A DNA stretch of 64,000 nucleotides from an uncultured virus (IMG/VR IMGVR_UViG_2799112477_000001). Lineage: Duplodnaviria; Heunggongvirae; Uroviricota; Caudoviricetes. The DNA lies in the IMG/VR virus record IMGVR_UViG_2799112477_000001; one strand, given 5' to 3'. Below, one piece after another: positions 1-64,000 of the stretch. Within the stretch, counting starts at the first letter, position 1. Each line of letters starts with the position of its first letter. Below the pieces are notes generated by a model that had not been told where the DNA came from, searched no databases, and was given only the letters and a program-made list of their open reading frames with translations. Position numbers and translations under genes: made by a program.

Positions 1-2055
1 CAAAGATATGAATATAACATCAGAAGTGACGCAAAGAAGCGATACAGCACTATAGGAAAGCTTCTTAAACGCGGCGACATAGACGTTGTGATCCATTGCG
101 GGGACCCTGATCGCGAAGGGCAGATCCTCGTTGATCTTGTGCTCCGTAATCTAGGCAATAAAAAGCCTGTTATAAGGCCTCAGCTCAAGGCACTTACAGA
201 CGAAGCGATCCTTGACGCTTTCAGGGCCGCAAAACCAAACGCGGAATACAAAGACGTTTTCAACGAGGGAATGACCCGCATGTGTTTTGACTGGGATTTC
301 GGTATAAATCTCAGCCAGTATGCGACGCTCAAGACAAATGCAAGGCCAGCTCTCAATGTAGGAAGGGTCATAGGTGCTATCGTCACCGAGATATATAACA
401 GGGATGTCTCTATAGAGAGGTTCGTCCCTGAAGAGTATTTCAAGGTCGTATCTGACGTCGATGGCGGTTTTAAGCTCACATCCAAGCTGAAATTTCTGGG
501 AGACAAGTTTAATGAGGCAGAAGACTATGCCCGGAAGCTGCAGGCAGGCGATTCTGTGGTCTCCGACATCCAGAAGAAACGCATAACAAAGAAGCCGCCG
601 AAGCTGTTTTCACAGACGTCACTTCAGGCGGCTATGTCGAAGAAGTTTAATTATAAGCCTGAGCAGACTCTTGATCTTGCTCAGAAACTATACGAAAAGG
701 GTTTTACTTCATATCCCCGGACCAACACCGAATATATAGCAGAGGACGAGAAGGAGAACATAAAAGGAGTAATAAATAAGATAAACAGGGATGGTCATCT
801 GGCATTCAGAGACAGCAAGTCCATATTTGACGACAGCAAGATAGACGGGCATTCGGCTATCACTGTCACCGGGAAAAGGCCGTCAGGGTTGTCTGATGCG
901 GAAAAGAACTGTTATCTCACTATCCTTTACCGCTTTATGGCCGTGTTCTGTAAGGATCCTTGTCTTTATGATAAGACAACTGTTGTTATAGATAATCCGC
1001 TTGAGCAGTTCAAGGTCAGCGGTGAGGTAATGGTGCAGCAGGGATGGCAAAGGTTTGAGCCGCCTGCAGGGAAAAGGGACAAAGATTCTGATGATGACAA
1101 GGATCAGGACGAAAGCCGCGTCCTGCCTCCTGTGAATATAGGCGACAAAGTGGAGACGGATTTCAAGGCGGTTTCTGCGGAGACGAAGCCTCCGAAGCAT
1201 TACACTGTTGAAACTCTCGGCAAATGGATGCAGAATCCGTTCAGAAAGGAAGACTCTACTGACGAGGAAGATTACAAAGATTACAAGAACATACTTGCCG
1301 GTCTTGAGATTGGGACGGAGGCGACCCGTGCCGGAATACTGGCAAAGGCTGCCGATAAAGGTTACATAAGCCTTAAGAAGAAAGCATACCACATAGAACC
1401 GAGAGGGAGGTTTCTTGTGGAGAGCTGCAAGAACCTCGGCATAGACTTCTCTGCGCAGATGACAGCGGACATGGGCAGGAAACTAAAGTCTGTCGGCAAG
1501 GGCGAGATCGGTATCATGGAGGTACTTAATGCCAACAGGAAAGAGATCCTGCGCGTTATAGGCGAGAACAGAGAAGTAAAGGCTGACTCTAAATCGTCTG
1601 GTGGTGAAGGGGAGTATGTAAGGAAAGAGAAGACCGAAGAGGACGTATATGTGCCAACAGGTGAAAAGGTATCGTTTGCAAAGGTTTTCAGCGGGCATTC
1701 CTTTACGTTGCATGAGATAGAGGCGCTTTTAGCGGGTGAAGAGATCTCTTTCGAGGCGGTATCTTCAAAAGGAAAAAGGTATACGGCTACGGGGCGCTTG
1801 TGCAAGCAGAAATATAAAGGCAGGGAGTTCTGGGGATTCAAACTCAATGAGCGAGAGTTTCCTGATGAGTATCTCGGGCATAGGTTCACTCATAGGTTCA
1901 CTGATGAGGAAAAAGCGGTTTTGCTAAAGAAAGGAAAGAAGGCAGATCGAACAATAACTGTGAGTGATCTTAAGAGCAACAGGACCGGGAAGACATTCAG
2001 TGCGCAACTGAGCTGGAACAGCAAGCAATCAAAGATTGAGGTCAAGTTCAAATAG
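1..2055 (+). CDS. topB: Type IA DNA topoisomerase (topoisomerase III-like, mobile-element type), 5' end outside window
   Basis: Frame is open from base 1. TOPRIM motif GDPDREG, catalytic SYPRT, GHSAI and IGTEATRA motifs are present, plus a C-terminal basic tail with repeated (G)H.FT..E...LL units. Confidence 0.92.
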   Translation, partial: QRYEYNIRSDAKKRYSTIGKLLKRGDIDVVIHCGDPDREGQILVDLVLRNLGNKKPVIRPQLKALTDEAILDAFRAAKPNAEYKDVFNEGMTRMCFDWDFGINLSQYATLKTNARPALNVGRVIGAIVTEIYNRDVSIERFVPEEYFKVVSDVDGGFKLTSKLKFLGDKFNEAEDYARKLQAGDSVVSDIQKKRITKKPPKLFSQTSLQAAMSKKFNYKPEQTLDLAQKLYEKGFTSYPRTNTEYIAEDEKENIKGVINKINRDGHLAFRDSKSIFDDSKIDGHSAITVTGKRPSGLSDAEKNCYLTILYRFMAVFCKDPCLYDKTTVVIDNPLEQFKVSGEVMVQQGWQRFEPPAGKRDKDSDDDKDQDESRVLPPVNIGDKVETDFKAVSAETKPPKHYTVETLGKWMQNPFRKEDSTDEEDYKDYKNILAGLEIGTEATRAGILAKAADKGYISLKKKAYHIEPRGRFLVESCKNLGIDFSAQMTADMGRKLKSVGKGEIGIMEVLNANRKEILRVIGENREVKADSKSSGGEGEYVRKEKTEEDVYVPTGEKVSFAKVFSGHSFTLHEIEALLAGEEISFEAVSSKGKRYTATGRLCKQKYKGREFWGFKLNEREFPDEYLGHRFTHRFTDEEKAVLLKKGKKADRTITVSDLKSNRTGKTFSAQLSWNSKQSKIEVKFK

Positions 2056-2156
2056 CGATTTGACCCTTTGGAACTATGTAATCTCTACTAGGTGTAGATC
2101 TCTTGGTGATGGCTTTTTCTGTGCTGCTTCCCTTTTGAACTATGTAATCTCTACTA

Positions 2157-3359
2157 GTATTGCGTAACATCTAAATGTTTATTATCGGATATAACCTTTT
2201 GAGTTTGACTCGTGCGTCATCAGTTGTGAACTGCCAGTCAACACCACGCTGCTTCTTGTTGCGGTCAACATGCCACGGCTCCAAAAGTGCGTTGAGCGCT
2301 TCCAGATCTGGGATCCTCTGAGAGCCGATGCACTGCCTACCAAGAGCAGAGAGTTCGATCTCGGCAATGTTCAGCCAACTTCCGTGTTTCGGAGTGAAGT
2401 GGATCTCCAGCCTGCTTGCAAGCTCCAGTGCACGCTCCGGCTTGAAAGTCTGGTAGAGTGACGCGATCGTATGAGTGTTGAGATTATCCATAACGAGAAC
2501 GACTTTCTTAGCTGATGGGTACTGAGTATCAAGCAGCCATTCGATCTTTCTTGCCCAGTCCTCTCTGGTGCGATGCTCTTCAGCATATGCGTAGCGCCAG
2601 CCATTGAGAGGTTCGGTGAACAGGAAGATTGATGCAGTTCCGTTACGTATATACTCATAATCCTCGTATTCGGTTCTGCCATTCTTGGAGCGAAAGCCTT
2701 TTCTGGCATTGGCGAATAACTGGATAGGTTTCTCATCCATGCAGACTACAGGATAGTCTTCATCGTATGGTCGGCTGTATACAGTGAGGACATCCTCCAT
2801 CGCTGCAACGAATGCAGCACTATGATCAGGAGGAATGCACCAGCACGCGGGACACTGTCATATGAGACAGTGAATCCACGTAATTAAGCTCAACACATTT
2901 ATCTGCAAGAAGGCGAACGGTCCAACGCTCATAACCTTCAGGAGGTTCGCTGCAGGCAAGAGCGACTATGTGCGCCTCGACATCCCCGGTCACTTTGGCT
3001 GGTACAGGTGGAGTCTCTCTCTTCTTCCTGTAGATCGTTGATTCAAGGCCGTTGTTCACATATGATGCCCTGACGGTCTGAACTGTTGTCGGTGATGTGT
3101 GGTACGCATCGGCGATCTGAGCAACGGTCATCCGCTGCTTGGCGTTGCGATCCGAGGCGAGCAATATGTTTGCTCTCAATATCGTTTTGGCAGATGAACT
3201 GCCCTTTGCAACGATATCCTTAAGAATTTTCCGATCGGCATCGGTCAATTCAATCAAATATTTTACTGATGGCATATGACTATCCTCCCATCTCTTCTAA
3301 GATGAGAATATCATATACCAGAACAACATTTTATACAAGTTTTAGATGTTACAAACTAC
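2157..3359 (-). mobile_element. IS630-family insertion sequence (1203 bp)
   Basis: TA duplication at 2155-2156 and 3360-3361. 19-bp terminal inverted repeats GTATTGCGTAACATCTAAA / revcomp GTAGTTTGTAACATCTAAA (16/19 identical). Two-ORF HTH plus DDE transposase. Confidence 0.95.
2171..3275 (-). pseudogene. IS630 transposase in two ORFs (HTH 2826-3275; DDE 2171-2800), probably defective
   Basis: DDE motifs CMDEKP, VMDNLNTH and SWLNIAEIE. At the ORF junction SRVL runs directly into out-of-frame WCIPP, and the A-rich slippery segment usually found there is absent. Confidence 0.75.
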
Positions 3360-3559
3360 TAGGTGTAGATACGAGAGCCTAAAAATCGTATACATACGAC
3401 CTTTGGAACTATGTAATCTCTACTATGTGTAGATGTGAACTGGAAGAGCAATACCTTATCACTTCCTTTGGAACTATGTAATCTCTACTATGTGTAGATT
3501 TATAGAAAAATGGCAATTGAGCTCGCCGCCGAAAGGCTATAGAGAAAGGGGTTGATACC

Positions 3560-3844
3560 TTGATGATAACAAATGCAGATGCCGGGATAGGATTTCTGAT
3601 AATCAATATCGTTTCCTTTCTTCTGTTTGGTCTCGATAAGAGTCTTGCAAAACAAAGGATGTGGAGAATACCTGAATCCGTGCTTTTAGGGATCTCTTTG
3701 CTTGGCGGAAGTTTCGGCGCATATGCGGGGATGCATGTCTTCAGGCATAAGACGAGAAAGGCTGCATTCAGACTTGGGATACCCGTGATCATCATCGTTC
3801 AGCTTCTATGTGCTGTTGCTTATTGCTTTTTCTTCAAAATATGA
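3560..3844 (+). CDS. DUF1294-family small membrane protein
   Basis: Motif FG.DK..A....WRIPE..L......GGS.GA..GM..FRHKT.K. Confidence 0.85.
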   Translation: MMITNADAGIGFLIINIVSFLLFGLDKSLAKQRMWRIPESVLLGISLLGGSFGAYAGMHVFRHKTRKAAFRLGIPVIIIVQLLCAVAYCFFFKI

Positions 3845-3866
3845 ATCCGCAGCATCGAACTTATTG

Positions 3867-3886
3867 AACCGGCGAGAGCCGGTTTT
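3867..3886 (+). terminator. Intrinsic terminator after the topB-array-DUF1294 unit
   Basis: AACCGGC-gaga-GCCGGTT followed by TT. Confidence 0.65.
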
Positions 3887-3901
3887 ATATAATTTGTGTA
3901 T

Positions 3902-4007
3902 AAGAAAAGGCCGTGACCTGTTGCAGCAGGCCGCGACCCAGTGAATCGGGCTCCGTTGAAACCCGTTTCGCAATATTATAGTATTTCACGGAGCCCGTAT
4001 AAGTCAA
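3902..4007 (-). ncRNA. Candidate ~70-nt antisense sRNA with its own promoter and terminator
   Basis: On the - strand, TTGACT-18-TACTAT(AAT) is followed by hairpin GGTCGCGGCCTG/CAGGTCACGGCC plus TTTTCTT. The G-U pairs of this hairpin form only on the - strand. Confidence 0.45.
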
Positions 4008-4082
4008 CCTAAATCGCACTAACCAATTTGGATTGACATGTATGGGCTTTTTGCGTGCCGAAAAGCCCGGGAAGAAGGACTT

Positions 4083-4517
4083 ATGGAAAAGAAACAGCTG
4101 AAAGACGCTCTTTTAACAGCGGGAGGTAAGACTGGGCTTATATCGCAGAAAGAACTCGTCTCTTTTACAGGGCAGAGTGATGCCTATGTGCGCAGTCATT
4201 ATCTGCGCGGGCTGGAGCAGATTTCGGAAGTGCCCGGTGGGTATTTTATCTCTGATGTTGCGGACAATATGATGTCGCTGGTCAGAAAGAACAGAAAGAT
4301 GCGAGAAGAAACAGGCATGCAGAAGAAAGAACTTATAGATGATCTGAAAAGCACATTTGGCTGCAGTTTTATGACTGTGAAGGAAATCTCAGCATGGACG
4401 GGAAGATCCCAGAGCTTCGTTAAGGCGCATATAGTCAACGATCTTCCTGTCATGGGGCGCCTTTACTTTGTGAATGACATAGCTGATAGGGTGTTTGAAC
4501 TCAGGAGGAGCTGGTGA
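4083..4517 (+). CDS. Small protein with two tandem HTH-like (excisionase/MerR-like) repeats
   Basis: Two copies of M.KK.L.D.L......(I/M)..KE....TG.S...V......L......YF..D.AD. An RBS precedes the ATG at 4083. Confidence 0.55.
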   Translation: MEKKQLKDALLTAGGKTGLISQKELVSFTGQSDAYVRSHYLRGLEQISEVPGGYFISDVADNMMSLVRKNRKMREETGMQKKELIDDLKSTFGCSFMTVKEISAWTGRSQSFVKAHIVNDLPVMGRLYFVNDIADRVFELRRSW

Positions 4518-5110
4518 TGGGAAGAATTAAAGATGAATGCATCAAAGAAATGAAGGAGTTTTCGGGAAGCAGCTTCATGACGATCAGCGAACTAACGGAA
4601 TGGTCGGGAAGGTCGGATTCCTATGTTAGCTTGCTTGTCTGGCCTCTTGACTGGGTGCATGCATCGGACCGTAAGAGGCTGTACTTTATCTCGGACGTAG
4701 CAGAGGCCATAGAGCAGCGCATAACTTCCGGAGAAGGGGATATAAGTAAGGTTCGTCCGGGACTTGAAAGAAGTGCGAACAGGAGCGCTTATCAGGACCA
4801 CATCATCGGTAAGAAGGCTCGTGAGCAGGGTGTTACACCTAAGTACAGCGAGCTTACTAAAAGTACAGCGACGGAGCTTGCCGATGAGATCGGGTCGGAC
4901 GCAGCTTCAAGAATAATGGGTGTCAACATCAACACGCTGAACAGCTGGAGATATGCGAGAGATGTTAAGGCCGGAAACGCACCGAAAAGCAGTAAGTCAC
5001 GCAAGGAGAAGTCCGCCACGACAGGAAAGCATGCGGCATCAAAAGGACGGAGGAAGGATAAGGGCGTGCTTGATGAGGACGATATATACCTTCCGTTCAT
5101 ATGTGTCTGA
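4514..5110 (+). CDS. Paralogous HTH-like repeat protein with a second HTH
   Basis: Third copy of the same repeat (FMTISELTEWSGRSDSYV...LYFISDVAE) plus ASRIMGVNINTLNSWR. Confidence 0.55.
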   Translation: MMGRIKDECIKEMKEFSGSSFMTISELTEWSGRSDSYVSLLVWPLDWVHASDRKRLYFISDVAEAIEQRITSGEGDISKVRPGLERSANRSAYQDHIIGKKAREQGVTPKYSELTKSTATELADEIGSDAASRIMGVNINTLNSWRYARDVKAGNAPKSSKSRKEKSATTGKHAASKGRRKDKGVLDEDDIYLPFICV

Positions 5111-5290
5111 CTTTTAGGACACTGACGTTGATAAAATCTAAGATGAAAAAAGGTAAGCCTGGCGAACTTATTGAGTTGCGAACGGCTGTTTTTCTATAAT
5201 TATAGTAACAAAGGAAACAAAGGAAAACTAAAGTATTCTGCCTGCCACGGGAATCGTTTGATGCGGGCAGGCTAAAGACAGGAGCGCTAT

Positions 5291-8200
5291 ATGAGTAAAG
5301 AATCAAAGCTGGAGCTTTTAGATCAGCTCGAAGAAAAAGTGGAACTTCTGCATGCGCAGACGAAAGAGACTCGGAAGTGCCTTGAGGCTGCAACCGAAAG
5401 GATAAGCTCTGACGGCGTGCTTGAAGTGACCAGAATAGACAGCATTCGAAAACTTCTGAGTGAAGTAAAGGCACTGACATTAACAAGCAGCTCTTTATTG
5501 AGCGAACTAGGCAGTGACGCAGTACCCGCTTCGTTTAGTGAGTTCTCTGAAGAGATAGAAGGGCTCAGACGGCTTCTGGATAAGTCGGTATACATCGAGG
5601 CAAGAGAGTTCCTTTTAAGGCTTCGGATCCACGACGAGAACATCGCGGAATTGTTTGCGAAGGTCAAAGAGGACCTGCTTTCTATGGATATCGAAAGCAT
5701 GTCTGCTAGTGACTGCGAGGAGAAGCTCGGTGATTATGTCATGCTGAGAAACCTTCTTGATCCTGCGACAGAAAACAGTGAAAAAGTCGGGTACATAACG
5801 AAGCTCAGCGGATCTTTCGACCAGCAGATCCTCGGACTTGCCTTCGGCGACGCGTATACCGTTGAGGAAGCGTCTGCGCTTGATGATTACAAAAAGGAAG
5901 AAAGCAGAATTGCAGATGGGCAGGAGATTATCCCAGTGCGGGGTGATGACCCGGTATCTGAAGATGACTTTGGCGATGATGTGACATCGAGCGAGGAGGC
6001 GCTGCCATTAAATGATGATGAAGATAAGTCCCCGTACCGTATACTTGCGGAAATCGCTGACTACCCGGTAGGAGTGGGAGATGGTGTCAATGTGAGCGTG
6101 ACTGAAACGGCTTCGCAGGCGAGCAAGGCCTTCAGCATCAAGAAGTTCAAGGAGAGCCTCCGGGGAGAATACCTTTCGAAAGGATGCCGCCGCATAATGG
6201 CAAACCTCGGGTTCAACATGGCTCTGCCGTGGGGAACAGAGGAAAATCCGTATATAGATGTCATCGAGAAGAAAACGGAAGTCAACCTTAACGAGTGTCA
6301 GGAATTCCTTCTCAGAAAAGGCTATGTAAGAAAGCTTTCGGCTGAAGGATATCCGCCGATCTGTGTTCTGACTAAAAAGGGCCTGGAGATCTTTAAGAGC
6401 AAGAGTGGGTGCGAGTTCATAGGCTTTAAGTATAATCCGGACAACAAACACCTTTATGTACCGGCAACATTCGAGGCTTATCAGACTATGCTATGCAGAT
6501 GCCACGCATGGAGATTGCTCAAGATGTCTTACAGCAGCAGCGATGCTGTCGCTGTGGATTTCCAGATAGTTGTCATGGCGCTTGAACCGGACAGGGTGAT
6601 GAATGTCCTTGTTACCAATGCCTGCCCGAAGGATACAGACGAATTCGAAGAGTATCTGGAACTGTTTACAGACAGCGTAGATGGACTGAATTTCAAGGAC
6701 GTTCTGATTTATGGCGCTACTATCGAAGAGGCAAGGAAACTCGCAGATATAGTTGTTAGGATTGCAGGCGAGAGTATCGATCCGGAAGAAACTGAAATTA
6801 AGCTTCTGACGCCAGAGACCCCGATCGGGGACAATGAGGACGTGAAGGTCACAGCTGTAACCCCGGCAAAGGATATGCCTTCGGAAGAATATAACTGTCC
6901 GTACTGCAACCAGCCATTGCAGGAGATAGTCAAATACGATGGAGAAGTCTTCTATGGCCATGAGGGAGGATGGAAGGCAGACGCGCCTTGCAAGCATACA
7001 TTCGGCAGTCTGGAAGAGATCACGGGCAGGAAGGGTGCTTCAGAGGCACCGAAAAAGCCGGACAGAAAGAAAAAGGCGGATTCTTCTGAGCCAAAGACTG
7101 AAAAGAAAAAGATGGCTGCCACTGACTCCAGGACTATAACCGAAGAATCAGAGCCTGTGCAGGCAGCTGCAGACAGCAAGCCTTCCGCTCAGAAGTCAAG
7201 AAAGCCTGTAGACAACGAGGTTCTCAAGAGGATAGAGCAGAAGGTAAGCAAATATGCTTCTGATGGCAAGATCTACTGTGCGACAGCTTATGCTACAGCA
7301 GCAGCGATCGGGAACCCTGATGCTGAAGGGCTCAGAGACAGGCTTGCATATGCGGTAAATGATCCCGCAGCGCACTGCATTTACACATCAGATAACCTGT
7401 TCAGCGTGTACACTGCATTTTCCAGCCAGGCGGATTACTATTATCAGACATCCGCTGTTCTGAGGCTGTTCTTCGCGGGCCAGGCCCGCTATGACTACAA
7501 TCTGCAGGCGATCCATGACTCTATCAACGGAAGCCCTGCACTTGAAAATAACAAGGCTCTGAACGATCTGATCTATACGCTCAGGGAGTTCAAGACAAAG
7601 ACCGGGTATTCTGTCGACAAATATGCTGACTACAGGAGCCGCGACAGGGTGGCCCTTGAGAAGGATCTTGCGAATATCCGCAAAGAGGCTTCTTCACACT
7701 ATATAAATGATGTAGAGCAGCAGCGCATGATCCGCACAAGGACTATTAGCAGAAGATATGAGGAGACCTGGAAGGGGATGTTCTCCAAGAGCGGAGATGT
7801 CGCAGTATATCTTAAAGCTGTGGCTGACGATGACGCGGAACTTCTTGAGCTTGCAGCGGATTATGTGGGCTCGACCTTCATCAAGGAAGGCCTTCCTGTA
7901 TCACCTGAGAACATAGATATGAGGGCGATCGAGCAGGCGATCGATGACGCGTGGGATAACGCGGGAAGCAGAGTTTCCCTCGTCATGAAGTCATCCACCC
8001 TTATGGGGCCGCTCAGAAACAATATGCGTCAGCATCTTTTGAAGGTGGTTTCATGCGTCTGCGAATGGATAGAGATCCATGAAACACTTGGTGACAGCAG
8101 AGACTCGGGCTATGAGGCATATACCGCAATAAGGAGCAAGGTGCTCGATCTTGCCCGCAATGCGATGGACAATATCGCGGCGGCGGGTGCGCCCGAGGAT

Positions 8201-10762
8201 GTGTCAGCAAGAGCGGGCATCAATGTGCTTACGAGGACGATCAGCGAGATATCGAGAAAGGTCGACGGCTCATATAAGCCGTCGGAACACGCTTATTTCT
8301 ACAAAGACTTCCTGAAAGACAATTACGTTATCCTTGATGAGGCCTATATGCCTGACTACGGGTGCAGCGTTCCGCTCGTTTCCGAGATGGATATGCTGAG
8401 GCTCATAGAAAAGCATGCATCAAACGAGGATGCGAGTATAGAGGATAACCTTTCAGATTACTGTCACGATAATTTCCGCAGCGCAGGACTTGCCGGGAAC
8501 TACATAGAGAAGTTCACTGGGAAGATGCCTGAGATAATGCTGACACTTGATGAGGCGGCAAAGTATGCCGAGGGGCAGATAGAGTTCTCACACAGAGACT
8601 TTGTCAGCGACCTTGAGCTCGCACAGAGCTACGGCCAGCTTGATGCCGACGAGAGCACAGACCGCAAGGACAGTCTTCTGAGGCTTGCAGACCACTGGTA
8701 TGAATGGGCCACAGAAACACATAACTACGGTTTCTATAAAGACCTTCTCGAGGAGATGAGGGCGCAGATCAGAACTGACGCCGAAGGAAGAGGCGTTGCG
8801 ATGAACATAGAGCTTACGTCACTTCTTACTGCGAACCCGGAGCTTGAAAGAGATCACGCAGAATATGTCACCAAGATCAGGGTCATGATCGATAAGCAGA
8901 ACTACCTTGTCTCCGAGGACATGATTAATCACCTTCTCGCAGGGGATATCCCGTCTGATGTGGATCTTTTCGAAGAGGATTACCTCGCTGACTTCCACAG
9001 AAGCTATGATTACTACTATAGACTCGCAGGCAAGAGCGGACAGGCACTTTCAAACCTTGTCAAGACAAACGATCTCAGATCTCTTACCAGCAAGGAGCAG
9101 AAGGGCGCTCTGAACCTCAAGAACAGCTGGCCTAATCCGGGCAAGTCTGTTACTACAGAAGCGCTTAAGACCATCCTTACAACTCTTGGTATCGACGCAG
9201 AGAAGGTAGCGGCCACAGACATCGCTAACAGCGTTTACTCTGTGAGAGTGAAAAAGCCGCTGCACGAGGACGAGCAGTCGTACGGACATCCTATCTATGG
9301 ATTCGGTTCAAGAGCTGCAAGGGACGGGTTCAGAGTCCTTTGGCTGTCGGGTGCTTACAGCGCAGATGCGCTTCTCACAAAGCAGAGAGAACTTGGAAGA
9401 GGAAAGCATACCATAGCATTCCTCGACCACGCGATGACTGAGAGTGAGAGGAGGCGTCTCGCAAGAAAGATAAAAGAGGACGGACTGTCAAGCATCTTCA
9501 TGGTCATTGACAGAGTCCTGTATATGTATCTGATCCACAACTATTCTGAAGCAACGGTCCGCATGCTTATGGAGACGGCTATGCCATACAGTTTCTTCCA
9601 GCCATATATCAGCGACTCGGCGACAGTTATGCCGCCGGAGATGTTCATCGGAAGAAAAGCTGAGCTTGAGAAGATAAAAGACCCGGCGGGCGTCAACATA
9701 CTGTATGGAGGAAGGCAGCTCGGTAAGTCGGCTCTTCTCAGAAAGGCAAAGGCGGATATAGACAGGGATCCTGAAGGGGACAGAGCACTCCTCATCGATA
9801 TAAAGGACCTTGATTACGAGAAGACCGCAGTCAAGATATCACAGGCTCTTTTCGATGAAGGCATCATAAATGAGCCTATAGATGACGAAACGAGCTGGGA
9901 TGATATTGCGAGAGCTATCAGAAAGGTGCTGAACGGATCACATAAGATCCACTATCTCCTTCTCATGCTCGATGAGGCAGACGCGTTCCTTGCAAGCTGC
10001 GAAGAGGTGGGCTACAGCCCGTTCAACGCACTCAAGGATATCCAGCAGAATGTCGAGCCGGGCAGGTTCAAATTCGTGGTGGCGGGACTCAGAAACGTAG
10101 TCAGGTTCACGAAGGCTGCGACGAGCGGGAACAGCGTTCTCCCGCATCTTGAGAGCCTTACGATAAAGCCGTTCACCACGGTGGAGGGAAGGATGCTTCT
10201 TGAGGAGCCGCTTTACTACCTCGGATTCAGATTCCCGGAGGAGAATATGGACCTCGTACCGATGATACTCGCGACGACCAACTACTTCCCGGGGCTTATA
10301 CAGCTTTACTGCAGCAAGCTCATAACGGCTCTTCGCAACAACTACGGCGGATATAACGAGGCGGAAACGCCGCCATACGTCGTATCTGAAGAGCTCATCA
10401 AGAAGGTGCTTGCTGAGTCAGACTTCAGAGCGCAGATCAGGGAGAAGTTCATGATCACGCTTATGCTCGGGGATGATGACTACTACTATATCCTTGCGCT
10501 GATCCTTGCATATCTTTACAGGAACTATGACAGCGAGGATGGATATACGGCAGCGGAGATCCTCGATGTGGCAAAAGAGTTCGAGATCAGCCGTATCGCT
10601 GATATGACTGTTGAGCAGGTACAGGCGCTGATGACAGAGCTTCGCGAACTCAACGTAGTCAAGGAAGCCGGCCACAAGTATCTGTTCGCAAGATACAACT
10701 TCAGCTCCATGCTCGGAAGCGCTGAGGAAGTCGACGATAAGCTCCTCAGCTACACAGAGTAG
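5291..10762 (+). CDS. 1823-aa protein with C-terminal STAND-like P-loop NTPase and an internal Zn-ribbon
   Basis: FIGRKAEL, Walker A GGRQLGKS, Walker B LLMLDEAD, TNYFPGLIQ and a winged-helix-like tail. CPYC...FYGH...PCKHT resembles a topoisomerase-type Zn ribbon. Confidence 0.75.
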   Translation: MSKESKLELLDQLEEKVELLHAQTKETRKCLEAATERISSDGVLEVTRIDSIRKLLSEVKALTLTSSSLLSELGSDAVPASFSEFSEEIEGLRRLLDKSVYIEAREFLLRLRIHDENIAELFAKVKEDLLSMDIESMSASDCEEKLGDYVMLRNLLDPATENSEKVGYITKLSGSFDQQILGLAFGDAYTVEEASALDDYKKEESRIADGQEIIPVRGDDPVSEDDFGDDVTSSEEALPLNDDEDKSPYRILAEIADYPVGVGDGVNVSVTETASQASKAFSIKKFKESLRGEYLSKGCRRIMANLGFNMALPWGTEENPYIDVIEKKTEVNLNECQEFLLRKGYVRKLSAEGYPPICVLTKKGLEIFKSKSGCEFIGFKYNPDNKHLYVPATFEAYQTMLCRCHAWRLLKMSYSSSDAVAVDFQIVVMALEPDRVMNVLVTNACPKDTDEFEEYLELFTDSVDGLNFKDVLIYGATIEEARKLADIVVRIAGESIDPEETEIKLLTPETPIGDNEDVKVTAVTPAKDMPSEEYNCPYCNQPLQEIVKYDGEVFYGHEGGWKADAPCKHTFGSLEEITGRKGASEAPKKPDRKKKADSSEPKTEKKKMAATDSRTITEESEPVQAAADSKPSAQKSRKPVDNEVLKRIEQKVSKYASDGKIYCATAYATAAAIGNPDAEGLRDRLAYAVNDPAAHCIYTSDNLFSVYTAFSSQADYYYQTSAVLRLFFAGQARYDYNLQAIHDSINGSPALENNKALNDLIYTLREFKTKTGYSVDKYADYRSRDRVALEKDLANIRKEASSHYINDVEQQRMIRTRTISRRYEETWKGMFSKSGDVAVYLKAVADDDAELLELAADYVGSTFIKEGLPVSPENIDMRAIEQAIDDAWDNAGSRVSLVMKSSTLMGPLRNNMRQHLLKVVSCVCEWIEIHETLGDSRDSGYEAYTAIRSKVLDLARNAMDNIAAAGAPEDVSARAGINVLTRTISEISRKVDGSYKPSEHAYFYKDFLKDNYVILDEAYMPDYGCSVPLVSEMDMLRLIEKHASNEDASIEDNLSDYCHDNFRSAGLAGNYIEKFTGKMPEIMLTLDEAAKYAEGQIEFSHRDFVSDLELAQSYGQLDADESTDRKDSLLRLADHWYEWATETHNYGFYKDLLEEMRAQIRTDAEGRGVAMNIELTSLLTANPELERDHAEYVTKIRVMIDKQNYLVSEDMINHLLAGDIPSDVDLFEEDYLADFHRSYDYYYRLAGKSGQALSNLVKTNDLRSLTSKEQKGALNLKNSWPNPGKSVTTEALKTILTTLGIDAEKVAATDIANSVYSVRVKKPLHEDEQSYGHPIYGFGSRAARDGFRVLWLSGAYSADALLTKQRELGRGKHTIAFLDHAMTESERRRLARKIKEDGLSSIFMVIDRVLYMYLIHNYSEATVRMLMETAMPYSFFQPYISDSATVMPPEMFIGRKAELEKIKDPAGVNILYGGRQLGKSALLRKAKADIDRDPEGDRALLIDIKDLDYEKTAVKISQALFDEGIINEPIDDETSWDDIARAIRKVLNGSHKIHYLLLMLDEADAFLASCEEVGYSPFNALKDIQQNVEPGRFKFVVAGLRNVVRFTKAATSGNSVLPHLESLTIKPFTTVEGRMLLEEPLYYLGFRFPEENMDLVPMILATTNYFPGLIQLYCSKLITALRNNYGGYNEAETPPYVVSEELIKKVLAESDFRAQIREKFMITLMLGDDDYYYILALILAYLYRNYDSEDGYTAAEILDVAKEFEISRIADMTVEQVQALMTELRELNVVKEAGHKYLFARYNFSSMLGSAEEVDDKLLSYTE

Positions 10763-10766
10763 GGGG

Positions 10767-11810
10767 GTGATATTCATGGCAGGAAGTTCATGGTGGAAAG
10801 AAGTCTCCGGACCTGGCAGATTCATAGGTTCGGTAGCAGAATCGGCAATGGCACAGAAGAGCGTTATCCTCTCTGTGCCGGCTGAATTGCCGTTTGAAGA
10901 TCAGTTCTTCTCTCGTCTCACAGAGGAACTTCAGGCGGGATTTTCAGGGCATCAGGTGGCACTCCTAAATGGCATAACCGGGTCTCCTGCACAGTACTTT
11001 CTCAATAAGTGCTGCAAGCCGGAGGTCCGCACAACTTTCAGACCGAAACCGAACTATTCGGCAGCGAACTTTCTCGCGGACACTAAGAGCGCGACCCTTC
11101 ACGGTGCGTGCTATATAGTCGATCCTGGGGATGCGTCCGAGATACCTGAGTGGATAGACTTCATATCCGCATACATAAAGGCCGTGAAGAGCCCAATCCA
11201 GCCCGCGGTATTCATCCTTCTCTCCCGAAGCAGGAGGCCGAAAGCTCTGAAGGGCATAGGTCTTGTCGACTACGATGATTATACAACGCATTTTGACACC
11301 TATGCCTACTGCGCTATAAAGGCGTCTGAAGTAAAAGAACCGGAAGTAATAAAGACGTATCTTGCAGAGCTTGCAGCATCAGTCTCCGGCGGAAATGCCG
11401 AAGAAGCTGAAAAGGCGATATATATCTACAGGGAATTTCTTTCAGACCCACTGGGGTTCGCCTCACGTCATTTCAGTTTCAGTAATTCCAGCCAGGCGCC
11501 GGATGAAAAGCTGGTTTGGGAAGCACAGCTCAAGTGCATATTCCCGTATCTTGAAAGATACAGGTGTGAATTCGTAGAAAGACATGCGAAGGAGATAGAT
11601 CCGCATCTTCCTCTTCCGAATCCGGTAGGCAGTGATTTTGAAAAAGTATCAGACGTGGAGCTTGGAGCGCTGCTGTTTATGGCTTCAAGCGGGATGATAA
11701 AGATCCAGACGGAGGAATATGCCGAGCTCAGACGGTTCTCATACGCGAGAAACGACCTTGCTCATCTTGAGATACTTTCATATGAAGACATCCGGTCGCT
11801 GTTAGTATAG
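10767..11810 (+). CDS. Partner protein of the NTPase with a C-terminal HEPN-like RxxxxH motif
   Basis: Starts 4-13 nt after the NTPase stop. YARNDLAH lies near the C terminus. Confidence 0.55.
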   Translation: MIFMAGSSWWKEVSGPGRFIGSVAESAMAQKSVILSVPAELPFEDQFFSRLTEELQAGFSGHQVALLNGITGSPAQYFLNKCCKPEVRTTFRPKPNYSAANFLADTKSATLHGACYIVDPGDASEIPEWIDFISAYIKAVKSPIQPAVFILLSRSRRPKALKGIGLVDYDDYTTHFDTYAYCAIKASEVKEPEVIKTYLAELAASVSGGNAEEAEKAIYIYREFLSDPLGFASRHFSFSNSSQAPDEKLVWEAQLKCIFPYLERYRCEFVERHAKEIDPHLPLPNPVGSDFEKVSDVELGALLFMASSGMIKIQTEEYAELRRFSYARNDLAHLEILSYEDIRSLLV

Positions 11811-11832
11811 CTCTACTCGGCGAGCGAATCTC

Positions 11833-11860
11833 AAAAGCAGTCAGGGTAGGCTGCTTTTTT
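11833..11860 (+). terminator. Intrinsic terminator closing the two-gene NTPase operon
   Basis: AAAAGCAGTC-agggta-GGCTGCTTTTTT. Confidence 0.75.
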
Positions 11861-12023
11861 GTCGCCTTGTTCACTGTGAGTCCTACTTTTTGGACGATGT
11901 TTGCGTTATGCTACATTTACTGGGCAGTGTGCGTCCCGGGATCGCTACTTAAAGACCGTTATAATGCCGCACATCGTGGGATTAGAAGGGTTGTAAATCA
12001 ATTGATATCGGGGGCATGTTTTA

Positions 12024-12539
12024 ATGAAAGGAAAGTTGTTTAGTTATATGGACAATGGAATGATTTGGATCGGCGCAGTCTGTGCCGACAGTAATGCTTG
12101 CAGGACAACGTCACTGGAAGAGATCTGTGAGCATAACAGCAGGGCATACATAACCGGAAGCCCGGAGATGATACCGATCTGCGCAGGAGAAGGTCAGGAT
12201 ATCGTTAAGAAGAAAATGGAACTGATCAGGGATCTTCGCAGAAGAGAAGTTGCGGATTTTGAGATAGCGATAACTGAGTGCCTGACAGAAGCGATGCAGG
12301 GGGCCTGCATTTTTGTATGCCCGGACACAGATATGTCTGATGCAAGAGCCTACGAGAAGGACTGGCTAAAGATAGTGTCGCACGGCAGCGGACGCAGCAT
12401 TTCTCTGGAGGTGGATGTATCGCATTACTATGCGAGATATAAGGCTTTATCAGATTCCGGCGAGGAGTATGCATTGGCCGGAGTAGCAGATGAGATAAAG
12501 ATGGATATTTCATCTTTCTGCACAGATATCGACGGCTAA
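12024..12539 (+). CDS. Hypothetical protein
   Basis: 171-aa ORF ending at a shared terminator; no recognised motif. Confidence 0.5.
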   Translation: MKGKLFSYMDNGMIWIGAVCADSNACRTTSLEEICEHNSRAYITGSPEMIPICAGEGQDIVKKKMELIRDLRRREVADFEIAITECLTEAMQGACIFVCPDTDMSDARAYEKDWLKIVSHGSGRSISLEVDVSHYYARYKALSDSGEEYALAGVADEIKMDISSFCTDIDG

Positions 12540-12550
12540 AGTCATTTAGC

Positions 12551-12589
12551 AAAAAGCAGCACGGCCCCATTTGATGAACCGTGCTGCTT
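12551..12589. terminator. Terminator between convergent genes
   Basis: AAAAAGCAGCACGG...CCGTGCTGCTT. Confidence 0.7.
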
Positions 12590-12604
12590 GGTCTTTTGTT
12601 TCGA

Positions 12605-13720
12605 CTATTTCAGGGTCTCCATAACCTTCCTCTTATCTTCCTCATTTATCTTGATGTAGCGCTTTGTCGTAGTGAGCGAGTCGTGGTCGAGCAGGGATGC
12701 CACCAGGCTGATGTCATTGCCGCGATGTATCGCAGTTGTTGCTGTGGTCGCTCTAAGCTTGTGCGGGGAGTATCCGGATCCTCCTATGACTAAAGCGGTA
12801 TATTTGTGCACCAGTGCCTGAATCTGGCGCTCTGACAGCCTTTTTCTGCCTGCAGGGACAGCGTTGCCTTCTGCTTCTTTTTTCTCCGTAGAAAGGCAAA
12901 GAAACAGCGCGTCTTCGTGTCCGGGTGCAACGTCCGTGCATCGTCCGCGGTCCATCTCCATATATTCGTTATAGATGTTTATAAGCGTGCTGTTGAGCGG
13001 CATGACCGATTCTTTTCCACGCTTTCTGTACACGATGAAACTCTCTCTCTTAAGGTTGAAAGACGAGATATTAAGCTGCTGCAGTTCGGCGAGTCTGAGA
13101 CCTGCGATCGTAAAGAGGGCGATTATGAGCTTGTCTCTGTACTTTGTCTGCTCCCAGTAAGCGCGCTGGCGCTTCGTCAGGCCTTCTCCGGTCGAAACGA
13201 CGTCAAGAAGCTCGACTGCCTCGTTTTCTTCGAGAGCTTTCACGCTGCGGGATGATGCCTTGACTTTTATGGACATTATCTTCCCGGTAATGTCGTACTC
13301 TATCATATCGTGCTTATACAGATATTTCAGAAGTCCTACAATTGAGGAGCGCTTTCTCGCTCTTGCGTCCGGCCCGTTTTCTACGGTATCGCCGTTCATT
13401 TCATATTTCTTGATATATGTCAGGTATTCGTTGATATCCTTCGCCTTGAGGCTTTCCATATCCTTCAGGGTGATATCTTTCGGATTATGTGCTTTAGTAA
13501 GGCCGGTATCTGAAGCCATATAGGTGAGAAAGTAGGCAATATCATTTATATATGCCCACCTGGTCTTTACCGATCGCTCTTCACCGTCGAGAAATCTGTC
13601 GTAATCTGCAACAAAAGAGGGGAGACTAGGCAGCAGGTCGTCTGTGATCTTGTGACCTATGCTTTGCTCCTTTGCAAGGACGTTTTTCGGTTTTCTCTGG
13701 TTTCTGACTCTGTTGGCCAT
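12605..13720 (-). CDS. XerC/XerD-like tyrosine recombinase
   Basis: Catalytic set GLRLAEL, RKRGK, HKLRAT and LLDH...TTKRY, with a SAM-like N-terminal domain. Confidence 0.92.
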   Translation of the reverse strand: MANRVRNQRKPKNVLAKEQSIGHKITDDLLPSLPSFVADYDRFLDGEERSVKTRWAYINDIAYFLTYMASDTGLTKAHNPKDITLKDMESLKAKDINEYLTYIKKYEMNGDTVENGPDARARKRSSIVGLLKYLYKHDMIEYDITGKIMSIKVKASSRSVKALEENEAVELLDVVSTGEGLTKRQRAYWEQTKYRDKLIIALFTIAGLRLAELQQLNISSFNLKRESFIVYRKRGKESVMPLNSTLINIYNEYMEMDRGRCTDVAPGHEDALFLCLSTEKKEAEGNAVPAGRKRLSERQIQALVHKYTALVIGGSGYSPHKLRATTATTAIHRGNDISLVASLLDHDSLTTTKRYIKINEEDKRKVMETLK

Positions 13721-14143
13721 ATATGGCTTCCTCTGGTGTCGCTTAGCAATGCGCTGCAGATATGTTTTCTATAATCGCTATTTTAGCACATCCTCGGAGG
13801 TTTCCGAATCTGTTTCACCTTTATATATACAAAAGTTAAGCGAGTCTCATTTCGTGATCTCTTCAAAGTGTACTTCGCAGAATTTGCGAAACTCTTCAGA
13901 AGGGGACCGCTCAACTGACGTTCTGAAGAGCTCGGTGGATACTTCCTCGGTCCAACGCTCGTATTCGGCAACGGTTATGTAGTCTTTGAGCTTCTTTTCG
14001 GCTTCCGTCGCCATATACTGGTAGTTAATAGCTTCTTCTACGAGGAAACGCAGGAGAGCCTCAAGATCTTCAGTATCGCTTGTGTCGCACATTTCCACGG
14101 CTTCCGCCAGATATTCTATGTATTCCATCGAATAGTCCTCCTT

Positions 14144-14902
14144 CTAATATGCGACGTAACCGCGGATCAGATCAAAGAGCCAGTCATCGAGCCACCCGGA
14201 GAGTGTTTCGTCTGTCTGCGGATCTCTTTCCTTTATATATGTGTCAGCCATTGCTTTTGCCCTCTGCGCCAGCTCTCCTGCTATCTGCGCTGCCTTGGGG
14301 GCAGGGAAAACGGCATTTCTGATCTGAGCATATTTGCTGCAGTCAAGAACGGCCTCATATTTTTCGCCGGAAATGTATTTATCCAGCATAGCTGCTGTCT
14401 TGAAACAGTTCATCAGACTTTTTCTGTGGTAGCCGTACTTCTTTATGTCTTTGGCCGTCTTGTCAGTCTTCGTCAGCATCCGCTTGTATGTCTGTTCGAC
14501 CTGACCTGCAAGGCTCCTGACGGCTCTTCGCTCGTCCATATGAGCAAGCTTCTCTCTGTGGGCAATAAGTTCGTCGTATGCAAATTTGAAGCCCGGCGAG
14601 ACGAAGTGATAGTCGGTGAACAGCGTCTCTATATAATTCACATTCTGCTTTTTATAGTTATTGACTATCTCTCTTACGTCTTTTATGTCGCAGTCACCGC
14701 AGTCAAAGTTGATCGTCCTGCTGATTGGGGATCCAAGTATAAGGTCCCTGAGAGAAGGCGCTATGATGACTTTTGTGTCGATGTCGCTCTCTTCTGTGGC
14801 GAGTCCATAGTTCTGGCTGCCGCAGAGGAACACGCCCAGAACCGAATACTGCTTAGAAAGCACTTTGTATTCCTGTTTTAGGATTTTATTTATATCTGTC
14901 AC
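14144..14902 (-). CDS. Pol-beta superfamily nucleotidyltransferase (phage/YcgL-like)
   Basis: GSQNYGLATEESDIDTK (GS...DxD) and N.NYIE.LF. Confidence 0.8.
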   Translation of the reverse strand: MTDINKILKQEYKVLSKQYSVLGVFLCGSQNYGLATEESDIDTKVIIAPSLRDLILGSPISRTINFDCGDCDIKDVREIVNNYKKQNVNYIETLFTDYHFVSPGFKFAYDELIAHREKLAHMDERRAVRSLAGQVEQTYKRMLTKTDKTAKDIKKYGYHRKSLMNCFKTAAMLDKYISGEKYEAVLDCSKYAQIRNAVFPAPKAAQIAGELAQRAKAMADTYIKERDPQTDETLSGWLDDWLFDLIRGYVAY

Positions 14903-14935
14903 GGGTGATTGCCTCCTTTTTGCGTTTTGCTTTTT

Positions 14936-15366
14936 CTAATAGATGTACGGAACAACCAGCACCATCCCAGTGTCTGCGTCCGTGATATACCGCTCCGCTG
15001 GTCCGAACAACTGCATCGCTATATTTTCCTGGATAGGGGAGAGTGAGCAGAAGTCGCCGCTATCACGGTCGACGGCGCAGATGATGAATGTGCCGTGAAC
15101 TATGTCGTATACTGAGCCTTCATCGTCGATCAACGCTCTGCATCTGGGCAGGTCCAGAAACTTGCCTTCCTCATTGCAGAGAACGAACATGTCGGCGGTT
15201 TCTCTGGTCTTCTTCGGCCAGAAGGGGTGGTGGGATTCCATGAGACCGCCGAGGATCTCGCGTATGGTGTCCCCATTATTTTTGATTTCTTTTGTATATG
15301 CGGCCTTCTCCGGATCGCAGATTATCACTTTGATATGCTGTTCTTTCATCTTAAACCCTATCTCAT
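14936..15366 (-). CDS. DUF3846-like protein; its probable 5' part (17156-17249) is separated by the IscB insertion
   Basis: CNEEGKFLDLP..R......DIVHGTFII......F.SL. Removing 15367-17155 joins the two parts in frame. Confidence 0.75.
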
Positions 15367-15422
15367 TACGTAGTGCAGGAGACCCCGGTTTCTGTAAGCC
15401 GGGGAGGAATGCGCCCATGATG

Positions 15423-16772
15423 TTACATTACCTGTCTCCAGCCACCAACGTGATGGAGGAGCCTTATTTTCCTCGGCGAAATATCGCCTCCTCCGATAAG
15501 CTGTACGCTTGCGCCCTTGTTGTGGGTGCCCTTGACTGTGCGATTTCTTCCTTCAAAGATGACGATGTCCCCGGGCTGGTACAAATATCGCTGCGTGCGA
15601 ATACTGCGCCTGCCTTTAGATACCTTCTTCCCGCGAAAGATGCGCTCATTTTGAGAGTTGCTTCGTGGTATCGATCTTGAGGTGCGGTTACACCCGAGTT
15701 CCGCCGCCTTCTTCGTTTTGCCGTCACGTATGTCCACATATTTCGCGTCATAGAACTTCTCGAGTATGCGGTTGTTACGGCGGCGCTTCTCGAAGTAAAG
15801 CGTCCTTGTGCGGTGCTTCGGTCTCAGGCTGCCGATGCAATAGGCATCGTTAGCGTGTGACTTCCCGATATTGAGATCTATCCTCGTGCGTTTCGTCACG
15901 GCACCGTAGGTGATACTTGCCTCGACACCGAAGGATTTTACATCTTCGTAGATATGCCACTTTACGGTATTCATGAATGACGCGGACGCCATGCCTTTTG
16001 GTGGTTTCAGATCCCAGAGCTTTCCGCCCGGCTTATGGTTCTTCGGGCTATGGCACTTCTCGCATACTGTAGCTAGATTTGACAGCCTGTTTGACCTGTC
16101 ACCGGCACGGAAGCCGACATGGTGGATGCGAAGTATCACCCCGTCATGTATAGCCGACTTACCGCAGCAGAGACATCTGTAACCGTCTCTTGCAAAGACT
16201 GCTTCTCTCAAAGTGTCGTATCCGTATCTTGGACCGTGCTGATAGTCAGTACCGACCGGGATCGGCTTGCCCTGCTCGACAACGGTAAGGACCGCCGGAT
16301 CGAACTGTCCCATCTCCAATGTGACTTTTGTTATTGGGCAGACCTCATCGTACATCCTGAAGATGTCTATGTGGCGGTCCGCTTTGTTCCTGAGCGACGG
16401 AGCGAGCCAGCCTTCAGGCTTATTTCTGTTGTCGAAGCGTACCTTACGATAACGCTTTCTGTTACGCCTGGGTCTTCTCACCTCGCGGCGCTGATCGTCG
16501 TGGTGCTGTTTCTCGTCTTTGAGAAGCGTGTACTCCGCACTCACATATTCTTGTTTCTCCGATTTCAGAGAGACTCCGATATGCTGATACCCGGTATCCA
16601 CGCTCAGCTCGACTGGCTGTACTCCGCTTGTTGTATCGTACAAAAGCTGCACAGTGAACGGCTGATGCTTCACGATTTTCGCTCTTCCTGATCGGAGGAG
16701 CTTTCGGATCTTCCTGATGTTCATCGTTGGCATCAGCCTCTCGCCTTCTGCCGATATGACAAAGATTGTCAT
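15423..16772 (-). CDS. iscB: IscB RNA-guided endonuclease
   Basis: PLMP-like RLMP, RuvC-I SVDTG, Arg-rich bridge helix RRPRRNRKRYRKVRFDNR, RuvC-II TLEMG, HNH CLCC..HH..N..NL...CEKCH and RuvC-III SHANDA. Confidence 0.95.
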   Translation of the reverse strand: MTIFVISAEGERLMPTMNIRKIRKLLRSGRAKIVKHQPFTVQLLYDTTSGVQPVELSVDTGYQHIGVSLKSEKQEYVSAEYTLLKDEKQHHDDQRREVRRPRRNRKRYRKVRFDNRNKPEGWLAPSLRNKADRHIDIFRMYDEVCPITKVTLEMGQFDPAVLTVVEQGKPIPVGTDYQHGPRYGYDTLREAVFARDGYRCLCCGKSAIHDGVILRIHHVGFRAGDRSNRLSNLATVCEKCHSPKNHKPGGKLWDLKPPKGMASASFMNTVKWHIYEDVKSFGVEASITYGAVTKRTRIDLNIGKSHANDAYCIGSLRPKHRTRTLYFEKRRRNNRILEKFYDAKYVDIRDGKTKKAAELGCNRTSRSIPRSNSQNERIFRGKKVSKGRRSIRTQRYLYQPGDIVIFEGRNRTVKGTHNKGASVQLIGGGDISPRKIRLLHHVGGWRQVM

Positions 16773-16789
16773 GCGCTCCTCCTTTCTGT

Positions 16790-17155
16790 TGTTTCCTTTA
16801 CTGTAACTTGTTTTGCCTTACGGCTTCCGTATACCGTTCCTCCGAAGAAGGCGTATACACGGGTTCTCGCCCCGTAGGGCGGGGTCCACATCGCCAATGT
16901 TATTCCGCGGTTTGCTGATATACGCACTTCGGCTGCCCATCACCGATGTTTAACGCATATCCGTAGTGCCAGGGACTTGTGGAGCATCCCGGGGTACCTA
17001 TGCTTGATACAAGGAGGGACCCGCTATGCGGGAGGATTCCTTATATCGTTATTCGCGGATAACGTAGTGCACTGAGCACTTAGGCTAATCAACTGACTTG
17101 TTTTCACAAGCCCCCGCTTCAAAGCTCGTCAGAGCATAAGCGGTGGGTGGTTGAC
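16790..17155 (-). ncRNA. omegaRNA (HEARO-type) scaffold; the guide would derive from the flank at 17156 and above
   Basis: About 370 nt of non-coding, hairpin-rich sequence upstream of iscB, containing GTCAAC...GTTGATTAGCCTAAGT...ACTACGTT...AACATTGGCGA. The 3' boundary is approximate. Confidence 0.85.
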
Positions 17156-17845
17156 GCCGTTCCTTTGGTGAATAGTACATTCCGAGGAGCAACGTGTACT
17201 TTTTGCGGACTCTGTATTTTCTGCCAAGCCACCAGCTATAATTTCTCATGATCCGGTCCTTTCATTTCCTTCAACCCATAGCATTCGCCTTCTTTTTCAT
17301 AGAGGTTGCATTCCGCATTAGTCAGAGAGCAAAAATACACCCACCTTTCATGATCCCATTTATAATTACTGAACGGGCACTCATCGCTGTCTGGCATTTC
17401 ATCTACCATGAATTTCATCGTTGGCTTTTCCCTCCATTAATTGTCGTCTTCGTTATAGAAATCAATCCCTGCATACTCGCAGATATGCTCAAGATCTGTT
17501 CCGTTATTGAGCATGTTCTTTACAGCCTGCCCGATTGCTGTTCCGTCGTACATCTCGATGAAGCGCTCTATGTTGCTCAGATTACTCATAGGAATATCCT
17601 TTCAGGCAGATCCTCCGGATGTTCGATCAGGCCGAATCTTGTATTTACAGTTTCCGCGAACAGTTCGTATCTGCATCCGCCGGAGTAGGGGAAGACGCTC
17701 AGTATCCCGTCTTTTACTTCGATTGTTCTCCAGAGCGACGTGCGCTCAAGATTCAGGAGTACGCTTCCCGGCTGGATTTCTTCGTAATTTTCGGGGGTGA
17801 AGATTCTCTTCACCGCTATGTTTCTTCTTGTTACTGTTTCCGGCA

Positions 17846-18418
17846 TTATTTGTACCTCCTCATGGCATTACCTAGCTGGTTTACGTGTGCGGAATGGATA
17901 TGGCTGTCTACACCGTATATGTGCATTGCCCAAATCTCTGGATGTGTCAGGGCTTCTGTGCACTGTGCCCAGAGCCTTACAGTATCGCTGATTCTGCCGT
18001 CACTGAGGCTTACCGCGTTGACGAGGGTAGCGACACATATCTCGGCATTGTGTTTTCCGAATGCATCGACCAGCGACTTTACAGCCTCTGTTGGAGCTGA
18101 GCTGTGTTTGTATGCGAGTATTGCCATATCGAGAAGGTTGCGGACGTATGTCCTTTCGGGTTCTCTTGAAAGGCTGTTTTCCTTTATATATATGTTGGCG
18201 ACATTGCAGAACCAAAGGATATTCACAAGCCCATATGTTTCCACTGCCTTATCTGTGGTTAGCTCAAATCTTGCGGACGGGTCTATCCACGGATTAGATA
18301 TTGCCTGTCCTTCGTAGTCGAATGAGATGTCTACGCCTTTGGATACCTTGTTCGGATTATCGGAGTAGAGCAGATCGTAGTTGTGCTCAGCATATCTTTT
18401 GATTGATGACAATTCCAT
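17846..18418 (-). CDS. DUF3849-like protein with an N-terminal NPW.DPS.RF module
   Basis: C-terminal DGRIS.....WA...HSAHVN. The N-terminal module is shared with the ORF at 24819-25103. Confidence 0.55.
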   Translation of the reverse strand: MELSSIKRYAEHNYDLLYSDNPNKVSKGVDISFDYEGQAISNPWIDPSARFELTTDKAVETYGLVNILWFCNVANIYIKENSLSREPERTYVRNLLDMAILAYKHSSAPTEAVKSLVDAFGKHNAEICVATLVNAVSLSDGRISDTVRLWAQCTEALTHPEIWAMHIYGVDSHIHSAHVNQLGNAMRRYK

Positions 18419-18847
18419 AATATTCTCCTGTTGAAATCGTAGTTAATCCTTTTCTTTAGCCGGTTTTCTTGCTCGCTTTTCTTCTGCATATGCGAGGATC
18501 CTGTCTGTCTGCTTCTTGAGGTCTTCTTTCTGATCTTCTGTCAGGGAGGATGCAGTATAGACAGTGTGGGGAGGCTCTTGTCATTTTAATAATCGTCTGC
18601 CTCGTATACTGTTGGCTCTCCAACGAATGAGTAGTCCATCATCTCGCCATCCCAGCCTTCCATTGACGCCTGGATGATATCCCACTCGGTTATATCTTCC
18701 GGCGAATCAGCTTCTATTTCTACATCGCAAAAATGATATGAAAGAGTCATATATCCGCTGACTGTATATGTTGCCATTTATCTCTCCTTATAATTGCGAC
18801 TTGCTCCCGCCTGCCGCCAAACATGTGATTTGACTGTGATATTGCGC

Positions 18848-18913
18848 TGGCACCGTCCGGAGTCGAACCTTCGGGTCGCAGTGCTGACCTGCTGTTCACA
18901 CAGTCTGACGCCA
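18848..18913 (-). ncRNA. Degenerate tRNA-like element (paralog of ~50221-50290)
   Basis: GGTTCGACTCC T-loop and a 3' CCA; no canonical D or anticodon arm. Confidence 0.4.
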
Positions 18914-18941
18914 CATCATCGGTTCTCACATTATTTTGGTT

Positions 18942-19196
18942 TAGTCGCTGTGGCTGTTCCCTTGCTTCAGAAAGTTTCACCGAGTAATGGTCGGCTACTT
19001 CCGCCGTAGTGCCGTTGCATCATACCTATCTAGCATCGGTATCGCTCTTCGAACACTCCGCACAGCGGGCAAGCCCCAAATAAGCGCTAACTTATTCTGC
19101 TTCACTCTTTCTTCAACATATCGGCTCTCGTCAGAGTTAATGGGGAACATCCCCAAACCTACGCCACACCCTGCACTACGTCCGTGCTTCAATTGG
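18942..19196 (-). ncRNA. Candidate structured ncRNA, copy 1
   Basis: Near-identical to 49891-50187, with a compensatory pair change and a variable-length stem. Strand is inferred from flanking features. Confidence 0.6.
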
Positions 19197-19758
19197 AGGG
19201 GATGGATAGCCTCGAACTATCATCTACATACGAGGAAGGGAGACCGCTTATATTGATCGCCTTTTTTCTTTTGCTTTTTTTATGTCTGAAGATTATTTCG
19301 CAATCAAGCAGAGCTGCTATCTTCTGGACCATTGCAAAATTCATTTTGTCCCGTGACATGGCGTTGTGGACAGTCTGCGGATGGCGACCGAGCTTTTTCG
19401 CTAATTCTCCCTGAGTCATTTCCTTGTCAACAAGGGCCTTTTTGATTATTTTAGCGGCGCCCATATTTTGTCTCCGTCCTTTCTTATATGTCGACTCATG
19501 AACAAGATCTCCCGGATAATCATATGCATCCGCATCTATAAGCCTTCCGTGTGGGGCTTTGATCTCAACAAGAGGGCAGAACTCCGGTATCTCGATATTC
19601 TCAAGAGCCGAATCAAGCAATCGATCCTCGTATGGTATTTCTGCAATTATCTCATTAAGCACATTGCACCATACACGCCCGTTCTCGTGGTAGTACCTCA
19701 CGAGCGGGCAGTAGCAACACTTTTCAGGCTTATTCACGCCTGGAATAAACAAACTCAT
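19189..19758 (-). CDS. Fusion or read-through of a phage-type Cys protein (CPL.E....GRLIDAD) and an XRE HTH
   Basis: The N half is paralogous to 49359-49613. The C half contains MTQGELAKKLGRHPQTV, with an internal RBS and ATG near 19464. Confidence 0.55.
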   Translation of the reverse strand: MSLFIPGVNKPEKCCYCPLVRYYHENGRVWCNVLNEIIAEIPYEDRLLDSALENIEIPEFCPLVEIKAPHGRLIDADAYDYPGDLVHESTYKKGRRQNMGAAKIIKKALVDKEMTQGELAKKLGRHPQTVHNAMSRDKMNFAMVQKIAALLDCEIIFRHKKSKRKKAINISGLPSSYVDDSSRLSIPSN

Positions 19759-19842
19759 TATTTGACCTCCTTTATAGAAACGTGAGCGGAAAGCTCGATT
19801 TAGGGATCATGCCCAGGTACTTTAGCCCTGGGTAACTCGCCG

Positions 19843-20646
19843 TCAGATTTTTCCTTCCTTGTGATATCGGTAAAGAGTGGAAAGCGATACGCCAATGTCA
19901 CCAAACTCTTTACTTATTGAGTAGAGCGATTTCCCGCACTTGAGAGAAGTGGCTATCATTTTGGATAGTTGGCCAATCTCTGCATCTGTAAGCTTTTTCT
20001 TTTTTCTGGACACCGAATAGTTTTTCTTTGCTGTGTTGTTCGCGGATACCGGCATATAATATCGTTTTTCCAGAACGCACTTGGCGACATTTGGACAGCC
20101 ATTACAGACATAAGGCGCCTTCTTGTGGGCAGGGCAGACCTCTTTCTCGTATTTATTGCAGTTGCCTCCTGCAGACTTCACACATACATGACGGGTACAG
20201 TCTTTTCTGAAAATACAGTCAGTGTATATCTTTTTTCTCCCATCGAGATCGACTGCTTCTGCGTGCTTCTTGATCTCTCGTGTGATTGTGGAAGGACTCA
20301 CGTTGAGTTCTCTCGCAATGGAGCGAAAGCTCTGTCTTGAATTCAATCTGTCTCTTATTAACCATCGATCCTGTAGTGCCAGGTGACAATACTTGGTATC
20401 CGGTTTATTTTTCCTCTTTTTCTTGTTCTTGGCGCGAAGAGCCAGAGCCTTCTGATGCTTCTTATAGCATCTGCTACAGAGAAGCTTTCCCTTTATGGAG
20501 TGAAAGTCAACTGCAGCGATCGCATCCCTGTCGTTGTAGACTCTCTTTCCGGCAGGGAGGCGTCCGCCGTTTTCGCCTGTCTTGGTGACTGCCTTGAAAC
20601 CGCATTCATCACAATATAGCTTGTATCTGATCCTCTTTTTGAGCAT
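19843..20646 (-). CDS. Zn-finger fused to an IS30-type DNA-binding region, with no DDE domain
   Basis: HL...DR..I......SFRSIARELNVSPSTITREIKKH, a Cys-rich insert (PYVCNGC) and VSLSTLYRY, then stop. Confidence 0.65.
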   Translation of the reverse strand: MLKKRIRYKLYCDECGFKAVTKTGENGGRLPAGKRVYNDRDAIAAVDFHSIKGKLLCSRCYKKHQKALALRAKNKKKRKNKPDTKYCHLALQDRWLIRDRLNSRQSFRSIARELNVSPSTITREIKKHAEAVDLDGRKKIYTDCIFRKDCTRHVCVKSAGGNCNKYEKEVCPAHKKAPYVCNGCPNVAKCVLEKRYYMPVSANNTAKKNYSVSRKKKKLTDAEIGQLSKMIATSLKCGKSLYSISKEFGDIGVSLSTLYRYHKEGKI

Positions 20647-20984
20647 TCTTTTTCTCCTGTATGTGCATCTGCAGGCAGCGGTTAATGCTGCCTGCTCTAC
20701 ACTTTTGCGAAACTCAGCATTCGCTGTCTGCACAGCTTAACCCCGCTGTGCTGAGAGATTGTGCTTGTAAACCGTGTGTCCTTTGGCATCAAGAGAGTCC
20801 TATTCGGCTGCTTGCATCTAGTGCGCAAAAAGAATATGTCCCCCGTCATTGAAAATCTATTTTTCATTATTCAACATATAAGGGGCACAATCACGCCCTT
20901 AAAGCTCCCGGAAGGGTACGACCCTTCGCTGGTTATTTCTGCTGCAACGTGCACGGGAGCATATTGCCCGGGTTTTGTATGTTG

Positions 20985-21926
20985 TTATTTGGGCTGTTCT
21001 GAAAAGGTATCCTCCTGGGATTCCTCGATCGATCCGCTGTTCAGCAGCTTACTGCTTATCTCGCGTATTACAGCCTTCATGATCTTGCGCTGAACGCGCT
21101 CATATCTGCATATGGCAAGAATGCGGTCTTCCGGCATAGAGAATGAAATGTCATCAAGAAAGCGATGTACCATCCGTACGGATTCAGCTTCGGAGAAAGA
21201 TTTGATCTCATGTGAAGCGGAGAATCTGCTCATAAAAGCAGGATCAAGTTTGTCCGGTCTGTTCGTAGCACCGATAACGATTATATTATTCGGTAAAGAA
21301 TCGAACTCCTGCATCAGCGTTATGACCGTCCTGGATAACTCTCCATCCGGGCCGGAATCTCCGGCTTTGCCTCGCTTCATTGCGATACAGTCGACTTCGT
21401 CCAGCATAAAGACACATTCCATCTGCTTAACGTAGTTGAAAATAAGATTGAGGTTTGCGGATGTTTTGCCCATGAGAGAATCTACAAGCTGCGAAAAGTT
21501 AACATAGCAGAAGGGAAGCCCCAGCTTATATGCAACGTATCTTCCGAATTCTGTTTTGCCTGTGCCCGGCTCTCCGCAAAGCATCGTTGCATTCACGTAT
21601 GGGATCTGAAGCTCCATCAGCTTGCGGCTGACCTTCTTCATCTTCTCTATTTCACGGAACATTTCGGCTTCTCTGTCTGAAAGATAGTATCTGCCTTCTT
21701 TAAATGTTCCGGAGACATCTTCCACGATCAGCTTTCCCTTGAGGTTCATAGGGATCTCGAGAAATGCCGGTTCGTTTTCGAGCATTTGCTTGTAACGGTT
21801 AACGAAGTAGCGATTTTTCTGTGTAGTGTCCTCGGCAAGACAGGCTTTTGCTGCCGCTTTAGCTTTTCTAAAATCGTTTTGTGCTACTGCCGCTATTAGA
21901 TTTTGCTGATTACTTGTTAAAGCCAT
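20985..21926 (-). CDS. AAA+ ATPase
   Basis: Walker A GEPGTGKT, Walker B MLDEVD and SRH GATNRPDKLDPAFMSRF. Confidence 0.9.
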   Translation of the reverse strand: MALTSNQQNLIAAVAQNDFRKAKAAAKACLAEDTTQKNRYFVNRYKQMLENEPAFLEIPMNLKGKLIVEDVSGTFKEGRYYLSDREAEMFREIEKMKKVSRKLMELQIPYVNATMLCGEPGTGKTEFGRYVAYKLGLPFCYVNFSQLVDSLMGKTSANLNLIFNYVKQMECVFMLDEVDCIAMKRGKAGDSGPDGELSRTVITLMQEFDSLPNNIIVIGATNRPDKLDPAFMSRFSASHEIKSFSEAESVRMVHRFLDDISFSMPEDRILAICRYERVQRKIMKAVIREISSKLLNSGSIEESQEDTFSEQPK

Positions 21927-22727
21927 TTTTTCCCTTTCGATATTATTCCCAACGCATTTGCTTTCTGTGTGAATAACACTCTTTCAGAAATTCCTTCAAG
22001 TGCTCATAATCCTTGCCGTCAGAATAGGCACCATATGTGAATATCCTGTCGCCGAAATCGATGTCCTTGATCAGATCATAGATCTTCTTGCAGGTCTTAT
22101 AACTGATCTTTCCGCTGCAATCACTTTGATACAGGAAGTCAAATATGTCCGCATCTTTTTCGTCAGGGTCCAGTTGGCTTATGAGCAGGTTAGAAAGCTT
22201 ATCGTGCTCCTCAAACTGTCTTGGAGTATGGCAATATATCAGATTTCCGTAATGCTCGCCGAATTCCTTGTTGTAGGCGATAGCAATGTTCTTTCGGAGC
22301 GAAAAGAATCCGCCGCAACCCAGAAAAAAGTCGTATTTAGAATTAGTTGCCGTTATTGATATTCCCATTATCTCTCCTTCGAGGCGCGGTGGCATGCACG
22401 ACATCTTCTGTTGCGAATACCGACCGGTCCTTCAGCCAAACGGCTTTTCTCACTATCTTTTCTGACAGTATCGGGTCGCAACCGCCGGGCTGAGCTATAT
22501 AGCAAACCTCAATGCTGCCAAAGCCGATAGCTTCCTGAAGCAGCTTCTTTGCTTCCTTCTCCGACTTGGCTCCGACATAATATCGTCCCTTCGTGCTGTG
22601 GCCGGCCCATATCGGGCCTCTGGCGTCAACAAGGCATACATACGTGTTGATTTTACTCATCTGGAGTGTTCCTTTCTCGCGCTGAAATGTACACACGCCT
22701 CTCTGATACCCGTGACCAGCATGGACA

Positions 22728-22807
22728 TGAGCACTTAGGCTTAATCAACTGACTTGATTGCTCAAGTCCCCGCTTCAAGGCGTTAACCTAAGCGGTGGGA
22801 GGTTGAC
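22728..22807 (-). mobile_element. Truncated orphan copy of the IscB element / omegaRNA 5' end
   Basis: Homologous to 17073-17155 (GTCAACC.CCCACCGCTTA...TTGAAGCGGGG.CTTG...CAAGTCAGTTGATTA(A)GCCTAAGTGCTCA). Confidence 0.85.
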
Positions 22808-23659
22808 ATCTGTGGAGTCTGTTCTGCAAGTGCAGCTTTGCTAAGACAATGGAGATACAGGTTGTAATAGCCCGGTCCGTCAAGATCGAGCCATACGTTG
22901 AATTCTATTGGGCTTGGATGCGGAAGCAGATGCTTGTGGCAGTATTCCTTGAGATCATCCAGAGTAGGGAAGGTCTCTTTGAAGGCTTCGAGGACTGCGT
23001 CGAACTCTTCTGTCAGCTCCGGCGTTTCCACTTCCGGATTGATCGGCCACACTGTGTCCCACCATCTGTAGCCGTCGTAGTCACAGCGGAAATATTCGAG
23101 TTCTGCTGCGGAGTAGCCTCTTTCGTTTTTTCTGTCCCATGCGTCAGGGCAGGGGCAGGTCTTTGTGAGTTTGCCTGAGAGGTTCATAGAGGCTCCTTTT
23201 AGTGGGAATTATACTGATATTATATCGCATTTCGTGTTCGCTTTGCGGTGTAGGATGAAGAAATTACTCAGCTTTATCCCTCTGCAATCTTGAATACTGC
23301 GGTTTTCTTGATGCTGATATGCCCGGATGTATCGAGCTTGTCTGCGACTATAGAAAGGACTTCCTCTCTGTCAGCAATTTGGTAGTGTCTTTTGCCGGCC
23401 TCGTCATACCAGCCGACCTTGTATTTCTCTTTCATGTAAAGCCTCCTTTACATCCACGGGGTCCAATTGGGTCTTCCTTTCCAGTCCTTTTCTGATACGC
23501 CGTTCTTATCGAGGCGGACGCTTCTGGACTGGATCGTATATTTGACCCTCGGGTGTTTTTCCTTAAGTTCTGCAAGCTTCTGCTGTATACAGTCATACGA
23601 ATCTGAGCGGAAGCATTCAGCGCCGTCCTTGTTTATTCTGTATTCGTATCGTTCGCGTA

Positions 23660-24778
23660 TCATTGTGCAGATCCTCCGAGGCCGGGGCTTGGGCTGTCAG
23701 CTGCACGGTACTCCTTCGGAGCAGGACGCATATTTCCTCTCTCAGGGCCTTTTTCAAATGGTTTGATGTAGATTACCTTTCCGCTCTGATAGTGCCTGTA
23801 GTGACCTCTGACAGACCACGCGGCGGTGCGTCTTACTATTCTCCCGCGGTGCACTTTTACAGCGGAGTTCTCCGCGCATTCGATGACCGGTCCTCCGAGG
23901 AAAACGATCTTTCTTCGTCTGTTGTTCTTGCTTTTCCGCGTCACTCTGACGAGTTTCTGATCGGTATCTGCGGCGGAAGGGGAGGGCTCTGATTCAGCAT
24001 GTTCCTGTGCCTCGATGAGCCTGTTCAGATGCAGGAACGTCCCTACGAATACGTTCAGCATATGTCCGTTGATCTCCTGCGCACTTTTAAGTTCTTCTTC
24101 CGCGTCGAAGCGGTAGTCCCTCAGCATTCTCCGTGCTATAGGTACATCTGTGAATGTGAGTACCGTTTTCGGCATTCCTAGCGCTATGTACACAAGGTCG
24201 TCTCCCGAGAAGCTGTGTTCTGCACGGATATTGCCCTTGTCCATTATGAAGGTCGTCGCCTGCCGGAAGAGGAACCCTACATCATGCACGCGCTTTTCGT
24301 AGACGGCCAGTTCGACCTTCAGGCGATCTTCTTCCGGATCCGCCTCAAGGACCTTGAAGTGCAGATATACCGGATGGTGGTTTTCTTCCGTGTTCTCGTA
24401 GAAGAAGTGATGCTGTATGACTCCTTCGCGGAGGAATGGGAGGTACTCCCTTACGTGCACAGAGCAATCTCTTTTCAGAAACTCGTCTATGCATATCCCG
24501 AGTCCCGATATGTTGCAGTTCTCCTCACCTGAACCGTCTATGAGGTTGATGCAGTCGTATTTCTTGATTTCTCTTTGGTCCAGAAGGCGGTCGTATGGGA
24601 ACATCCCCTGCGGGATATCGTTTTCCGGAGCGTCTGCGCTCTTTTTGACCTTCGCGTATATCTCCGGCATCTTCCGGACCAGTGTCCGGATCCCGTTGCT
24701 GTAGTCGGCGAGTACGACCGGCTGATTTCCTACCGGAAAGCGGATATTCCATTCGTCCTGTGGAATGTTTCTGTTCAT
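23660..24778 (-). CDS. Phage/MGE protein with a C-terminal VRGH.R motif
   Basis: WSVRGHYRHYQSGKVIYIKPFEKG. Confidence 0.6.
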   Translation of the reverse strand: MNRNIPQDEWNIRFPVGNQPVVLADYSNGIRTLVRKMPEIYAKVKKSADAPENDIPQGMFPYDRLLDQREIKKYDCINLIDGSGEENCNISGLGICIDEFLKRDCSVHVREYLPFLREGVIQHHFFYENTEENHHPVYLHFKVLEADPEEDRLKVELAVYEKRVHDVGFLFRQATTFIMDKGNIRAEHSFSGDDLVYIALGMPKTVLTFTDVPIARRMLRDYRFDAEEELKSAQEINGHMLNVFVGTFLHLNRLIEAQEHAESEPSPSAADTDQKLVRVTRKSKNNRRRKIVFLGGPVIECAENSAVKVHRGRIVRRTAAWSVRGHYRHYQSGKVIYIKPFEKGPERGNMRPAPKEYRAADSPSPGLGGSAQ

Positions 24779-25715
24779 GAGTTCTCCAATGATATTACGC
24801 AGGCTATCCCAAGGCCTCTTAACAGTTCTGTGGGTGGCCGTCTGACATCCATCCGCTTACCTTGTCTGCGCTGTTCTCGCGAAGGATCGTGCGACAAAAC
24901 TCCTCAAATCGATCTTTGCCGTACAGATGGATAGATTCCTCGGTCAAAAGGGGAAACCTGCCTGAAGGGTCAAGCCACGGGTTTATGATGTACTGGCCCT
25001 CGAAGTAGAAGCCTATACAGTCGCTGTATTCTCCATATTCGTTGGCATCGCTGTACTGTTCTTCTGTAAGAGCTTTTGCCTTTTCTATGTGCTCTGTTAT
25101 CATGACTTTCCTCCGGATGAAAGGGGAGGCCGGGTTTTGCCTTCGTCCCATTGGTGGAATTAAGGGATGCAGCGCGGTATTTGCTGACCGCCGCGCCATC
25201 GGCAGGAAAAATTCAACAAAAGATGCCTTTCGGCTGGCCCGAAGATACGATGCCTCTTCGGGTGGGCCTGATAACTTATCCATCGAATTCTCCGCGTTCT
25301 TCCATCATATTCATTACCTCAGTAAACACTCTGGTCTGAGCATCTCTCCACTCTTCAAGCTGCGCATTGTCCTTGAAGATGAGTGCTATATGGGGTGTCT
25401 CATTGATGTCAGAGCGGTGGACGATCAAAGGGTAGGGGTGCGGTTCGTTCATCTGCTCCTGCGACCTCGGGGTGAATGTGAGGATCTTCAGTGCTTCAAG
25501 AAAACTCATATCATTGTATGTACTACCCATATGGTGTACGCAGCCAGGTCCGTCTTTTCCGCTTTTGCTTATAACTGCGCCAAAATGCGGAGAACTCTCG
25601 CAGAAGCAGTAATAACCGAGGTGCGGGGTCTCCCACGGCTTGGCAAGCATGTATCTGCAGTGGCGGCAGCTATTGTTGTTCTCTGATATTACTTTGTCAG
25701 TGTTGTTTGTAGTAT

Positions 25716-25928
25716 TCATGACTTGGCCTTTTCCTTTAAATCGATTTCATATCCCAGCGCATCGAGCAGAAGTACTAATGTGTCTGTATGCATCTGTCTG
25801 TGGCCGTTCTCAAAGCCTATGATAGAGTTCTTGTGAACTCCGGAGGCTGTGGCTAATTGGGCCTGCGTCCAGTTCCTTTTATGCCTTAAGGCTCGAAGTT
25901 CTGCGCCCAGGGTATTATTACTCATCAT
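25716..25928 (-). CDS. XRE-family HTH regulator
   Basis: LRALRHKRNWTQAQLATASGVHKNSIIGFENG. Confidence 0.85.
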   Translation of the reverse strand: MMSNNTLGAELRALRHKRNWTQAQLATASGVHKNSIIGFENGHRQMHTDTLVLLLDALGYEIDLKEKAKS

Positions 25929-27415
25929 TACAGTCTCCTTTCGTCATCGGGACTCAGCGGCTCGGGATGGGGCAAGCGGGACACTGCTCCTATAGCCGAA
26001 ATTCTTCTTGTCGGCATATTCCTTAACGCTGAACTTTCCACCTGCATCAAATATTCTGTACATATCATCAATCGGTACAGGGACTGTGATCTCTTCGCCG
26101 TAAGAGTTCTTGTCGACATGTGCTTTGTACAATTTGTCTGCTTCTTTTACAGACCCGCAAACATACAGAAAAGGGTATGTCATAAAGTCTCTGACATAAA
26201 CGACATTGTCGGTGATCCTTGCAATCATGGAATAAATCTGGTATTCGGATTTATCTCTGCCATATCTTCTTGTCTTATAATCCCAGTCAGAACCACCGGA
26301 CAGCTTGGAATTTGCATGTACAAATGCCTTGAATTCGAGCGGTACGATCTGCTCCTTCGCAATTACGTCAGCATCGGTATCGATGGTATTGAACAAGCTG
26401 TAAAGATTGATTTGATCATGTTTCATATCTATGCCTCGTTTCTACATCCATCCGCAATCCGTCTGCGGTTCATAATTGCTTACTCTACAAATCTTGCAAA
26501 CATCAGCTTTGCCATCAAGTTCGCAAGCCTCGCAATCCGTCTGCAGAGTATCGGCTTCACGGCACTCCGTCAGTATGTCAAGCACCCATGTGCTTAACGA
26601 CAGCCTTGCACTCTTGCTTATGCTTTCTCGCTCATTGAGGATTTCATAATGGTGTTTGCGAATCTGCTGATATGCTTCCTTAAATGTCATCCACTTGCCC
26701 CCTTCCGTATACTCTGAATCGTAGTAGTCTTTGTTCTTCCTGATAGGGCTGTATGCAGTTTCATAGAAGTCATTGTCCTTTACCCTGTGCTTGATCCAGA
26801 TGATCTCCCGCAGACGTCTTCTAACATCTATCTCGCTCGCTGTAGTGGTATTGCACTTCTGCATGTCTGATGCCAGGGATTCAACATCTTCGATAAATCT
26901 GCTGACCGGCATCGGGATATGCAGCTTCTCTTTCAGTTCGTCATGCAGTGATGAGAGGGTAGGGTTGTCCGCTTTAGCCACTATGCAGAGCAGGCGGTCA
27001 AGCAAATCAAGCGATGACAGCTGCCCGCTCTGGTATGCCGCTGCGATCTGGGCGGTCTTGCTCCTGCAAAGGCTGACCGGGCGGTATGTAGCAAGGTAGT
27101 AGCCTGAAGCTCGCTCTACGCGTATAAGAACGCGGTCATCCTTGACGGTGATAGCGAAGCCCTTTTGCTTGGCCTGTCTGATGTGGTTCAGAAGGTCTTC
27201 TTCTATAATGAAGAACTGAGATATCCCAAGAAGACTTCCTTCAGATGATTATTCATCTACGACCTCCTCGATCATATAGTCTTCGTCTCTTGACATTGCC
27301 TTCAGGCCCCGACTATCTCGGGGATCTTTTCCAATGCTTTTCTGTATGCATATTCGCTCATATTGTCCTTTTGTTTCTCCTGTTCAAATGAATTGCCGTG
27401 GTATAACTCCAGAAG

Positions 27416-28009
27416 TTACTTGCTGATCGGCCTTGCGATGAGCTCGCCTGTGGTGTAGTTCTTGAGAAACTGCGCTTTGACGAGCCTGTAGTGTTCGCCG
27501 TACTCTTTTATCTCGGCAATCATCGCTTTGGCTGTGTCGACATCTCTGGCCCAGAGAAGGGCATCGTCCCTGTATACGTTAGCCCACTTGTCGCCGACGC
27601 GCTGCTGTATGACATAGCCGGTCAGATCTGACAGGATCTCTTTCTGCGCTTGCCTTAACGCGTTCCTTTTGCGGTTCATCTCGTGGCGTTCCCGGTTTTC
27701 TTTGTCGACCTGTTTTCTAAGGAGCTTCTCCTCAAGACGCGGATTGGGGATCCTTTCGAGGACCACATTGACAGCAGTAGGGGTTGCACCGGTCTGTTCT
27801 TCTGTGATCTCGAACTGAACCTTTGCTCCGGTAAACGCGCATGCGTCCCACAGAGTCATCCACTGGCCTGAGTAGTAGCCGCCTTCATTGGCGTTTGTGA
27901 CGTATTTCTTGTCTGACCAATAGCGGACACCGTTGTCGCCCTTGATGAAGAAATAGCTGCCGTTCCACTTCTTGATGTGGTCTATCGTACCTGTGATAAC
28001 GTCCTTCAT
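27416..28009 (-). CDS. Protein with an N-terminal cold-shock/OB-fold-like domain
   Basis: TGTI..IKKWNGSYFFIKGDNG...GAKVQFEI......AVNV. Confidence 0.5.
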   Translation of the reverse strand: MKDVITGTIDHIKKWNGSYFFIKGDNGVRYWSDKKYVTNANEGGYYSGQWMTLWDACAFTGAKVQFEITEEQTGATPTAVNVVLERIPNPRLEEKLLRKQVDKENRERHEMNRKRNALRQAQKEILSDLTGYVIQQRVGDKWANVYRDDALLWARDVDTAKAMIAEIKEYGEHYRLVKAQFLKNYTTGELIARPISK

Positions 28010-28334
28010 GACTCCTTTCCCTCCCAGTCTTCGCAGTTATCGCCGTAAAGGGTAGGGCAGCCGCAGTTTTCGCTTCTCTCATTTCCGCAGTAGAAGCCGC
28101 TGTGCTGTCTCACGCCGCTGCCGTCTCTGTCATAGCAGTTGTGCCTGCATGTTCCGCATACTTCTTTGGTGTTCATGGTGTGCGTTCCTTTCTGTTACCC
28201 GAGTCGGTCCTGTCACCATAGAACCGAGCTCAGTCGTTGCTTGAATTATGTATGTATGAGTTCCGGCGAAAGTGGCGATTTTCGCCACTTAGCGCCGAGA
28301 GAGGAGGGTAAATATGTGTGGTTACCCTATGAGC

Positions 28335-28363
28335 ATTATACCAAACTATGCAGTAAATGTCAA
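28335..28363 (-). promoter_or_regulatory. Consensus sigma-A promoter
   Basis: TTGACA-17-TATAAT with an extended TG, followed by a hairpin-rich leader at 28200-28290. Confidence 0.8.
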
Positions 28364-28905
28364 TTTAACGCATAGTTCAATCTGTTTTAAAAACAGGCTT
28401 AGCCGCCCGCTACATCGCTGGATATCTACACCGGCCCGTTACGACGCTTTTCCCGCGTTCTTTTTTCTGTTTTTATTCACTGTCCTGAATATTTCCGCCG
28501 GGAGCTGTAGCACTGTCACTAGGACCAGATCATCGAGGTCTTCTGTATAGATAAACGCTTTGTCTCCGTACAGATATATTACTCTGTTTTCATCGTAGTA
28601 CTGCTGATCAAGCCAGCGTCTTACGGTTCCTTTGGTTTCTTCTGCGTTTGTTCCTCTTTCAATTGCCAGGTTGCAGATTCTTTCTGCTGCTGCTTTCTTT
28701 CCTGCGCCGCAACGATCTTTGATTCGCTGTCTTGCGTGATTGCTGATGTAGATATTGCCGTTCATGATGTTCTCCTTTCTTAGGTACTCTGATACCTTTT
28801 GATATGATTTCTCGCCTTAGAGGGCGAAATGTTGCCTCGTATTCTGAGAAATCTGCGGTCACCAGTCGCAGAACTCTCGGCACGAGGCCTTTGGTGCTTT
28901 GGTTT

Positions 28906-29334
28906 CTACTCATCAAGGGCGTTCCATGCTGTGCTGTATTCACTGAAGTCAGGCTCGAAAGTCTCCGATATGTCATCCCATATAACAGGAAGTTCAGCGA
29001 CCCAGAATTCTCCGACAGAATCAGTCAGGTAACTGTTTTTATCGCAATCACACATAGAAGCCCATTGATCTTTAGCATATGATATCGCTGCCGCCTTGTC
29101 TGTAAACATTTTGTATGAGCCGGAGCCTTTGCGGTCCCTGTATTCGTAGAACACCCAGGCTTTATGATTTACCTCTTCGCTGGAAACGATGTATGTCAGC
29201 ATATCCAGCACGTAATCAGGCGGTGTTCTCTTTCCTGTCTCCCAGTCTTCAACGGTCCTTCTTGGGATCCCGTATTTTTCGGAGAATTTGATCTGAGAAA
29301 GCCCTGTGCGGCTTCTAAGTTCTTTTATTGTCAT
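28906..29334 (-). CDS. XRE-family HTH protein
   Basis: IKELRSRTGLSQIKFSEKYGIPRRTVEDWETGKR; RBS AGGAGG. Confidence 0.8.
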   Translation of the reverse strand: MTIKELRSRTGLSQIKFSEKYGIPRRTVEDWETGKRTPPDYVLDMLTYIVSSEEVNHKAWVFYEYRDRKGSGSYKMFTDKAAAISYAKDQWASMCDCDKNSYLTDSVGEFWVAELPVIWDDISETFEPDFSEYSTAWNALDE

Positions 29335-29364
29335 TGGTGCCCTCCTGGGTTGATTCTTGTCTGA

Positions 29365-29393
29365 ATTATACCACGCAAAGCGTGGCGCGTCAA
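29365..29393 (-). promoter_or_regulatory. Sigma-A promoter with a palindromic operator in the spacer
   Basis: TTGACG-17-TATAAT; the spacer contains CCACGC-aaa-GCGTGG. Confidence 0.75.
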
Positions 29394-29500
29394 TATAAAG
29401 ACTGTAAAAAATGCTCAAGCTATGCATATTCCACGTTGGTAACCAAAAAATTTTTGGGGAATTATTTGAAAAAAAACATACATAATTCTTAATAAAAAAG

Positions 29501-30295
29501 TCAGCTTTTTTTAGCTGACTTTTTTACATAATGCATTTTTTTCCTACGCCTTCCTCTACAAATTGGACATGATTCAATGCCTCTCATTTTGTTTTCTACT
29601 CTAGCATTAATAGCCATTTCATATATATGGTCATCGTTGTTTTCGCATTCCCAAAACACAACACTTGTATCATTTTCAGTTACGTGATTTGGATTAACAT
29701 TAAGGTAGTTGTTATACTTATAGAACCAGTACTTCATTAGATCTTCTTGCCGTGCTGCAAAACTGTTAGCGCGGCGAGCACATATAGGGCAAGCGATATT
29801 CCCCGCTTTTTTACACTGCACACGACTTCTCGGAGTCATACTGTAACTGTGCCCCAAACTGCACTTTAATTCGACCGGCCTATTATAATTCTCCGCTATT
29901 TCCCATGGATCAACCTCATTCTTTTCATAATCCCATTCCGGAAGCAGATCCTCATTCAGAGCTGCAAAACTGTTAGCGCGGCGAGCACATATAGGGCAAG
30001 CGATATGTCCTGTTTTTTTACACTGCACACGCTTCATCGGAGTCATACTGTAACTGTGCCCCAAATTGCAATTTAAATTGACTGGCCTTTCATAATTCTC
30101 CGGTATTTCCCATGGATCAACTTCATTTCTCTCATAGTCCCATTCCGGAAGCAGATCCTCATTCAGAGCTGCAAAACTGTTGACATCAGGTATTACCACA
30201 CGACCAGCACAGACCGGGCAAGCGATATGCCCTGCTTTTTTACGCCGCACACGACTTCTCGGAGTCATACTGTAACAAAGTGAAGAAACATGCAA
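29501..30295 (-). CDS. DUF4379-like zinc-ribbon repeat protein, apparently 5'-truncated
   Basis: Repeats of NSFA..N.DL..EWDYE.N...P.........C..GH.Y.......CP.C; 207-bp DNA period (29754, 29961, 30168). Confidence 0.75.
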   Translation of the reverse strand: MHVSSLCYSMTPRSRVRRKKAGHIACPVCAGRVVIPDVNSFAALNEDLLPEWDYERNEVDPWEIPENYERPVNLNCNLGHSYSMTPMKRVQCKKTGHIACPICARRANSFAALNEDLLPEWDYEKNEVDPWEIAENYNRPVELKCSLGHSYSMTPRSRVQCKKAGNIACPICARRANSFAARQEDLMKYWFYKYNNYLNVNPNHVTENDTSVVFWECENNDDHIYEMAINARVENKMRGIESCPICRGRRRKKMHYVKKSAKKS

Positions 30296-30354
30296 TATAA
30301 AACGCCCCGAACAAAAGTCCGAGGCGCTCTTCGTTAAAGCATGTTTGTTGTGTC

Positions 30355-32067
30355 CTAAAATGGAATCGCGTTGAATCCGAAGCGAGGTTCAACGAAATCT
30401 TCAAATGCAGGGACGACATTCTGAAAGTGATTGACTCTCGGATATTGTTGCCCATCAAATTTGATGTTGTGCTTCTTTGTCCACGCGCTGAATGAATCTG
30501 AAGCAGCTCCTTCCAGAGGCTGGTTGCATGCAGCAAAGGCCTGTCTGCAGTTACTACCTGATGGGTCAAGCTCTATGCATGCAGCTGCCTTGCTGCCAAT
30601 CGTCATTTCGATGATCACCGATTGCTTTTGCTTGACATCTTCCATATAAGAGCCTACGCAGTTGTGGAATCTGCGGCCAAGAGCACGCAGCTCCAACGGC
30701 TTCCTGATAATGGTGAACTCAGCACCGCTATATTCCCCTTCCAGGGCGTAGATTGTCTCATCATACGAAACTTCTGTGCCATACTGCTTGTAGATTATTA
30801 CGTCTTTATTCAGCAGCTCAAATTCAACTAAGATATTATGCAGATCATTCATGGCTCTGCAAGCCTTCAGTTCTTCGGCTGTGATGGAACATATATCATA
30901 CATTCTGGCAGTATCACGAAGTGTGTAAAACGAAACATCTCTGCTGATGAAAAACTCCGCAAGTTTCCTGTCGCTCATGCCGGCATTCCTGCAGGCGGTC
31001 GCAAGCTTTGCGATCATGTGCTCTCTGTCTGCAAACTGCTGCCATTCATATATAAGGTTATCAATGAAAGGCAGTTCACTAGTCAGATACTCTCTGAGGA
31101 CATCTACGTTGCTGATTCCCAGCGTCTTATAAAGGAATCGCAGCCTCCATTTAAGGTCAGGACGTGCATAAAGGGCCTTTCTGATCGACTTGGTCGCTAC
31201 CTTTCCGCATCCGTAGTAAAGATATTTCGGGAAGGTATCAGGATCCTTTCTGTATCTTGCCCTTAATTTCTTGTAGGCGTCTCTGTAAATATATCCTATG
31301 GGTTCGCCATAAAACATATCGCGATATTCTTTAGGACGCAGATCGTACAGCTTCTTCAGGAAATTGGCATACGCTACTTCCATGAGAGATCCGAGCGGTG
31401 ATTTAACAGCAGGAGCAAGACCTTTAAAAGCCTTTTCAAGCGCTGCCATAGCCTCCGGATCGTCTTCAAAGAAGAGGTTGCTTATGCGAGAAAGAGTCGG
31501 GTTGTACGAAAAGGACGCCCTCCTTATTGTCTGTATATCAGCGAAAACCTTCTTCCCTCTGTTCTGTGCAGGCATGACATATGTCTGACCTGAAGCCACG
31601 TTGATGACCACGGTTATCTGAAATACCGTGCTGTAAGGCTTCTGTGCCTTAGGGTTAAGGTAATAGTTCCTCCCCACTGCAGAGATGTGAAGACTGTTAC
31701 CGTGCTCGGTTATTTCGAGCTTTAAAGGGAAAGCATCGTGGATCCTGGCGCTTGTCCTGCGTGTAAGAGATGAGCTGTTTACATTGAGACAGTCGCGTAC
31801 AGCATACTGATCGCCGCATCCGCATGACAGGATGCTACTCTTATCTCTTTCTGCTTGGTCAAGAAGTTCTTCGGGGTATTCGTGGAATTCCCCGCACTTT
31901 GTGCAGAAAACGCCGACCATAAGCTTTGTTTCCAGATTTGTCGGACTTCTGTATGCTTCCGCCATATAGACCGGTGTTCTTTCCTCCGTATCCTTGCGCA
32001 GCAGATAACGCATTGAAAGACGGACGCCCGGATAGCCATATTCTTTTTTATACAGCAGTTTTCCCAT
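30355..32067 (-). CDS. PcfJ-like domain protein
   Basis: C-terminal L...G..FHNCVGSY...IEL......Q.....N. Confidence 0.75.
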   Translation of the reverse strand: MGKLLYKKEYGYPGVRLSMRYLLRKDTEERTPVYMAEAYRSPTNLETKLMVGVFCTKCGEFHEYPEELLDQAERDKSSILSCGCGDQYAVRDCLNVNSSSLTRRTSARIHDAFPLKLEITEHGNSLHISAVGRNYYLNPKAQKPYSTVFQITVVINVASGQTYVMPAQNRGKKVFADIQTIRRASFSYNPTLSRISNLFFEDDPEAMAALEKAFKGLAPAVKSPLGSLMEVAYANFLKKLYDLRPKEYRDMFYGEPIGYIYRDAYKKLRARYRKDPDTFPKYLYYGCGKVATKSIRKALYARPDLKWRLRFLYKTLGISNVDVLREYLTSELPFIDNLIYEWQQFADREHMIAKLATACRNAGMSDRKLAEFFISRDVSFYTLRDTARMYDICSITAEELKACRAMNDLHNILVEFELLNKDVIIYKQYGTEVSYDETIYALEGEYSGAEFTIIRKPLELRALGRRFHNCVGSYMEDVKQKQSVIIEMTIGSKAAACIELDPSGSNCRQAFAACNQPLEGAASDSFSAWTKKHNIKFDGQQYPRVNHFQNVVPAFEDFVEPRFGFNAIPF

Positions 32068-32720
32068 TGTGTTCCTCCTTTGATTTATTATCTGAAGCGC
32101 TCAAAGAGGCATCTCGATGTATGAGATATTGTGCCTCTCGAGGACGTCATCATCTGGTTCCCAGATCTTCATAAGAGCCGCCGGAGTGCCGAATGGTGAG
32201 CCCTTTGGGTCATATGTGATGCCAAACAGTTCAAATTCGTCAGTTTCTTCCGGTGGATACGTATAACGACCGGTGCTTTCAAGCCACGCCTCAATGACTT
32301 TGACCGGAACGGCCTGGTCAGGGCGATATTTCTCAATGTCTGTGATGAGACAGGACATCAGATCCTGCTGGTAAAGCTGTGTTACTGATGTATTGTTTTC
32401 GGTAGACGCTACAGTGATCAGCGTACGGCAGTCTCCGTCGCGGTCTCTGTGCGCTATCCATACACCCGTAGGTTCTGAGTCATCGATGTGGATCGATGTG
32501 ACTTCATCAACCCCGATAGCGGCAGCGAGCTTTTCTTGCAGATCTTCCACAGGGGTATCATTTTCTCCCAGCCCGATGTAAAGACCATCAACGGAGAAGT
32601 CTGTGTACACCTCCGCTCCGTATATGGAGTAAAGAAGCCGCCTGAATTCGTCAGCGTTATATACCTTGCATTTCGTTTCTGTCATTGTGTTGTTTCCTCC
32701 TTCTAATAGTTTGGGGCTGT

Positions 32721-32894
32721 TTACTTAGCTGATGCAGCCGATCCGGTTTCTTTGAGCAGAAGACGCTCAAAGCGTGCTGTGATGACCTTGCCGTTACAGT
32801 TGTCGCAGCAGCGTCCGCTGTCTGCCAGCGGCCACGGATTGTTCCCGTATCCAGTGATCTGCTTTCCGCAAATAACGCATTTTGTCTTTTCCAT
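32721..32894 (-). CDS. 57-aa Cys-rich phage-type protein (not in ORF track)
   Basis: MEKTKCVICGKQITGYGNNPWPLADSGRCCDNCN...; RBS AGGAGG. Confidence 0.7.
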   Translation of the reverse strand: MEKTKCVICGKQITGYGNNPWPLADSGRCCDNCNGKVITARFERLLLKETGSAASAK

Positions 32895-32959
32895 TGTTGT
32901 TTCCTCCTAACTAAGAGGCCAGACGCAAGGCCTGACCTCTTTATTCAATCGTTAAATTA

Positions 32960-33682
32960 CTACATTTCCTCAGGCTTCTCGCATCGCTCGAACTCGATCA
33001 CCCAGACATAGGGATCAGCGCTCCAGCCGTACTCTTTAAGAACAGCTTTCCTGACTTTACTGTCCCAAAGGTTTCTGAACTCAACTGCACAAGGCAGTCT
33101 GTCAAGCTTAGCTTTACCTACGCTTAGATCTGGTGCTTGGCAGCGTTTAGCGCATGATGCGCACTGAGTTGCAATACCTTCCTGCAGAACAGACTCAAGC
33201 GGTGCGTCGTGCAGCCTTTCTACGCTGACGTTTGTCACCTTAAGAAACAGTCTTGCTGCCTCTTTCGGCATGCGAACAGGTGACTCCCATTCGGCGATGA
33301 AACCGTTATCCCAAAGCCTCGGGTCGTCTCGGTCTGCCTTGTAGTCATAGTGCATCGGTCTTCCGGCTTTTGGATTGCCGTGTCTTGCCCATATTTCTCT
33401 GACGTACAGGATATCGTCCGTATGGCAAGGCGGATTCCATGTTTTTGCACGGTCCTCGCTTGTGATGTCGTCAGCAAGGCGCCATTCATCACCCCAGTAC
33501 TTATGTGCTGTGGGCGACGGATAGGTCCATTTGCCGACGTTGCTGCTTCCCATAGCTGTGTAGCATAGCTTCATCTTCGGCTGTGGCTTGATTACTTTGC
33601 GAACGACGGTCTTGCGGCTGTCAAGGATCGCACGGACCATATCGCTGGTAAAGATGATTGATCTTAGGCGTGGTTTCATCAT
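32960..33682 (-). CDS. ASCH/PUA-like domain phage protein
   Basis: F...MVRAIL..RKT..R, LYVRE.W, MPKEAARLFL.VT.V.VERL and P.VWVIEF. Confidence 0.75.
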   Translation of the reverse strand: MMKPRLRSIIFTSDMVRAILDSRKTVVRKVIKPQPKMKLCYTAMGSSNVGKWTYPSPTAHKYWGDEWRLADDITSEDRAKTWNPPCHTDDILYVREIWARHGNPKAGRPMHYDYKADRDDPRLWDNGFIAEWESPVRMPKEAARLFLKVTNVSVERLHDAPLESVLQEGIATQCASCAKRCQAPDLSVGKAKLDRLPCAVEFRNLWDSKVRKAVLKEYGWSADPYVWVIEFERCEKPEEM

Positions 33683-36600
33683 AATGCCGCCTCCTTTTCA
33701 CGTTCCCTGAAAAACTCTTCTATGACTTTGCAAAGAAGCAACGCCTCTTCCTTTGTGAATGCGGCGACGCATTTTGATTGCCTGTCACCAAAATCATGCA
33801 CGAGTATTTCCAGCTGATATGGGATTTCCGGGCCGTATGTCCTGTTTTCGAGGCAGATGCCCACTTCATCGGAAGAGCCAAACTTGTTGTCTTTCCACAG
33901 AATGGCGCCGCGCCCATAGTTAGTGTTCGTACTGTAGCCGAACCTTCTTCTAAGGCGTGACTGAAGCTTCCTTCTGGTATCTGACATCATGTTGCACCTA
34001 CCTTTCCCATACAAACTCGCCGTCCGGAGTCTGTATGCTTACTGGCCTGAACCCAATGACTTCCAGGTCGCCGATATCCGCGTCCGAGAACATTGCCTCT
34101 GCAGCTGCGAGAACTACTTCGCGGCTTGATGTGTCGACGCATTCTCCATATATCGTCGTTGTGAAGCGACAGTCGACAGCGATCGTGACATCCACATCTT
34201 GCGATTCCTGGCCGACTGCAGCCGGTGCATCGTCTGCAGGTGCCATCCTCCTGCCGCAATTAGGACAGTAGTGATGCCCTGCGCCTGCATATGCTACAGG
34301 AAAGAATGTGTTGCACTGGTCACAAACGACCACAGGCAGTGATATCTTCTGAAAGTCCTCGTCGAGGCTCTCGATATCCGCATAGAACCACTTGCCTTCC
34401 GGCTCGCAGTTTTCCGTCTCTTTCACGCCATCTGATGCAGGTTCAAAGTAAGAGTCTGTGCATACATCGGGTCCCTGCTCTGCGCCTTCATGGAGCCTTT
34501 CCTCCAGCGTCTGAACAGCCTGCTCATAGCTCTCAGCCTCTATGTCATAGAGACCTGAGTAGGTCTCTACATACTTGATCGTGTAGTTTTTCATGGTGTT
34601 GTTTCCTCCTAACTAATTACTCTGCATATTCGGTCATCCACGGTATAATCTTGTCATCCGGGAAGCTGAACATCATCCCGCCATCATCTATCATCAGTCC
34701 GGTCAGTTCAAAGCGGGTGTCTGTGTCGATCCCCGAAACCTGCAGGGTGTCGATCCTCGCGTTCATGAAATCGCTGATATGACCGTTAGCATATCTCTGA
34801 TTCAGGTAAACGCCCTTCGCTCTGAAGCAGCCAATGCCTCGTTTGTTATCGAAGTCCCAGTCGCTCTCGTCCCAGTCGCAGGACAGGACGATGTCTTTAT
34901 TGTCGAGATCGTTGGGAACGAATACATCAGAGACTTTAGGAAATTCAAATTCGATGAAATCGATCATAGGCGTTTCTCTGGCGCCTTCTGCGTTGAAAGT
35001 TCCGTACAGTGTCATTTCACTCACCTCCCTTTCCTAGCAGAAAACAGCGTACTCAACATCGCCGATATTTTCTTCATAATCAAAGTCATCCGGCAGATAT
35101 CTTCCGAGTTTTGCCTTGAATTCATCGATAATTTCTTCTTTGGTCTTGTAGTATTTCCCTTCGAGAATATTTTTAGTAACGAGGGACTTGTCAGACTCGA
35201 CAAGAATGAACGGCATTTCGAGATCCTCTTGCCACTCATTCAGATCGCTGAGGTGGAAGATCGATGCAGTGTTGTAAAACGAATCATCCGAGTATATTTG
35301 AGCGTAGAAGCCTTCTCCGGAATCGGGGGTTGATCTGGTGAGGCATGAATTGCAATAGAGATTGCTCTCCATCTCTTCATACTTCTCCAGTGGGCTTTCA
35401 ATCTTCTCGAACTCCTCAGGATGGCACTCGATGTATCTTCTTATGAAGCCATCGATGTACTTTTCCTTGATGATACAGCCAGTTATCTGGCCTCCGTATG
35501 TTCGCATACTCATGTGTTGTCTCCTTTCTGTTAAAAACAAGAGCAGAGGCTTGAGGCCTCTGCTGAATAAATGTGTAATAGCACGCTTTAGTGGTTATGT
35601 TCGCCAGCAAGTGAGATTCTGAACTCATTAATGAATTCGTTCGCTTCATCCGCTGTCCACGGGTCGGTTAATCTGTCAGTGCCGGGAAACGGTTTTTCGT
35701 CCGTCAGGATCTGGCCGTCCTCTGTGAAAACAAATCGGGCTTTTCTTACCCTGTGGGGGTCATTGACGTGATATATCACATCGGACAGCCCGCATGTTTT
35801 CGGATAGTCGTAACTGATCTCTGCAGTATCTTCTCCTGTTACCTCGCAGCTTAGGAGGTGCGGTACCGGATCGATGCCTCCTGACAGGGTCCCTGCAAAC
35901 CAACTTTCCAGCTCCCAGGCTTTTTCGGCCCACAGTCTAACAAATTCTTTTGTCATAGTGAGGCCTCCTTGTCCGGTGCATTGAGCTCCTGGAAGAATTC
36001 TATCCTCCACGGTTCTGCAGCAGGCTCTTCTCCTTCAAATATGCCTTCGCACTCAGCCTGCCAAAGACTGTACTGAAGCTTGTTCCAGTACTTCAGCGCT
36101 GAATAATCCGATTTGAAATCCGAAAGGCCGCCTCTGCCGCAGTTTGGACAGTATGGAATGTATCTCTGTCCGTATTCGCCCTCAAGTCCACATTGATAGA
36201 CTTGAAGTGCCGGCATGCCATAGGTTCCGCTATCTCCGTGTTCTGGCCTGTGATCGATGCAGATGCACGGAAGAATTCTTTTGATCTTCATTAGAAACAC
36301 CATCCTTCCTCAGGTACATATTCCCCTATTTCAAAGCAGTCTGTGTAGCATTCATCATTGGCATCGCCATAGACTCTTGCTACATATTTGCCCGGATGTG
36401 GAATTATGTTCTGCGAATCGGAGCTTGTTTCGTCGTAAGAGTACTTTTCTCCGATAACAGCAATGTCCTGAACAGATCTGCCCTGCCCGTCATCAAGATA
36501 TACGAAAAGTTCTTTATAGCTTGGATCAGGATTGATCTCTGCTACCAGCTTTTTCCCGCTTGTTACTTCAAGTTCGAGTTTTGGCCCATACAGGACGTTA

Positions 36601-37264
36601 TTAACCTGCTGTTCTGCGATCATCTGAAGGCCTACAAGCCACGCTATGAAGTGCAGAGAATACTGCATCCCGCATTCCTGCAGTGTACTTAGATCGTCTA
36701 CCCAGTCGGGAAGGCGTTCGTACATGTAGGCGTCTATGTATACGCCATTGAATCCGCAGGTTTCGAGCAGGTCGGCCTTGATGTCTTCGATATCCTCGAC
36801 CTCTTCCGCGCTGTAGCCTTCATCTTCAGTCACATACTGGAAATACTCATCGAGATCCCGTTTGACCGAAGCCCTGTCCCAGGTATAGAGGCTTGTATCG
36901 CGCTCCTTTGCAATGCACTTACGTGCACTGTAACCCGGGTCGATGATCATCTTGCCGCAATACTCGAGGGTGTATGGTTCCGCCCTTCTGAAGATGGCGT
37001 TCCCTATATCTCCTGTGACTATGAGCCGGCAGCCGTCAAGGATGTATCTGACAGCCCAGTTGCCTGAACCATCACGGTTTTTCCAGTTGATCACGGTAAG
37101 TTCGTCATACTCACAGATATCCGCTTCGAAGTTTTCGAACTCCTTGCGCGCGCGAGCTATACAGCTTTCGTTCCACTCTCTGTTAAGCATTGTGTTGTCT
37201 CCTTCCTTTGTAAAAGATAACGCAGAGGCATATGCCCCTGCGCTTCACGATAATTAATTATGGA

Positions 37265-37936
37265 CTACTCCTCTTCGCAGTCATCCCATTCTACAGGGTT
37301 ATAGCGTAACCCGTAGCTGTACTGGAAATCATCCTCGTTGGTGTACCAGAACTCATAGCTGAGGTCCGGAAATTCCTGCTCGAGCTTTTCTATAACAGGA
37401 ACAGGGGCGCACCATGCGGTCATAAATTCCCATGTGACGCTGTTGTCCGAAGCTGTTTCGGTCACATCACATGCATTCCACTTTGTTCCCCAGTTATTGC
37501 AAGCCCATTCGTACCAGGTTGCAGTGCCATACTTCTCGTAGTTTTCTACATATATCTTCCCCTTTTCTCTAAGAGAGATTTTTTCAGAGGGACCATCGAG
37601 AGATAATGACATGTCCACCATTTCGTCTGCATCGAGAGTCTCCGCAAGCTTTGTGTAACGGTGCCTGATCTCTTCATCGTACGTGAAGAACGGATTGTCT
37701 CCGTGACAAACCGCGTACACCTTCTGAGCGATGCTTTCGGTCACAGGCTTTGTGAAGCCGTCTGTTACATGCGCAAGGACAGCCGTCTCTTGCGCCGGAG
37801 ATGATACGGATAGAAGTGATTCCGGCATAGGGATGATGTTATTGAAGTCAAAGGCTTTGGTCATAGTTTCCCTGAGTCTTTTGATTTCATTCGCATCACC
37901 TTCGTATGTGATCTTGTTAGTTGTCCAGTTTGGCAT
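37265..37936 (-). CDS. DUF1281/YubB-like ferredoxin-fold protein
   Basis: MPNW..N, FDFN.IIPMP, WYEW...NWGTKWNA and F.TAW..P. Confidence 0.8.
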   Translation of the reverse strand: MPNWTTNKITYEGDANEIKRLRETMTKAFDFNNIIPMPESLLSVSSPAQETAVLAHVTDGFTKPVTESIAQKVYAVCHGDNPFFTYDEEIRHRYTKLAETLDADEMVDMSLSLDGPSEKISLREKGKIYVENYEKYGTATWYEWACNNWGTKWNACDVTETASDNSVTWEFMTAWCAPVPVIEKLEQEFPDLSYEFWYTNEDDFQYSYGLRYNPVEWDDCEEE

Positions 37937-39276
37937 TGTGTTGTCTCCTTTCTAAATAAAAATAAGAGCTTCGCAGCTCCTTCTACTTTGCATCAAGTAT
38001 TCTGGCAGTCGTGAAATACGTGTGGTCGTTATCCGACCAGGTGACTTCGCCGTAGCCCTCGTCTTTGTGGCAATAGCAGGCATCCAGATTCAGATCTGAA
38101 TGGTTTGCCTGCTCCTCTCCGAGGTATTCGTCATAAAGACTCTGAAGAGCATCTTCGGCTGCTTCCCAGGAACCGTACCTGTAAACGGTGGTTTCTGCGT
38201 CGAAAGAGTGCGTTATGACAACGCACGGCCTGTCTTCTGAGACGGGCGTGTATTCACCGCAGCACCACTTCTCACCATCTTTCCAGATGGTAGGGTTCTG
38301 AGAAAATCTCAGTTCTCCCCAGCAGGCTCTTGCGAGATACTGCGCGAGTTCTTCCGCAGTGTCCATCTGAACAACATCGGATGCATCGCCCTTATCGTCA
38401 TACCACTGCACCTCGTATCCCTTACCTTCTCTTGACTTGATCCTTTTCATGTGTTGTTTCCTCCTTCTAAAAATCTGTTCCATCGGAGCTGATGTCGAAT
38501 CCGAGCGCCCTGAACAGGTCGTAGAAACCTGTTTTCACATAGTTGTGAAGGTCGCTGTCAAGGCACGCCTGCGCAAATGCATCATAGCCCGGTATACTGC
38601 GACCCTTCGTGCAGTCGTGAAGCAGATCATGTGCAGCATGGAACAGCTTGTCCTCGAATTCATCCTCATACCCAGCGAGGGTCTTGGACGAAAGTACGAT
38701 GGTTTTGCGGTCATCGTGCGGCTCATCAGATATGCCTATAGCGTCCGTGATGCGCTGAAGCATTGGTGCGATAGCTACAAGTCCTCCCGAGCATTCATCT
38801 ATGACACCCATTGTCGAGTGGTAGACATCGTTTTCGAAGTCTTCTTCTGAACAATGGTGTCTTAGCGAGAAATACTGCTCATTCGGATCAAGGCAATACT
38901 CCTCATGGGTAATCTCTATGGACGATCCGTCCTTGAGATATATCCATGCCTGGGGCTCGCCGTGAGCCGTCTCGCTGTCAAAAGTGATGACATGCTTCGA
39001 ATTTGCAAGCGGGTCGCTGACCATAAGGTCCGGGAGCGTTATGTCCCTAAGGGCTGACCTTACATCTGAACGGGCGGTCTCCATGAGAAGGTCTATTTCG
39101 GCAAGCTTTGGAGCAAGGTCTTCTGCAGCTTCTTCAGGCGTCATGCCGAAGCACCCTGTTTCGCTGGCGATAACATACTCTCCTGTTGAATACTTGCCGA
39201 CCATACCTGCCTTATACAGCTGGTCCAGCAAAAGCATAGCGCTTTCTTTTGTGATGGTTATCATGGTGTTGTTTCC

Positions 39277-39436
39277 TCCTTCGCAAAATAAAAATGGCTT
39301 CGCGTCACCGCTGCGAAGTCACCGTTTGCCAAATAAAAAAGCACCTGCGATGTCTTAGGACATACAGGTGCTCCATTATCAAGCTGAGAATACGTTAATA
39401 TGACTATATTATATATGCAATCAGAAATAATAACAA
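39277..39436 (-). promoter_or_regulatory. Repeated promoter-leader-terminator element, copy 1
   Basis: TTGTTA-17-TATAAT, conserved TTAACGTATTCTCAGCTT, hairpin GCACCTG..CAGGTGC plus T6, and a second hairpin plus T-tract. Confidence 0.8.
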
Positions 39437-39970
39437 CAATGAATTGGGCCAAACAGCGGAAAAGCCGCCCCTTTGCAGGGGCGGCATAGTTCCGATGGAG
39501 CATACTAGCAACCGAGGCGATCCAGTATGTCGTCCAGATCGAATCTGTCACACTTGCTGAATGTGATGTGATTCATTGTTTTCAGCGCAAGTGAGCGCTT
39601 ATGCGCGCATTCTACGCTGTCGCCGTTGTTGCTGTTAAAAGCATCCGCGGCGATCTTAGCTGCCTCTGCCCTTGTAAGGGTGACAACTGGTGGGATTTCT
39701 GTGAAGATGATTCCGCAGTCTTCACTGATGTAATCGTTAGTCATATCTGTACCTCCTTGTACTTATCCTGCACAGTGGCCTGCTGTGCATCTCAAAAATG
39801 GAGGCCACTACTCCTCCGGATCGACGTTTGGCATCTCTGCCTGTAGTGGAACGCCAACCCGCAGGCTGACTATTAAGTTGTACTGAAGCGACAGCTACAG
39901 CAAATTTAATGGATCATCCGGGAAGTTGTGTGTAGATGATCACGGTTTTATGGCTTCACGGCATTTTTAT

Positions 39971-40093
39971 GAAGTCATACGCTTGCTTAAATAAAAAAGC
40001 ACCTGCGATGTCTAGGACATACAGGTGCTCGATCTTAAGCTGAGAATACGTTAAATATACTAATATATTACTTAGGTTTGACGGAAATATCAA
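39971..40093 (-). promoter_or_regulatory. Repeated promoter-leader-terminator element, copy 2
   Basis: TTGATA-17-TAATAT with the same leader and first hairpin. Confidence 0.75.
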
Positions 40094-41525
40094 GCGGATT
40101 TGTGCCTCCACAAAAAGCCCCGGAAAACCGGGGCTAAAGATGATATGTTAACACATCGGGATGCATAGCTCCTTCCAGTTATCTTTCAGCTTAAGCACGA
40201 GAGTGCGTGTATTAAAACTGCCGAAAGTGATCTCGCGTGTCTCATTCGCAATGTATTCAGCCAGAGCAGTGACGAGTGGCTTGTTTGTAAACAGGTCGTG
40301 ATTCATTATCACCTCATTCTCGTTCAGGGGCACCCCTGCGATATTAGCAGTGATATCATCTTCGCCGTCCTCTGTTTCTGCCCAGATGTACGGGCGTCCG
40401 CAGATACCGCTCGGCATATACATAAGGACGATGTTCTTTCCGAATTCATATTTCATTGTTGTTTCCTCCCTCTAAGATTTTCCAGAATGCATCCCGTATA
40501 GAGTACACGAGTTTCTCCAGCTCCAGGATATCGAAATCTCCAGCGCTAATCTTGAAGACGAGTTCTGTGTCACTGTTGATTTCTTCCCTGTGTGTATCAA
40601 AGAATTCCGCGAACTCATCTGCATTATCGCAGTATGCGCTGTCTATGACGGAGTCATTGCTGTCATAAGCGATAGCTCCTGTCGGATAAGGCTTCGACCA
40701 ATCCGTCAGATCGACAACGATCTTTTTTACGGCTTGACTTGATGCATTTTGGTTGAGTGTCCGGATGACCGAAGGGCTTTCCAATTTCGTCGCTGCGTTG
40801 TACGCTTTCGCAGCATAGGAAAGACAGTCTTCAAGAGCTGCCTTTTTCCCAAGCGTAATAGTACCGTTTTCCTTGAATGCGGCGGGGCGAGCAATGACTT
40901 CCAATTCGAGAAGGTTCTCCCCCGCGATCGAAGGATGTACTTTTGCATCAACCCAAACGTCGATGTTCGGTGATACGAGTGCTGCTCCTGCTGTTTCGCC
41001 GCTTGGCTTATCGATGTATTCATACATATGGATGTCACATCCAGAGCAACGGCTGATATATGCAGAGCATTTATCGTCGAAATGCGTGCCAACGAGGTTG
41101 CCGCCGCATCTTGGGCAGGCCTTTATCTTGTTATTCATTTTATTCATCGTTGTGTCCTCCTATTTGATTCCCGTGAAGTATCTGAATGTAGCACCTGCGT
41201 ATGCCGGATACTGCTCAAACAGCCTGAACATTGCGCTGGTGCTGTTGCAGGAAATACTCTTTGCATTGCACTTCCATACAACTTTGTCGCTGTATCTTAT
41301 AGGGATCTCGTGAACTGCAGGCAGTTTCTCGCCTTCCAGATCATACTTTATGACCATTTTGTTTGGTCCGAGCATCCCCATCATATATGGGATACGGCGC
41401 CCGTCACGGGCAAGGTATTTACCTCTGTATGTCATGTTGTTTCCTCCTGTGTTATAACCAATAAAAGTGAGGGGCCAGAGGCGTTCTGGAATCCCTCACT
41501 TTTGAAGCATGTGCATTGTGTGTAG

Positions 41526-42098
41526 TTATAGCAATTTTAGCATTTGAACATATATCGCTTCCGCAGAATCTCGCTTTGAATACCGGAAGAACTTTGCCGG
41601 CTCTTTGTTATAGAAACGCAACGCCTTTATATTGTCTTCCTCGCACTCGAGCCACAGTATTCTGCCACCTATTCGCTTCTGTATGTCTGAGACTGTATCA
41701 ATGACAATTGTCATCAGCTCAGTTCCTGTAATGGGGCAGTCCTCAGACTCATCCTTGTTTTTGCCGAACTGAGCCAGAAGGTAGGCGGAGGCTACATATG
41801 CAGATTCTCCTTCGTCGTAAACCGCAAACGGCCTTATTTTACTTTTCTGGCTGTTTGATAAAGTTTCGGCCGGTATCGCTGCATACTTGTTCGCAAGTGT
41901 AAAAGCTCCTGCTAACTGAATTTCTTCAGCGTATACGAGATATGTAACCGCCAGCTTTCTTTTTGCAAATTCAACGGATTTAAATCTAATAAAGGTTTCA
42001 ACTTCTTTATTAGAGCAAGAAAAAGTGGAGATTAAGCTTTGTGCCGCTTCCTCTCCACGTAAGTTGATGACGTCATTGATATTAATAACACTATACAT
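41526..42098 (-). CDS. GNAT acetyltransferase, putative type II toxin
   Basis: FSCSN..VE.F, TYLV, LLAQFGKN, G.ELM, GGRILWLEC and L.FY. Confidence 0.8.
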   Translation of the reverse strand: MYSVININDVINLRGEEAAQSLISTFSCSNKEVETFIRFKSVEFAKRKLAVTYLVYAEEIQLAGAFTLANKYAAIPAETLSNSQKSKIRPFAVYDEGESAYVASAYLLAQFGKNKDESEDCPITGTELMTIVIDTVSDIQKRIGGRILWLECEEDNIKALRFYNKEPAKFFRYSKRDSAEAIYVQMLKLL

Positions 42099-42276
42099 TC
42101 GCCTTCACCATCCTATCCAGGAAGGCATTGAGCGTGTCTTCGTGTTCAATATAACGCACGTCAACTTTTTCCGGCGTTGACTTGTCGAGCTGAGATCGCT
42201 CTAGAGCTTCCAGAAAGCTGGTTGCATCTTCACTGGATTTCAGGATAACGTTCCTGAATATGCTTGAAGTTGCCAT
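42091..42276 (-). CDS. Putative antitoxin of the GNAT toxin
   Basis: 61-aa gene overlapping the GNAT start (MATSSIFRNV.......F..ALE), with its own promoter TTGACA..TATAAT at 42334-42363. Confidence 0.65.
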   Translation of the reverse strand: MATSSIFRNVILKSSEDATSFLEALERSQLDKSTPEKVDVRYIEHEDTLNAFLDRMVKANV

Positions 42277-45268
42277 TGCTCATCCTCCTTTCTTGGTGGT
42301 TTTACTCTGCAGTTCCCTTTATCTGTCATTGATATTATATATATCGTATGGCAGCGATGTCAATTGCGCTCATAAAACCACCGTTAATCGTTGTTTCCTT
42401 CTTCTATTAATGCTACGCGTTTATGACCGTATACGCTGCATCAGGGCTGAGTCCGGCTTCCTGCTTCAATGCGCTGATAAGGGTTTCATCTGTGAGGTCT
42501 GAGATGTATTTTTTAAACATCGCCATACCTCCGTCGACTTCTTCAAGCTCGATGTCAAAGACAATCGTTGGCCTGTAACTTGTCCAGTCAATGTAGTCGA
42601 CATACCCTGCTTTCAGGTCTTCTCTGAGCAAATTGTCGCCGGTGCCGCTTTGTGCGTGAACGATGAGCCCCTTTTCCGAGAACACGAGCAATGCTTCGCC
42701 TTTGTCGAAGATGTTAGCCATATATCTACACCTCCTTTTCTACAACGCCCCAGTTAAGCATAAGCTCTTCCAGAGCTGACTGGAGATTGCCGTAGTCGGT
42801 TCCATAGATTATGGCGGCAGAATCAGGATCGTCGCGGTCATCCTTCTCATCGTTAGGGATATCTATACCCTTCTCTTCGAGGAAATCCTCGAAGGTATCG
42901 ATGATCTGACCTATAAACTCCGGAACAGCTGCACTCTTAACGGGTGAATCTGCTACTTCTGCCCATTTAGCAAGCTCATCGTTGGTCAGAGCTGCTGCTT
43001 TTGGCCATTCTGCCCACAGAGTAGCGAAATCTCCGGATGCATCGTTATAGCAGGCGAAGTTTTCCGCTTTAGCTGCCAGGATCTCTCCGAAGAGCTCCTG
43101 ATGCATCGGATCCGCTGTATGAGCCTTATGGATAAGCTCCTTTGTGAGATACTCTGCGATGAATTCATCGGGGTCGTTCTCCCCGACAGCATCGTTCAGA
43201 TACACCCGGATGATGGTATCCTCGTCACCGTGAATGATACCCGGCTTAAAGTATCTGTCCTCATACATCTCATGCTTGATTTCATTATCCGGAATGACCA
43301 CATTCGGTCCTCCAAGCCAGAAAATGCTCATGCTGCACCTCCTTCCACCTCAGGCGTTTCTGCCATCTTAAGAAGGGTCGGGAGCGTCCAGCCGCAGACT
43401 CTGAGAAGAACAGAGTCTATTACAGCCTTGCCTTTTGCGTCCTGAGCTCTGTAATCCGAAATCAGTTCGGCGAACTCGTCATCGGTGTCGCTCAGAACTT
43501 CGTTGAAAAACACCGATCTTGTTGAGATCGAGCCTTCCCTTTCTAGCTCAAGATAGCGCTGAAGCTCGCTGTCAGATATGGACGCCAGCTGAGCGATCGG
43601 TTTATCATCTGCGTGCATCTGATGCTCAAGAGAATCCTCCTCATCCCAGATGAAAATCTCGGATGAAATGCTGAGAAGTTCGCAGAATTCCTCGTCTGTA
43701 CCCCACTCGTCGGAGATCTCGTACGTACTGTAGATATCTCCGTCTTCAGAGATCTTGCAGAATGAATGACGGATGCCTTCCAGAATATGCATAAGCTTAT
43801 CCACGGTGTAGCCCTGCCACTCTACAAAATCCCAGTAAAAAATGATGTACAGGTTATCAGGAGTCTTTCTGACGAATTCCCTAGGCTTTCCCGGATGCTC
43901 AAAGATCCCGCTTTCGCGGATCACATCATAGTCTCTGACGTCTATCGCCAGTGCGACTTCGCAGAACGGAGTGGCAAAATATTCGGCCTCTGGTACTGCG
44001 TTTTCAGGTTTGATTTTCTCGTTCATTGTGTTGTTTCCTTTCTTGTAAATCAAAATGGTGTTGTAAAGGGGAGGCTTTGCGGCCTCCCCTTTGATGAGTC
44101 GTTATCTTCTATTTCTTCTCCTTCTTCAGTTTTCTAGCTTTTCTTCTGGCCTTGACTGCCTCAATCGTGCTTGGCATCTCTCTTATAATCCACAATATCT
44201 GAGTGACAATCGTGTACGCAAAGAAAGAGATGGCTGCAAGAATAAGGGCTGTTAAAAGGAGCCAGTAAAGTGCTTTTCCCGGGTGCAAAAGAGCAGTAAT
44301 TATGTTCAAAGTGTTCATGATGCTGTCGTCTGCTATGGAAACAAGCAATGAGCAGCCTAAGGTAATGAACATGAGGCACAAAATTAGGCCTAACAAGGCA
44401 ATAATTACATTCTCTACAGTCCTGCTCGCGTCATAATCCTCTTCGTCTGAGCTGAAATGGTTCTGAACTTCAAGCGCTGAATAGAATACGAGCGCTGCTA
44501 CAAGGATTACGAAGGTCACAATGACAACTCTCGGAAGAAAATCAGCCCATGCGGCTGCATGCGGTCTTATCTTCTGGAAAAGTGAGCCGTAGCACTCTCT
44601 CATAGGTGCAATAAGACATCGCCCAGAGAGCGATAAGCTCCGCGAAATAGAAAATTCCCGTGAGTGAAAGAAGCTTCTTGCCTGCATTTGCTTTGGACAA
44701 TTTTTCCTGCCTCTTTGCGCGTCTTTCAACACTTTCCTCAGGAGTCTCCTGAAGCCAGGCTGAAATAGCCTCAATAACGTAATTAATAATTTTTTTAACC
44801 ATAAGCGTTTTATCCTTTCTTTAATAATTGATATTGATGATTTTCTGGATAAGGTCCGTTGCAACGCCACCGAGCATGCCCATAGCGGCGTATGCTACTG
44901 GTCCTTCCTCCAAAGTTTTGGCAGTTATGATTGGCCACCTCTGTGGTGCGCCCGCTCCCTGTGTTACAAGATTTATGTCCAGATACACTCCTTCGCTTCC
45001 TCCTGTTGACGGAGTCGCTTCTACCCAGTAGTAGTCGCTTCCGTCAAGAAATTCTGCGATAGGACGTTTTCTGTACGTATAACCTGTAAGCATGTAGTCG
45101 AGTATATGCAGCACATCGATAGGCGTTTCGCCAGGATATGCAATATGCGGCATGCTCTCGGGCAGACTCTTTTCTAGGAGTCTGCAGAGATCTTCCGCAG
45201 TAAAGCAGTCCGGCTTTTCAATTATGAGCCGTTCATCTTTCATGGTGTTTTATCCTTTCTCTTAAAAT

Positions 45269-45496
45269 TTACTTTCTGCCTTCTGAAGCGAGGCGGAACT
45301 TATCAACTCCCGGGATAACGGCAAGCGTTCTGCCGCTGTCCCAGCTGATGTGGATCTGCCCTGCATCGTCTACGTGGTTTACAGTGCCGACAGAGCCGGG
45401 TGCTATGGGCCTCGGATCGTCCTCCATGAGGATCATCACGATCCTGGTGCCTTCCGGGTACTCCTGTCTGAGTCTTTCCAGATCTTCGCGCTTCAT
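45269..45496 (-). CDS. DUF4314-family protein
   Basis: LR..YP.GTRI....M.DD......G..GTV..VDD.GQIH..WD.G..L. Confidence 0.85.
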   Translation of the reverse strand: MKREDLERLRQEYPEGTRIVMILMEDDPRPIAPGSVGTVNHVDDAGQIHISWDSGRTLAVIPGVDKFRLASEGRK

Positions 45497-46035
45497 GCTT
45501 CCACCTCCTCATCGTTGAAAATGTACATCGGGTCATAGACGACCTTTGACGCCGTCATAACTCCGTGATCATATTTGCGCCAGATAAGTGTGGCTTCGTA
45601 ATCAGCAGCGTATCCTATCGCTTCCTGTTCGCTGTCGAATGAGGATGCGAGGAACGGTCTGTCGCTTACAAAAGCATTCATGCAATCGAAGAAATAGTAT
45701 TCACCATGCAGGACAGTGCCTGCTGTACTGAGACCGAGATAGAAGAACTTCTTGCCCTTGCCGTAGTCGTTCATTCCGAACGCCATGTAGCGCGGCTTCT
45801 TCTTCCTGGTATCATATGGCTCTCCCATCAGAAAGCCTGCATGAACAGGGATATTGAAGTCGCTCAGAACTTCCCTTGCCTTTCCGGCAGGAAGATCTTT
45901 CGGCGGCATGCAGTTCAGCATCTTTTCATAGATGGCCTCGTCTATCTGCTGGCCGGGAACCGCTTTAAATGTCCCGTCTTTTGCCCACTGAGCATAGGTG
46001 TACATAGTGTTGTCTCCTTTCTTAATTAAATATGA

Positions 46036-46245
46036 TCAGGCGAGCTTGAATACATCCACTTCCGGATACAGCAGATTCAGACTGCCGTCACTCCAGTCAA
46101 CGTGGATACGCCCATATTCGTCAACACACTGAACGATCCCTGTTGTACCCGGTTTTACCGGATAGGGACCTGTTGTGTGAAATGCCCTTATTTTTGTGCC
46201 GGGCGAATAGACGCGTCTGAGCCGTTCAATGTCTACGTCTCTCAT
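46036..46245 (-). CDS. DUF4314-family protein (paralog)
   Basis: LRR.Y.PGT.I...PGTTG.V..VDE.G.IHV.W.DGS. Confidence 0.75.
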   Translation of the reverse strand: MRDVDIERLRRVYSPGTKIRAFHTTGPYPVKPGTTGIVQCVDEYGRIHVDWSDGSLNLLYPEVDVFKLA

Positions 46246-47326
46246 TGTTGTTTCCTCCGTCTAAACATCAGAAAAGGGAGACTGTGTTGTCTCCCCTTTC
46301 CCGTTACAAATAGATGCCCTTATATTGCTGCGATCTCCTCGAGAAGAATAACCTTCTCATAGAGATCAGTCGCTTTTTTAAGCCTGTTTTTCGTCTCTTT
46401 CGGGAGACTGAGCAGGGCTGGAGAGCCTATGCTGTCCAATGCCTTCTGGTATCTCCTAAGAAGTTCCGGATCATGCTCTGGTGGCTGCATGCTACAGCAG
46501 TCCATATGAGCAATTCCCTTTTCAACGAGCTGACAAGTACTTCTGCGGATCTCAGTGATCGCACAGCCAGCACAGTGCGCTCTGTCTTTGCAGAGCGAGC
46601 AGAGTGTGTCGGATGCAAGATTGAACCGATAGCGTTCTTTCTCGTTTTGGAGCTTGATCATTGGTATCATCTGACCACCCCCTTCACGATTATATCCGAC
46701 GAGGAACAATGATTCTCGAAGGCGAGAAGCCCTTTCGTTGCTTCAAGCTCTCCATTGGATGTGCCGCGAACGGTATATGAGGCGATTTCTTTGCCGTTGA
46801 GGGTGAATACGAGCCAGAGCTCGCGCTTTTTTTCACGCTGCATCATGACTTTTCGCCTCCTTTCTCTTTTCGAGCTTAGGTGCGCGATATTCCTCCCACT
46901 GCAGGGAACCATCTTCATCCATCCAGAATCTGAGGCCGCGCCCTTCGAATGTCACTTCGACGGAGCCGTCTACTGCTTCCTCTATATCGAGGTTGTCAAT
47001 GAGTGCAAAATCATTGCTGCTGCCGATACTTTCTCCGCAATGCGGGCAGTAAGCATACGAATATGCTCCTGCCGGAAGAGAGATCCCACTTGGCGATGGA
47101 TCGTCCTGTACTATAATCAGGTCATCCTCGCTGAAGATTCTCTTGCAATTGTCGCATCTAATCATGGTGTGTTGTCTCCTTTCTTCGCAAACAAAAAAGA
47201 CACTCAATGTGCCTTTTTCCGTTAAGATAAGTTGTTGTTTCTTTAGCTTTTGCGCTTAAAATAAAGTACCAAATTCCTCATTTTTCCCAAAAAATTTTTT
47301 TGGGTTACATCCTTTTTTTTGGGGAG

Positions 47327-47497
47327 TTAGAGATTTCTAACTAAGCCGTTTTTTGTGCGGTCCCTGACTTCCTGCGCTTTGGCATCGTTGAATCTGTCGA
47401 TCGTTCCGACAAGATATCCCGTGATTCTTCTGATTCTCTCGAAGCCGACGCCCTCGCCGACCAATCCGTTTACGTTTCTGACTTTTGTATTATTCAT
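47327..47497 (-). CDS. 56-aa stand-alone NrdD-type glycyl-radical domain (not in ORF track)
   Basis: MNNTKVRNVNGLVGEGVGFERIRRITGYLVGTIDRFNDAKAQEVRDRTKNGLVRNL; RBS AGGAGG. Confidence 0.85.
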   Translation of the reverse strand: MNNTKVRNVNGLVGEGVGFERIRRITGYLVGTIDRFNDAKAQEVRDRTKNGLVRNL

Positions 47498-48239
47498 AGT
47501 CTTACCTCCTATCTACATCTCTTTTCCGTAAAGATAGTAATTACCTTTATCGGCCAATTCACACTGGCAGTCAAAGCGATCTGCCAAAGCCTTTTCCCAG
47601 GCCTTCTTCCATTTCTTGCTCCCGTACTGCTCCTTGTATTCAGGATATGTGCAGTGCAGAGCTTCCGGAGCTGAAAACAGCGCCTCCCCGGTGTTGTACA
47701 GCGCATCATAGGCACTGTCCAGAACAAGAAGGGAATCGTCGAGGATAGCCTTTACGATATCGTAGCGCTGGCTATCCGACAGATCCACTTTCTTCTCTTT
47801 TACGACGCTGCTTTGTGGCTTATCAGACGGACTTGTGTCTGAAGAAGAGCTCAGTGCCCTTATAAGCAGTTTGAACAGCAGGATGATCGAGACTACGATG
47901 AACTCGATGATCGAGTAAATGAGGGTCAGCATTACGAATCCCTCCTTCCGATATCTTCTCTGTAGATCTCATACCTGAGCATGAAATTGTCCGCCTCGAT
48001 TCTGGCAAACTTTTCATTTCTGCGTCCTTCATAGCGAGCCATTCTGATCGCCGCTTTCTCACTAGGTCTGATGACCGCAAGCCTGTATGCCGCAGTGATC
48101 GCAAAGGCAATCAGCATTGCGCAGGCTGTTGTGATTTCGTCCGGGCCTGTGATATGGAACAGCACTCTGGCCATCCATTCACCGCCTGTGATTGATGCGA
48201 TAGCGGCTACAACGTAAAACAACTTTTTCATGGTGTTAC

Positions 48240-48400
48240 CTCCTTCGTAAAATAAAAATGGCTTCGCGTCACCGCTGCGAAGTCATCGTTTGCTTAAATA
48301 AAAAAGCACCTGCGATGTCTTGGGACATACAGGTGCTCAATCTTAAGCTGGGAATACGTTAATATGACTATATTATATATGCAAATGCAAGTAATAACAA
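48240..48400 (-). promoter_or_regulatory. Repeated promoter-leader-terminator element, copy 3
   Basis: Near-identical to 39277-39436. Confidence 0.8.
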
Positions 48401-48561
48401 TAAGGAATTTGTGAGCGCTGCATCACTTGGATGAGTGCCTTTTCAATGGCATTTAGCACTCCGGCTTACTTTTTACAGCTCCTTTTTTCTGATCTGAAAG
48501 AAGTTTCTGCATTACCTCCTCAAACTTATGAGGCTGCTCCTGTGTTATCCAGCGACAAGCA

Positions 48562-48894
48562 TTACGCGCCACCTTCTTCTACAGTTATGTTCCCATCTTC
48601 TTTCTCTATAACATGGACGATTTTATCGCCTTTGATAAGCCTTGCTTTTCTGAGCCCGTTCTCCCTGAAGACATCCATAAGTTCATATCCCTCAGCATCC
48701 TTGAGAACGAGCATCCGTAGGTAGGGGCTGAGGGTCATGTCCTGCCGTATGAGCTGCTTAATGTAGCCTTGCATGCTGCCAACAGCATCCAGCTTGTCTA
48801 TTATTTCTTTGTCGGTCTTAAGATTTAATTTTAACCCGTAACGCCTGGTGCTTTTGGCATCGTAACGGGCCGTTCTTTCAGAGGCTTTGTTCAT
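48562..48894 (-). CDS. RHH-like small DNA-binding protein
   Basis: RYDAK.TRRYGLKLN..TDKEII.KL......GYIK.LIR; similar to 58897-59109. Confidence 0.55.
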   Translation of the reverse strand: MNKASERTARYDAKSTRRYGLKLNLKTDKEIIDKLDAVGSMQGYIKQLIRQDMTLSPYLRMLVLKDAEGYELMDVFRENGLRKARLIKGDKIVHVIEKEDGNITVEEGGA

Positions 48895-49787
48895 TAGTAC
48901 ATACCGTCAAAACACTGAGTCCTACGCCGATCATTCCTGCGAGCCTGCTTTTCTCTTCATCGGAGCCTCCCCAGATAGAAGTTATAGGAAATATAATAAG
49001 AAACATTGTCAAGCATATGCCCTCGATAAGTTTGGCAAGCCCAAATGCAAACTCAATCATTTATTTCCATCCTGCTGCGTTCTGAAACTATCGATCATAT
49101 TCCATATTACAAGGTAGAGAACCCATGCTACTGCCATTCCGAACCACAGCCATATAGCTTATAGTCTCAAATACGCCTGTAGACCAGTCAATGGGCCAGA
49201 ACTGCATGTTAGTGACTTATAAATATTTGAGACAGTACACAAAAGTCCATAATGTTGATGGAACTGCTATTATTAACATCACCATCATTTTCTTCGCTTC
49301 TTTCTCCGTTGATTTTACCCCTTTTTATCTTCTAATGCTATTCTCGATTCATATGCTCTCATTTCTCCGACTCTATAACGGTCGGAGCGTTTCGTACATA
49401 TACATCATAGTAGTCCACGTAATAGTCCTCCATCCTTTTTATTATCTGGGATGCATCTTTCAGTGGCCCATGCGGTGTTTTGACTTCGATCAACGGGCAT
49501 TCATCTGGTGGAACGCAATGACTTTCTTTCCATAACGTGCAGTTGATCATATCGCCAATCTGGCATTCGCCGCAGTCAGTCGGTTTTTGTAAATTCGGTA
49601 CATATACTCCCATGCTATCCCTCCTCCTCTGTTTGTTTTGTTCATAACTGGCACCGTCTGCCGCCCACATTCAGGGCCGTTTGTGCCGAAGTTCAACGGG
49701 GAGTTGAGGTTTCTCCCCGTTAGTTGAATTTTGCGACCGCTCCCACCTGCAACTGTATAGGGATTACGCATTATCAAAGCCCTGAGC

Positions 49788-49890
49788 TGTAGAGATAAAG
49801 GAATCGAACCCTTGCACGCCGTCCTTCGTGCCGAAGGGAGTCGAACCCTTCTTCGGCGCAATCCTAAGGAACCATCCTATCCTCTATACA
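49788..49890 (-). ncRNA. tRNA-like element with two T-arms
   Basis: AAGGG-TTCGACT-CCCTT is nested inside a GCGCCG/CGGCGT stem, followed by AAGGG-TTCGATT-CCTTT. Confidence 0.45.
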
Positions 49891-50187
49891 TAGTCGCTGT
49901 GGCTGTTCCCTTTGCTTCAGAAAGTTTCGCCGATTAATGGTCGGTTACTTCCGCCGTAGTGCCGTTGCATCATCCCTATCTAGCATCGGGATCGCTCTTC
50001 GAACACTCCGCACAGCGGGCAAGCCTCAAATAAGCGCTAACTTATTCTGCTTCACTCTTTCGTTCACATGTTCGGCTCTCGTCAGAGTTAATGCCTACTG
50101 ATAAGGATCATTCAGTACCAAAGACCGAAGTCCGCACAATATCGCAAACCTACGCCACACCCAACACATCGTCTGTGCCTCGATTGG
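49891..50187 (-). ncRNA. Candidate structured ncRNA, copy 2
   Basis: Homologous to 18942-19196 and embedded in the tRNA-like cluster. Confidence 0.6.
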
Positions 50188-50313
50188 CATCGGATGATGG
50201 AATTTCTGTGTTATATGAGCCGTCACCTACAGGAGTCGAACCTGATTGGTCGCAGTGTCGATCTGCTGTTCACACAGAATTATCACCGTAATATTGGGAT
50301 CCCATCATCCAAC

Positions 50314-50389
50314 TGGAGCTTCGGGCAGGATTCGAACCTGCGCTACCTTCACCTACGGATGGTAGACTTGCCTATTATCTTACCGAAGC
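50314..50389 (-). tRNA. Atypical tRNA (76 nt; loop CGTAGGT would give TAG, but U33 is missing)
   Basis: Acceptor GCTTCGG/CCGAAGC-T-CCA, T arm GCAGG-TTCGAAT-CCTGC, and a mismatched anticodon stem. Confidence 0.6.
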
Positions 50390-50588
50390 ACAATGTTGCA
50401 GCCATCATACAGACTACCATGTCATCTCAAATGTCTAGGATTCGAACCTGACTGTATGTGCGAAGGAATGCGCGCGTTTCGCGACTGCAACTTGTCGTCT
50501 TACCATTTTGGCTTCACTCAACATTGGTAACGCAGGGCCAGACGTACACCGCTGCGACTTAATCCCCCGTTGGCCTTCCGGGTTGAGT

Positions 50589-50667
50589 TGGAGCTTCGGG
50601 TAGGAGTCGAACCTACATACAACTGCGTTTGCATACAGTTTGCTCTGGCCAATTGCGCTACCGAAGC
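50589..50667 (-). tRNA. Atypical tRNA with an expanded (8-10 nt) anticodon loop
   Basis: Acceptor GCTTCGG/CCGAAGC-T-CCA, D arm with TGG, AACTG-TATGCAAACG-CAGTT, and T arm GTAGG-TTCGACT-CCTAC. Confidence 0.65.
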
Positions 50668-50671
50668 ATAT

Positions 50672-50765
50672 TGGTGGAGATGCCCCGATTCGAACGGGGT
50701 GCGGGCTGTCATTAGTCGATTACCGTGAGCCCAGAGCCCGTGCATTGCCATTCTGTCACATCCCC
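50672..50765 (-). tRNA. tRNA-like RNA with alanine identity elements and an aberrant anticodon arm
   Basis: Acceptor GGGGATG/CATCTCC (G3-U70), A73, CCA; T arm CCCCG-TTCGAAT-CGGGG; stem CGGGCT/AGCCCG closes 27 nt. Confidence 0.6.
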
Positions 50766-52115
50766 ATATTGCGACTGCTCCCGCCTTGCAAGTCGCTGTA
50801 CACGCTCTCACCGTTAACGTCTGCTCCTTTCAGTGGTTCGAACAAGTCCGCTTTTGGAAATCCTAAAAATATAGCTGACGCTTCTTTATTGTCGTCTTGT
50901 GTATGCACACCATATGCATACAAGCAAGGCAATCTAAATTAATTTTTCCTTTTGGAGCTTTTTTCTTACACTCATAACAATAACTATTCATCGTCTGCTC
51001 CTTTCATCCATGAGAGACTTGAAAAATTCTTCTACTCTTTTGGACACATCTTTGTCCGTAGTCTCAAAGGTGAGCACATCCATTTTTATCGTTGTACCGT
51101 CTTTTCGTTCAACAGCCTTAACGACCTTGTACCAACTACTCACCGCCTGCTCCTTTCCGCTCAAGGCTCGTCCTTTTCTCCGTCCGAACAGTAATACATA
51201 TCAAGGTTATCATCAACGAATTGTGAAATGTCGTGGTAAATCACGCAGTTTACGCCGAAGAGATTGACCATTGAGGCAACGCTTATTAACAGCACCTTGT
51301 TCTCATCGGTCTGAAAGACTTCTTTTGGAAAAGAGCTATCCTTTTTAATGGCGTCTGTGAGAGCTGCTACGCAGCTCACAACCTTTTCGGTAGGACCATT
51401 CTCGTCTTCCTCATAATTGACGGATGATAGTGTGCTTATGTTCGACACGAGCGAGTTCCAAGCGTCTGCATAAGTTTCATCAGAGGCGGTGCTTAAAAAT
51501 TCACGCATTTCTCGTTCTGTCGCGTCCCTGAAGATAGTTTTAACAGACGAATGTGCCTTCAGAGAGGATTCCAACTCTCTTAATGCTGTGATTAAATCCA
51601 AGTTGTTGCTACCGCAATTAGAACAATAATGCTTGCCGTGAAGTTCAGGCGGCTGCATTCCTTCTATCGCTATCCACTCCATTTGCGGCCTATCAGCAGC
51701 AGGGGCATTCTTGACCACTCCGTATGCTTCCTTTATGCCGCACCATTTCGGATCGTGCAGACCGTTTTCGTCTACTTCGGAGTATTCGTCAAGCAGATCC
51801 GAAAGCTCGAGGAGTATATAGTTCTTACTGGTCAGATCACCGGCTGAGAAATCAAACAGAGCGTTCTGCAGCCGGTCAATGCACTGTTTGTATCCGAGAT
51901 TCTCTTCGCAATACAGGCAGCCGGTTTCGTTGCTTCCAAGCCTACATTCGCCGCATCTACTCATATTTTGTCCTTTCTGCACTTTGTTTTTTCCTTAATT
52001 GGCATGAGCTGAGAGAACTGACGACCGCCACCCAAGTTTTATCGTCGATGGGTTTCTGTGTCATCATATCCTTTCTCCTTGTAGACATATAGCGGCTAAA
52101 CCACTCTCAGCTCAC

Positions 52116-52223
52116 TGGAGGGGACGGACAGCCTCGAACTGTCATCAACCGCCGAGTATGCCTCTCGGCTGTTTATCGGGGAGCATACCTCCTAAAGCAT
52201 TCCGCCAATTATGCTACCGAAGC
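52116..52223 (-). ncRNA. Chimeric tRNA-like element with two hairpins in place of the anticodon arm
   Basis: 5' GCTTCGGTAGCATAATTGGCGGAATGC D arm, T arm GACAG-TTCGAGG-CTGTC and 3' CCA; the acceptor halves do not pair. Confidence 0.45.
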
Positions 52224-52330
52224 GCAATTCAGTTTCACCTGTTTTGACACGTCGTTAACCGAAAAAGGAAGCGCAACCAAGTTTCTCTCTTAATGCTGCA
52301 ACTATGTGCTTGGAAATGATTGCAGCCTGA

Positions 52331-52405
52331 GGCAGGGAGTAGAGGAGTCAAACCTCTGTCTGCGGCCATGGTTCTCGCCGCTCTTCACCGCTAAGCTAAC
52401 TCCCT
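52331..52405 (-). tRNA. Atypical or pseudo tRNA
   Basis: Acceptor AGGGAGT/ACTCCCT, T arm AGAGG-TTTGACT-CCTCT, and an irregular anticodon loop GAGAACCATG. Confidence 0.5.
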
Positions 52406-52413
52406 ATACGTAA

Positions 52414-52454
52414 GTTTGTACTTATATTGTACAATCGGTTTGTACTTATGTCAA
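52414..52454 (-). promoter_or_regulatory. Sigma-A promoter of the tRNA-like cluster with tandem direct repeats
   Basis: TTGACA-17-TACAAT; GTTTGTACTTAT occurs at 52414-52425 and 52438-52449. Confidence 0.8.
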
Positions 52455-52826
52455 GCAATCCATCGGATAGGTTTTGTTAGTGAAAGAAAAGACCGCTTTT
52501 CAGCTGAAAGCTGTCTCTATCAAAGGGTGGTCTAATTTATCTGTACTTGTATGCGTGCAACATATCGGCTAATACCATAACGCTGCTCGCAACGCTCAAC
52601 ATGATTGGTGGCAGTCTTCAGCACGGCTCTCTGGAAGGGCGTGTCTTTGACAGCAAGCTGTCTCTTCGCAGCTTTTTCCATGAGCAGCATCGTGCGCATT
52701 CTGTCGAGGGCATACGCCTCAACAGCAGCTTCATCCAGCCAGTCAGGCTCTTCAGCTTTATACGGATTATATTCCATTTCTGCCATCGCTATGCACCTCC
52801 TTGTCGTAATTATAAAAGAGGGTATT

Positions 52827-53648
52827 TCAATTCGTTTTCCAGCTTGATCCTGTCACATAGTCTATGGATATCCCTGGCTCTACGTTATAGCAGAAAACGT
52901 TGATATGAAACTTCGTTCCTCTGCTCTCTACGTCGCCTGCTTCGATATGTACGCCTCTACAGACCAGCTCGTTGCCTTTGAAGACAGGAGTTGCACGGTA
53001 TAGGATCCTTCCGCCCTTTCTCAGGAGCCAGTTCTGCGTAGCTTTCTCCGCATAGGACAGCTGACCATCGACATTCATATATTCAGTGCCTGTGACAAGG
53101 TTCCTCGGATCATCTGTAATCCCTGAGACCGCATACATTATGAGGTGGCAGCGGTTGTACAGCCATCCGCTGTTTCTGCTGATTAGGTCAGGATATTGCG
53201 CCTGGTTCCAGCCTGAAGGAGTGACATGCGACAAGTCAAAGTCTCTTTCCCCTTCCGGTATCGTGTCTTTTCCAAGTGAAGCTTCACACGCACCGCATCT
53301 GCCGAGCCAGTCGAGCTCGGACAATTCTATATACATAGATTCTGCTTTCTTGTAATCCTCTTCCGTGAATTCCGGTTTGTTCCCGTTCAGGACATAGGTT
53401 GGTGTACCGGAGTATTCAGGGATAGAATCCAGAAGGCTGCTCTTTTCTGTCTGCATTGGAGCGGGTCTGTTTTCTGCCTGTTCAGCAGATTTGTCTATAT
53501 CCTGTATGCTTCCGAACTCACCGGGAGGATCCACTATCACAGAGTGCTGTCGCATCGTATATATGCCCGCACCAATGACTAGCAGCATAATCAGCAGCAT
53601 TCTTACTGTTCTGTATAATTTTTCTTTCTTGCTGTATGGATATTTCAT
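52827..53648 (-). CDS. Membrane-anchored DNA/RNA non-specific endonuclease (DNA-entry nuclease type)
   Basis: N-terminal TM segment, LD.LGRC, PSGWNQ, YNRCHLI, NLVTGT.YMN and YRATPVF.GNELV.RG. Confidence 0.88.
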   Translation of the reverse strand: MKYPYSKKEKLYRTVRMLLIMLLVIGAGIYTMRQHSVIVDPPGEFGSIQDIDKSAEQAENRPAPMQTEKSSLLDSIPEYSGTPTYVLNGNKPEFTEEDYKKAESMYIELSELDWLGRCGACEASLGKDTIPEGERDFDLSHVTPSGWNQAQYPDLISRNSGWLYNRCHLIMYAVSGITDDPRNLVTGTEYMNVDGQLSYAEKATQNWLLRKGGRILYRATPVFKGNELVCRGVHIEAGDVESRGTKFHINVFCYNVEPGISIDYVTGSSWKTN

Positions 53649-53659
53649 CTATTTCTGTT

Positions 53660-53847
53660 CTGTTCGTCCATTTTGCCGCGCAGAATCTACATATTATATA
53701 TAGTAGAGATTTTTGTTTTGAGTCGGTAAATACTTCAGCACCGGCAGACCTTCCCGGAAGTAGAGATTTTGCGACAAGCAACAAGCACAAGTACCTATCT
53801 ACACCATGCGCATATATATGATATCCCTGCGCAGGCAAGTAGAGATT
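53660..53847 (-). CRISPR. Non-canonical Cas12a mini-array with loop-expanded handles
   Basis: AAAATCTCTACT occurs three times on the - strand (core at 53838-53847, 53759-53768, 53702-53711). Two copies are closed by TGTAGAT (GTAGAT at 53797-53802 and 53685-53690). Confidence 0.75.
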
Positions 53848-53881
53848 TTTAGCGGAAGCATGCTCTGCCGCGCTGTCAATG

Positions 53882-56800
53882 TTACTGTTCCTGTATATGC
53901 TGCAGCCAGTCGCTGCTTGATATAGACAGAGATACAGGTTTTGTCGTTTTGTCCCCTGCCCGTGCTGTCAGAGCTTCTTCTGACGCGCTCTTGATTCTAT
54001 TGACTATCATCAGCCCCTTGCGGGCAATGTTGTATGCGCTATTATCGTCCTTTGGCGCTTCGAAGAAGCTTCCCGTGGCCAGATCCATGATTGGTGAAAC
54101 GATATTTGATCCTGTGCGCATCTGTACGATGAGGCCAAAGAGCGCAAGAAGTTCTTCGTGGAAACTCTTATCGGTCATGCTGCACAGAGCTTCTCTGAGG
54201 TCCTCTGAGCTTTCATCGATACCGTGGTCGTTCAGAAGGCCTGTGATCGACTCCGTCAGATTGATAGGCTTATAGTTTATGCCTTTATCTCCTCTGACCG
54301 CACGGATCCGCTCTCCATGTGAGAAAACGCTCCATTTCATCCTGCAGCCATCGAGCTGCTTCAGCCTGTTCTCGCTTATAAAGTAGCTGTAGTCGAAGTC
54401 GAATCTGTACGCCCTGACCTCTTCGTCGTAAACGATCCTGTCAAAGGCGTGCCAGAAGGCTTTGGCTGCGGGGATGTTTGTGTATCTGGTATCAAACAGG
54501 TTCACAAATCCTGTATTCGAATCTATTTCTGTGATCTTCCACGGCGAAACGTAGAAGATAAAACCTGTCTGTTTTCCGATCTTGTCGAAGCTTTCGAACG
54601 GAGCTGTCAGCTGATAAGCTCTGTAGATCCCGCCCGGTTCATCCGGTTCAGCGGATTTGTTTACAAGCAGATTCAGCTTGCTTATAAGGCGTGCTTCAAG
54701 CTGCTGATATACAGCTTTTTCTATCTTCTGGCGCTGCTGTTTGAACCCGAGGCTCATATCCTCGATCGCTATTACTGCGTCGTATTTGAGCATAAGGTCG
54801 GCAAGGATGCGCACGACCTGCCCGATGTAGCCGTCTTTAAGCTGCTTTATGCCCTCTACTGATTCCCAGCTCTTTCTTTCAGCCATACGCTGGAGTTCTC
54901 TGCTTTCAAGGAGCTTCGCATAGTCGGTCTTCTTAGGCTTACTGCCGGAAGCCTGCTCTATGACGTTGAGAGATCTGTTCTCTAAAACATTTCCCTTTGG
55001 GTCAAGGACGCAGAGCTGGATGAGATTGTTTTCTCCCCTGCTCACACCGATGACATGTACGTTGTCTTCCTTCTTTATAGCGAGTCTCGCTTCGGTGTTG
55101 ATAAAGCTGAAATTCGTTGCGGAAGCATTTATGGTGATCGGCACGTTGAGCTGAAATTTGTTTACCGTGAATCTGCGGTCCTTTACGATGTCATACTTAA
55201 GGACCTTGCTCCTCTTCGGATTCAGAGGGTTCTTTGCTGCTACTACATCGCCTGCCCTGTGGATCACGGCATCTTCCGGTTTTATGGATGCCTGTCTGAA
55301 GAAAAGTTCTGCTCCTCCGTTGAGTCTGCAGATCGGGGGCTCCCCGTTTCTAGGATCAAACAGTGCTCTCCAGTAAATAGTTGACAGGTCCGGTTTGCCG
55401 TATGCCTTGTTGCTGAAATCCCTGTGCCAGATTTCGAAGAGATAGAGCTGCCCGTTCTCTACAAGCTCGTTTACGACAGCTGTATCTATCGGTCTGTACT
55501 TTAGCGAATATCCTGCTGTTTCTACTTCACGGAAGAAGCATGAGATATCCTCGTAAGCAGCAGTTTCCGAGAATTTAAAGGAGAACATCTGCCATGCGTC
55601 CGTGACTGCGATACAGTCCTTGTAGAAGTCGATGAGCCTGTGGCAGTCTTCAAGGCTGAAGTCTTTTCCCTTCTTGAAGGTGCCACTCTTGTAAATGCGC
55701 ATGATGTCTTCTGAAGGTTTGTAGTTTTCGATCCCCTTTCTGGAGAAGATAACGTGCGGAAGAGCTTTGTTGGCTCCGGTCAGCAGGTTGTACCTCATCT
55801 TCATATAGACATCGTCCGTTACTGCTTCAGGGACCTTTTTGAACAGGTTGCCCTGCCCTTTTGCAATGATCCCAAGATAGTATTTGCCGTCTTTCAGAAG
55901 CAGCGTTCCGAGCTTTGCGCTTTCAACGCTTTCCGCCCAGCCGTCGAGGAGGAGGGAAGAACCGAAGTTGAGTTTGACCTTTTCAGTCGTATATATCTTG
56001 CCTGAAAGGTAGTTTCTGGTTTTGTTGTAGATGGAAGTAACAGCATTCAGCGCGTCCATCAGCGGCTCATAATCTGTGTAGAATGCGAGATCTTTGTCTC
56101 CCGTCCTGACGGAAAGGTTCTCTGTAGAGCGTCTGATGTTCAGGGCCGCGTCAAGGTATTCCTTTATAACGGCTTTTGCCTTGCTGCTGCTTTTGAGGCT
56201 TCTTGGCTCTGAGCCTCTCATCTGAAGGAATGCGAGGAGGTCTCTTCTTGCCAGATCGAAAGACATCTTGCAGAAGCCTGCCTCGCCCGTTATGTATGTC
56301 GACAGCTTCCCGTCTATTCCCGGAATGATATCCAGTTCTCCGATGCTGTAATACTCTTTCTTTCTCAGCGCTGTGTCTTTCTGCTTACGGTATGCTGCGG
56401 AACGGCGCCTCTTTTCGGTCACATCCTGTTCGAAATCGTATTTATCCCCGAGAAGATCTTTCATCTTACTCCAGGATCCGAGCATCTTATTCGATATGTC
56501 ATTCAGAGCTTTTGTCCTGATGTATATTCCGTTAAGATCGTAGCCTCCTATGGAGCTTATGAGGGCCGTCATGCCTTCCGCTGCAGGCCTGAAGAGCTCA
56601 TCCAGCGCGAGGAGCGCGTCTATTACCTCATCGTCTTCTCTGAACGCTTCAGGGATGAACGAGAGTGTCGTTCTGTCGCTCAGGATCTGCTTTTTCAGAG
56701 GTGTCAGCTTGGGAAGACGGTCTTCTTTGCTTTCAGCTGCCTGATTTGCCAGGTTGATGTATTCGTTCAGGCCTTTTATCTTAGTCCCGTCTTCTTTTGC

Positions 56801-57535
56801 AAAGCCGCCGATAAGCTGGTTGTATCTGTCTATGCCGCTCTGGGCCATTACCTTGCTGAAGCCTTCAACGGAGAAGGAGTCAGACATGCTGTCATCGCCA
56901 AGCAGTGCAGCTAGTTCTTTTTCAGCTGTCTTTATATTGTCCGGGAGAACTTCTGAGATCCTCGTGAATTTCCTGTGGTTATCGAGGAAGATAGGCAGGT
57001 TGTCGTCTATGATCCTGCCGGCGACCGAACCACTCTTTCCGGAAGCGTCATATATGAGCCTCCTGTTATTGTGGTATCCGGTGAAGTAAGATGCGAATCC
57101 TTCAAAGCTGCTTATAGCTGCCATTGCTTCTGCGTCATTCTCATACATAGCAGGAAGAAGCTTGTCGAAGAGATCCGCCTTAAAGAGGTCGTTATAGCCT
57201 TTTGCGCCTGTGAGATCATTTGATATATTCTCAGTCATGCGCCTTGCGAGGTCATTCATTTCCTCTCTGGCCTCATCGCCCTTTTCCGGGTGGAAGTAGA
57301 GATCTGCATATGCGGTAAGATCGCTCCCGAGGGAAAAGCCATTAAGAGTATTTTCTATGTGGGTTTTGTGGAGCCCGTCTATGAGCTTCTGGACTTTCTT
57401 CTTTTCCTCTGCCCGTCTTGTGTCCTCTTCTATGATCCCCCGCTCTTCGATGTATTCGAGGGTCTTCCCCTGCGGGATCAGGCCGAATCTAAGCGTTTTG
57501 CTGATCTTGTAAAGATTTGTGAAATTCTCGTACAT
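53882..57535 (-). CDS. cas12a: Cas12a (Cpf1), predicted nuclease-inactive (RuvC-I D>S)
   Basis: FTNLY..SKTLRF.L.PQGKT, KGLNEYINL, LKKQILSD, YNKTRNYL, LNGGAELFFR, KDRRFT and AYNIARKG. RuvC-I reads IGVSRGENNL. Confidence 0.95.
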   Translation of the reverse strand: MYENFTNLYKISKTLRFGLIPQGKTLEYIEERGIIEEDTRRAEEKKKVQKLIDGLHKTHIENTLNGFSLGSDLTAYADLYFHPEKGDEAREEMNDLARRMTENISNDLTGAKGYNDLFKADLFDKLLPAMYENDAEAMAAISSFEGFASYFTGYHNNRRLIYDASGKSGSVAGRIIDDNLPIFLDNHRKFTRISEVLPDNIKTAEKELAALLGDDSMSDSFSVEGFSKVMAQSGIDRYNQLIGGFAKEDGTKIKGLNEYINLANQAAESKEDRLPKLTPLKKQILSDRTTLSFIPEAFREDDEVIDALLALDELFRPAAEGMTALISSIGGYDLNGIYIRTKALNDISNKMLGSWSKMKDLLGDKYDFEQDVTEKRRRSAAYRKQKDTALRKKEYYSIGELDIIPGIDGKLSTYITGEAGFCKMSFDLARRDLLAFLQMRGSEPRSLKSSSKAKAVIKEYLDAALNIRRSTENLSVRTGDKDLAFYTDYEPLMDALNAVTSIYNKTRNYLSGKIYTTEKVKLNFGSSLLLDGWAESVESAKLGTLLLKDGKYYLGIIAKGQGNLFKKVPEAVTDDVYMKMRYNLLTGANKALPHVIFSRKGIENYKPSEDIMRIYKSGTFKKGKDFSLEDCHRLIDFYKDCIAVTDAWQMFSFKFSETAAYEDISCFFREVETAGYSLKYRPIDTAVVNELVENGQLYLFEIWHRDFSNKAYGKPDLSTIYWRALFDPRNGEPPICRLNGGAELFFRQASIKPEDAVIHRAGDVVAAKNPLNPKRSKVLKYDIVKDRRFTVNKFQLNVPITINASATNFSFINTEARLAIKKEDNVHVIGVSRGENNLIQLCVLDPKGNVLENRSLNVIEQASGSKPKKTDYAKLLESRELQRMAERKSWESVEGIKQLKDGYIGQVVRILADLMLKYDAVIAIEDMSLGFKQQRQKIEKAVYQQLEARLISKLNLLVNKSAEPDEPGGIYRAYQLTAPFESFDKIGKQTGFIFYVSPWKITEIDSNTGFVNLFDTRYTNIPAAKAFWHAFDRIVYDEEVRAYRFDFDYSYFISENRLKQLDGCRMKWSVFSHGERIRAVRGDKGINYKPINLTESITGLLNDHGIDESSEDLREALCSMTDKSFHEELLALFGLIVQMRTGSNIVSPIMDLATGSFFEAPKDDNSAYNIARKGLMIVNRIKSASEEALTARAGDKTTKPVSLSISSSDWLQHIQEQ

Positions 57536-57560
57536 GGTGTGGCTGGTTCCTTTCGCTTAT

Positions 57561-57757
57561 AAAAAAGTGCGGTCCGTCTGTTCCGGGGCTCCGCACTTTT
57601 GTCTGTTTTTATTATTAAACGAAAGGAGCCGGGGGAAATGCCTAAAAATCGGTGACTGCATTTCCTCCGGCTTAACACCATGAACACCATATCACAAAGA
57701 AAGGAATATGGTTCATGTTTCAATGAGTATTATAGCAGTAGATAACGCAGATTGCCA
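57561..57757 (-). promoter_or_regulatory. cas12a promoter and structured leader ending in a terminator hairpin
   Basis: TGGCAA-17-TATAAT (57729-57757), two hairpins, then AAAAGTGCGG..CCGCACTTTTTT ending 25 nt before the ATG. Confidence 0.65.
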
Positions 57758-57798
57758 CTTCTTTTTTGTGACGGTGCTGTTGCACTTAAGGTGATTGT

Positions 57799-58254
57799 TT
57801 AATGGCTCGGATGATAGTAGCCGAGCTCGATTGCAATGAAGTAGATCGCCCTCTTTCTGTATTTACTGAGCGTTCGCGGCGTAATCTCCAGATTTTCGCG
57901 CGAATATCCATAGACAAGGTTGTTTGTAAGGACATCTTTCAGTTTTTTGCCGGTGCGATTGTCTCTGCATGTCCTTGCTGCCTTGTATATGCCTTCGTGA
58001 ATCGCTTTGATCTGCGCCTCTGCTGCTCTCTGTTCCCGCTGTTTATCTACGTGAGCTATAGCGATATTCTCTGTCTTTCTGGAGATGCTGTTTGTAGGTG
58101 AGACCGCTATTCCTCCGTACTGAGGGACCAGACCGTCCATATAGTCGTCGAGAGACCACGGAAGCTGCTCCGCTTTCTTCTCAAGCGAGGCATAGTTCTT
58201 CAGCAGATCCATAACCTTTTGCACTATATCTTTCGGCAGATGATAAGTCGTCAT
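57799..58254 (-). CDS. ArpU/RinA-like transcriptional regulator
   Basis: L.NY..L, TE.IAI and a C-terminal HTH (ITPRTLSKYRKRAIY.IA.ELG). Confidence 0.55.
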   Translation of the reverse strand: MTTYHLPKDIVQKVMDLLKNYASLEKKAEQLPWSLDDYMDGLVPQYGGIAVSPTNSISRKTENIAIAHVDKQREQRAAEAQIKAIHEGIYKAARTCRDNRTGKKLKDVLTNNLVYGYSRENLEITPRTLSKYRKRAIYFIAIELGYYHPSH

Positions 58255-58544
58255 CAGAGGTCCTCTTCCTCGACTATTTCGAACTCTTCAGCGTTATCGA
58301 TCTTGACACGCCTGATGAAATCTTCAGGGTAAGGTGTCCCGGTCAGAATGTAGGCGACCTGCGCGATCTGACTCAGGCGGAGCTTGCTGGGATCACGCAG
58401 AAATATCCCCACATAATGTGGGTTTACGTGCATCGCTTCAGCAAGGGCCTTCTTTGTAACCCCTGCGTCGAACATCGCGTCTTTGACCTTCTCAACATCC
58501 AGTTCAAGATCGTATTCCTGATTGGCAAGGCTGTTAATTCCCAT
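58254..58544 (-). CDS. HTH protein
   Basis: GVTKKALAEAMHVNPHYV; overlaps the next start codon. Confidence 0.55.
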   Translation of the reverse strand: MGINSLANQEYDLELDVEKVKDAMFDAGVTKKALAEAMHVNPHYVGIFLRDPSKLRLSQIAQVAYILTGTPYPEDFIRRVKIDNAEEFEIVEEEDL

Positions 58545-58896
58545 GTTCGCCCTCTTTTCTGCTTTAGCTTGAAAATATATTTCACTCTTTAGTCGATTGT
58601 AGCATATAGAATGCACCGAATGCAACAGTATGTGACACGGAAGTGATATCAGCTTGACCTAATATTGCAACCGCCGAGGCGGGGAATGTTAAATTCATAG
58701 GTGTTGATTATAATTAAGATTATGAGGAAGGCGTAGATGAGTTGGAATGACTTCTGTTGGTGACAGACAGGCGGTATCGGTTAACATAAAGCAAGAGAGC
58801 CATTTCTGGCTCTCCTTTGCTATTCTTATTCATTTGATGCCGGGATCACTTCCGCTGTAAAAGTCGCTCAGATGGCGAAATTTCAGCGTTTTATTG

Positions 58897-59109
58897 CTAT
58901 AGGCAATGATTGTACAGGTACTCATCAAGGGCTTCTCTAAAGATCTCTGTTGTCCCTATTCCGCCTTTATGTTTCTCTATATAATCGATCAACTCTTTAT
59001 CAGTGTCATAACGTAGTCTGACGGTATATTTTGCGTAGTTGTTATTCTCCCAACGTTGCTTCACTTCTGTACTTGTTTGTATTTTTCTCGCCATATCTAT
59101 TCCTCTCAT
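58897..59109 (-). CDS. Small RHH-like protein
   Basis: TSTEVKQRW...NY....VRLR..TDKELI......IFREALDEY. Confidence 0.55.
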   Translation of the reverse strand: MRGIDMARKIQTSTEVKQRWENNNYAKYTVRLRYDTDKELIDYIEKHKGGIGTTEIFREALDEYLYNHCL

Positions 59110-59684
59110 TCAAATGTAACAGATATCTCATCAGGCTGCTCTTCCGCTGAGTCAGCATTCACTACAGAGAACTCCACATCCTGTTCAGCTGTAGCAGACT
59201 CGGCCACCTCTACGGCCTGCGCGTTGTCTACTTCATCCGAAAGGTATTTCTGCTCATATTTCTTGCAAAGTGCTATTACTATTGCTCCGCCTACCATAAG
59301 GGATATCCCCATAGACACATCTGAGAACAGACAGAGGAACCCGAGGATGACCGCGATGACAGCTGCGCTGCCGATCTTTGATACCGTTTCTGCGGGAGTG
59401 TCCTTCCTTTTGGTATACGTTCTGTTGGCATAAGCAGCAGATGAGGCAGCTTTCCGTCTTCTCTTCTTGGATGATCCGGATCCGGCTTTGAACAGATCTT
59501 CTACGCTTACAGTCGTCTTGCGGTAGACCTTATTGTACATAGCACGTTTCGGGTCCTTGATCATGCCCATGCCCTTCTTCCCGTAAAACGGGTTCGTGGC
59601 TCTTTTGATCTGTCGCTTGACCTTACCTGTTGTTCTCGCTTTTACTCTTCTTTTGACGCTTGGTGTGCGTATTCCGACTTTCAT
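59106..59684 (-). CDS. Phage-type membrane protein with a basic N terminus
   Basis: G.RTPS.K...KARTTGK.KR..K...NP.YGKKGMG..KDPKRA.YNKVY.KTT plus two TM segments. Confidence 0.65.
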   Translation of the reverse strand: MKVGIRTPSVKRRVKARTTGKVKRQIKRATNPFYGKKGMGMIKDPKRAMYNKVYRKTTVSVEDLFKAGSGSSKKRRRKAASSAAYANRTYTKRKDTPAETVSKIGSAAVIAVILGFLCLFSDVSMGISLMVGGAIVIALCKKYEQKYLSDEVDNAQAVEVAESATAEQDVEFSVVNADSAEEQPDEISVTFE

Positions 59685-59711
59685 TATGATTCTCCTGATT
59701 GCTATAACTTA

Positions 59712-59894
59712 CTACTGCTGTGAGGCAAGCTTCTCCATCTGCTTATTGTAATCATCGATGAATTTGTCTACTGCTCGCTCTATCGCTACTGTTTTAGACT
59801 GGCCCGACTGTTCACAGTACTTTTCGAGTCTTTCAGCAACGCCAGCATCCATGCGGATGGTAACCGCTTTGTATTTCTTTTTTTCCTTTGTCAT
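59712..59894 (-). CDS. CopG/RHH-family regulator
   Basis: VTIRMD....ERLEKYC...GQSKT..IERAV. Confidence 0.75.
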   Translation of the reverse strand: MTKEKKKYKAVTIRMDAGVAERLEKYCEQSGQSKTVAIERAVDKFIDDYNKQMEKLASQQ

Positions 59895-59899
59895 AGCGG

Positions 59900-62800
59900 C
59901 TACCTCCCCCCTGCTGCTATCCTTGCCGCTTCTTTGAATACCGCATCTGCCAGAACTGACATTATCGCATTGTACTTGGACTCATCCTCAAACAGCGATT
60001 CATAAGTTTCCTGTGCTTCTACATAGCTGTTCTGAGCAGCCTCTCCGAATGCCTTCGGAAATATGCTCTGTCCAAAGATCTGCCTGTCTGAAGTGCTTGC
60101 AATCTTCATCAGCTTATCGTCAGCAGTGAATATAGGATACAGATTCGAAATGAGCACTTTATCGCCCTCTGTAAGCTGTCCGGCAAACTTCTCGTTGATT
60201 TTCTCGATTACTTCATCAAGGGGCTTCAGCGGGTCAAGGCCCATCGCGCTCTTGCTCTGAGGCGGCTCATATACACCCTTGCCATCCTCCAAAGATATTG
60301 AACCTTCGAAGGTCTTGTTGAGTTTGTAGTATTCAAGCTTGAGCTTGTTCTCGATATCTACCATCTTGACAGTCTCGACTGGGAGAAGCTTCAGAAGGTA
60401 CGAGCAGAATACATATTCCTTATGAAGGTCCGCATCAAACATCCTGACTACCTGAGAAATGTATCCGTACCACCTTATAAGGCTCCTCAGCTGTCTTCTG
60501 AACTGATACCTGTCATCCGGATCCAGGGTATTATATCTGTCTGCCACTGGCTTAAGGATACTCGTCATCTTGCCCATAGACCTGTCATCCTGTTTGCCAG
60601 GCTTGTAGTATTCATCAGCGAACTTCTCTATATCCGTATCATCATAAACCTTGAAATTTCGGAGTTCTCTCTGAGTCTGATAGATCAGGTCAGCATTGAC
60701 TTCCTGCTCAAGATATGTTTCCTGATAAAACGGGTTGAACGCTTCAGTGATATCATCTGCCGTATTGATGAAATCAATTATAAGCGTATCATTCTTACCT
60801 GGACAGGTTCTGTTAAGCCTTGACAGAGTCTGTACAGCCTTTACGCCCTTGAGCTTCTTGTCCACGATCATCGTATGGAGGTAAGGCTCATCGAAGCCGG
60901 TCTGGAACTTTTCTGCTACGATAAGCATTCCGAAGTTATCATGGAACTCTTCCTTTGTCTGAGATTCGGAGATGGCAGAACCGTCTCTGCGTTTGTTCAG
61001 CTTCGACTCTGTGTATTCATCACCGTTCTCCGGGACAGACCCTGAGAATGCAACAAGAACATCTACATCATCATAGCCATTCTTCTCGATATAATCCTTC
61101 ACTGCGAAGTAATACTTTACAGCTGCAGGCCTCGAAGATGTAACGACCATCATCTTGCCCTTGCCGCCTATCTTGTGCCTTGTGACTTCTCTGAACGTTT
61201 CTACGATGATCGGTGTCTTCTGGCTGATATTATACGGATGCAGCTCCTCAAATTTTCTGATGACCTTTGCTGCCTTACTCGAAGGCACATCCGGGTTGTC
61301 TCTTGTAGTATTGGCTATCTTGAAGCAGGTATCGTAAGTCATGTAGTTCTGAAGGACATCAAGAATGAAGCCTTCTTCAATTGCCTGCTTCATGCTGTAA
61401 ATGTGGAATGGATGATATGATCCGTCAGGATACTCAGTTCCGAACATCTCAAGAGTCTTGTCCTTCGGTGTAGCCGTGAAGGCGAAGAATGACAGATTCT
61501 TATGCTTTCCGTGTGAGATGAGTTCCTGAATCAGTTTATTATCTGGATCGAACTTCTCTTCCTCGATTGCCTCATATTCCGCATATTCTCTCAGCGCTTC
61601 CTCTGTATCAGCAAGTGCCGTCTTGAGTTTCATAGCTGCGGAACCGGTCTGTGAAGAATGTGCTTCGTCTACAATGACAGCATAATTTTTGCCATCGGCT
61701 TTATCTACTTCCTGATAGATGACTGGAAACTTCTGAAGCGTTGTAACGATGATCCTCTTTCCATCATTAATAGCGTTTTTGAGATCCTGTGAGGACTTAC
61801 CCTCACCGATGGTCTCTACAGAGCCTATGGTGTGGTCAAAGCATGAAATAGTATTCTGCAGCTGTGCATCGAGGACAGTTCTGTCAGTTACTACAATTAC
61901 ACTCTTGAATATTGCATTATCGTCGATGTCGTGAAGTGACGCTAATCTGTAAGCGGTCCATGCTATGGAGTTCGACTTGCCCGAGCCTGCACTGTGCTGG
62001 ATAAGGTAGTTATGCCCTGCTCCGTTAGCAGAAACGTCTGCGATGAGCTTTCTCACGCAGTCAAGCTGATGGAACCTCGGAAAAATGAGGTTCTGCTTCT
62101 TCACGACCTTCTCGTTGCCGTGTTTATCTACGGTTTTGTCTGTCTTCACTTCAAGGTGTATGAACTTTTTGATGACGTCCATCATACTGTCTTTAGTAAA
62201 GACGTTCTCCCAAAGATACGCTGTAGGATATCCGTTTGGATTCGGAGGGTTGCCCGCTCCGCCGTCGTTACCGGCTCCGTTTGAGCCCTGATTGAACGGC
62301 AGGAAGTATGTGTCACCCTTAGCAAGTTTAGTTGTCATCCAAACTTCGGTCTGATCGACTGCAAAGTATCCGAGTATCCTCTTATTGAACTGGAAACATA
62401 TCTCGGAAGGATCTCTGTCATACATCCACTGTCTTTTGCTGTTCTCTACATCCTGTCCTGTGTACTGGTTCTTCAGTTCGAATGCGAATACCGGAATGCC
62501 ATTTACAGCAAGCATCATGTCCACAGAGTTATTATTGACTGCTGAATAACGCCACTGTCTCACCACGTTTATGACATTGGCATCATACAGCTTCTGTGCG
62601 GTCCTGTTTAAGCGCGATTCAGGCTTGAAATAGCAGACATGGAAAGTTATACCTCTGTGCTTGAAACCATGTCTCAGAACGGAAATAAGGCCATCTCTGT
62701 CGCTTGCATTATTGAAGGCGATACAGAACTTCTTTTCCGGATCGATCTTGTTCTGCATGACAAATCTTGCCCACTCCTTTGGCTGCGTAGCCTTGATGAA

Positions 62801-62935
62801 GTCGGTCAGTGTCTGCTTATACACTCCTAGCTTTGGATCATAGACGTCAGAAGTATTTGTATAACCGCCGTAATGCAGAAGTGATGACTCTATATCCTGC
62901 TCAAAGCGCTTCTCATTAGTCTGGTCTATTGCCAT
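59900..62935 (-). CDS. hsdR: Type I restriction enzyme R subunit
   Basis: D......NGIP....ELKN nuclease motif, [24 protein letters not shown] and QTLSRLNR. Confidence 0.95.
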
Positions 62936-64000
62936 CAGTTACCCTCTTTCTTTTTGTTATCTCTTGCACTGTATACGAAATCACTACGATCAAGGCCATA
63001 TCTATCAACCAGTGCGCGTATAATACACATAATAGTTGCCGCAGAGAACCCTGAACTTTCATAGATTTCGGAATCAGCCACCTTCAAATTGCTGCCCCAT
63101 GTCAGCTTGTAGTCATACGAAAACATCACTACACTGGACCATTCAAGAATATTCTCGTTACTTCTTGCCATGCTCTCTATCAGGCTAGGATCAAGCTCAT
63201 AAAGCTTGTCTATGAAGATCCTGAGCATCTCTGCGAAGTTTGATGCCTTGATGCGTTCTCCCATAAATACGAAGTAGTTTGGTGCTTTATAAGTCGCATC
63301 CTCAGGATTTTCGCAGGTGTACTCTTTATATCTAGGATCAGCGAATGATACTACTTTCTCAGGCTTATCATATCTGAACATGTCAAGAATCATCTTTGAC
63401 AGTCTTTCTGCTCTTGCCTCGATCGTATCCTTGTTCCATGCTGTAAGACCTTTGACGTCTTTGTTCAGGATCACTACTTTAGTTCCCTTTTCATCAAGCA
63501 TGTCAAGTTTCTGAAGGAACGGTCTGTCGCCCAGTTCACTGTTATGCCCGGTAAGAGTAAGGTTGCCCAGTGTATGCAGATATGTGTTTCTTACATTTTC
63601 ATAGTCGGTCCCGAGCATATTCTGCCAGTTTGTAGACAGATTCTTATTCTGAGGCATAATGTGCTCGATAGTCAGATTATCTGTAAGTATTTGTTCCTTA
63701 CTCTGATTTTCTATAGATGTGAGCAGGAATCTGCAAAGAGCATATTTGTGATAAAGGTCGTTCTTCTTCAGTGCTTCAAGGAATGTTAGATCTCGAGGCA
63801 TCTCATCTCTGGAAGTCAACTGGGTCAGGAATGAAACTATCGAATCATAGTAATGTTCCTTGTTCTCCGGTACATTGAATACTCTTGTATAGAGTGTCTT
63901 GTACAGTCCTCTTAATGAGTTCGAAGCGATTTCACACATGGTGCGGCGTACACTATATGAAACAAGAAGTCTTAAGGTCTTAACAAGCTCCTTCTCGCTT
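62935..64000 (-). CDS. GmrSD-like (DUF1524 HNH) restriction protein, 5' end outside window
   Basis: TIEHIMPQ...LGNLTL...NSELG; the frame is open to the window edge. Confidence 0.8.

Follow-up and report, generated by a model that had tools for sequence, protein, structure and literature searches.

Cas12a, familiar from its use in genome editing, is an immune effector that cuts DNA. Its canonical type V-A loci are arranged as cas12a-cas4-cas1-cas2-array, and the locus described here resembles them in its 35-nt repeats with a period of 65–66 nt, in the 3' handle of these repeats (5-bp UCUAC/GUAGA stem, 5-nt loop) with the guide located 3' of the repeat, and in an effector that scores as a Cas12a equivalog. 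It differs from them in several respects: adaptation genes were not detected, 50 kb separate the array from cas12a and only 9 nt from an unrelated gene ahead of it, the handle flank carries C for T, the RuvC-I Asp of the effector is replaced by Ser, and some additional units consist of a handle only, with loops of 11 to 34 nt.

According to excerpts of a comparative work (PMC12669027), a trend toward an inactive RuvC-like domain recurs among type V systems, with binding still providing interference. The binding-only systems treated there include V-C Cas12c and V-M Cas12m as well as the predicted kin V-O, V-P, and Cas12b3, the last on a conjugative plasmid. As far as these excerpts go, the present case shares with them a plasmid setting in which no adaptation genes were found, but the effector here is a bona fide subtype V-A Cas12a, and its binding-only interference is a prediction. 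The passages of the same work on Cas12a, V-A, and inactivated effectors contain no inactivated V-A variant. A literature search, subscription papers and supplements aside, yielded no account of a subtype V-A Cas12a with a naturally inactive RuvC.

Array anatomy downstream of topB

The analyzed stretch of DNA (64,000 nt in total, referred to as the window) opens within topB, the topoisomerase III gene (Topoisom_bac E 2.8e-83; TIGR01056 topB E 2.4e-93), with a weak C-terminal repeat match extending to residue 683 of 684; the gene starts near C42:92165 and is preceded by an AGGAGG site. Its stop codon TAG (2053–2055) is followed by a gap of only 9 nt (2056–2064) and then by an array of four 35-nt repeats and three unique spacers (31, 29, and 30 nt), i.e., a type V-A array, with a period of 65–66 nt after setting an insertion sequence (IS) aside. 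The sequence thereby confirmed the start of repeat 1 as given in the original prediction, and also the placement of the array between topB and a DUF1294 gene ahead of a terminator (Table 1). The interval 2056–3499 had, however, been taken as array in its entirety. An insertion of the IS630 family, overlooked at that time, makes up 83% of it (1,203 of 1,444 bases), and one of the three guides is therefore probably disabled.

The IS630-family element is flanked by a TA duplication (2155–2156 and 3360–3361), ends in inverted repeats with 16 matches over the first 19 nt, and sits in the loop of repeat 2. Taking out the element and one TA restores a repeat of 35 nt with one mismatch compared with repeat 1. 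The transposase gene is split, and the copy in the array lacks 35 nt that are present in all four sequencing runs compared. In run X6 the IS occupies the same array site, one contig spanning the left junction; in run X7 the same element was present in other contexts only. An IS-free allele of the array was seen in neither of these two runs.

As a result of the insertion, 1.2 kb separate spacers 2 and 3 from topB. Spacer 2 has lost its own handle because repeat 2 is broken by the IS, and the 3' part of this repeat together with the IS end forms a stem of only 4 bp, without the AAUC flank. Spacers 1 and 3 retain intact handles. Repeats 1, 3, and 4 are intact and 97–100% identical to one another; folding of repeats 1 and 3 gave the Cas12a handle, in which a 5-bp UCUAC/GUAGA stem encloses a short loop and a last U precedes the guide, and a pattern search recovered this motif as well. 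In one contig of run X6, positions 3400–3464 (repeat 3 and spacer 3) are skipped, possibly representing a k=31 assembly collapse across two identical 35-nt repeats.

Table 1. Features around the topB array, at the cas12a locus, and upstream of topB (window positions, or positions on contig C42 where prefixed)
Feature	Position	Strand	Remarks
topB (topoisomerase III), 3' part	1..2055	+	ORF enters from beyond window start
Repeat 1, 35 nt	2065-2099	+	handle with 5-bp stem, 5-nt loop
Spacer 1, 31 nt	2100-2130	+	
Repeat 2, 5' part	2131-2156	+	runs to TA target site
IS630-family insertion, 1,203 bp	2157-3359	-	DDE_3, HTH_32, NF033545, ends, TA duplication
IS630 transposase, two ORFs	3275-2826 and 2800-2171	-	NF033545 IS630 transposase match in both pieces
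Promoter-like site within IS	3038-3066	+	faces spacers 2-3; promoter scan
Repeat 2, 3' part	3360-3370	+	
Spacer 2, 29 nt	3371-3399	+	handle disrupted by IS
Repeat 3, 35 nt	3400-3434	+	
Spacer 3, 30 nt	3435-3464	+	
Repeat 4, 35 nt	3465-3499	+	same sequence as repeat 3; DUF1294 start ~60 nt on
DUF1294 gene	3560-3844	+	PF06961 E 3.9e-25
Terminator-like hairpin, T-rich tail	3866-3885	+	first + strand site of its kind past topB
Endonuclea_NS_2 gene	52827..53648	-	PF13930 E 2.9e-14; directly downstream of last handle
Handle-only mini-array, cas12a 3'UTR	53685..53847	-	
Mini-array handle with 34-nt hairpin loop	53847-53797	-	26-nt spacer behind
Mini-array half handle	53768-53759	-	
Mini-array handle with 11-nt loop	53711-53685	-	36 nt ahead of next gene's ATG
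cas12a, 1,217 aa	53882..57535	-	5/5 Cas12a Pfam domains; TIGR04330
Promoter-like site upstream of topB	C42:91814-91843		
Solitary C-variant handle	C42:91975		~150 nt upstream of topB start

Genomic setting

The respective MAG is 85.6% complete (2.52 Mb), and its contig C42 is not closed; no end overlap indicating circularity was found. The gene set of the element comprises a Rep3 initiator, ParA and ParB, two T4SS coupling proteins, and a TraG P-loop protein, furthermore a large cell-wall hydrolase, a sortase with an adhesin, and two SSBs, while housekeeping families were not seen among its Pfam matches. Based on this gene content, the element looks like a conjugative, plasmid-like replicon of roughly 160 kb from a rumen bacterium. 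Six-frame searches of the 85.6%-complete MAG for Cas1, Cas2, and Cas4 returned nothing. The MAG was also examined for a second, active Cas12a with an adaptation module, and none was found, in line with the assignment of the array to the known protein. Within the host family, Cas12a is present in two out of 150 other genomes. A comparison of topB with PLSDB yielded relatives of 41% identity at most and was useless in terms of synteny because of this low identity.

The Cas12a effector

The Cas12a encoded on the element is the only one in the MAG. It shows the full Pfam domain set of REC1, REC2, PI, RuvC, and Nuc and reaches 1093 bits against TIGR04330, compared with a cut-off of 300. According to the alignments, its RuvC triad consists of S832, E925, and D1163, with Ser replacing the RuvC-I Asp. 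This Ser is invariant in the clade (11/11 members, 50–98% identity, nine of them at 50–56%), and the Asp is found in all 21 other Cas12a proteins of the same alignment. The S832 clade has a support of 1.0 in a tree of 226 proteins and is reduced to a single representative in a set of 1.84 billion clusters at 50% identity. In addition, there are deletions ahead of the RuvC-III motif and behind the Nuc Arg. Engineered Cas12a variants with the RuvC Asp exchanged for Ala have lost DNA cleavage, and by likeness to these mutants the Ser is predicted to abolish it as well. The proposal that the probable effector, 50 kb away from the array, is a dead Cas12a hence gained a substitution shared by the whole clade, the loss of DNA cleavage being its predicted consequence.

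As judged from a dN/dS of 0.28 relative to its nearest relative L008 (98% identical), purifying selection acts on cas12a. Its product retains the RNase residues H759, K768, and K785, which align with those of LbCas12a, and this copy should still be able to process pre-crRNA. L008 carries Arg in place of H759, so self-processing is not conserved. Substitution of the RuvC triad is not a one-off within Cas12a: outside the S832 clade it is incomplete in 26 out of 215 family proteins, which together with this clade represent 15 substituted clades in the tree. Two other RuvC-I-substituted lineages have guides immediately past the stop codon and are neighbored by conjugation or transposon genes; the flanks retrieved contained neither cas1 nor cas2 nor cas4. 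Scans for relatives' DNA gave two at 38% and 32% among genome contigs, two at 98% among metagenomes, the topB regions of which lie beyond the 10-kb flanks, and none among viral contigs. The contigs behind L008 and L009 measure 156 and 155 kb.

Guide loci sharing a rare handle variant

The handle flank of the element reads AAUC, compared with AAUU in ordinary Cas12a arrays. Among 52 comparison arrays, defined as those adjoining an ordinary Cas12a within 82 loci examined, the respective position is T in 51, G in one, and C in none. A search for the pattern AATCTCTACTNNNNGTAGAT in 300 further genomes from the host family gave zero matches. The window itself hosts seven copies of AATCTCTACT, four in the array and three beside cas12a, with 0.25 being expected by chance and none of 100 shuffled windows containing seven; the predicted recurrence of the array's variant in all three cas12a-side handles was therefore verified. 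Across the 2.52-Mb MAG, all nine complete C-variant handles are located on contig C42, which represents 6.4% of the bases. They fall into four groups, i.e., one upstream of topB, three in the array, three in the cas12a 3'UTR, and two promoter-linked ones, the E1/E2 pair, having its own promoter-like site ~30 nt upstream. The original prediction had assumed that two loci serve one dead Cas12a. The shared rare handle and the single Cas12a of the MAG speak for this common effector, but the number of loci had to be revised to at least four because further C-variant handles occur on C42 outside the window.

Several of these handles have loops expanded by hairpins, ranging from 11 to 34 nt. Those adjacent to cas12a lack the 5' repeat part, unlike the full repeats of the topB array, and relative to L008 a 47-nt unit is gone from the cas12a-adjacent array. 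Between cas12a and the downstream Endonuclea_NS_2 gene, no minus-strand terminator-like site was detected; the product of the latter has a hydrophobic-looking N-terminus, as judged by eye. A scan of IMG/VR for the C-variant pattern retrieved 34 stretches and was discarded, this number being estimated as near chance for 16 specified bases and two of the stretches being simple tandem repeats of 40 nt that lack variable spacers. The handle pattern also had no match in the two Cas12a-domain genomes of the family, which is uninformative, since the pattern had a fixed loop length.

Protospacers for spacers 1–3 were not found in the MAG. Comparison with PLSDB plasmids and GenBank phages gave nothing besides one 21-nt match (E 0.7), and exact 24-mers had no hit in IMG/VR, a search that mismatched targets would escape. 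Guides aimed at their own loci were ruled out, as AGAT instead of a T-rich PAM precedes each self-site.

Transcription and competing explanations

Scanning the + strand revealed no terminator-like site from topB to position 3866. Joint transcription of topB and the array is plausible from this arrangement; the original prediction further proposed that processing of the repeats could cleave this mRNA. The RNA runs X15 and X16 matched parts of the IS alone and nothing on topB or the array, and are uninformative on expression.

The C-variant handles all share the contig of this Cas12a, the sole one in the MAG, and for this reason the array most likely feeds it. We consider it about an even chance that the small canonical V-A array supplies guides in trans to the non-cutting Cas12a of the element, their pairing being a co-occurrence within a single lineage. 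According to this explanation, the array would be part of a topB-DUF1294 transcription unit and be reached by read-through from topB. The Cas12a would still bind crRNA and DNA, without DNA cutting, and would thereby exert a CRISPRi-like interference by binding, directed against rival mobile elements or regulated genes. A transcriptional variant, possible though doubtful, is that the array has a promoter of its own, located either in the topB 3' end or, in the case of spacers 2 and 3, in the IS, which would uncouple the guides from topB. The + strand promoter-like site within the IS faces exactly these two spacers, and the promoter-like site of the E1/E2 pair shows the same theme at another handle locus. 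The + strand scan of positions 1500–2065 gave no such site; it was a crude scan limited to the sigma-70 consensus, through which real promoters can slip. The 9 nt between stop codon and repeat 1 as well as the lack of a terminator-like site after topB in the scan argue against a separate promoter. The earlier statement that there is no room for one thus holds for the gap, but not for the topB coding sequence, where a promoter may lie.

A further-reaching extension of guide supply in trans, which we regard as rather unlikely, combines mRNA processing with RNA-guided repression on a conjugative megaplasmid that has woven dead-Cas12a handles into its own operons, i.e., into the topB leader, between topB and DUF1294, into the cas12a 3'UTR before the nuclease gene, and as a promoter-linked pair. 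At these sites, the Cas12a RNase would cut plasmid mRNAs at the handles, simultaneously freeing the guides, and would stay attached to the downstream transcripts at their 5' ends. Decay is an improbable alternative at a comparable level, the array then being an unused relic of an active V-A system, eroded by the IS and by repeat-repeat deletions. The IS630 element within repeat 2, common to run X6, fits such erosion, as do the adaptation genes not found in the MAG, the lack of a target for any spacer in the databases searched, the 47-nt unit missing in comparison to L008, and the X6 contig without repeat 3 and spacer 3, although the latter may be the k=31 collapse mentioned above. In contrast, the near identity of the three intact repeats, the single mismatch of the rebuilt repeat 2 to repeat 1, the handle variant kept across all loci of the element, and the purifying selection on cas12a do not support decay.

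A role in counter-defence appears quite unlikely. The repeats would act as Racr-like RNA decoys, or the crRNAs of a host Cas12a would be sequestered by the dead one, shielding the plasmid in hosts with type V-A immunity. Excerpts of two works provide precedents: a Cas12a system is inhibited by solitary V-A repeat units that mobile elements carry (PMC10651486), and an anti-CRISPR role has been proposed for a phage Cas9 whose RuvC domain is inactivated (PMC12669027). Three of the handles here are likewise solitary or paired and away from cas12a, one pair being promoter-linked. However, the handle mimics no array sampled, since C replaces the T of ordinary arrays (51 T, one G, and no C in 52), Cas12a as a possible opponent is rare in the host family, and the unique, normal-length spacers of the topB array would be superfluous for a decoy. 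Least probable, and in our view very unlikely, is a service to another, active Cas12a, encoded in an unassembled part of the genome or on a co-resident element. The incompleteness of the MAG leaves space for it, and the full 35-nt repeats with spacers of 29–31 nt look like Cas1-Cas2 products, compared with the cas12a-side handles without 5' part. Opposed to this, neither a second Cas12a nor Cas1, Cas2, or Cas4 was found in the MAG, and the C-variant, absent from the 300 family genomes and the 52 ordinary arrays, is confined to C42.

Comparison with known systems

The emerging theme of binding-only CRISPR effectors on mobile elements would reach the best-studied subtype of type V with a natural non-cutting V-A lineage that a conjugative element maintains under selection. 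Its guide sites appear to be dispersed in operons and to tolerate hairpin insertions of 11–34 nt in the handle loop; if the further-reaching extension above is true, such expanded loops would represent a natural precedent for loop-engineered crRNAs.

Plasmid-borne type IV-A3 systems employ a class 1 multi-subunit effector with DinG, in contrast to the single class 2 protein of this element, and the spacers here had no plasmid target in PLSDB. Racr and solitary repeat units, as far as described in the excerpts of PMC10651486, are alike in presenting isolated repeat-like units on a mobile element, some of them promoter-linked. They differ from the present case in that a matching Cas12a is encoded here on the same contig, three unique spacers are present in the topB array, and none of the ordinary arrays sampled shares the handle variant; a Racr is a repeat mimic devoid of working spacers that inhibits a host system from an element without cognate cas genes, and the topB array is outside this definition. 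In the descriptions considered, a further likeness is offered by TldRs (TnpB-like nuclease-dead repressors), which also combine a RuvC-dead Cas12 relative with few fixed, gene-adjacent guides. TldRs are small TnpB descendants using an omega-RNA-like guide, whereas the element described here encodes a full-length Cas12a with CRISPR-type handles at several loci.

Anatomy of the topB array

The type V-A array directly 3' of topB, whose ORF is open at the window start, consists of four 35-nt repeats and three spacers (31, 29, and 30 nt) and is separated from the topB stop codon by 9 nt. The last 20 nt of each repeat fold into the Cas12a handle, a hairpin whose 5-nt loop closes a 5-bp UCUAC/GUAGA stem; on the + strand the guide lies 3' of the repeat. 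The 9-nt gap, the DUF1294 gene followed by a terminator-like hairpin, and the handle variant common to this array and the cas12a locus, all reported by the original prediction, were borne out. The array observation is therefore real, yet incomplete: an IS630-family insertion in repeat 2 had been overlooked, and three further handles outside the window had been missed.

A TA duplication borders the 1,203-bp insertion on both sides, and the termini of the element match as inverted repeats at 16 of the first 19 nt. Within it are two ORFs with HTH_32 and DDE_3 domains, each matching the NCBIfam IS630 transposase model. Excision of the element together with one TA restores a 35-nt repeat differing from repeat 1 at one position. 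The insertion point is the handle loop of repeat 2, so that spacer 1 is left without a downstream processing site, while the handle of spacer 2 now folds into a 4-bp stem and has no AAUC flank. We compared the window with contigs of four public runs, built from 31-mers. In X6, a run from another sample of the source study, the element sits at the identical junction; in the run X7 it occurs alone and in other contexts. All four runs carry 35 extra letters inside the element (at window 2845/2846), whose absence from the window copy fits its split transposase frame (ORFs of 149 and 209 aa). One X6 contig omits 3400-3464 (repeat 3 and spacer 3). The gap may have arisen through collapse during assembly and need not mark a true variant, because the 35 nt that repeats 3 and 4 have in common exceed the 31-mers used to build the contigs.

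Features of the guide loci and of contig C42, which carries the window (positions refer to the window unless prefixed C42)
Feature	Position	Strand	Remarks
topB stop codon	2053-2055		TAG
Repeat 1	2065-2099	+	
Repeat 2	2131-2165	+	first 26-27 nt only matching
IS630-family element	2157-3359	-	within repeat 2
Promoter-like site in IS	3038-3066	+	
Repeat 3	3400-3434	+	
Repeat 4	3465-3499	+	
DUF1294 ORF	3560-3844		3' of array
Terminator-like hairpin	3866-3885	+	first such + strand site
RRXRR+HNH protein	15423-17155	-	IscB-type unit with HEARO RNA
207-nt tandem repeat	29754-30181		2.1 copies, 91% match
Two tRNA genes	50317-50389, 50592-50667	-	
cas12a ORF	53882-57535	-	1,217 aa
First handle beside cas12a			34-nt loop, extended hairpin; -17.4 kcal/mol, z -2.9
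Spacer beside cas12a			26 nt
Half handle beside cas12a			3' of 26-nt spacer
Last handle beside cas12a			11-nt loop; 36 nt before ATG of Endonuclea_NS_2 gene
Three tandem tyrosine recombinase genes	C42:91-3270	-	contig start
RRXRR protein	C42:83939-85288		
RRXRR protein	C42:86416-87879		
TnpB	C42:90282-91409		~750 nt upstream of topB start
Promoter-like site	C42:91814-91843		
New handle	C42:91975		24-nt loop, hairpin stacked on handle stem; -12.8 kcal/mol
New handle pair	C42:161775, C42:161702	-	5- and 13-nt loops

A handle variant common to the array and cas12a

Judged from sequence, the tie between the topB array and this Cas12a is the handle variant, with C in its 5' flank (AAUC) where ordinary arrays have T (AAUU). 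Among the 52 of 82 examined loci with an array adjoining an ordinary Cas12a, this position was T in 51, G in one, and never C. The 10-mer AATCTCTACT occurs seven times in the window (four in the topB array, three beside cas12a) against 0.25 expected. The variant pattern was absent from all 300 other host-family genomes searched, and a Cas12a RuvC domain was found in only 2 of 150. A scan of the whole metagenome-assembled genome (MAG), allowing loops of 3-70 nt, returned nine complete variant handles, every one on C42: the three intact array repeats, three beside cas12a, and three new ones outside the window. The co-occurrence of variant handles with this cas12a is thus exclusive.

One of the new handles follows a promoter-like site and precedes the topB start by ~150 nt; the other two form a pair ~30 nt behind a promoter-like site of their own. 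They are unlikely to be accidental, because by our estimate the 9-mer alone would occur by chance ~1.2 times on C42 and GTAGAT would follow a given 9-mer within 70 nt in <2% of cases. If so, handles stand on both sides of topB, and the guide loci of the element number at least four.

The locus beside cas12a begins 31 nt past the stop codon and differs in kind from the topB array: its handles lack the 5' repeat part, whereas the topB array has full 35-nt repeats and 29-31-nt spacers. In L008, the metagenome locus encoding a 98% identical relative, the array in the cas12a 3'UTR contains an extra 47-nt unit (L008:13768-13814; a 4-nt-loop handle and a 26-nt spacer), lost from the window at 53771 between two handle starts. 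By its sequence, the topB array has the look of a Cas1-Cas2 product and may have been assembled in trans or taken over from an active system.

Separately, two AT-rich viral contigs from IMG/VR (L098:2990-3130 and L116:2950-3160) contain plain 40-nt tandem repeats with no variable spacers, each unit holding a hairpin that resembles a Cas12a handle and has the same C variant.

The Cas12a effector

The cas12a product contains all five Cas12a Pfam domains and scores 1093 bits against the Cas12a equivalog model. In HMMER alignments, GIDRGER of LbCas12a reads GVSRGEN in this protein. In an alignment with 31 homologues, the RuvC-I position is Ser in this protein and in the 10 homologues nearest to it (50-98% identity); the other 21 all have Asp. 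Ser832, Glu925, and Asp1163 are invariant across this 11-member clade. Two deletions also mark the clade, one of ~12 residues preceding the RuvC-III motif and one of ~9 residues following the Nuc-domain Arg. The whole clade amounts to one protein among 1.84 billion cluster representatives, the next match dropping to 39% identity. Compared with the L008 relative, 25 synonymous and 26 non-synonymous differences give a dN/dS of 0.28, so that cas12a is under purifying selection. The RNase residues His759, Lys768, and Lys785 are all present in this copy; in L008 Arg replaces His759, so conservation of pre-crRNA self-processing fails already at the nearest relative.

The host element

C42 measures 162,836 nt and belongs to a 2.52-Mb MAG (85.6% complete). 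The domain scan covered 75 of the 79 ORFs of at least 90 aa outside the window (four spanning locus borders were left out) and 48 ORFs inside. Matches included a Rep3 initiator, ParA, ParB, two SSBs, a TraG P-loop protein, two T4SS coupling proteins, a relaxase-like helicase, a sortase accompanied by a TQ/SpaA adhesin, and a 1,755-aa cell-wall hydrolase. Type I restriction-modification, GmrSD, several integrases, TnpB, and three IscB-like proteins were also matched, and no housekeeping families occurred among the matches of the scanned ORFs. We read C42 as a conjugative plasmid or similar element; no end overlap was found. The 2.52 Mb of the MAG compare with 1.3-1.8 Mb for four genomes of the same genus. 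C42 may be extrachromosomal or may have entered the bin from another source, and the same may hold for other contigs.

Among further features of the contig, a HEARO RNA (Rfam RF02033, 115.6 bits) lies upstream of the RRXRR+HNH protein, and the 207-nt tandem repeat falls in an ORF with DUF4379 zinc-finger repeats; two tRNA genes are present on this plasmid-like element.

Proposed function and alternatives

We infer that this Cas12a binds crRNAs from these loci and PAM-flanked DNA without cutting; interference would then resemble the occlusion reported for other type V effectors with an inactive RuvC domain (PMC12669027). The original prediction, that both loci serve the same dead Cas12a, is partly supported: the common rare handle and the sole Cas12a of the MAG argue for the pairing, whereas crRNA binding and non-cutting stay predictions. 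Co-transcription of the array with topB is plausible: the final 560 nt of topB contain no + strand promoter-like site, and the first + strand terminator-like site lies at 3866. With the putative RNase active, processing would cut the topB-DUF1294 message. After the insertion, spacers 1 and 3 would be usable and spacer 2 probably not.

Instead of coupling to topB, the array might be driven by a promoter of its own, and the promoter-like site within the IS could drive the distal half. The array might also be a decaying relic, a reading in keeping with the insertion, with the deletions, and with the lack of targets (searches of the MAG, plasmids, phages, and IMG/VR gave no target for any guide); that three repeats are intact and cas12a is under selection speaks against decay. 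Service to an active Cas12a in unassembled sequence would be compatible with the incompleteness of the MAG, but six-frame searches of its 85.6% revealed one Cas12a and no Cas1, Cas2, or Cas4, and hence neither the second effector nor the adaptation genes named in advance as contrary evidence. Counter-defence through repeat mimicry or crRNA sponging has a precedent in V-A Racrs (PMC10651486); however, the C variant mimics no ordinary array sampled (n=52), and few genomes of the host family carry V-A.

Comparison with known systems

We surveyed 226 Cas12a-family proteins of at least 1,100 aa (the query and 225 of 236 other proteins, 11 shorter ones being dropped). The full Asp-Glu-Asp triad is absent in 37 of them, 26 of 215 outside this clade; substitutions affect RuvC-I or RuvC-III, and all 226 retain the RuvC-II Glu. 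The substituted proteins form 15 maximal clades, this one (support 1.0) included (FastTree, 1,204 columns, midpoint root). At one such locus, L051, the Cas12a has Lys at RuvC-I and at least 19 repeats directly 3' (13810-14959). These repeats are heterogeneous in their 5' parts, and most have 8-nt loops; upstream are a T4SS coupling protein and a resolvase. Two others, L055 (3690) and L056 (6243), have Asn at RuvC-I and a single handle ~55 nt past the stop, near TnpB and a DUF3849 gene, with no array. The fetched flanks of all three contained no cas1, cas2, or cas4.

In the 2025 CRISPR classification, loss of RuvC activity is described as recurring within type V, with V-C, V-M, V-O, V-P, and Cas12b3 as named cases, and its passages on Cas12a, V-A, and inactivation contain no inactivated V-A variant (PMC12669027); passages of PMC10910872 name only Cas12a2. 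At the level of abstracts and passages, no paper on a natural RuvC-inactive Cas12a was found, and a mention elsewhere is possible. Against this background the array itself is of modest novelty; what is new in the system around it is that a conserved V-A Cas12a, predicted not to cut, occurs on a conjugative element together with dispersed handles whose loops are expanded.

Follow-up and report, generated by a model that had tools for sequence, protein, structure and literature searches.

A short degenerate array of handle-only repeats, two of them with long loop hairpins, behind a lone cas12a gene

Background

In solved Cas12a complexes the loop of the crRNA handle faces the solvent, mutants of the first RuvC aspartate (D917A in FnCas12a, D908A in AsCas12a) have lost DNA cleavage, and Cas12k, Cas12c and TldR are type V effectors that only bind DNA. 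The handle loop can be enlarged artificially: 5-nt, 10-nt and MS2 stem-loop extensions are tolerated by the ErCas12a crRNA, the loop of which is solvent accessible, these RNAs being synthetic and their activity below that of the wild type (PMC11031708).

Among natural elements, CreR and standalone repeat units of type V-A systems lie outside a normal array and are degenerate derivatives of the repeat, as are the units described here. They have the mature handle in common, unaltered and 19-20 nt long, presumably load onto the cognate Cas12a and are situated mostly upstream of cas12a (bioRxiv 10.1101/2023.03.10.532045; 10.1101/2023.03.03.530964). The first of these texts demonstrates CreR-type RNAs for V-A systems, with a guide matching the cas12a promoter beside a TTTA PAM (bioRxiv 10.1101/2023.03.10.532045), and the second places repeat-like units in about half of V-A loci (bioRxiv 10.1101/2023.03.03.530964). 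Viral Cracr RNAs consist of a repeat-like handle, a short guide and a terminator, sometimes form arrays and occur on mobile elements; they target host cas promoters, and the arrays listed belong to types I-C, I-E and I-F (bioRxiv 10.1101/2024.10.29.618823). Racrs, RNA anti-CRISPRs, are described as solitary repeat mimics carried by phages and plasmids (PMC10651486). The accessible portions of the V-A repeat-unit, CreR and Cracr literature mention neither loops of enlarged size nor tandem units made of handles only, and the supplements of the preprints may list relevant V-A elements.

In this work, we present an analysis of a short degenerate array behind a lone cas12a gene, built of handle-only repeats of which two contain long loop hairpins, and we consider it real and unusual. 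Our leading reading, held tentatively and at slightly below an even balance, is that the array represents fixed crRNA-like guides of a Cas12a devoid of adaptation genes, with units 1 and 3 still being processed and loaded.

Results and discussion

The analysed window, i.e. the whole stretch of DNA at its full length of 64,000 nt, is compared below mostly with L010 and L011, metagenome loci encoding a 98% identical Cas12a. The features around the array are as follows.

57799..58625, minus strand: two small phage-type regulator genes adjoining cas12a upstream (phrog_36, phrog_248, phrog_1373)
53882..57535, minus strand: cas12a, 1217 aa, all five Cpf1 Pfam domains, TIGR04330 equivalog, 1093 bits
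53850..53881, minus strand: gap of 32 nt separating the cas12a stop from unit 1, one substitution relative to L010
53797..53849, minus strand: unit 1, AAAATCTCTACT, a 36-nt loop between TCTAC and GTAGA, then GTAGAT
53771..53796, minus strand: guide-like stretch 3' of unit 1, 26 nt, AGGTAC...GTCGC
53759..53770, minus strand: 5' arm of unit 2 alone, AAAATCTCTACT, loop and 3' arm absent
53728..53761, minus strand: rpoC-like stretch, 34 nt, coding strand, codons N-F-R-E-G-L-S-V-L-E-Y-F
53685..53714, minus strand: unit 3, AAAAATCTCTACT, a 12-nt A/T loop, then GTAGAT
53662..53684, minus strand: guide-like stretch 3' of unit 3, opening with TCTGCGCGG... and reaching the 5' region of the next gene (ATG at 53648)
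52827..53648, minus strand: downstream gene, DNA/RNA non-specific endonuclease, PF13930 E 2.9e-14, 95.5% nucleotide identity to L010

The first unit begins 32 nt past the cas12a stop codon (53882-53884, minus strand). Its core consists of AATCTCTACT, 35 nt and GTAGAT (53797-53847, minus strand), that of unit 3 of AATCTCTACT, ATATATAATAT and GTAGAT (53685-53711, minus strand), and in unit 2 the 10-mer AATCTCTACT (53759-53768) stands without GTAGAT behind it; successive units start 79 and 57 nt apart. The window contains seven copies of the exact 10-mer AATCTCTACT, compared with 0.25 on average and at most 2 in 100 shuffles, and two of the split pattern AATCTCTACTN{6,36}GTAGAT (shuffle mean 0.00), i.e. 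the strings that the initial annotation had noticed behind cas12a are exactly where it saw them and far beyond chance. In the genome of 2.5 Mb there are 12 copies of the 10-mer, ten of them on contig C42; those on C2 and C41, with no 3' arm nearby, were set aside as chance occurrences. The T following TCTAC is retained in every unit, and the corresponding U after the 5' arm makes a tertiary pair within the handle pseudoknot of the AsCas12a and FnCas12a structures.

The repeat of this array is reduced to ~20-21 nt, against 35-36 nt in canonical arrays, and the regular direct repeats of ~36 nt by which a V-A array is recognised are lacking behind cas12a. A mini-array linked to cas12a that repeat finders would miss, as had been proposed, is supported, the handle part alone being kept. 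In the region 50000-58800 Rfam models matched tRNAs only.

The handle hairpin UCUAC/GUAGA forms in units 1 and 3, as well as in an additional unit of L010, and not in unit 2. It had been claimed that the stem and the 5' processing sequence are kept, which holds for both arms of units 1 and 3 and in unit 2 for the 5' arm only. Unit 1 folds into a handle stem of 5 bp with a second, inner hairpin coaxially stacked upon it (-17.4 kcal/mol, z -3.16; an equally good fold arose in 2 of 200 shuffles), and the fold of unit 3 is weak, with loop pairs of A-U type only (-4.2 kcal/mol, z -1.98); of the inserts suggested to fold back, that of unit 1 does so clearly (z -3.2) and that of unit 3 weakly.

For unit 2 an expanded loop with a CCGG/CCGG fold-back had also been put forward, and this has to be withdrawn, the fold-back falling inside a stretch copied from the coding part of rpoC. 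When the array was compared by BLAST with 400 further family genomes, 53728-53761 was matched in six of them, in frame in every case read, the best match being rpoC of G132 (30/34 identical, E 1e-5 per genome); the matched gene is identified as rpoC because Rpb1 domains 3-5 are present in it. The rpoC of the same genome as the array is 26/34 identical to this stretch, and no TTTV precedes the matching rpoC site. Counted past the 5' arm, the rpoC-like stretch has 31 nt, the size of a canonical spacer. On the simplest reading, unit 2 would be a former repeat, its loop and 3' arm gone, that became fused to an rpoC-like spacer, and is probably a dead unit, not loadable.

A unit deprived of its 3' arm is what one would expect under the main rival explanation, in which the whole array is an inert relic: decaying junk remaining from the loss of adaptation, with loop inserts, deleted 5' halves and the broken unit 2 as neutral damage, the arms of which look intact as a result of recent decay of the indel type. 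We regard it as somewhat unlikely, and the history of the repeat bears on it in both directions. The units behind cas12a correspond to the last ~20 nt of a canonical repeat, with new loops and without the 5' half, since the other four copies of AATCTCTACT in the window form a canonical V-A array, the repeat of which reads CCTTTGGAACTATGTAATCTCTACTATGTGTAGAT. This array and three more non-canonical units, found on C42 outside the window, are listed below.

2065..3499, plus strand: canonical V-A array, 4 repeats of 35-36 nt, spacers of ~28-31 nt
C42:91975, plus strand: unit A, 25-nt loop, adjoining a topoisomerase gene, just before it
C42:161755-161775, minus strand: unit B, 6-nt loop
C42:161674-161702, minus strand: unit C, 14-nt loop

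Comparison with the canonical repeat confirmed the reported loss of the 5' half. Traces of descent are CATTTGGAA before unit 2 of L010, equal to canonical CCTTTGGAA minus CTATGT, AAC-ATGT kept in unit A and CTAYG-TAAT in unit B; relative to the handle of the locus's own canonical repeat the arms are identical, and the loops have 12 and 36 nt instead of 5 nt. In the 5' halves clean deletions are seen and not point drift, which speaks for a relic, as does the IS (about 2158-3356; DDE_3 and HTH_32 genes) that splits canonical repeat 2 inside its loop. Intact arms need not mean selection, because the 5' halves may be lost by deletion rather than drift.

Across the locus the arm AATCTCTACT is the same in 7/7 aligned sequences (six non-canonical units and one canonical repeat), and additionally in unit 2, and GTAGAT is found in 6/7 non-canonical units, the exception being unit 2; flanks and loops differ among all aligned units. 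Two observations here speak against mere decay. Five units, distributed over two loci separated by 15 kb, have a derived AAAA prefix in common but differ in their guides, and the pair of units B and C (C42:161674-161775) has its own promoter-like site upstream (TTGTCA-17-TAAGAT) and is followed by a strong terminator hairpin with U7 (-27 kcal/mol, z -3.7, 0/200 shuffles as good). The layout of this pair is exactly that of Cracr RNAs (bioRxiv 10.1101/2024.10.29.618823), with the difference that here the units and Cas12a are encoded together and a match to a cas promoter was not found.

Unit A folds like unit 1, into a handle stem with a stacked hairpin (-12.8 kcal/mol, z -1.97), and the loop of unit C forms no pairs. 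In our reading the loops of units A and 1 are built alike, from a 3-bp stem, a bulged U and a UGCGC helix; the 3-bp stem is GCC/GGU in one and GUC/GAU in the other, so that the middle pair is C-G in the first case and U-A in the second, a single compensatory pair. The covariation amounts to this one pair. Of the regions downstream of homologous genes, suggested as a check, that of one relative has kept the array, and loops longer than 8 nt were not found in the 77 other loci.

L010 and L011 are 99.996% identical and for this reason count as one comparator. The block shared with the window comprises the two regulators, cas12a, the array and the nuclease gene (58889-52827), and the flanks differ. 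The sequence of unit 1 is the same in both relatives, in which one extra unit with a normal loop (TGATT) and 26 nt behind it lies between the guide of unit 1 and unit 2; the starts in L010 are spaced by 79, 47 and 57 nt. The relatives contain two 47-nt repeat-plus-spacer intervals, and the window lacks exactly one such unit. The remaining sequence of the array (53662-53849) is conserved to the letter, with 0 substitutions in 188 nt against L010, compared with 15 in 719 nt at the 3' end of cas12a and 37 in 822 nt in the nuclease gene. With 2-4.5% divergence in both flanking genes, this speaks against an inert relic: at the synonymous rate of cas12a (pS 0.032) about 6 substitutions would be expected in the array (Poisson P about 0.0025, own arithmetic). 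The cas12a gene itself is under purifying selection (pN/pS 0.29), which likewise counts against a relic. The broken unit 2 is as unchanged relative to L010 as the rest of the array.

The same comparison disfavours the view, raised in the initial annotation, that the units are RNA anti-CRISPR decoys of the Racr kind, handle mimics that would soak up Cas12a into useless complexes. Besides the phage- and plasmid-borne Racrs mentioned above, it could draw on the mobile-element genes that abound in the surrounding DNA (integrases, TnpB, topoisomerase, PcfJ, serine recombinase). It fits poorly with units that lie in cis, 32 nt behind cas12a, in a block inherited together, that keep a guide-length spacing (the 47-nt repeat-plus-spacer register of the relative) and that derive from the repeat of the locus itself, and we hold it to be very improbable.

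The protein shows the REC1, REC2, PI, RuvC and Nuc architecture of Cas12a. Guides of this locus would be fixed, since no match to the Cas1, Cas2 and Cas4 families (PF01867, PF09827, PF01930) was found in genome G000, which is 85.6% complete; to this extent the proposal of fixed, non-adaptive guides is borne out. The residues H759, K768 and K785, presumably the WED-domain RNase residues for pre-crRNA processing known from LbCas12a and FnCas12a work, are present. In the 98% relatives (L010/L011) and in P0002 His759 is replaced by Arg, a change which favours a relic.

The catalytic site departs from the usual one at a single position.

55040..55042, minus strand: Ser832 codon, at the first RuvC Asp, IGVSRGEN instead of IGIDRGER

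The placement of Ser832 was obtained by phmmer alignment to 8qwd_A and 6nm9_B, in which 'vigvsrge' falls on 'iigidrge' and 'vigidrge', respectively, and the triad accordingly reads Ser832-Glu925-Asp1163 and not Asp-Glu-Asp. Ser-Glu-Asp is found in 11/11 members of the subclade (P0001-P0011, 50-98% identity), and these proteins have remained full-length across 50% divergence, again contrary to what an inert relic would predict. Among 235 Cas12a homologues of at least 600 aa, a set biased toward relatives of the window Cas12a, the triad is Asp-Glu-Asp in 193, and about 34 have S, N, T, H, K or A at the first position, three short proteins being artefacts. The complex with Ser832 may bind rather than cut DNA; loss of cleavage is inferred only, because Glu925 and Asp1163 are kept and the first Asp alone is replaced. 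In this respect the protein resembles Cas12m (PMC11013384), likewise a Cas12-family protein with an altered RuvC site, no adaptation module and possibly DNA binding, and it differs from the binding-only effectors in being a full Cas12a equivalog in which only the first Asp is exchanged. A literature search for V-A proteins without the first RuvC Asp found no paper, which is not proof of novelty.

On the minus strand no promoter-like or terminator-like site was scored between cas12a, the array and the nuclease gene, including the gap 53850..53881; TTGACA at 53870-53875 was considered as an array promoter and dropped because no -10 was scored. In the regulator genes upstream of cas12a a weak ArpU match was seen (E 6.7e-4, below the cut-off). 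Assembled contigs of two RNA-library runs (one sample) and of one run of unknown kind cover cas12a and the nuclease gene in part; none extends over 53635-53968, and contigs cannot show absence.

An uninterrupted minus strand from cas12a to the nuclease gene, with the 'guide' of unit 3 reaching the start region of the latter, would also suit a regulatory or cis-acting element, which might steer Cas12a to a promoter in the manner of CreR or provide sites for the Cas12a RNase in a cas12a-array-nuclease transcript and so set the fate of both mRNAs. It can further invoke the demonstrated CreR-type RNAs and the frequency of repeat-like units in V-A loci cited above. We consider it quite unlikely. 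Known CreR genes of V-A systems lie upstream of cas12a and not behind it (bioRxiv 10.1101/2023.03.10.532045), and this mini-array differs from them also in its two expanded loops and in that no promoter match was found. No guide match with at least 10 leading bases flanked by a PAM (TTTV) was detected in the own genome. C42:80000-162836 contains 9 sites at which 10/12 or more leading guide bases match (about 3.9 expected); none of them exceeds 13/20, and none is at the cas12a leader.

The searches for targets elsewhere were negative as well, which agrees with an inert relic. For the 26-nt stretch after unit 1, neither the own genome nor phages, plasmids and viral contigs contained a match, and for the guide-like stretch of unit 3 none was found in genome searches and viral contigs. 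Compared with phages and plasmids, the guides of the mini-array and of the B-C pair and the canonical spacers gave E of at least 3 or no match, and exact 20-mers of guides and canonical spacers were absent from viral contigs. The guide search proposed against host and mobile-element sequences thus yielded nothing significant; the canonical spacers, serving as controls, likewise had no phage, plasmid or viral-contig target. A 14/16 match of guide C beside TTTA at C28:5316 is inside a coding region and within chance, and a 21-mer of unit B in G179, with no 5' arm beside it, was set aside.

How exceptional the array is was judged from a scan of 82 related loci, of which 79 remain once L010, L011 and L053 are set aside. 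None of these 79 has a real loop longer than 8 nt, and the same holds for the 77 other loci at 42% identity or less, a further point in favour of a relic; a long-loop match in L090 is spurious, lying on the opposite strand inside an array. Elsewhere ~1390 handle-to-handle intervals measure 59-73 nt, L053 having a single one of 43 nt. Of the 54 loci in which three or more units are clustered, only L010/L011 (Ser) and L053 (Lys) show mixed loop lengths within one array, flags for L032 and L052 being regex artefacts. These same loci and L057/L058 (Asn) are the ones with non-Asp proteins among the loci examined. The array of L053 is located 126 nt behind the cas12a gene and has loops of 4, 5, 7 and 8 nt. 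In L057/L058 a single handle-only unit lies 52 nt past the stop, with a strong terminator hairpin behind it; mobile-element genes occur in the vicinity, and adaptation genes are absent within 8.6 kb. Adjacency of array and cas12a is not special in itself, because arrays are found directly behind cas12a in at least 10 loci of the Asp type.

Outside these loci the handle pattern behaves as background, with 8 single matches in 400 genomes of the same family against 9 in the reversed control, i.e. at chance level. In viral contigs it occurs at 34 loci, most in coding DNA, two of them representing a 40-nt tandem repeat. No closer relative of the Cas12a was found by a single-protein scan of genome contigs, an alignment scan of contigs recovered two relatives, both distant, genomes of the family and order contained none above 43% identity, and viral contigs none at all.

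Set against a canonical V-A array, the mini-array has the same UCUAC/GUAGA stem, U after the 5' arm, orientation and place directly downstream of cas12a, and one repeat-plus-spacer unit has likewise been lost between strains. It differs in the length of the repeat (~21 vs 35-36 nt), in spacing (47, 57 and 79 vs 59-73 nt), in loops of 12 and 36 nt compared with 4-8 nt elsewhere, and in that no adaptation genes were found.

The reading as fixed guides of an adaptation-less Cas12a, which we prefer, would account for these features in the following way; transcription, processing, loading and any target belong to what it presumes. A remnant of a V-A array would have stayed attached to a solo cas12a after loss of the adaptation genes, and without Cas1-Cas2 the full 36-nt repeat would no longer have been kept intact or homogeneous. 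What survives would be what Cas12a needs, the 5' arm AAUCUCUAC, the next U and the 3' arm GUAGAU; the repeat's 5' half would have been deleted or have drifted, and inserts of 7 to about 30 nt would have entered the solvent-facing loop. The units would share one transcript with cas12a, and Cas12a (H759, K768, K785) would cut it 5' of the intact handles, those of units 1 and 3 and one more in the relatives, and, as a fixed guide, would retain each handle plus the next 23-26 nt. Within the long loops, inner hairpins may keep both arms together and protrude from the protein. Units 1, 3, A and C resemble natural versions of the engineered loop-extended crRNAs (PMC11031708). As suggested in the initial annotation, the loops might recruit a partner or tune loading, tolerance of longer loops being known only from those engineered ErCas12a crRNAs.

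For the guide reading count the descent of the units from the canonical repeat, the invariant arms, the 47-nt unit present in the relative and lost here, the unchanged array, the additional units on C42, the loop design common to units A and 1, the tolerance of engineered loops, the genome search that found no adaptation genes, the restriction of mixed loop lengths to non-Asp loci and the handle-only unit of the Asn type. Against the guide reading can be listed the lack of a found target, the broken but equally unchanged unit 2, R759 in the relative, reliance on one comparator, covariation limited to a single pair, and no loop above 8 nt in the 77 other loci. A broader proposal would make the Ser-type Cas12a an adaptation-free, fixed-guide DNA-binding system on a mobile element, with handle-only guide genes scattered over the element and protruding loop hairpins that are no tolerated damage but natural scaffold-RNA arms, selected to dock a partner or to set the order of loading; we find it distinctly improbable.

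Conclusions

As a relic only, the array would be of modest value, documenting in one case the decay of a V-A array after it was orphaned. Should units 1 and 3 be loaded, we could find no earlier natural Cas12a handles with loops of 12-36 nt, and the locus would represent a natural minimal array resembling the designs that engineers use for multiplexing. In effect the locus is a map of Cas12a's own requirements, in that it displays the repeat bases that remain once adaptation is gone. For the family, Ser in 11/11 members of the subclade and Asn, Thr, His or Lys in other branches point to Cas12a proteins that may bind DNA and not cut it.

Replacement of catalytic residues in Cas12a

In the Cas12a encoded in the window, the first catalytic Asp of the RuvC domain is replaced by serine, while the two remaining catalytic residues, Glu925 and Asp1163, are retained.

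Window 55040-55042, - strand: Ser832 codon of cas12a, at the place of the first RuvC catalytic Asp
L010:12275-12277: codon 759 (Arg) of the cas12a gene of a metagenome relative

The same serine was found in all ten of the closest cluster representatives (10/10; 50-98% identity), and in other Cas12a branches this position is occupied by N, T, H, K or A in about 34 of the 235 homologues examined. Our literature search on V-A proteins with a replaced first RuvC Asp found no paper. The RNase His is present in the window's Cas12a and in 9 of the 10 other members of the Ser-type subclade; Arg takes its position in the 98% identical relatives (metagenome loci L010 and L011, and subclade member P0002).

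Repeat units accompanying other variants

L057:3685-3860 and L058:6238-6410: Asn-variant Cas12a with one handle-only unit behind the gene
L053:13809-14959: Lys-variant Cas12a locus with an array behind the gene

The Asn-variant proteins (38-39% identity) are followed, 52 nt past the cas12a stop, by a single handle-only unit, AAATATCTAC-TTTC-GTAGAT, with a terminator hairpin on its 3' side (-21.1 kcal/mol, z -5.8) and with TnpB and DUF3849 genes nearby. At the Lys-variant locus the array lies 126 nt 3' of the gene, its repeat loops measure 4, 5, 7 and 8 nt; a truncated repeat occurs in one of its intervals, which spans 43 nt.

A handle-like motif was also noticed on two viral contigs.

L117:2001-2100 and L135:2001-2140: 40-nt tandem repeat

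There are 3-5 copies with identical "spacers", each carrying a Cas12a-handle-like hairpin, AAT(C/A)TCTACTTTATGTAGAT. They could form a decoy array, or the resemblance could be coincidental.

Region upstream of cas12a, and tRNA-like genes

Window 57557-57758, - strand: cas12a leader
Window 57799-58625, - strand: pair of small genes immediately 5' of cas12a (matches to phage transcription-regulator families phrog_36, phrog_248 and phrog_1373)
Window 50314-50765 and 52331-52405, - strand: four tRNA-like genes

The leader contains a promoter-like GTGGCA-18-TATAAT (with TG) and a strong hairpin followed by U6 (-16.7 kcal/mol, z -4.7), which ends about 20 nt 5' of the start codon and resembles an attenuator or a terminator serving the genes upstream. 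The two small regulator-like genes, among which a weak ArpU-like match was obtained, form one inherited block with cas12a. Elsewhere in the window, ARAGORN left two of the four tRNA-like genes without assignment, giving one of these a four-base anticodon; a tRNA-Gln among the four has a length of 94 nt.

Handle units outside the window and inserts within repeats

G000:C42:91975-92014, + strand: one non-canonical handle unit
G000:C42:161674-161775, - strand: two non-canonical handle units
Window 2158-3356: IS with DDE_3 and HTH_32 genes, in canonical repeat 2
Window 53728-53761, - strand: spacer-sized copy of rpoC coding sequence, behind a repeat without 3' arm

On the contig carrying the window (C42), the single unit is flanked by a TnpB-like gene and a topoisomerase gene, and the other two together constitute a small gene, for which a promoter-like sequence and a strong terminator were identified and which adjoins a serine recombinase gene; loci L092 and L093 comprise the single unit and this gene. 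Relative L010 lacks both the two-unit gene and the neighbouring type I restriction genes.

The IS interrupts canonical repeat 2 at a CTAG within its loop, the same loop position that bears inserts in the other units.

The rpoC-like segment of the mini-array behind cas12a is identical at 30 of 34 positions to rpoC of another genus of the same family, and the genome's own rpoC matches it at 26/34. The segment may represent a disarmed spacer matching the chromosome.

Follow-up and report, generated by a model that had tools for sequence, protein, structure and literature searches.

What might a Cas12a do when it is complete in every domain and carries serine at the position of its RuvC-I aspartate? 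This question is raised by a gene in the window (the whole 64,000-nucleotide stretch of DNA analysed here), for which we favour, at about an even chance and on the strength of comparative sequence analysis, the reading that its product is a type V-A derivative that would act as a non-cleaving, guide-programmed DNA binder in mobile-element conflicts. An earlier note on this DNA had described a full-length, uninterrupted 1217-aa Cas12a, and this was confirmed, with the gene on the minus strand.

The cas12a Gene and Its RuvC Site

All five Cas12a Pfam domains were detected in the 1217-aa protein, the NCBIfam model TIGR04330 scored it at 1093 bits against a cut-off of 300, and LbCas12a chains (PDB 6kl9 and others) matched it at E 6e-246. 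The Pfam domains, the family model and the LbCas12a alignment agree on a full-length REC1-REC2-WED/PI-RuvC-Nuc architecture.

53882..57535, minus strand: cas12a, 1217 aa, ATG start, no internal stop; RuvC triad S-E-D instead of D-E-D
55181..55261, minus strand: pre-crRNA RNase residues H759 (55259-55261), K768 (55232-55234) and K785 (55181-55183)
55040..55042, minus strand: Ser832 codon AGC, pairing with LbCas12a RuvC-I Asp832 (IGIDRGERNL); invariant in 15/15 clade clusters
54761..54763, minus strand: Glu925 codon GAG (RuvC-II, in IAIED), retained and invariant in the clade
54044..54049, minus strand: codons GAC GAT of Asp1163 and Asp1164; D1163 (54047-54049, in KDDNSAY) is the retained RuvC-III Asp

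In place of the RuvC catalytic triad Asp-Glu-Asp, the protein has Ser832-Glu925-Asp1163. The motif IGVSRGENNL begins at residue 829, and the AGC codon differs from GAC at two positions, as had been claimed; the same AGC codon is shared by two metagenome contigs, L088 and L089. Alignment with LbCas12a bore out the presence of E925, of D1163, which corresponds to Lb D1180, and of H759, K768 and K785, which align with the same-numbered LbCas12a residues, and the pre-crRNA RNase site is present as a set of predicted active residues. The Nuc arginine is also found (R1140 here, pairing with Lb R1138), and the Nuc/RuvC-III region is indeed shorter than in LbCas12a, with gaps of 3, 4, 11 and 2 residues in the segment ahead of RuvC-III. 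V, A and H stand opposite Lb K538, M592 and K595, and positions of the K538 and K595 type are what we take to be PAM-reading residues. Mutation of the RuvC-I Asp abolishes DNA cleavage by Cas12a, and loss of cleavage is what we infer for this protein.

Conservation of the Ser832 Clade

The check that the earlier note had proposed, namely whether the D>S change marks a clade under purifying selection, was run on the best 120 homologue clusters aligned with the query (121 proteins), and its outcome was positive. Serine occupies the RuvC-I position in all 15 of the nearest clusters, and aspartate in the other 106 of 106. The Ser clusters span 50-98% identity, all with IGVSRGE, and form a single branch with a support of 100 and path lengths close to 1 substitution per site, Ser832 being invariant in the members at 50-56% identity. 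Relative to L088, a 98% relative, 25 synonymous and 26 non-synonymous differences give a dN/dS of 0.28. On these comparisons, the substitution marks a monophyletic lineage that is conserved and evolves under purifying selection, the effector being otherwise preserved.

A sequencing or assembly error, or a recent inactivation that has left a decaying pseudogene, is extremely unlikely as an explanation of the serine. The draft genome is in 59 contigs (2.52 Mb, 85.6% complete), and the distal guide array is broken by an IS element, which might suggest such an origin; this reading is, however, contradicted by the clade-wide serine on one branch, by the dN/dS value and by the intact 1217-codon frame, as well as by closely matching assembled contigs from other runs, of which one of 3912 nt from run X7 matches the gene with 1 difference and one of 4663 nt from run X9 with 27. 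In 18 runs, half or more of the words sampled from the stretch were found, the listed runs coming from 11 studies. Expression of cas12a is only hinted at by metatranscriptome contigs, which cover parts of the gene in two libraries from one sample, where DNA carry-over is possible.

Several further changes accompany the serine. The loop ahead of RuvC-III is deleted in the clade, the PAM-reading positions are replaced clade-wide, and R836, the neighbouring Arg of RuvC-I, is invariant in 105/105 Asp-type relatives and N, K or S in 15/15 clade members (Asn in this protein), while the REC lobe, the PI domain and the bridge to RuvC are conserved and full length. Among the RNase residues, K768 and K785 are kept in 15/15 members and H759 in 14/15, the closest relatives L088 and L089 having H759R; the claim that the crRNA-processing site is kept thus stands for this protein and for the residues in 14/15 clade clusters, and fails for those two relatives.

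The RuvC site itself shows a pattern unlike that of a freely decaying one, which speaks against the reading we prefer: S832, E925 and D1163 are all strictly invariant across the clade, and ancestral invariant columns are kept at 74/101 in RuvC and Nuc versus 119/178 in the rest of the protein, so that these domains are no more relaxed than the others. Position 1164, which is Ala in 104/105 Asp-type relatives, is Asp or Glu in 10/15 clade members and could relocate a carboxylate, again against that reading, and the Nuc arginine is kept in 14/15. Such features favour a rewired nuclease, whose Ser-Glu-Asp site with Asp/Glu 1164 still cleaves (perhaps as a nick, on single strands, on RNA or with another metal), so that targets are still destroyed; conserved specific alterations are held to imply retained activity in many TnpB/Cas12 groups (PMC10691335). 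Yet Ala1164 is kept in 5/15 members, which argues against a universal compensation. A weakly supported group (84) unites the Ser clade with five other representatives bearing Asn or Ser at RuvC-I, and three of these five are also without the RuvC-III Asp (SES, NET, SES), which fits the decay of a dead site. Other lineages have N, K, H, T or A at the RuvC-I position, pointing to Asp loss rather than to a special role of Ser, and catalytic-site substitutions were found in 20/145 other 50%-identity Cas12a representatives. With the known effect of RuvC-I Asp mutation added, we judge a rewired nuclease unlikely.

Replicon and Neighbouring Genes

The gene lies on a contig that is a conjugative plasmid-like replicon of about 163 kb from a ruminant gut bacterium, with genes for Rep3, ParA/ParB, two T4SS coupling proteins, a TraG-type ATPase and a cell-wall hydrolase. 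DNA flanks within the Ser clade cover one sub-lineage, that of the window, L088 and L089.

57799..58625, minus strand: two ORFs of 151 and 123 aa upstream of cas12a, with weak ArpU/phage transcription-regulator likeness; block conserved with L088/L089
57729..57758, minus strand: promoter-like site, 10/12 matches with a TG-extended -10, by consensus match only
52827..53648, minus strand: Endonuclease_NS_2 domain gene downstream of cas12a, its product having a hydrophobic helix at the N-terminus; synteny with cas12a is shared by L088/L089

The promoter-like site stands about 195 nt before the cas12a ATG, with a hairpin and a T-run in between. Differences in the Endonuclease_NS_2 gene of run X7 fall mostly at 3-nt spacing.

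The locus has no cas4-cas1-cas2 module, and the earlier statement that the window is free of cas1, cas2, cas4 and Tn7-like genes holds, on what is a mobile element. The Cas1, Cas2 and Cas4 families gave no match in the whole genome either, its completeness of 85.6% leaving their absence unproven, and Tn7-type families were found neither among the 80 window ORFs of at least 70 aa nor on the rest of the contig; a TniQ search of the genome was without a match, as was its control. A second Cas12a was not found in the host genome, and Cas12a is encoded in 2/150 other genomes searched in the host's family. A comparable setting is seen in two independent RuvC-I-substituted lineages (L145 with Lys; L160/L161 with Asn), which are surrounded by genes of conjugation or of mobile elements; their guides follow the effector gene directly, and the flanks examined are free of adaptation genes.

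Guides Beside cas12a and Elsewhere on the Contig

Guide elements, absent from the earlier note, lie beside the gene and 50 kb away from it. The proximal mini-array consists of handle-only repeats (AATCTCTACT-loop-GTAGAT), the first of which begins 37 nt past the stop codon of cas12a.

53797..53847, minus strand: handle R_A, AATCTCTACT followed by a 36-nt loop folding as an extended hairpin and GTAGAT
53770..53796, minus strand: spacer A, 27 nt, of the proximal mini-array; identical in L088/L089
53759..53768, minus strand: R_C, a handle 5' half without its own GTAGAT partner
53685..53711, minus strand: handle R_D, with a 12-nt AT loop; the next gene's ATG follows at a distance of 36 nt

In L088, L089 and run X9, an extra 47-nt unit (handle R_B with a GATT loop, and a 26-nt spacer) stands ahead of R_C, and the mini-array length varies by one such unit between strains. 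The distal array has four repeats of 35 nt, ending in AATCTCTACTAKGTGTAGAT, and is split by an IS630-like element.

2065..3499, plus strand: distal CRISPR array, starting 10 nt past the stop of the topoisomerase III gene that immediately precedes it
2065-2099 and 2100-2130, plus strand: repeat R1 and spacer S1
2131-2156 and 3360-3370, plus strand: left and right parts of repeat R2
2157-3359: IS630-like insertion in R2, with DDE_3 and HTH ORFs
3371-3399 and 3400-3434, plus strand: spacer S2 and repeat R3
3435-3464 and 3465-3499, plus strand: spacer S3 and repeat R4

Three solitary handles (H1-H3) occur elsewhere on the contig, H1 being 25 nt past one ORF, with topoisomerase III about 140 nt further on, and H2 and H3 upstream of the series of minus-strand genes between the restriction genes and cas12a. 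The 2.52-Mb genome has 9 complete handles, none of them outside the cas12a contig, and the first 165 nt past cas12a hold 3. Each is of the UCUAC-loop-GUAGAU form, with loops of up to 36 nt, and the 5-bp stem folds in every one. TCTACT is preceded by AATC in all handle copies here, versus AATT in 105/106 other Cas12a loci with arrays. Protospacer targets for the 10 guides were found neither in the own genome nor in 2.4 Mb of collected loci; phage and plasmid collections yielded no target for the proximal-array stretch or for distal 3357-3540 (spacers 2 and 3), and IMG/VR yielded none for four 22-mers.

One role that the earlier note had offered, a sink for host crRNAs, is disfavoured by these guides with their distinctive AATC handle, by the lack of another Cas12a in the host and by the scarcity of Cas12a in its family. 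A related possibility is anti-CRISPR mimicry, whereby dead Cas12a and solitary repeats would soak up or displace the type V-A crRNAs of a recipient, or shield plasmid protospacers on entry. The plasmid is conjugative, its solitary handles H1-H3 and its handle-only units are similar to RNA anti-CRISPRs, the single repeats carried by mobile elements (PMC10651486), and a RuvC-dead phage Cas9 has been put forward as a mimic (PMC10910872). An RNA anti-CRISPR imitates the repeat of the CRISPR-Cas system of its own host. We consider such mimicry distinctly unlikely, since all handles here have C rather than U before UCUAC, the locus keeps arrays with distinct spacers, and Cas12a is as scarce in host and family as stated above. 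The clade-wide changes at presumed PAM-reading residues would also bar the shielding of TTTV-flanked protospacers.

The placement of the handles, on the coding strand between co-directional genes (H1, the distal array, R_D and H2/H3), brings up a further reading, namely that the RNase cuts plasmid polycistronic RNA at inter-gene handles and the protein stays on the new 5' ends, setting stability or translation, with DNA targeting secondary or lost. Retention of the RNase residues in 14/15 members is in line with this, as are loops of 12-36 nt, which would be tolerated only if the stem is what counts. A pure RNase would, however, have no need of a conserved full-length REC lobe, PI domain and bridge to RuvC, the nearest relatives carry H759R, and the spacer-sized, strain-variable units look like guides, which leaves this regulator improbable.

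Proposed Mode of Action

As a non-cleaving DNA binder, the reading we prefer, Cas12a would be made from a transcript shared with the handle-only mini-array downstream. The WED RNase site (H759/K768/K785) would cut 5' of each AAUCUCUACU...GUAGAU handle, giving a handle with a guide of about 27 nt, and the distal array and solitary handles may serve as extra guide sources. The complex would recognise DNA at a PAM that probably differs from TTTV, given the clade-wide replacement of the PAM-reading positions, and an R-loop would form, by which transcription or replication of rival plasmids or phages may be blocked. This last step is modelled on Cas12m and type IV-A, in which it has been shown, and on the plasmid-borne Cas12b3, for which it is predicted. 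The small array, the mobile element that carries it and the negative search for adaptation genes are consistent with such a role. A bolder proposal, which strikes us as rather unlikely, is a dedicated plasmid Cas12a lineage of gut Firmicutes that does not cut, keeps a strict Ser-Glu-Asp pocket and has a switched PAM reader and a private handle, with handle-only guide cassettes set in plasmid operons, so that one protein would both process plasmid transcripts and silence rivals by binding.

Relation to Known Systems

With canonical type V-A effectors (LbCas12a), the protein shares architecture, length, RNase residues, RuvC-II Glu, RuvC-III Asp, Nuc Arg and the UCUAC/GUAGA stem. It differs in Ser for the RuvC-I Asp, Asn for the neighbouring Arg, the deleted loop before RuvC-III and V/A/H at K538/M592/K595, and its locus differs in an AAUC rather than AAUU handle, in that no cas4-cas1-cas2 was found and in guides supplied by handle-only mini-arrays and solitary plasmid units. 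A V-K CRISPR-associated transposon would have tnsB/tnsC/tniQ beside the effector, none of which was met in the window ORFs or the rest of the contig.

Type V-B effectors use a tracrRNA, whereas the type V-A family processes its own crRNA; in Cas12m and Cas12c it is the RuvC site that processes crRNA, whereas Cas12a uses a separate WED site. A parallel in setting is Cas12b3 (PMC12669027), an inactivated V-B variant found with a mini CRISPR array on a conjugative plasmid of Actinomyces, likewise a large type V effector with a substituted RuvC and predicted to interfere by binding. It belongs to a different subtype, only RuvC-I is replaced here, and both systems are known by prediction. RuvC inactivation is described for V-C and V-M, and predicted for V-O, V-P and Cas12b3 (PMC12669027). 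Cas12m (V-M) and Cas12c (V-C), which are small, unrelated Cas12 branches, silence by binding and interfere with plasmids and phages without double-strand DNA cuts, often without adaptation genes (PMC11013384, PMC10442227, PMC12669027). Type IV-A3 systems on conjugative plasmids have no adaptation module and act by nuclease-independent silencing in plasmid conflicts (10.1101/2023.06.23.546257, PMC11519345); they differ in having a class 1 multi-subunit effector with a DinG helicase and known plasmid targets of their spacers, while none was found here. Cas12a branches with altered catalytic sites were already noted in a 2023 census (PMC10691335), in one sentence which, in the text available to us, gives no residues, loci, guides or function; the Ser clade is very likely among those branches.

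Implications

One protein and one short RNA would be enough for a direct test of the system described here. Genome editing relies mainly on two enzymes, Cas12a being one, and the dCas12a variants in use are, to our knowledge, all engineered. A natural, non-canonical and long-conserved clade shows which changes accompany the loss of the Asp, namely those in the PAM reader, the handle, the deleted loop and a possible extra carboxylate, and it offers ready-made minimal guide cassettes. The rule of binding-only CRISPR effectors on plasmids (IV, V-M, V-B3) would be extended to type V-A. If the bolder proposal is true, this lineage and those of the Lys, Asn, His and Thr types would make natural 'dCas12a' a recurrent plasmid weapon parallel to type IV.

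An intact Cas12a with serine in RuvC-I

The protein had been described in the earlier note as a full-length Cas12a with serine at the first catalytic position and a retained crRNA-processing site, and this description is correct, since the reading frame, the residue positions, the domain matches and the pairings with LbCas12a agree.

53882-57535, minus strand: cas12a ORF, 1217 codons, ATG start, zero internal stops
55040-55042: Ser832, codon AGC, within IGVSRGENNL

A residue script places the start of IGVSRGENNL at residue 829, E925 in IAIED and D1163 in KDDNSAY. All five Cas12a domains of Pfam are found (5/5), the score for the NCBIfam equivalog TIGR04330 is 1093 bits (cut-off 300), and E is 6e-246 for solved LbCas12a chains; the top match is ReChb, labelled a synthetic construct by a source. 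Aligned residue by residue with LbCas12a, Ser832 pairs with the Asp of IGIDRGERNL, H759, K768 and K785 fall on residues of identical number, R1140 pairs with R1138, and D1163 pairs with D1180, the stretch ahead of RuvC-III having gaps of 3, 4, 11 and 2 residues. At the RNase-site position where His759 is expected, Arg is found in L088 and L089, the two metagenome contigs with the closest relatives (98% identical).

Ser832 as a clade trait

A word-indexed protein search gave 2058 proteins at E ≤ 1e-20, and the best 120 of 2058 were aligned with the window Cas12a. Among these and the query, IGVSRGE is present in all of the clusters P0001-P0015 (98%, then 50-56% identity), the Ser clade, and Asp occupies the RuvC-I position in all of P0016-P0121 (44% identity or less), the Asp-type proteins. 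In a FastTree phylogeny of 59 rows (all 15 Ser-type proteins, and 44 natural Asp-type ones out of 105), from which column 832 had been removed and the synthetic ReChb left out, the 15 Ser-type proteins are set off by one branch with support 100. With serine in 15/15 of the one aligned group and aspartate in 106/106 of the other, the change does mark a conserved clade, as the earlier note had proposed checking; path lengths within it are about 1 substitution per site. Residues S832, E925, D1163, K768 and K785 are invariant across the 15 clusters, while H759 and R1140 are each kept in 14/15. Purifying selection is indicated by the comparison with L088 (identical to L089), where 25 synonymous and 26 non-synonymous differences from the window gene give a dN/dS of 0.28 from small counts.

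Ser832 is thus a clade trait and no sequencing error. Gut metagenome runs of ruminants and other animals contain the cas12a stretch; 18 runs have half or more of its sampled words, the runs listed span 11 studies, and six of the matching runs may be the source sample. An assembled contig from one run (X7) covers 3912 nt of cas12a with one difference. An artefact or a pseudogene is contradicted by the data and hardly credible.

Residues changed together with Ser832

In total, 33 columns that are at least 95% conserved in the 105 Asp-type proteins are replaced in the Ser clade.

Columns replaced in the Ser clade (query position: Asp-type; Ser clade; LbCas12a)
832: D; S; D832
836: R; N/K/S; –
537: K; mostly V; K538
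591: M; variable; M592
594: K; H in 14/15; K595
169: T; G; –

Positions K538 and K595 of LbCas12a are presumably PAM-reading residues, and engineered Cas12a PAM variants use K538V and K595R. The residue that follows the RuvC-III Asp, at position 1164, is Ala in 104/105 Asp-type proteins and Asp or Glu in 10/15 Ser-type proteins. This frequent carboxylate, together with the strict conservation of Ser-Glu-Asp in the clade, keeps alive the alternative that the protein is a rewired nuclease, which we consider unlikely. The nuclease lobe of the Ser clade decays no faster than the other parts, since 74/101 ancestral invariant columns are kept in RuvC and Nuc and 119/178 in the remainder of the protein.

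Guide elements

The earlier account of the locus, sound as regards the protein, had missed the guides, which are found both beside cas12a and 50 kb off. They are built on a crRNA handle, a stem element of the RNA form AAUCUCUACU-loop-GUAGAU.

Minus strand, proximal mini-array: R_A, handle AATCTCTACT + 36-nt loop + GTAGAT
Minus strand, proximal mini-array, after R_A: spacer A, 27 nt
Minus strand, proximal mini-array: R_C, 5' half of a handle
Minus strand, proximal mini-array: R_D, handle with 12-nt loop, its end 36 nt upstream of the ATG of the next gene
2065-3499, plus strand: distal array, four 35-nt repeats with spacers of 31, 29 and 30 nt
2157-3359: IS630-like element with DDE_3 and HTH ORFs and imperfect terminal inverted repeats, inside distal repeat 2
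Contig C42, outside the window: H1, solitary handle about 140 nt upstream of the start of topoisomerase III
Contig C42, outside the window, near its end: H2 and H3, solitary handles

The proximal mini-array begins 37 nt 3' of the cas12a stop codon on the cas12a strand, and its units are called handle-only because the 5' part of a normal repeat is absent. The 5-bp UCUAC/GUAGA stem folds in every complete handle of this array, and the R_A loop folds as an extended hairpin. In L088, L089 and a contig of run X9, the mini-array has an extra 47-nt unit, consisting of a GATT-loop handle and a 26-nt spacer. The distal array starts 10 nt 3' of the topoisomerase III stop codon, and its second repeat is interrupted at a TA by the IS630-like element.

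The 2.52-Mb genome contains nine complete handles, and 9/9 lie on contig C42; the remaining matches of the handle 9-mer (19 observed, about 19 expected) are chance background, and a handle-like match on contig C2 was dropped, as it is without GTAGAT. The handle is distinctive, for among 106 other Cas12a loci of three or more repeats the 4 nt before TCTACT read AATT in 105 and AATC, as here, in none. Such a private handle, and the scarcity of Cas12a in the family of the host (2/150 other genomes searched, both Asp-type), weaken the reading of the protein as a decoy, which we regard as improbable. Handles are placed between genes of one orientation, which suggests a processing of plasmid transcripts by Cas12a, a quite improbable main role that could coexist with DNA binding.

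The element and its gene neighbourhood

The window corresponds to 92396-156395 of C42, a contig of 162,836 bp that encodes a Rep3 initiator with ParA/ParB, two VirD4/TraG coupling proteins and a TraG-type ATPase, a large M23/NlpC/CHAP hydrolase, a sortase with SpaA/TQ adhesins, SSBs, topoisomerase III, integrases and a type I restriction system. Its two ends have no overlap that would indicate circularity, and the related contigs L088 and L089 measure 156 and 154.5 kb. From its gene content, C42 is read as a probable conjugative plasmid-like replicon. The genome (85.6% complete) yielded no Cas1, Cas2 or Cas4 and no second Cas12a.

Gene neighbourhoods of the Ser clade were read from the window, L088 and L089, the flanks of P0003-P0015 being outside the comparison. 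On the minus strand the order is hsdM, hsdS, a GmrSD_C protein, hsdR, small ORFs, cas12a, the mini-array and an Endonuclease_NS_2 protein, so that cas12a is the penultimate gene of the string. Identity with L088/L089 is 98.3% over the block from two small upstream ORFs through cas12a and about 95.7% over the adjoining Endonuclease_NS_2 gene; the flanks outside differ. Recruitment of this endonuclease by Cas12a was set aside in view of the N-terminal membrane helix and extracellular look of the endonuclease.

Several other features were observed. The GmrSD_C-type endonuclease domain protein (62935-63939, minus strand, cut by the window), between hsdS and hsdR, matches the PADLOC 'Orf5' and HEC-06 models. 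An IscB gene (RRXRR + HNH) lies at 15423-17155 on the minus strand with a HEARO/omega RNA (Rfam RF02033, 115.6 bits), and at least two further RRXRR ORFs and a TnpB are found on the IscB-bearing contig (L176 6676-8025, 9153-10616, 13019-14146); RNA-guided nucleases of several families are therefore present on the plasmid. ARAGORN calls four tRNA-like genes at 50314-50765 and 52331-52405 (minus strand), namely Leu(tag), Gln(ctg), one with a four-base anticodon (gcaa) and one with a two-base anticodon, of which Rfam supports only two as tRNAs. Two tandem 23-24-nt units (GTTTGTACTTAT...CAATC) with an operator-like look stand at 52414-52460, flanked by a tRNA-like gene and an 84-aa ORF. An ORF with three DUF4379 treble-clef zinc-finger stretches contains, at 29754-30181, 2.1 copies of a 207-bp unit (91% match), and at 5291-10762 (plus strand) a 1823-aa ORF with a weak AAA_22 match alone is followed by a 347-aa ORF without family match.

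Distribution and other substituted lineages

Among genome contigs, 80 loci were retrieved, all of 43% identity or less and none of the Ser clade; L088 and L089 are its sole loci among the metagenome matches listed. No Ser-clade locus was found in viral contigs, PLSDB gave one distant Butyrivibrio Cas12a (23.5% identity) and no Ser-clade match, and none was found in the phage collection. When the C-terminal 517 aa were searched against 1.84 billion 50%-identity representatives, the Ser clade appeared as one full-length representative, P0012 (651 bits), the next match scoring 415 bits.

From the 150 matches listed and the query, 147 rows with enough of the region were placed on a tree. One of the three carboxylates is substituted in 22 of them, the query, P0012 and 20 others, by N, K, H, S, T or A in RuvC-I and by A, S, T, Y or E in RuvC-III. 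About 11 changes are needed on this tree, and well-supported branches force at least six. Five other substituted representatives, three of them without the RuvC-III Asp as well, share a weakly supported group (84) with the Ser clade.

L145, 10001-14959: Cas12a, RuvC-I Asp to Lys
L160, 21-3703, and L161, 2514-6256: Cas12a, RuvC-I Asp to Asn

These are two further substituted lineages among the retrieved loci. In L145, a regular array with 18 or more repeats lies directly 3' of cas12a, and a T4SS coupling protein and a resolvase upstream; L160 and L161 have a single solitary handle 60 nt 3' of the cas12a stop, with TnpB, DUF3849 and HTH genes as neighbours. No adaptation genes were found in the sequenced flanks of these loci.

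Spacer targets and transcripts

In the own genome, the best non-self spacer matches are of 16 nt or less, at chance level. BLAST searches of phage and plasmid collections at E up to 1 gave no target for the proximal-array stretch and none for distal 3357-3540 (spacers 2 and 3, spacer 1 left out), and exact 22-mers from four spacers had 0 matches each in IMG/VR. Across 2.4 Mb of fetched loci all matches were self, except one of 16 nt to the H3 spacer, present in four related Moraxella loci (E 0.008) and judged to be chance. CreR-like autoregulation through the cas12a upstream region was not supported: two 8-nt prefix matches against about 0.5 expected are not significant. In a metatranscriptome (two libraries of one sample, contigs only), short assembled contigs lie over 22-23 of 30 bins, and none over 53535-53948.

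A proposed guide-programmed binder on a plasmid

The full-text literature search found no paper characterising a natural nuclease-inactive Cas12a; supplements of the TnpB/Cas12 census may list this clade. That census (PMC10691335) notes Cas12a branches with altered catalytic sites and cautions that activity may survive conserved alterations. The portions consulted of the 2025 classification (PMC12669027) report RuvC inactivation in V-C and V-M, predict it for V-O and V-P and for Cas12b3, which has a mini-array on a conjugative plasmid, and make no mention of a V-A case. Inactive type V effectors on mobile elements are an established class, altered Cas12a branches are in print, and the window Cas12a very likely belongs to one of these branches. 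The Ser-type protein is real, and the finding is better than first described because guides and a plasmid come with it.

One main caveat for a binding role is that the searches yielded zero spacer targets. The best-supported reading, to which we would give about an even chance, is nonetheless that of a guide-programmed binder. Cas12a itself would make guides from the handle-only array via its retained RNase site, the complex would read a changed PAM and bind its guided DNA target, leaving dsDNA uncut, and the binder may in this way serve the plasmid in conflicts with rival mobile elements.
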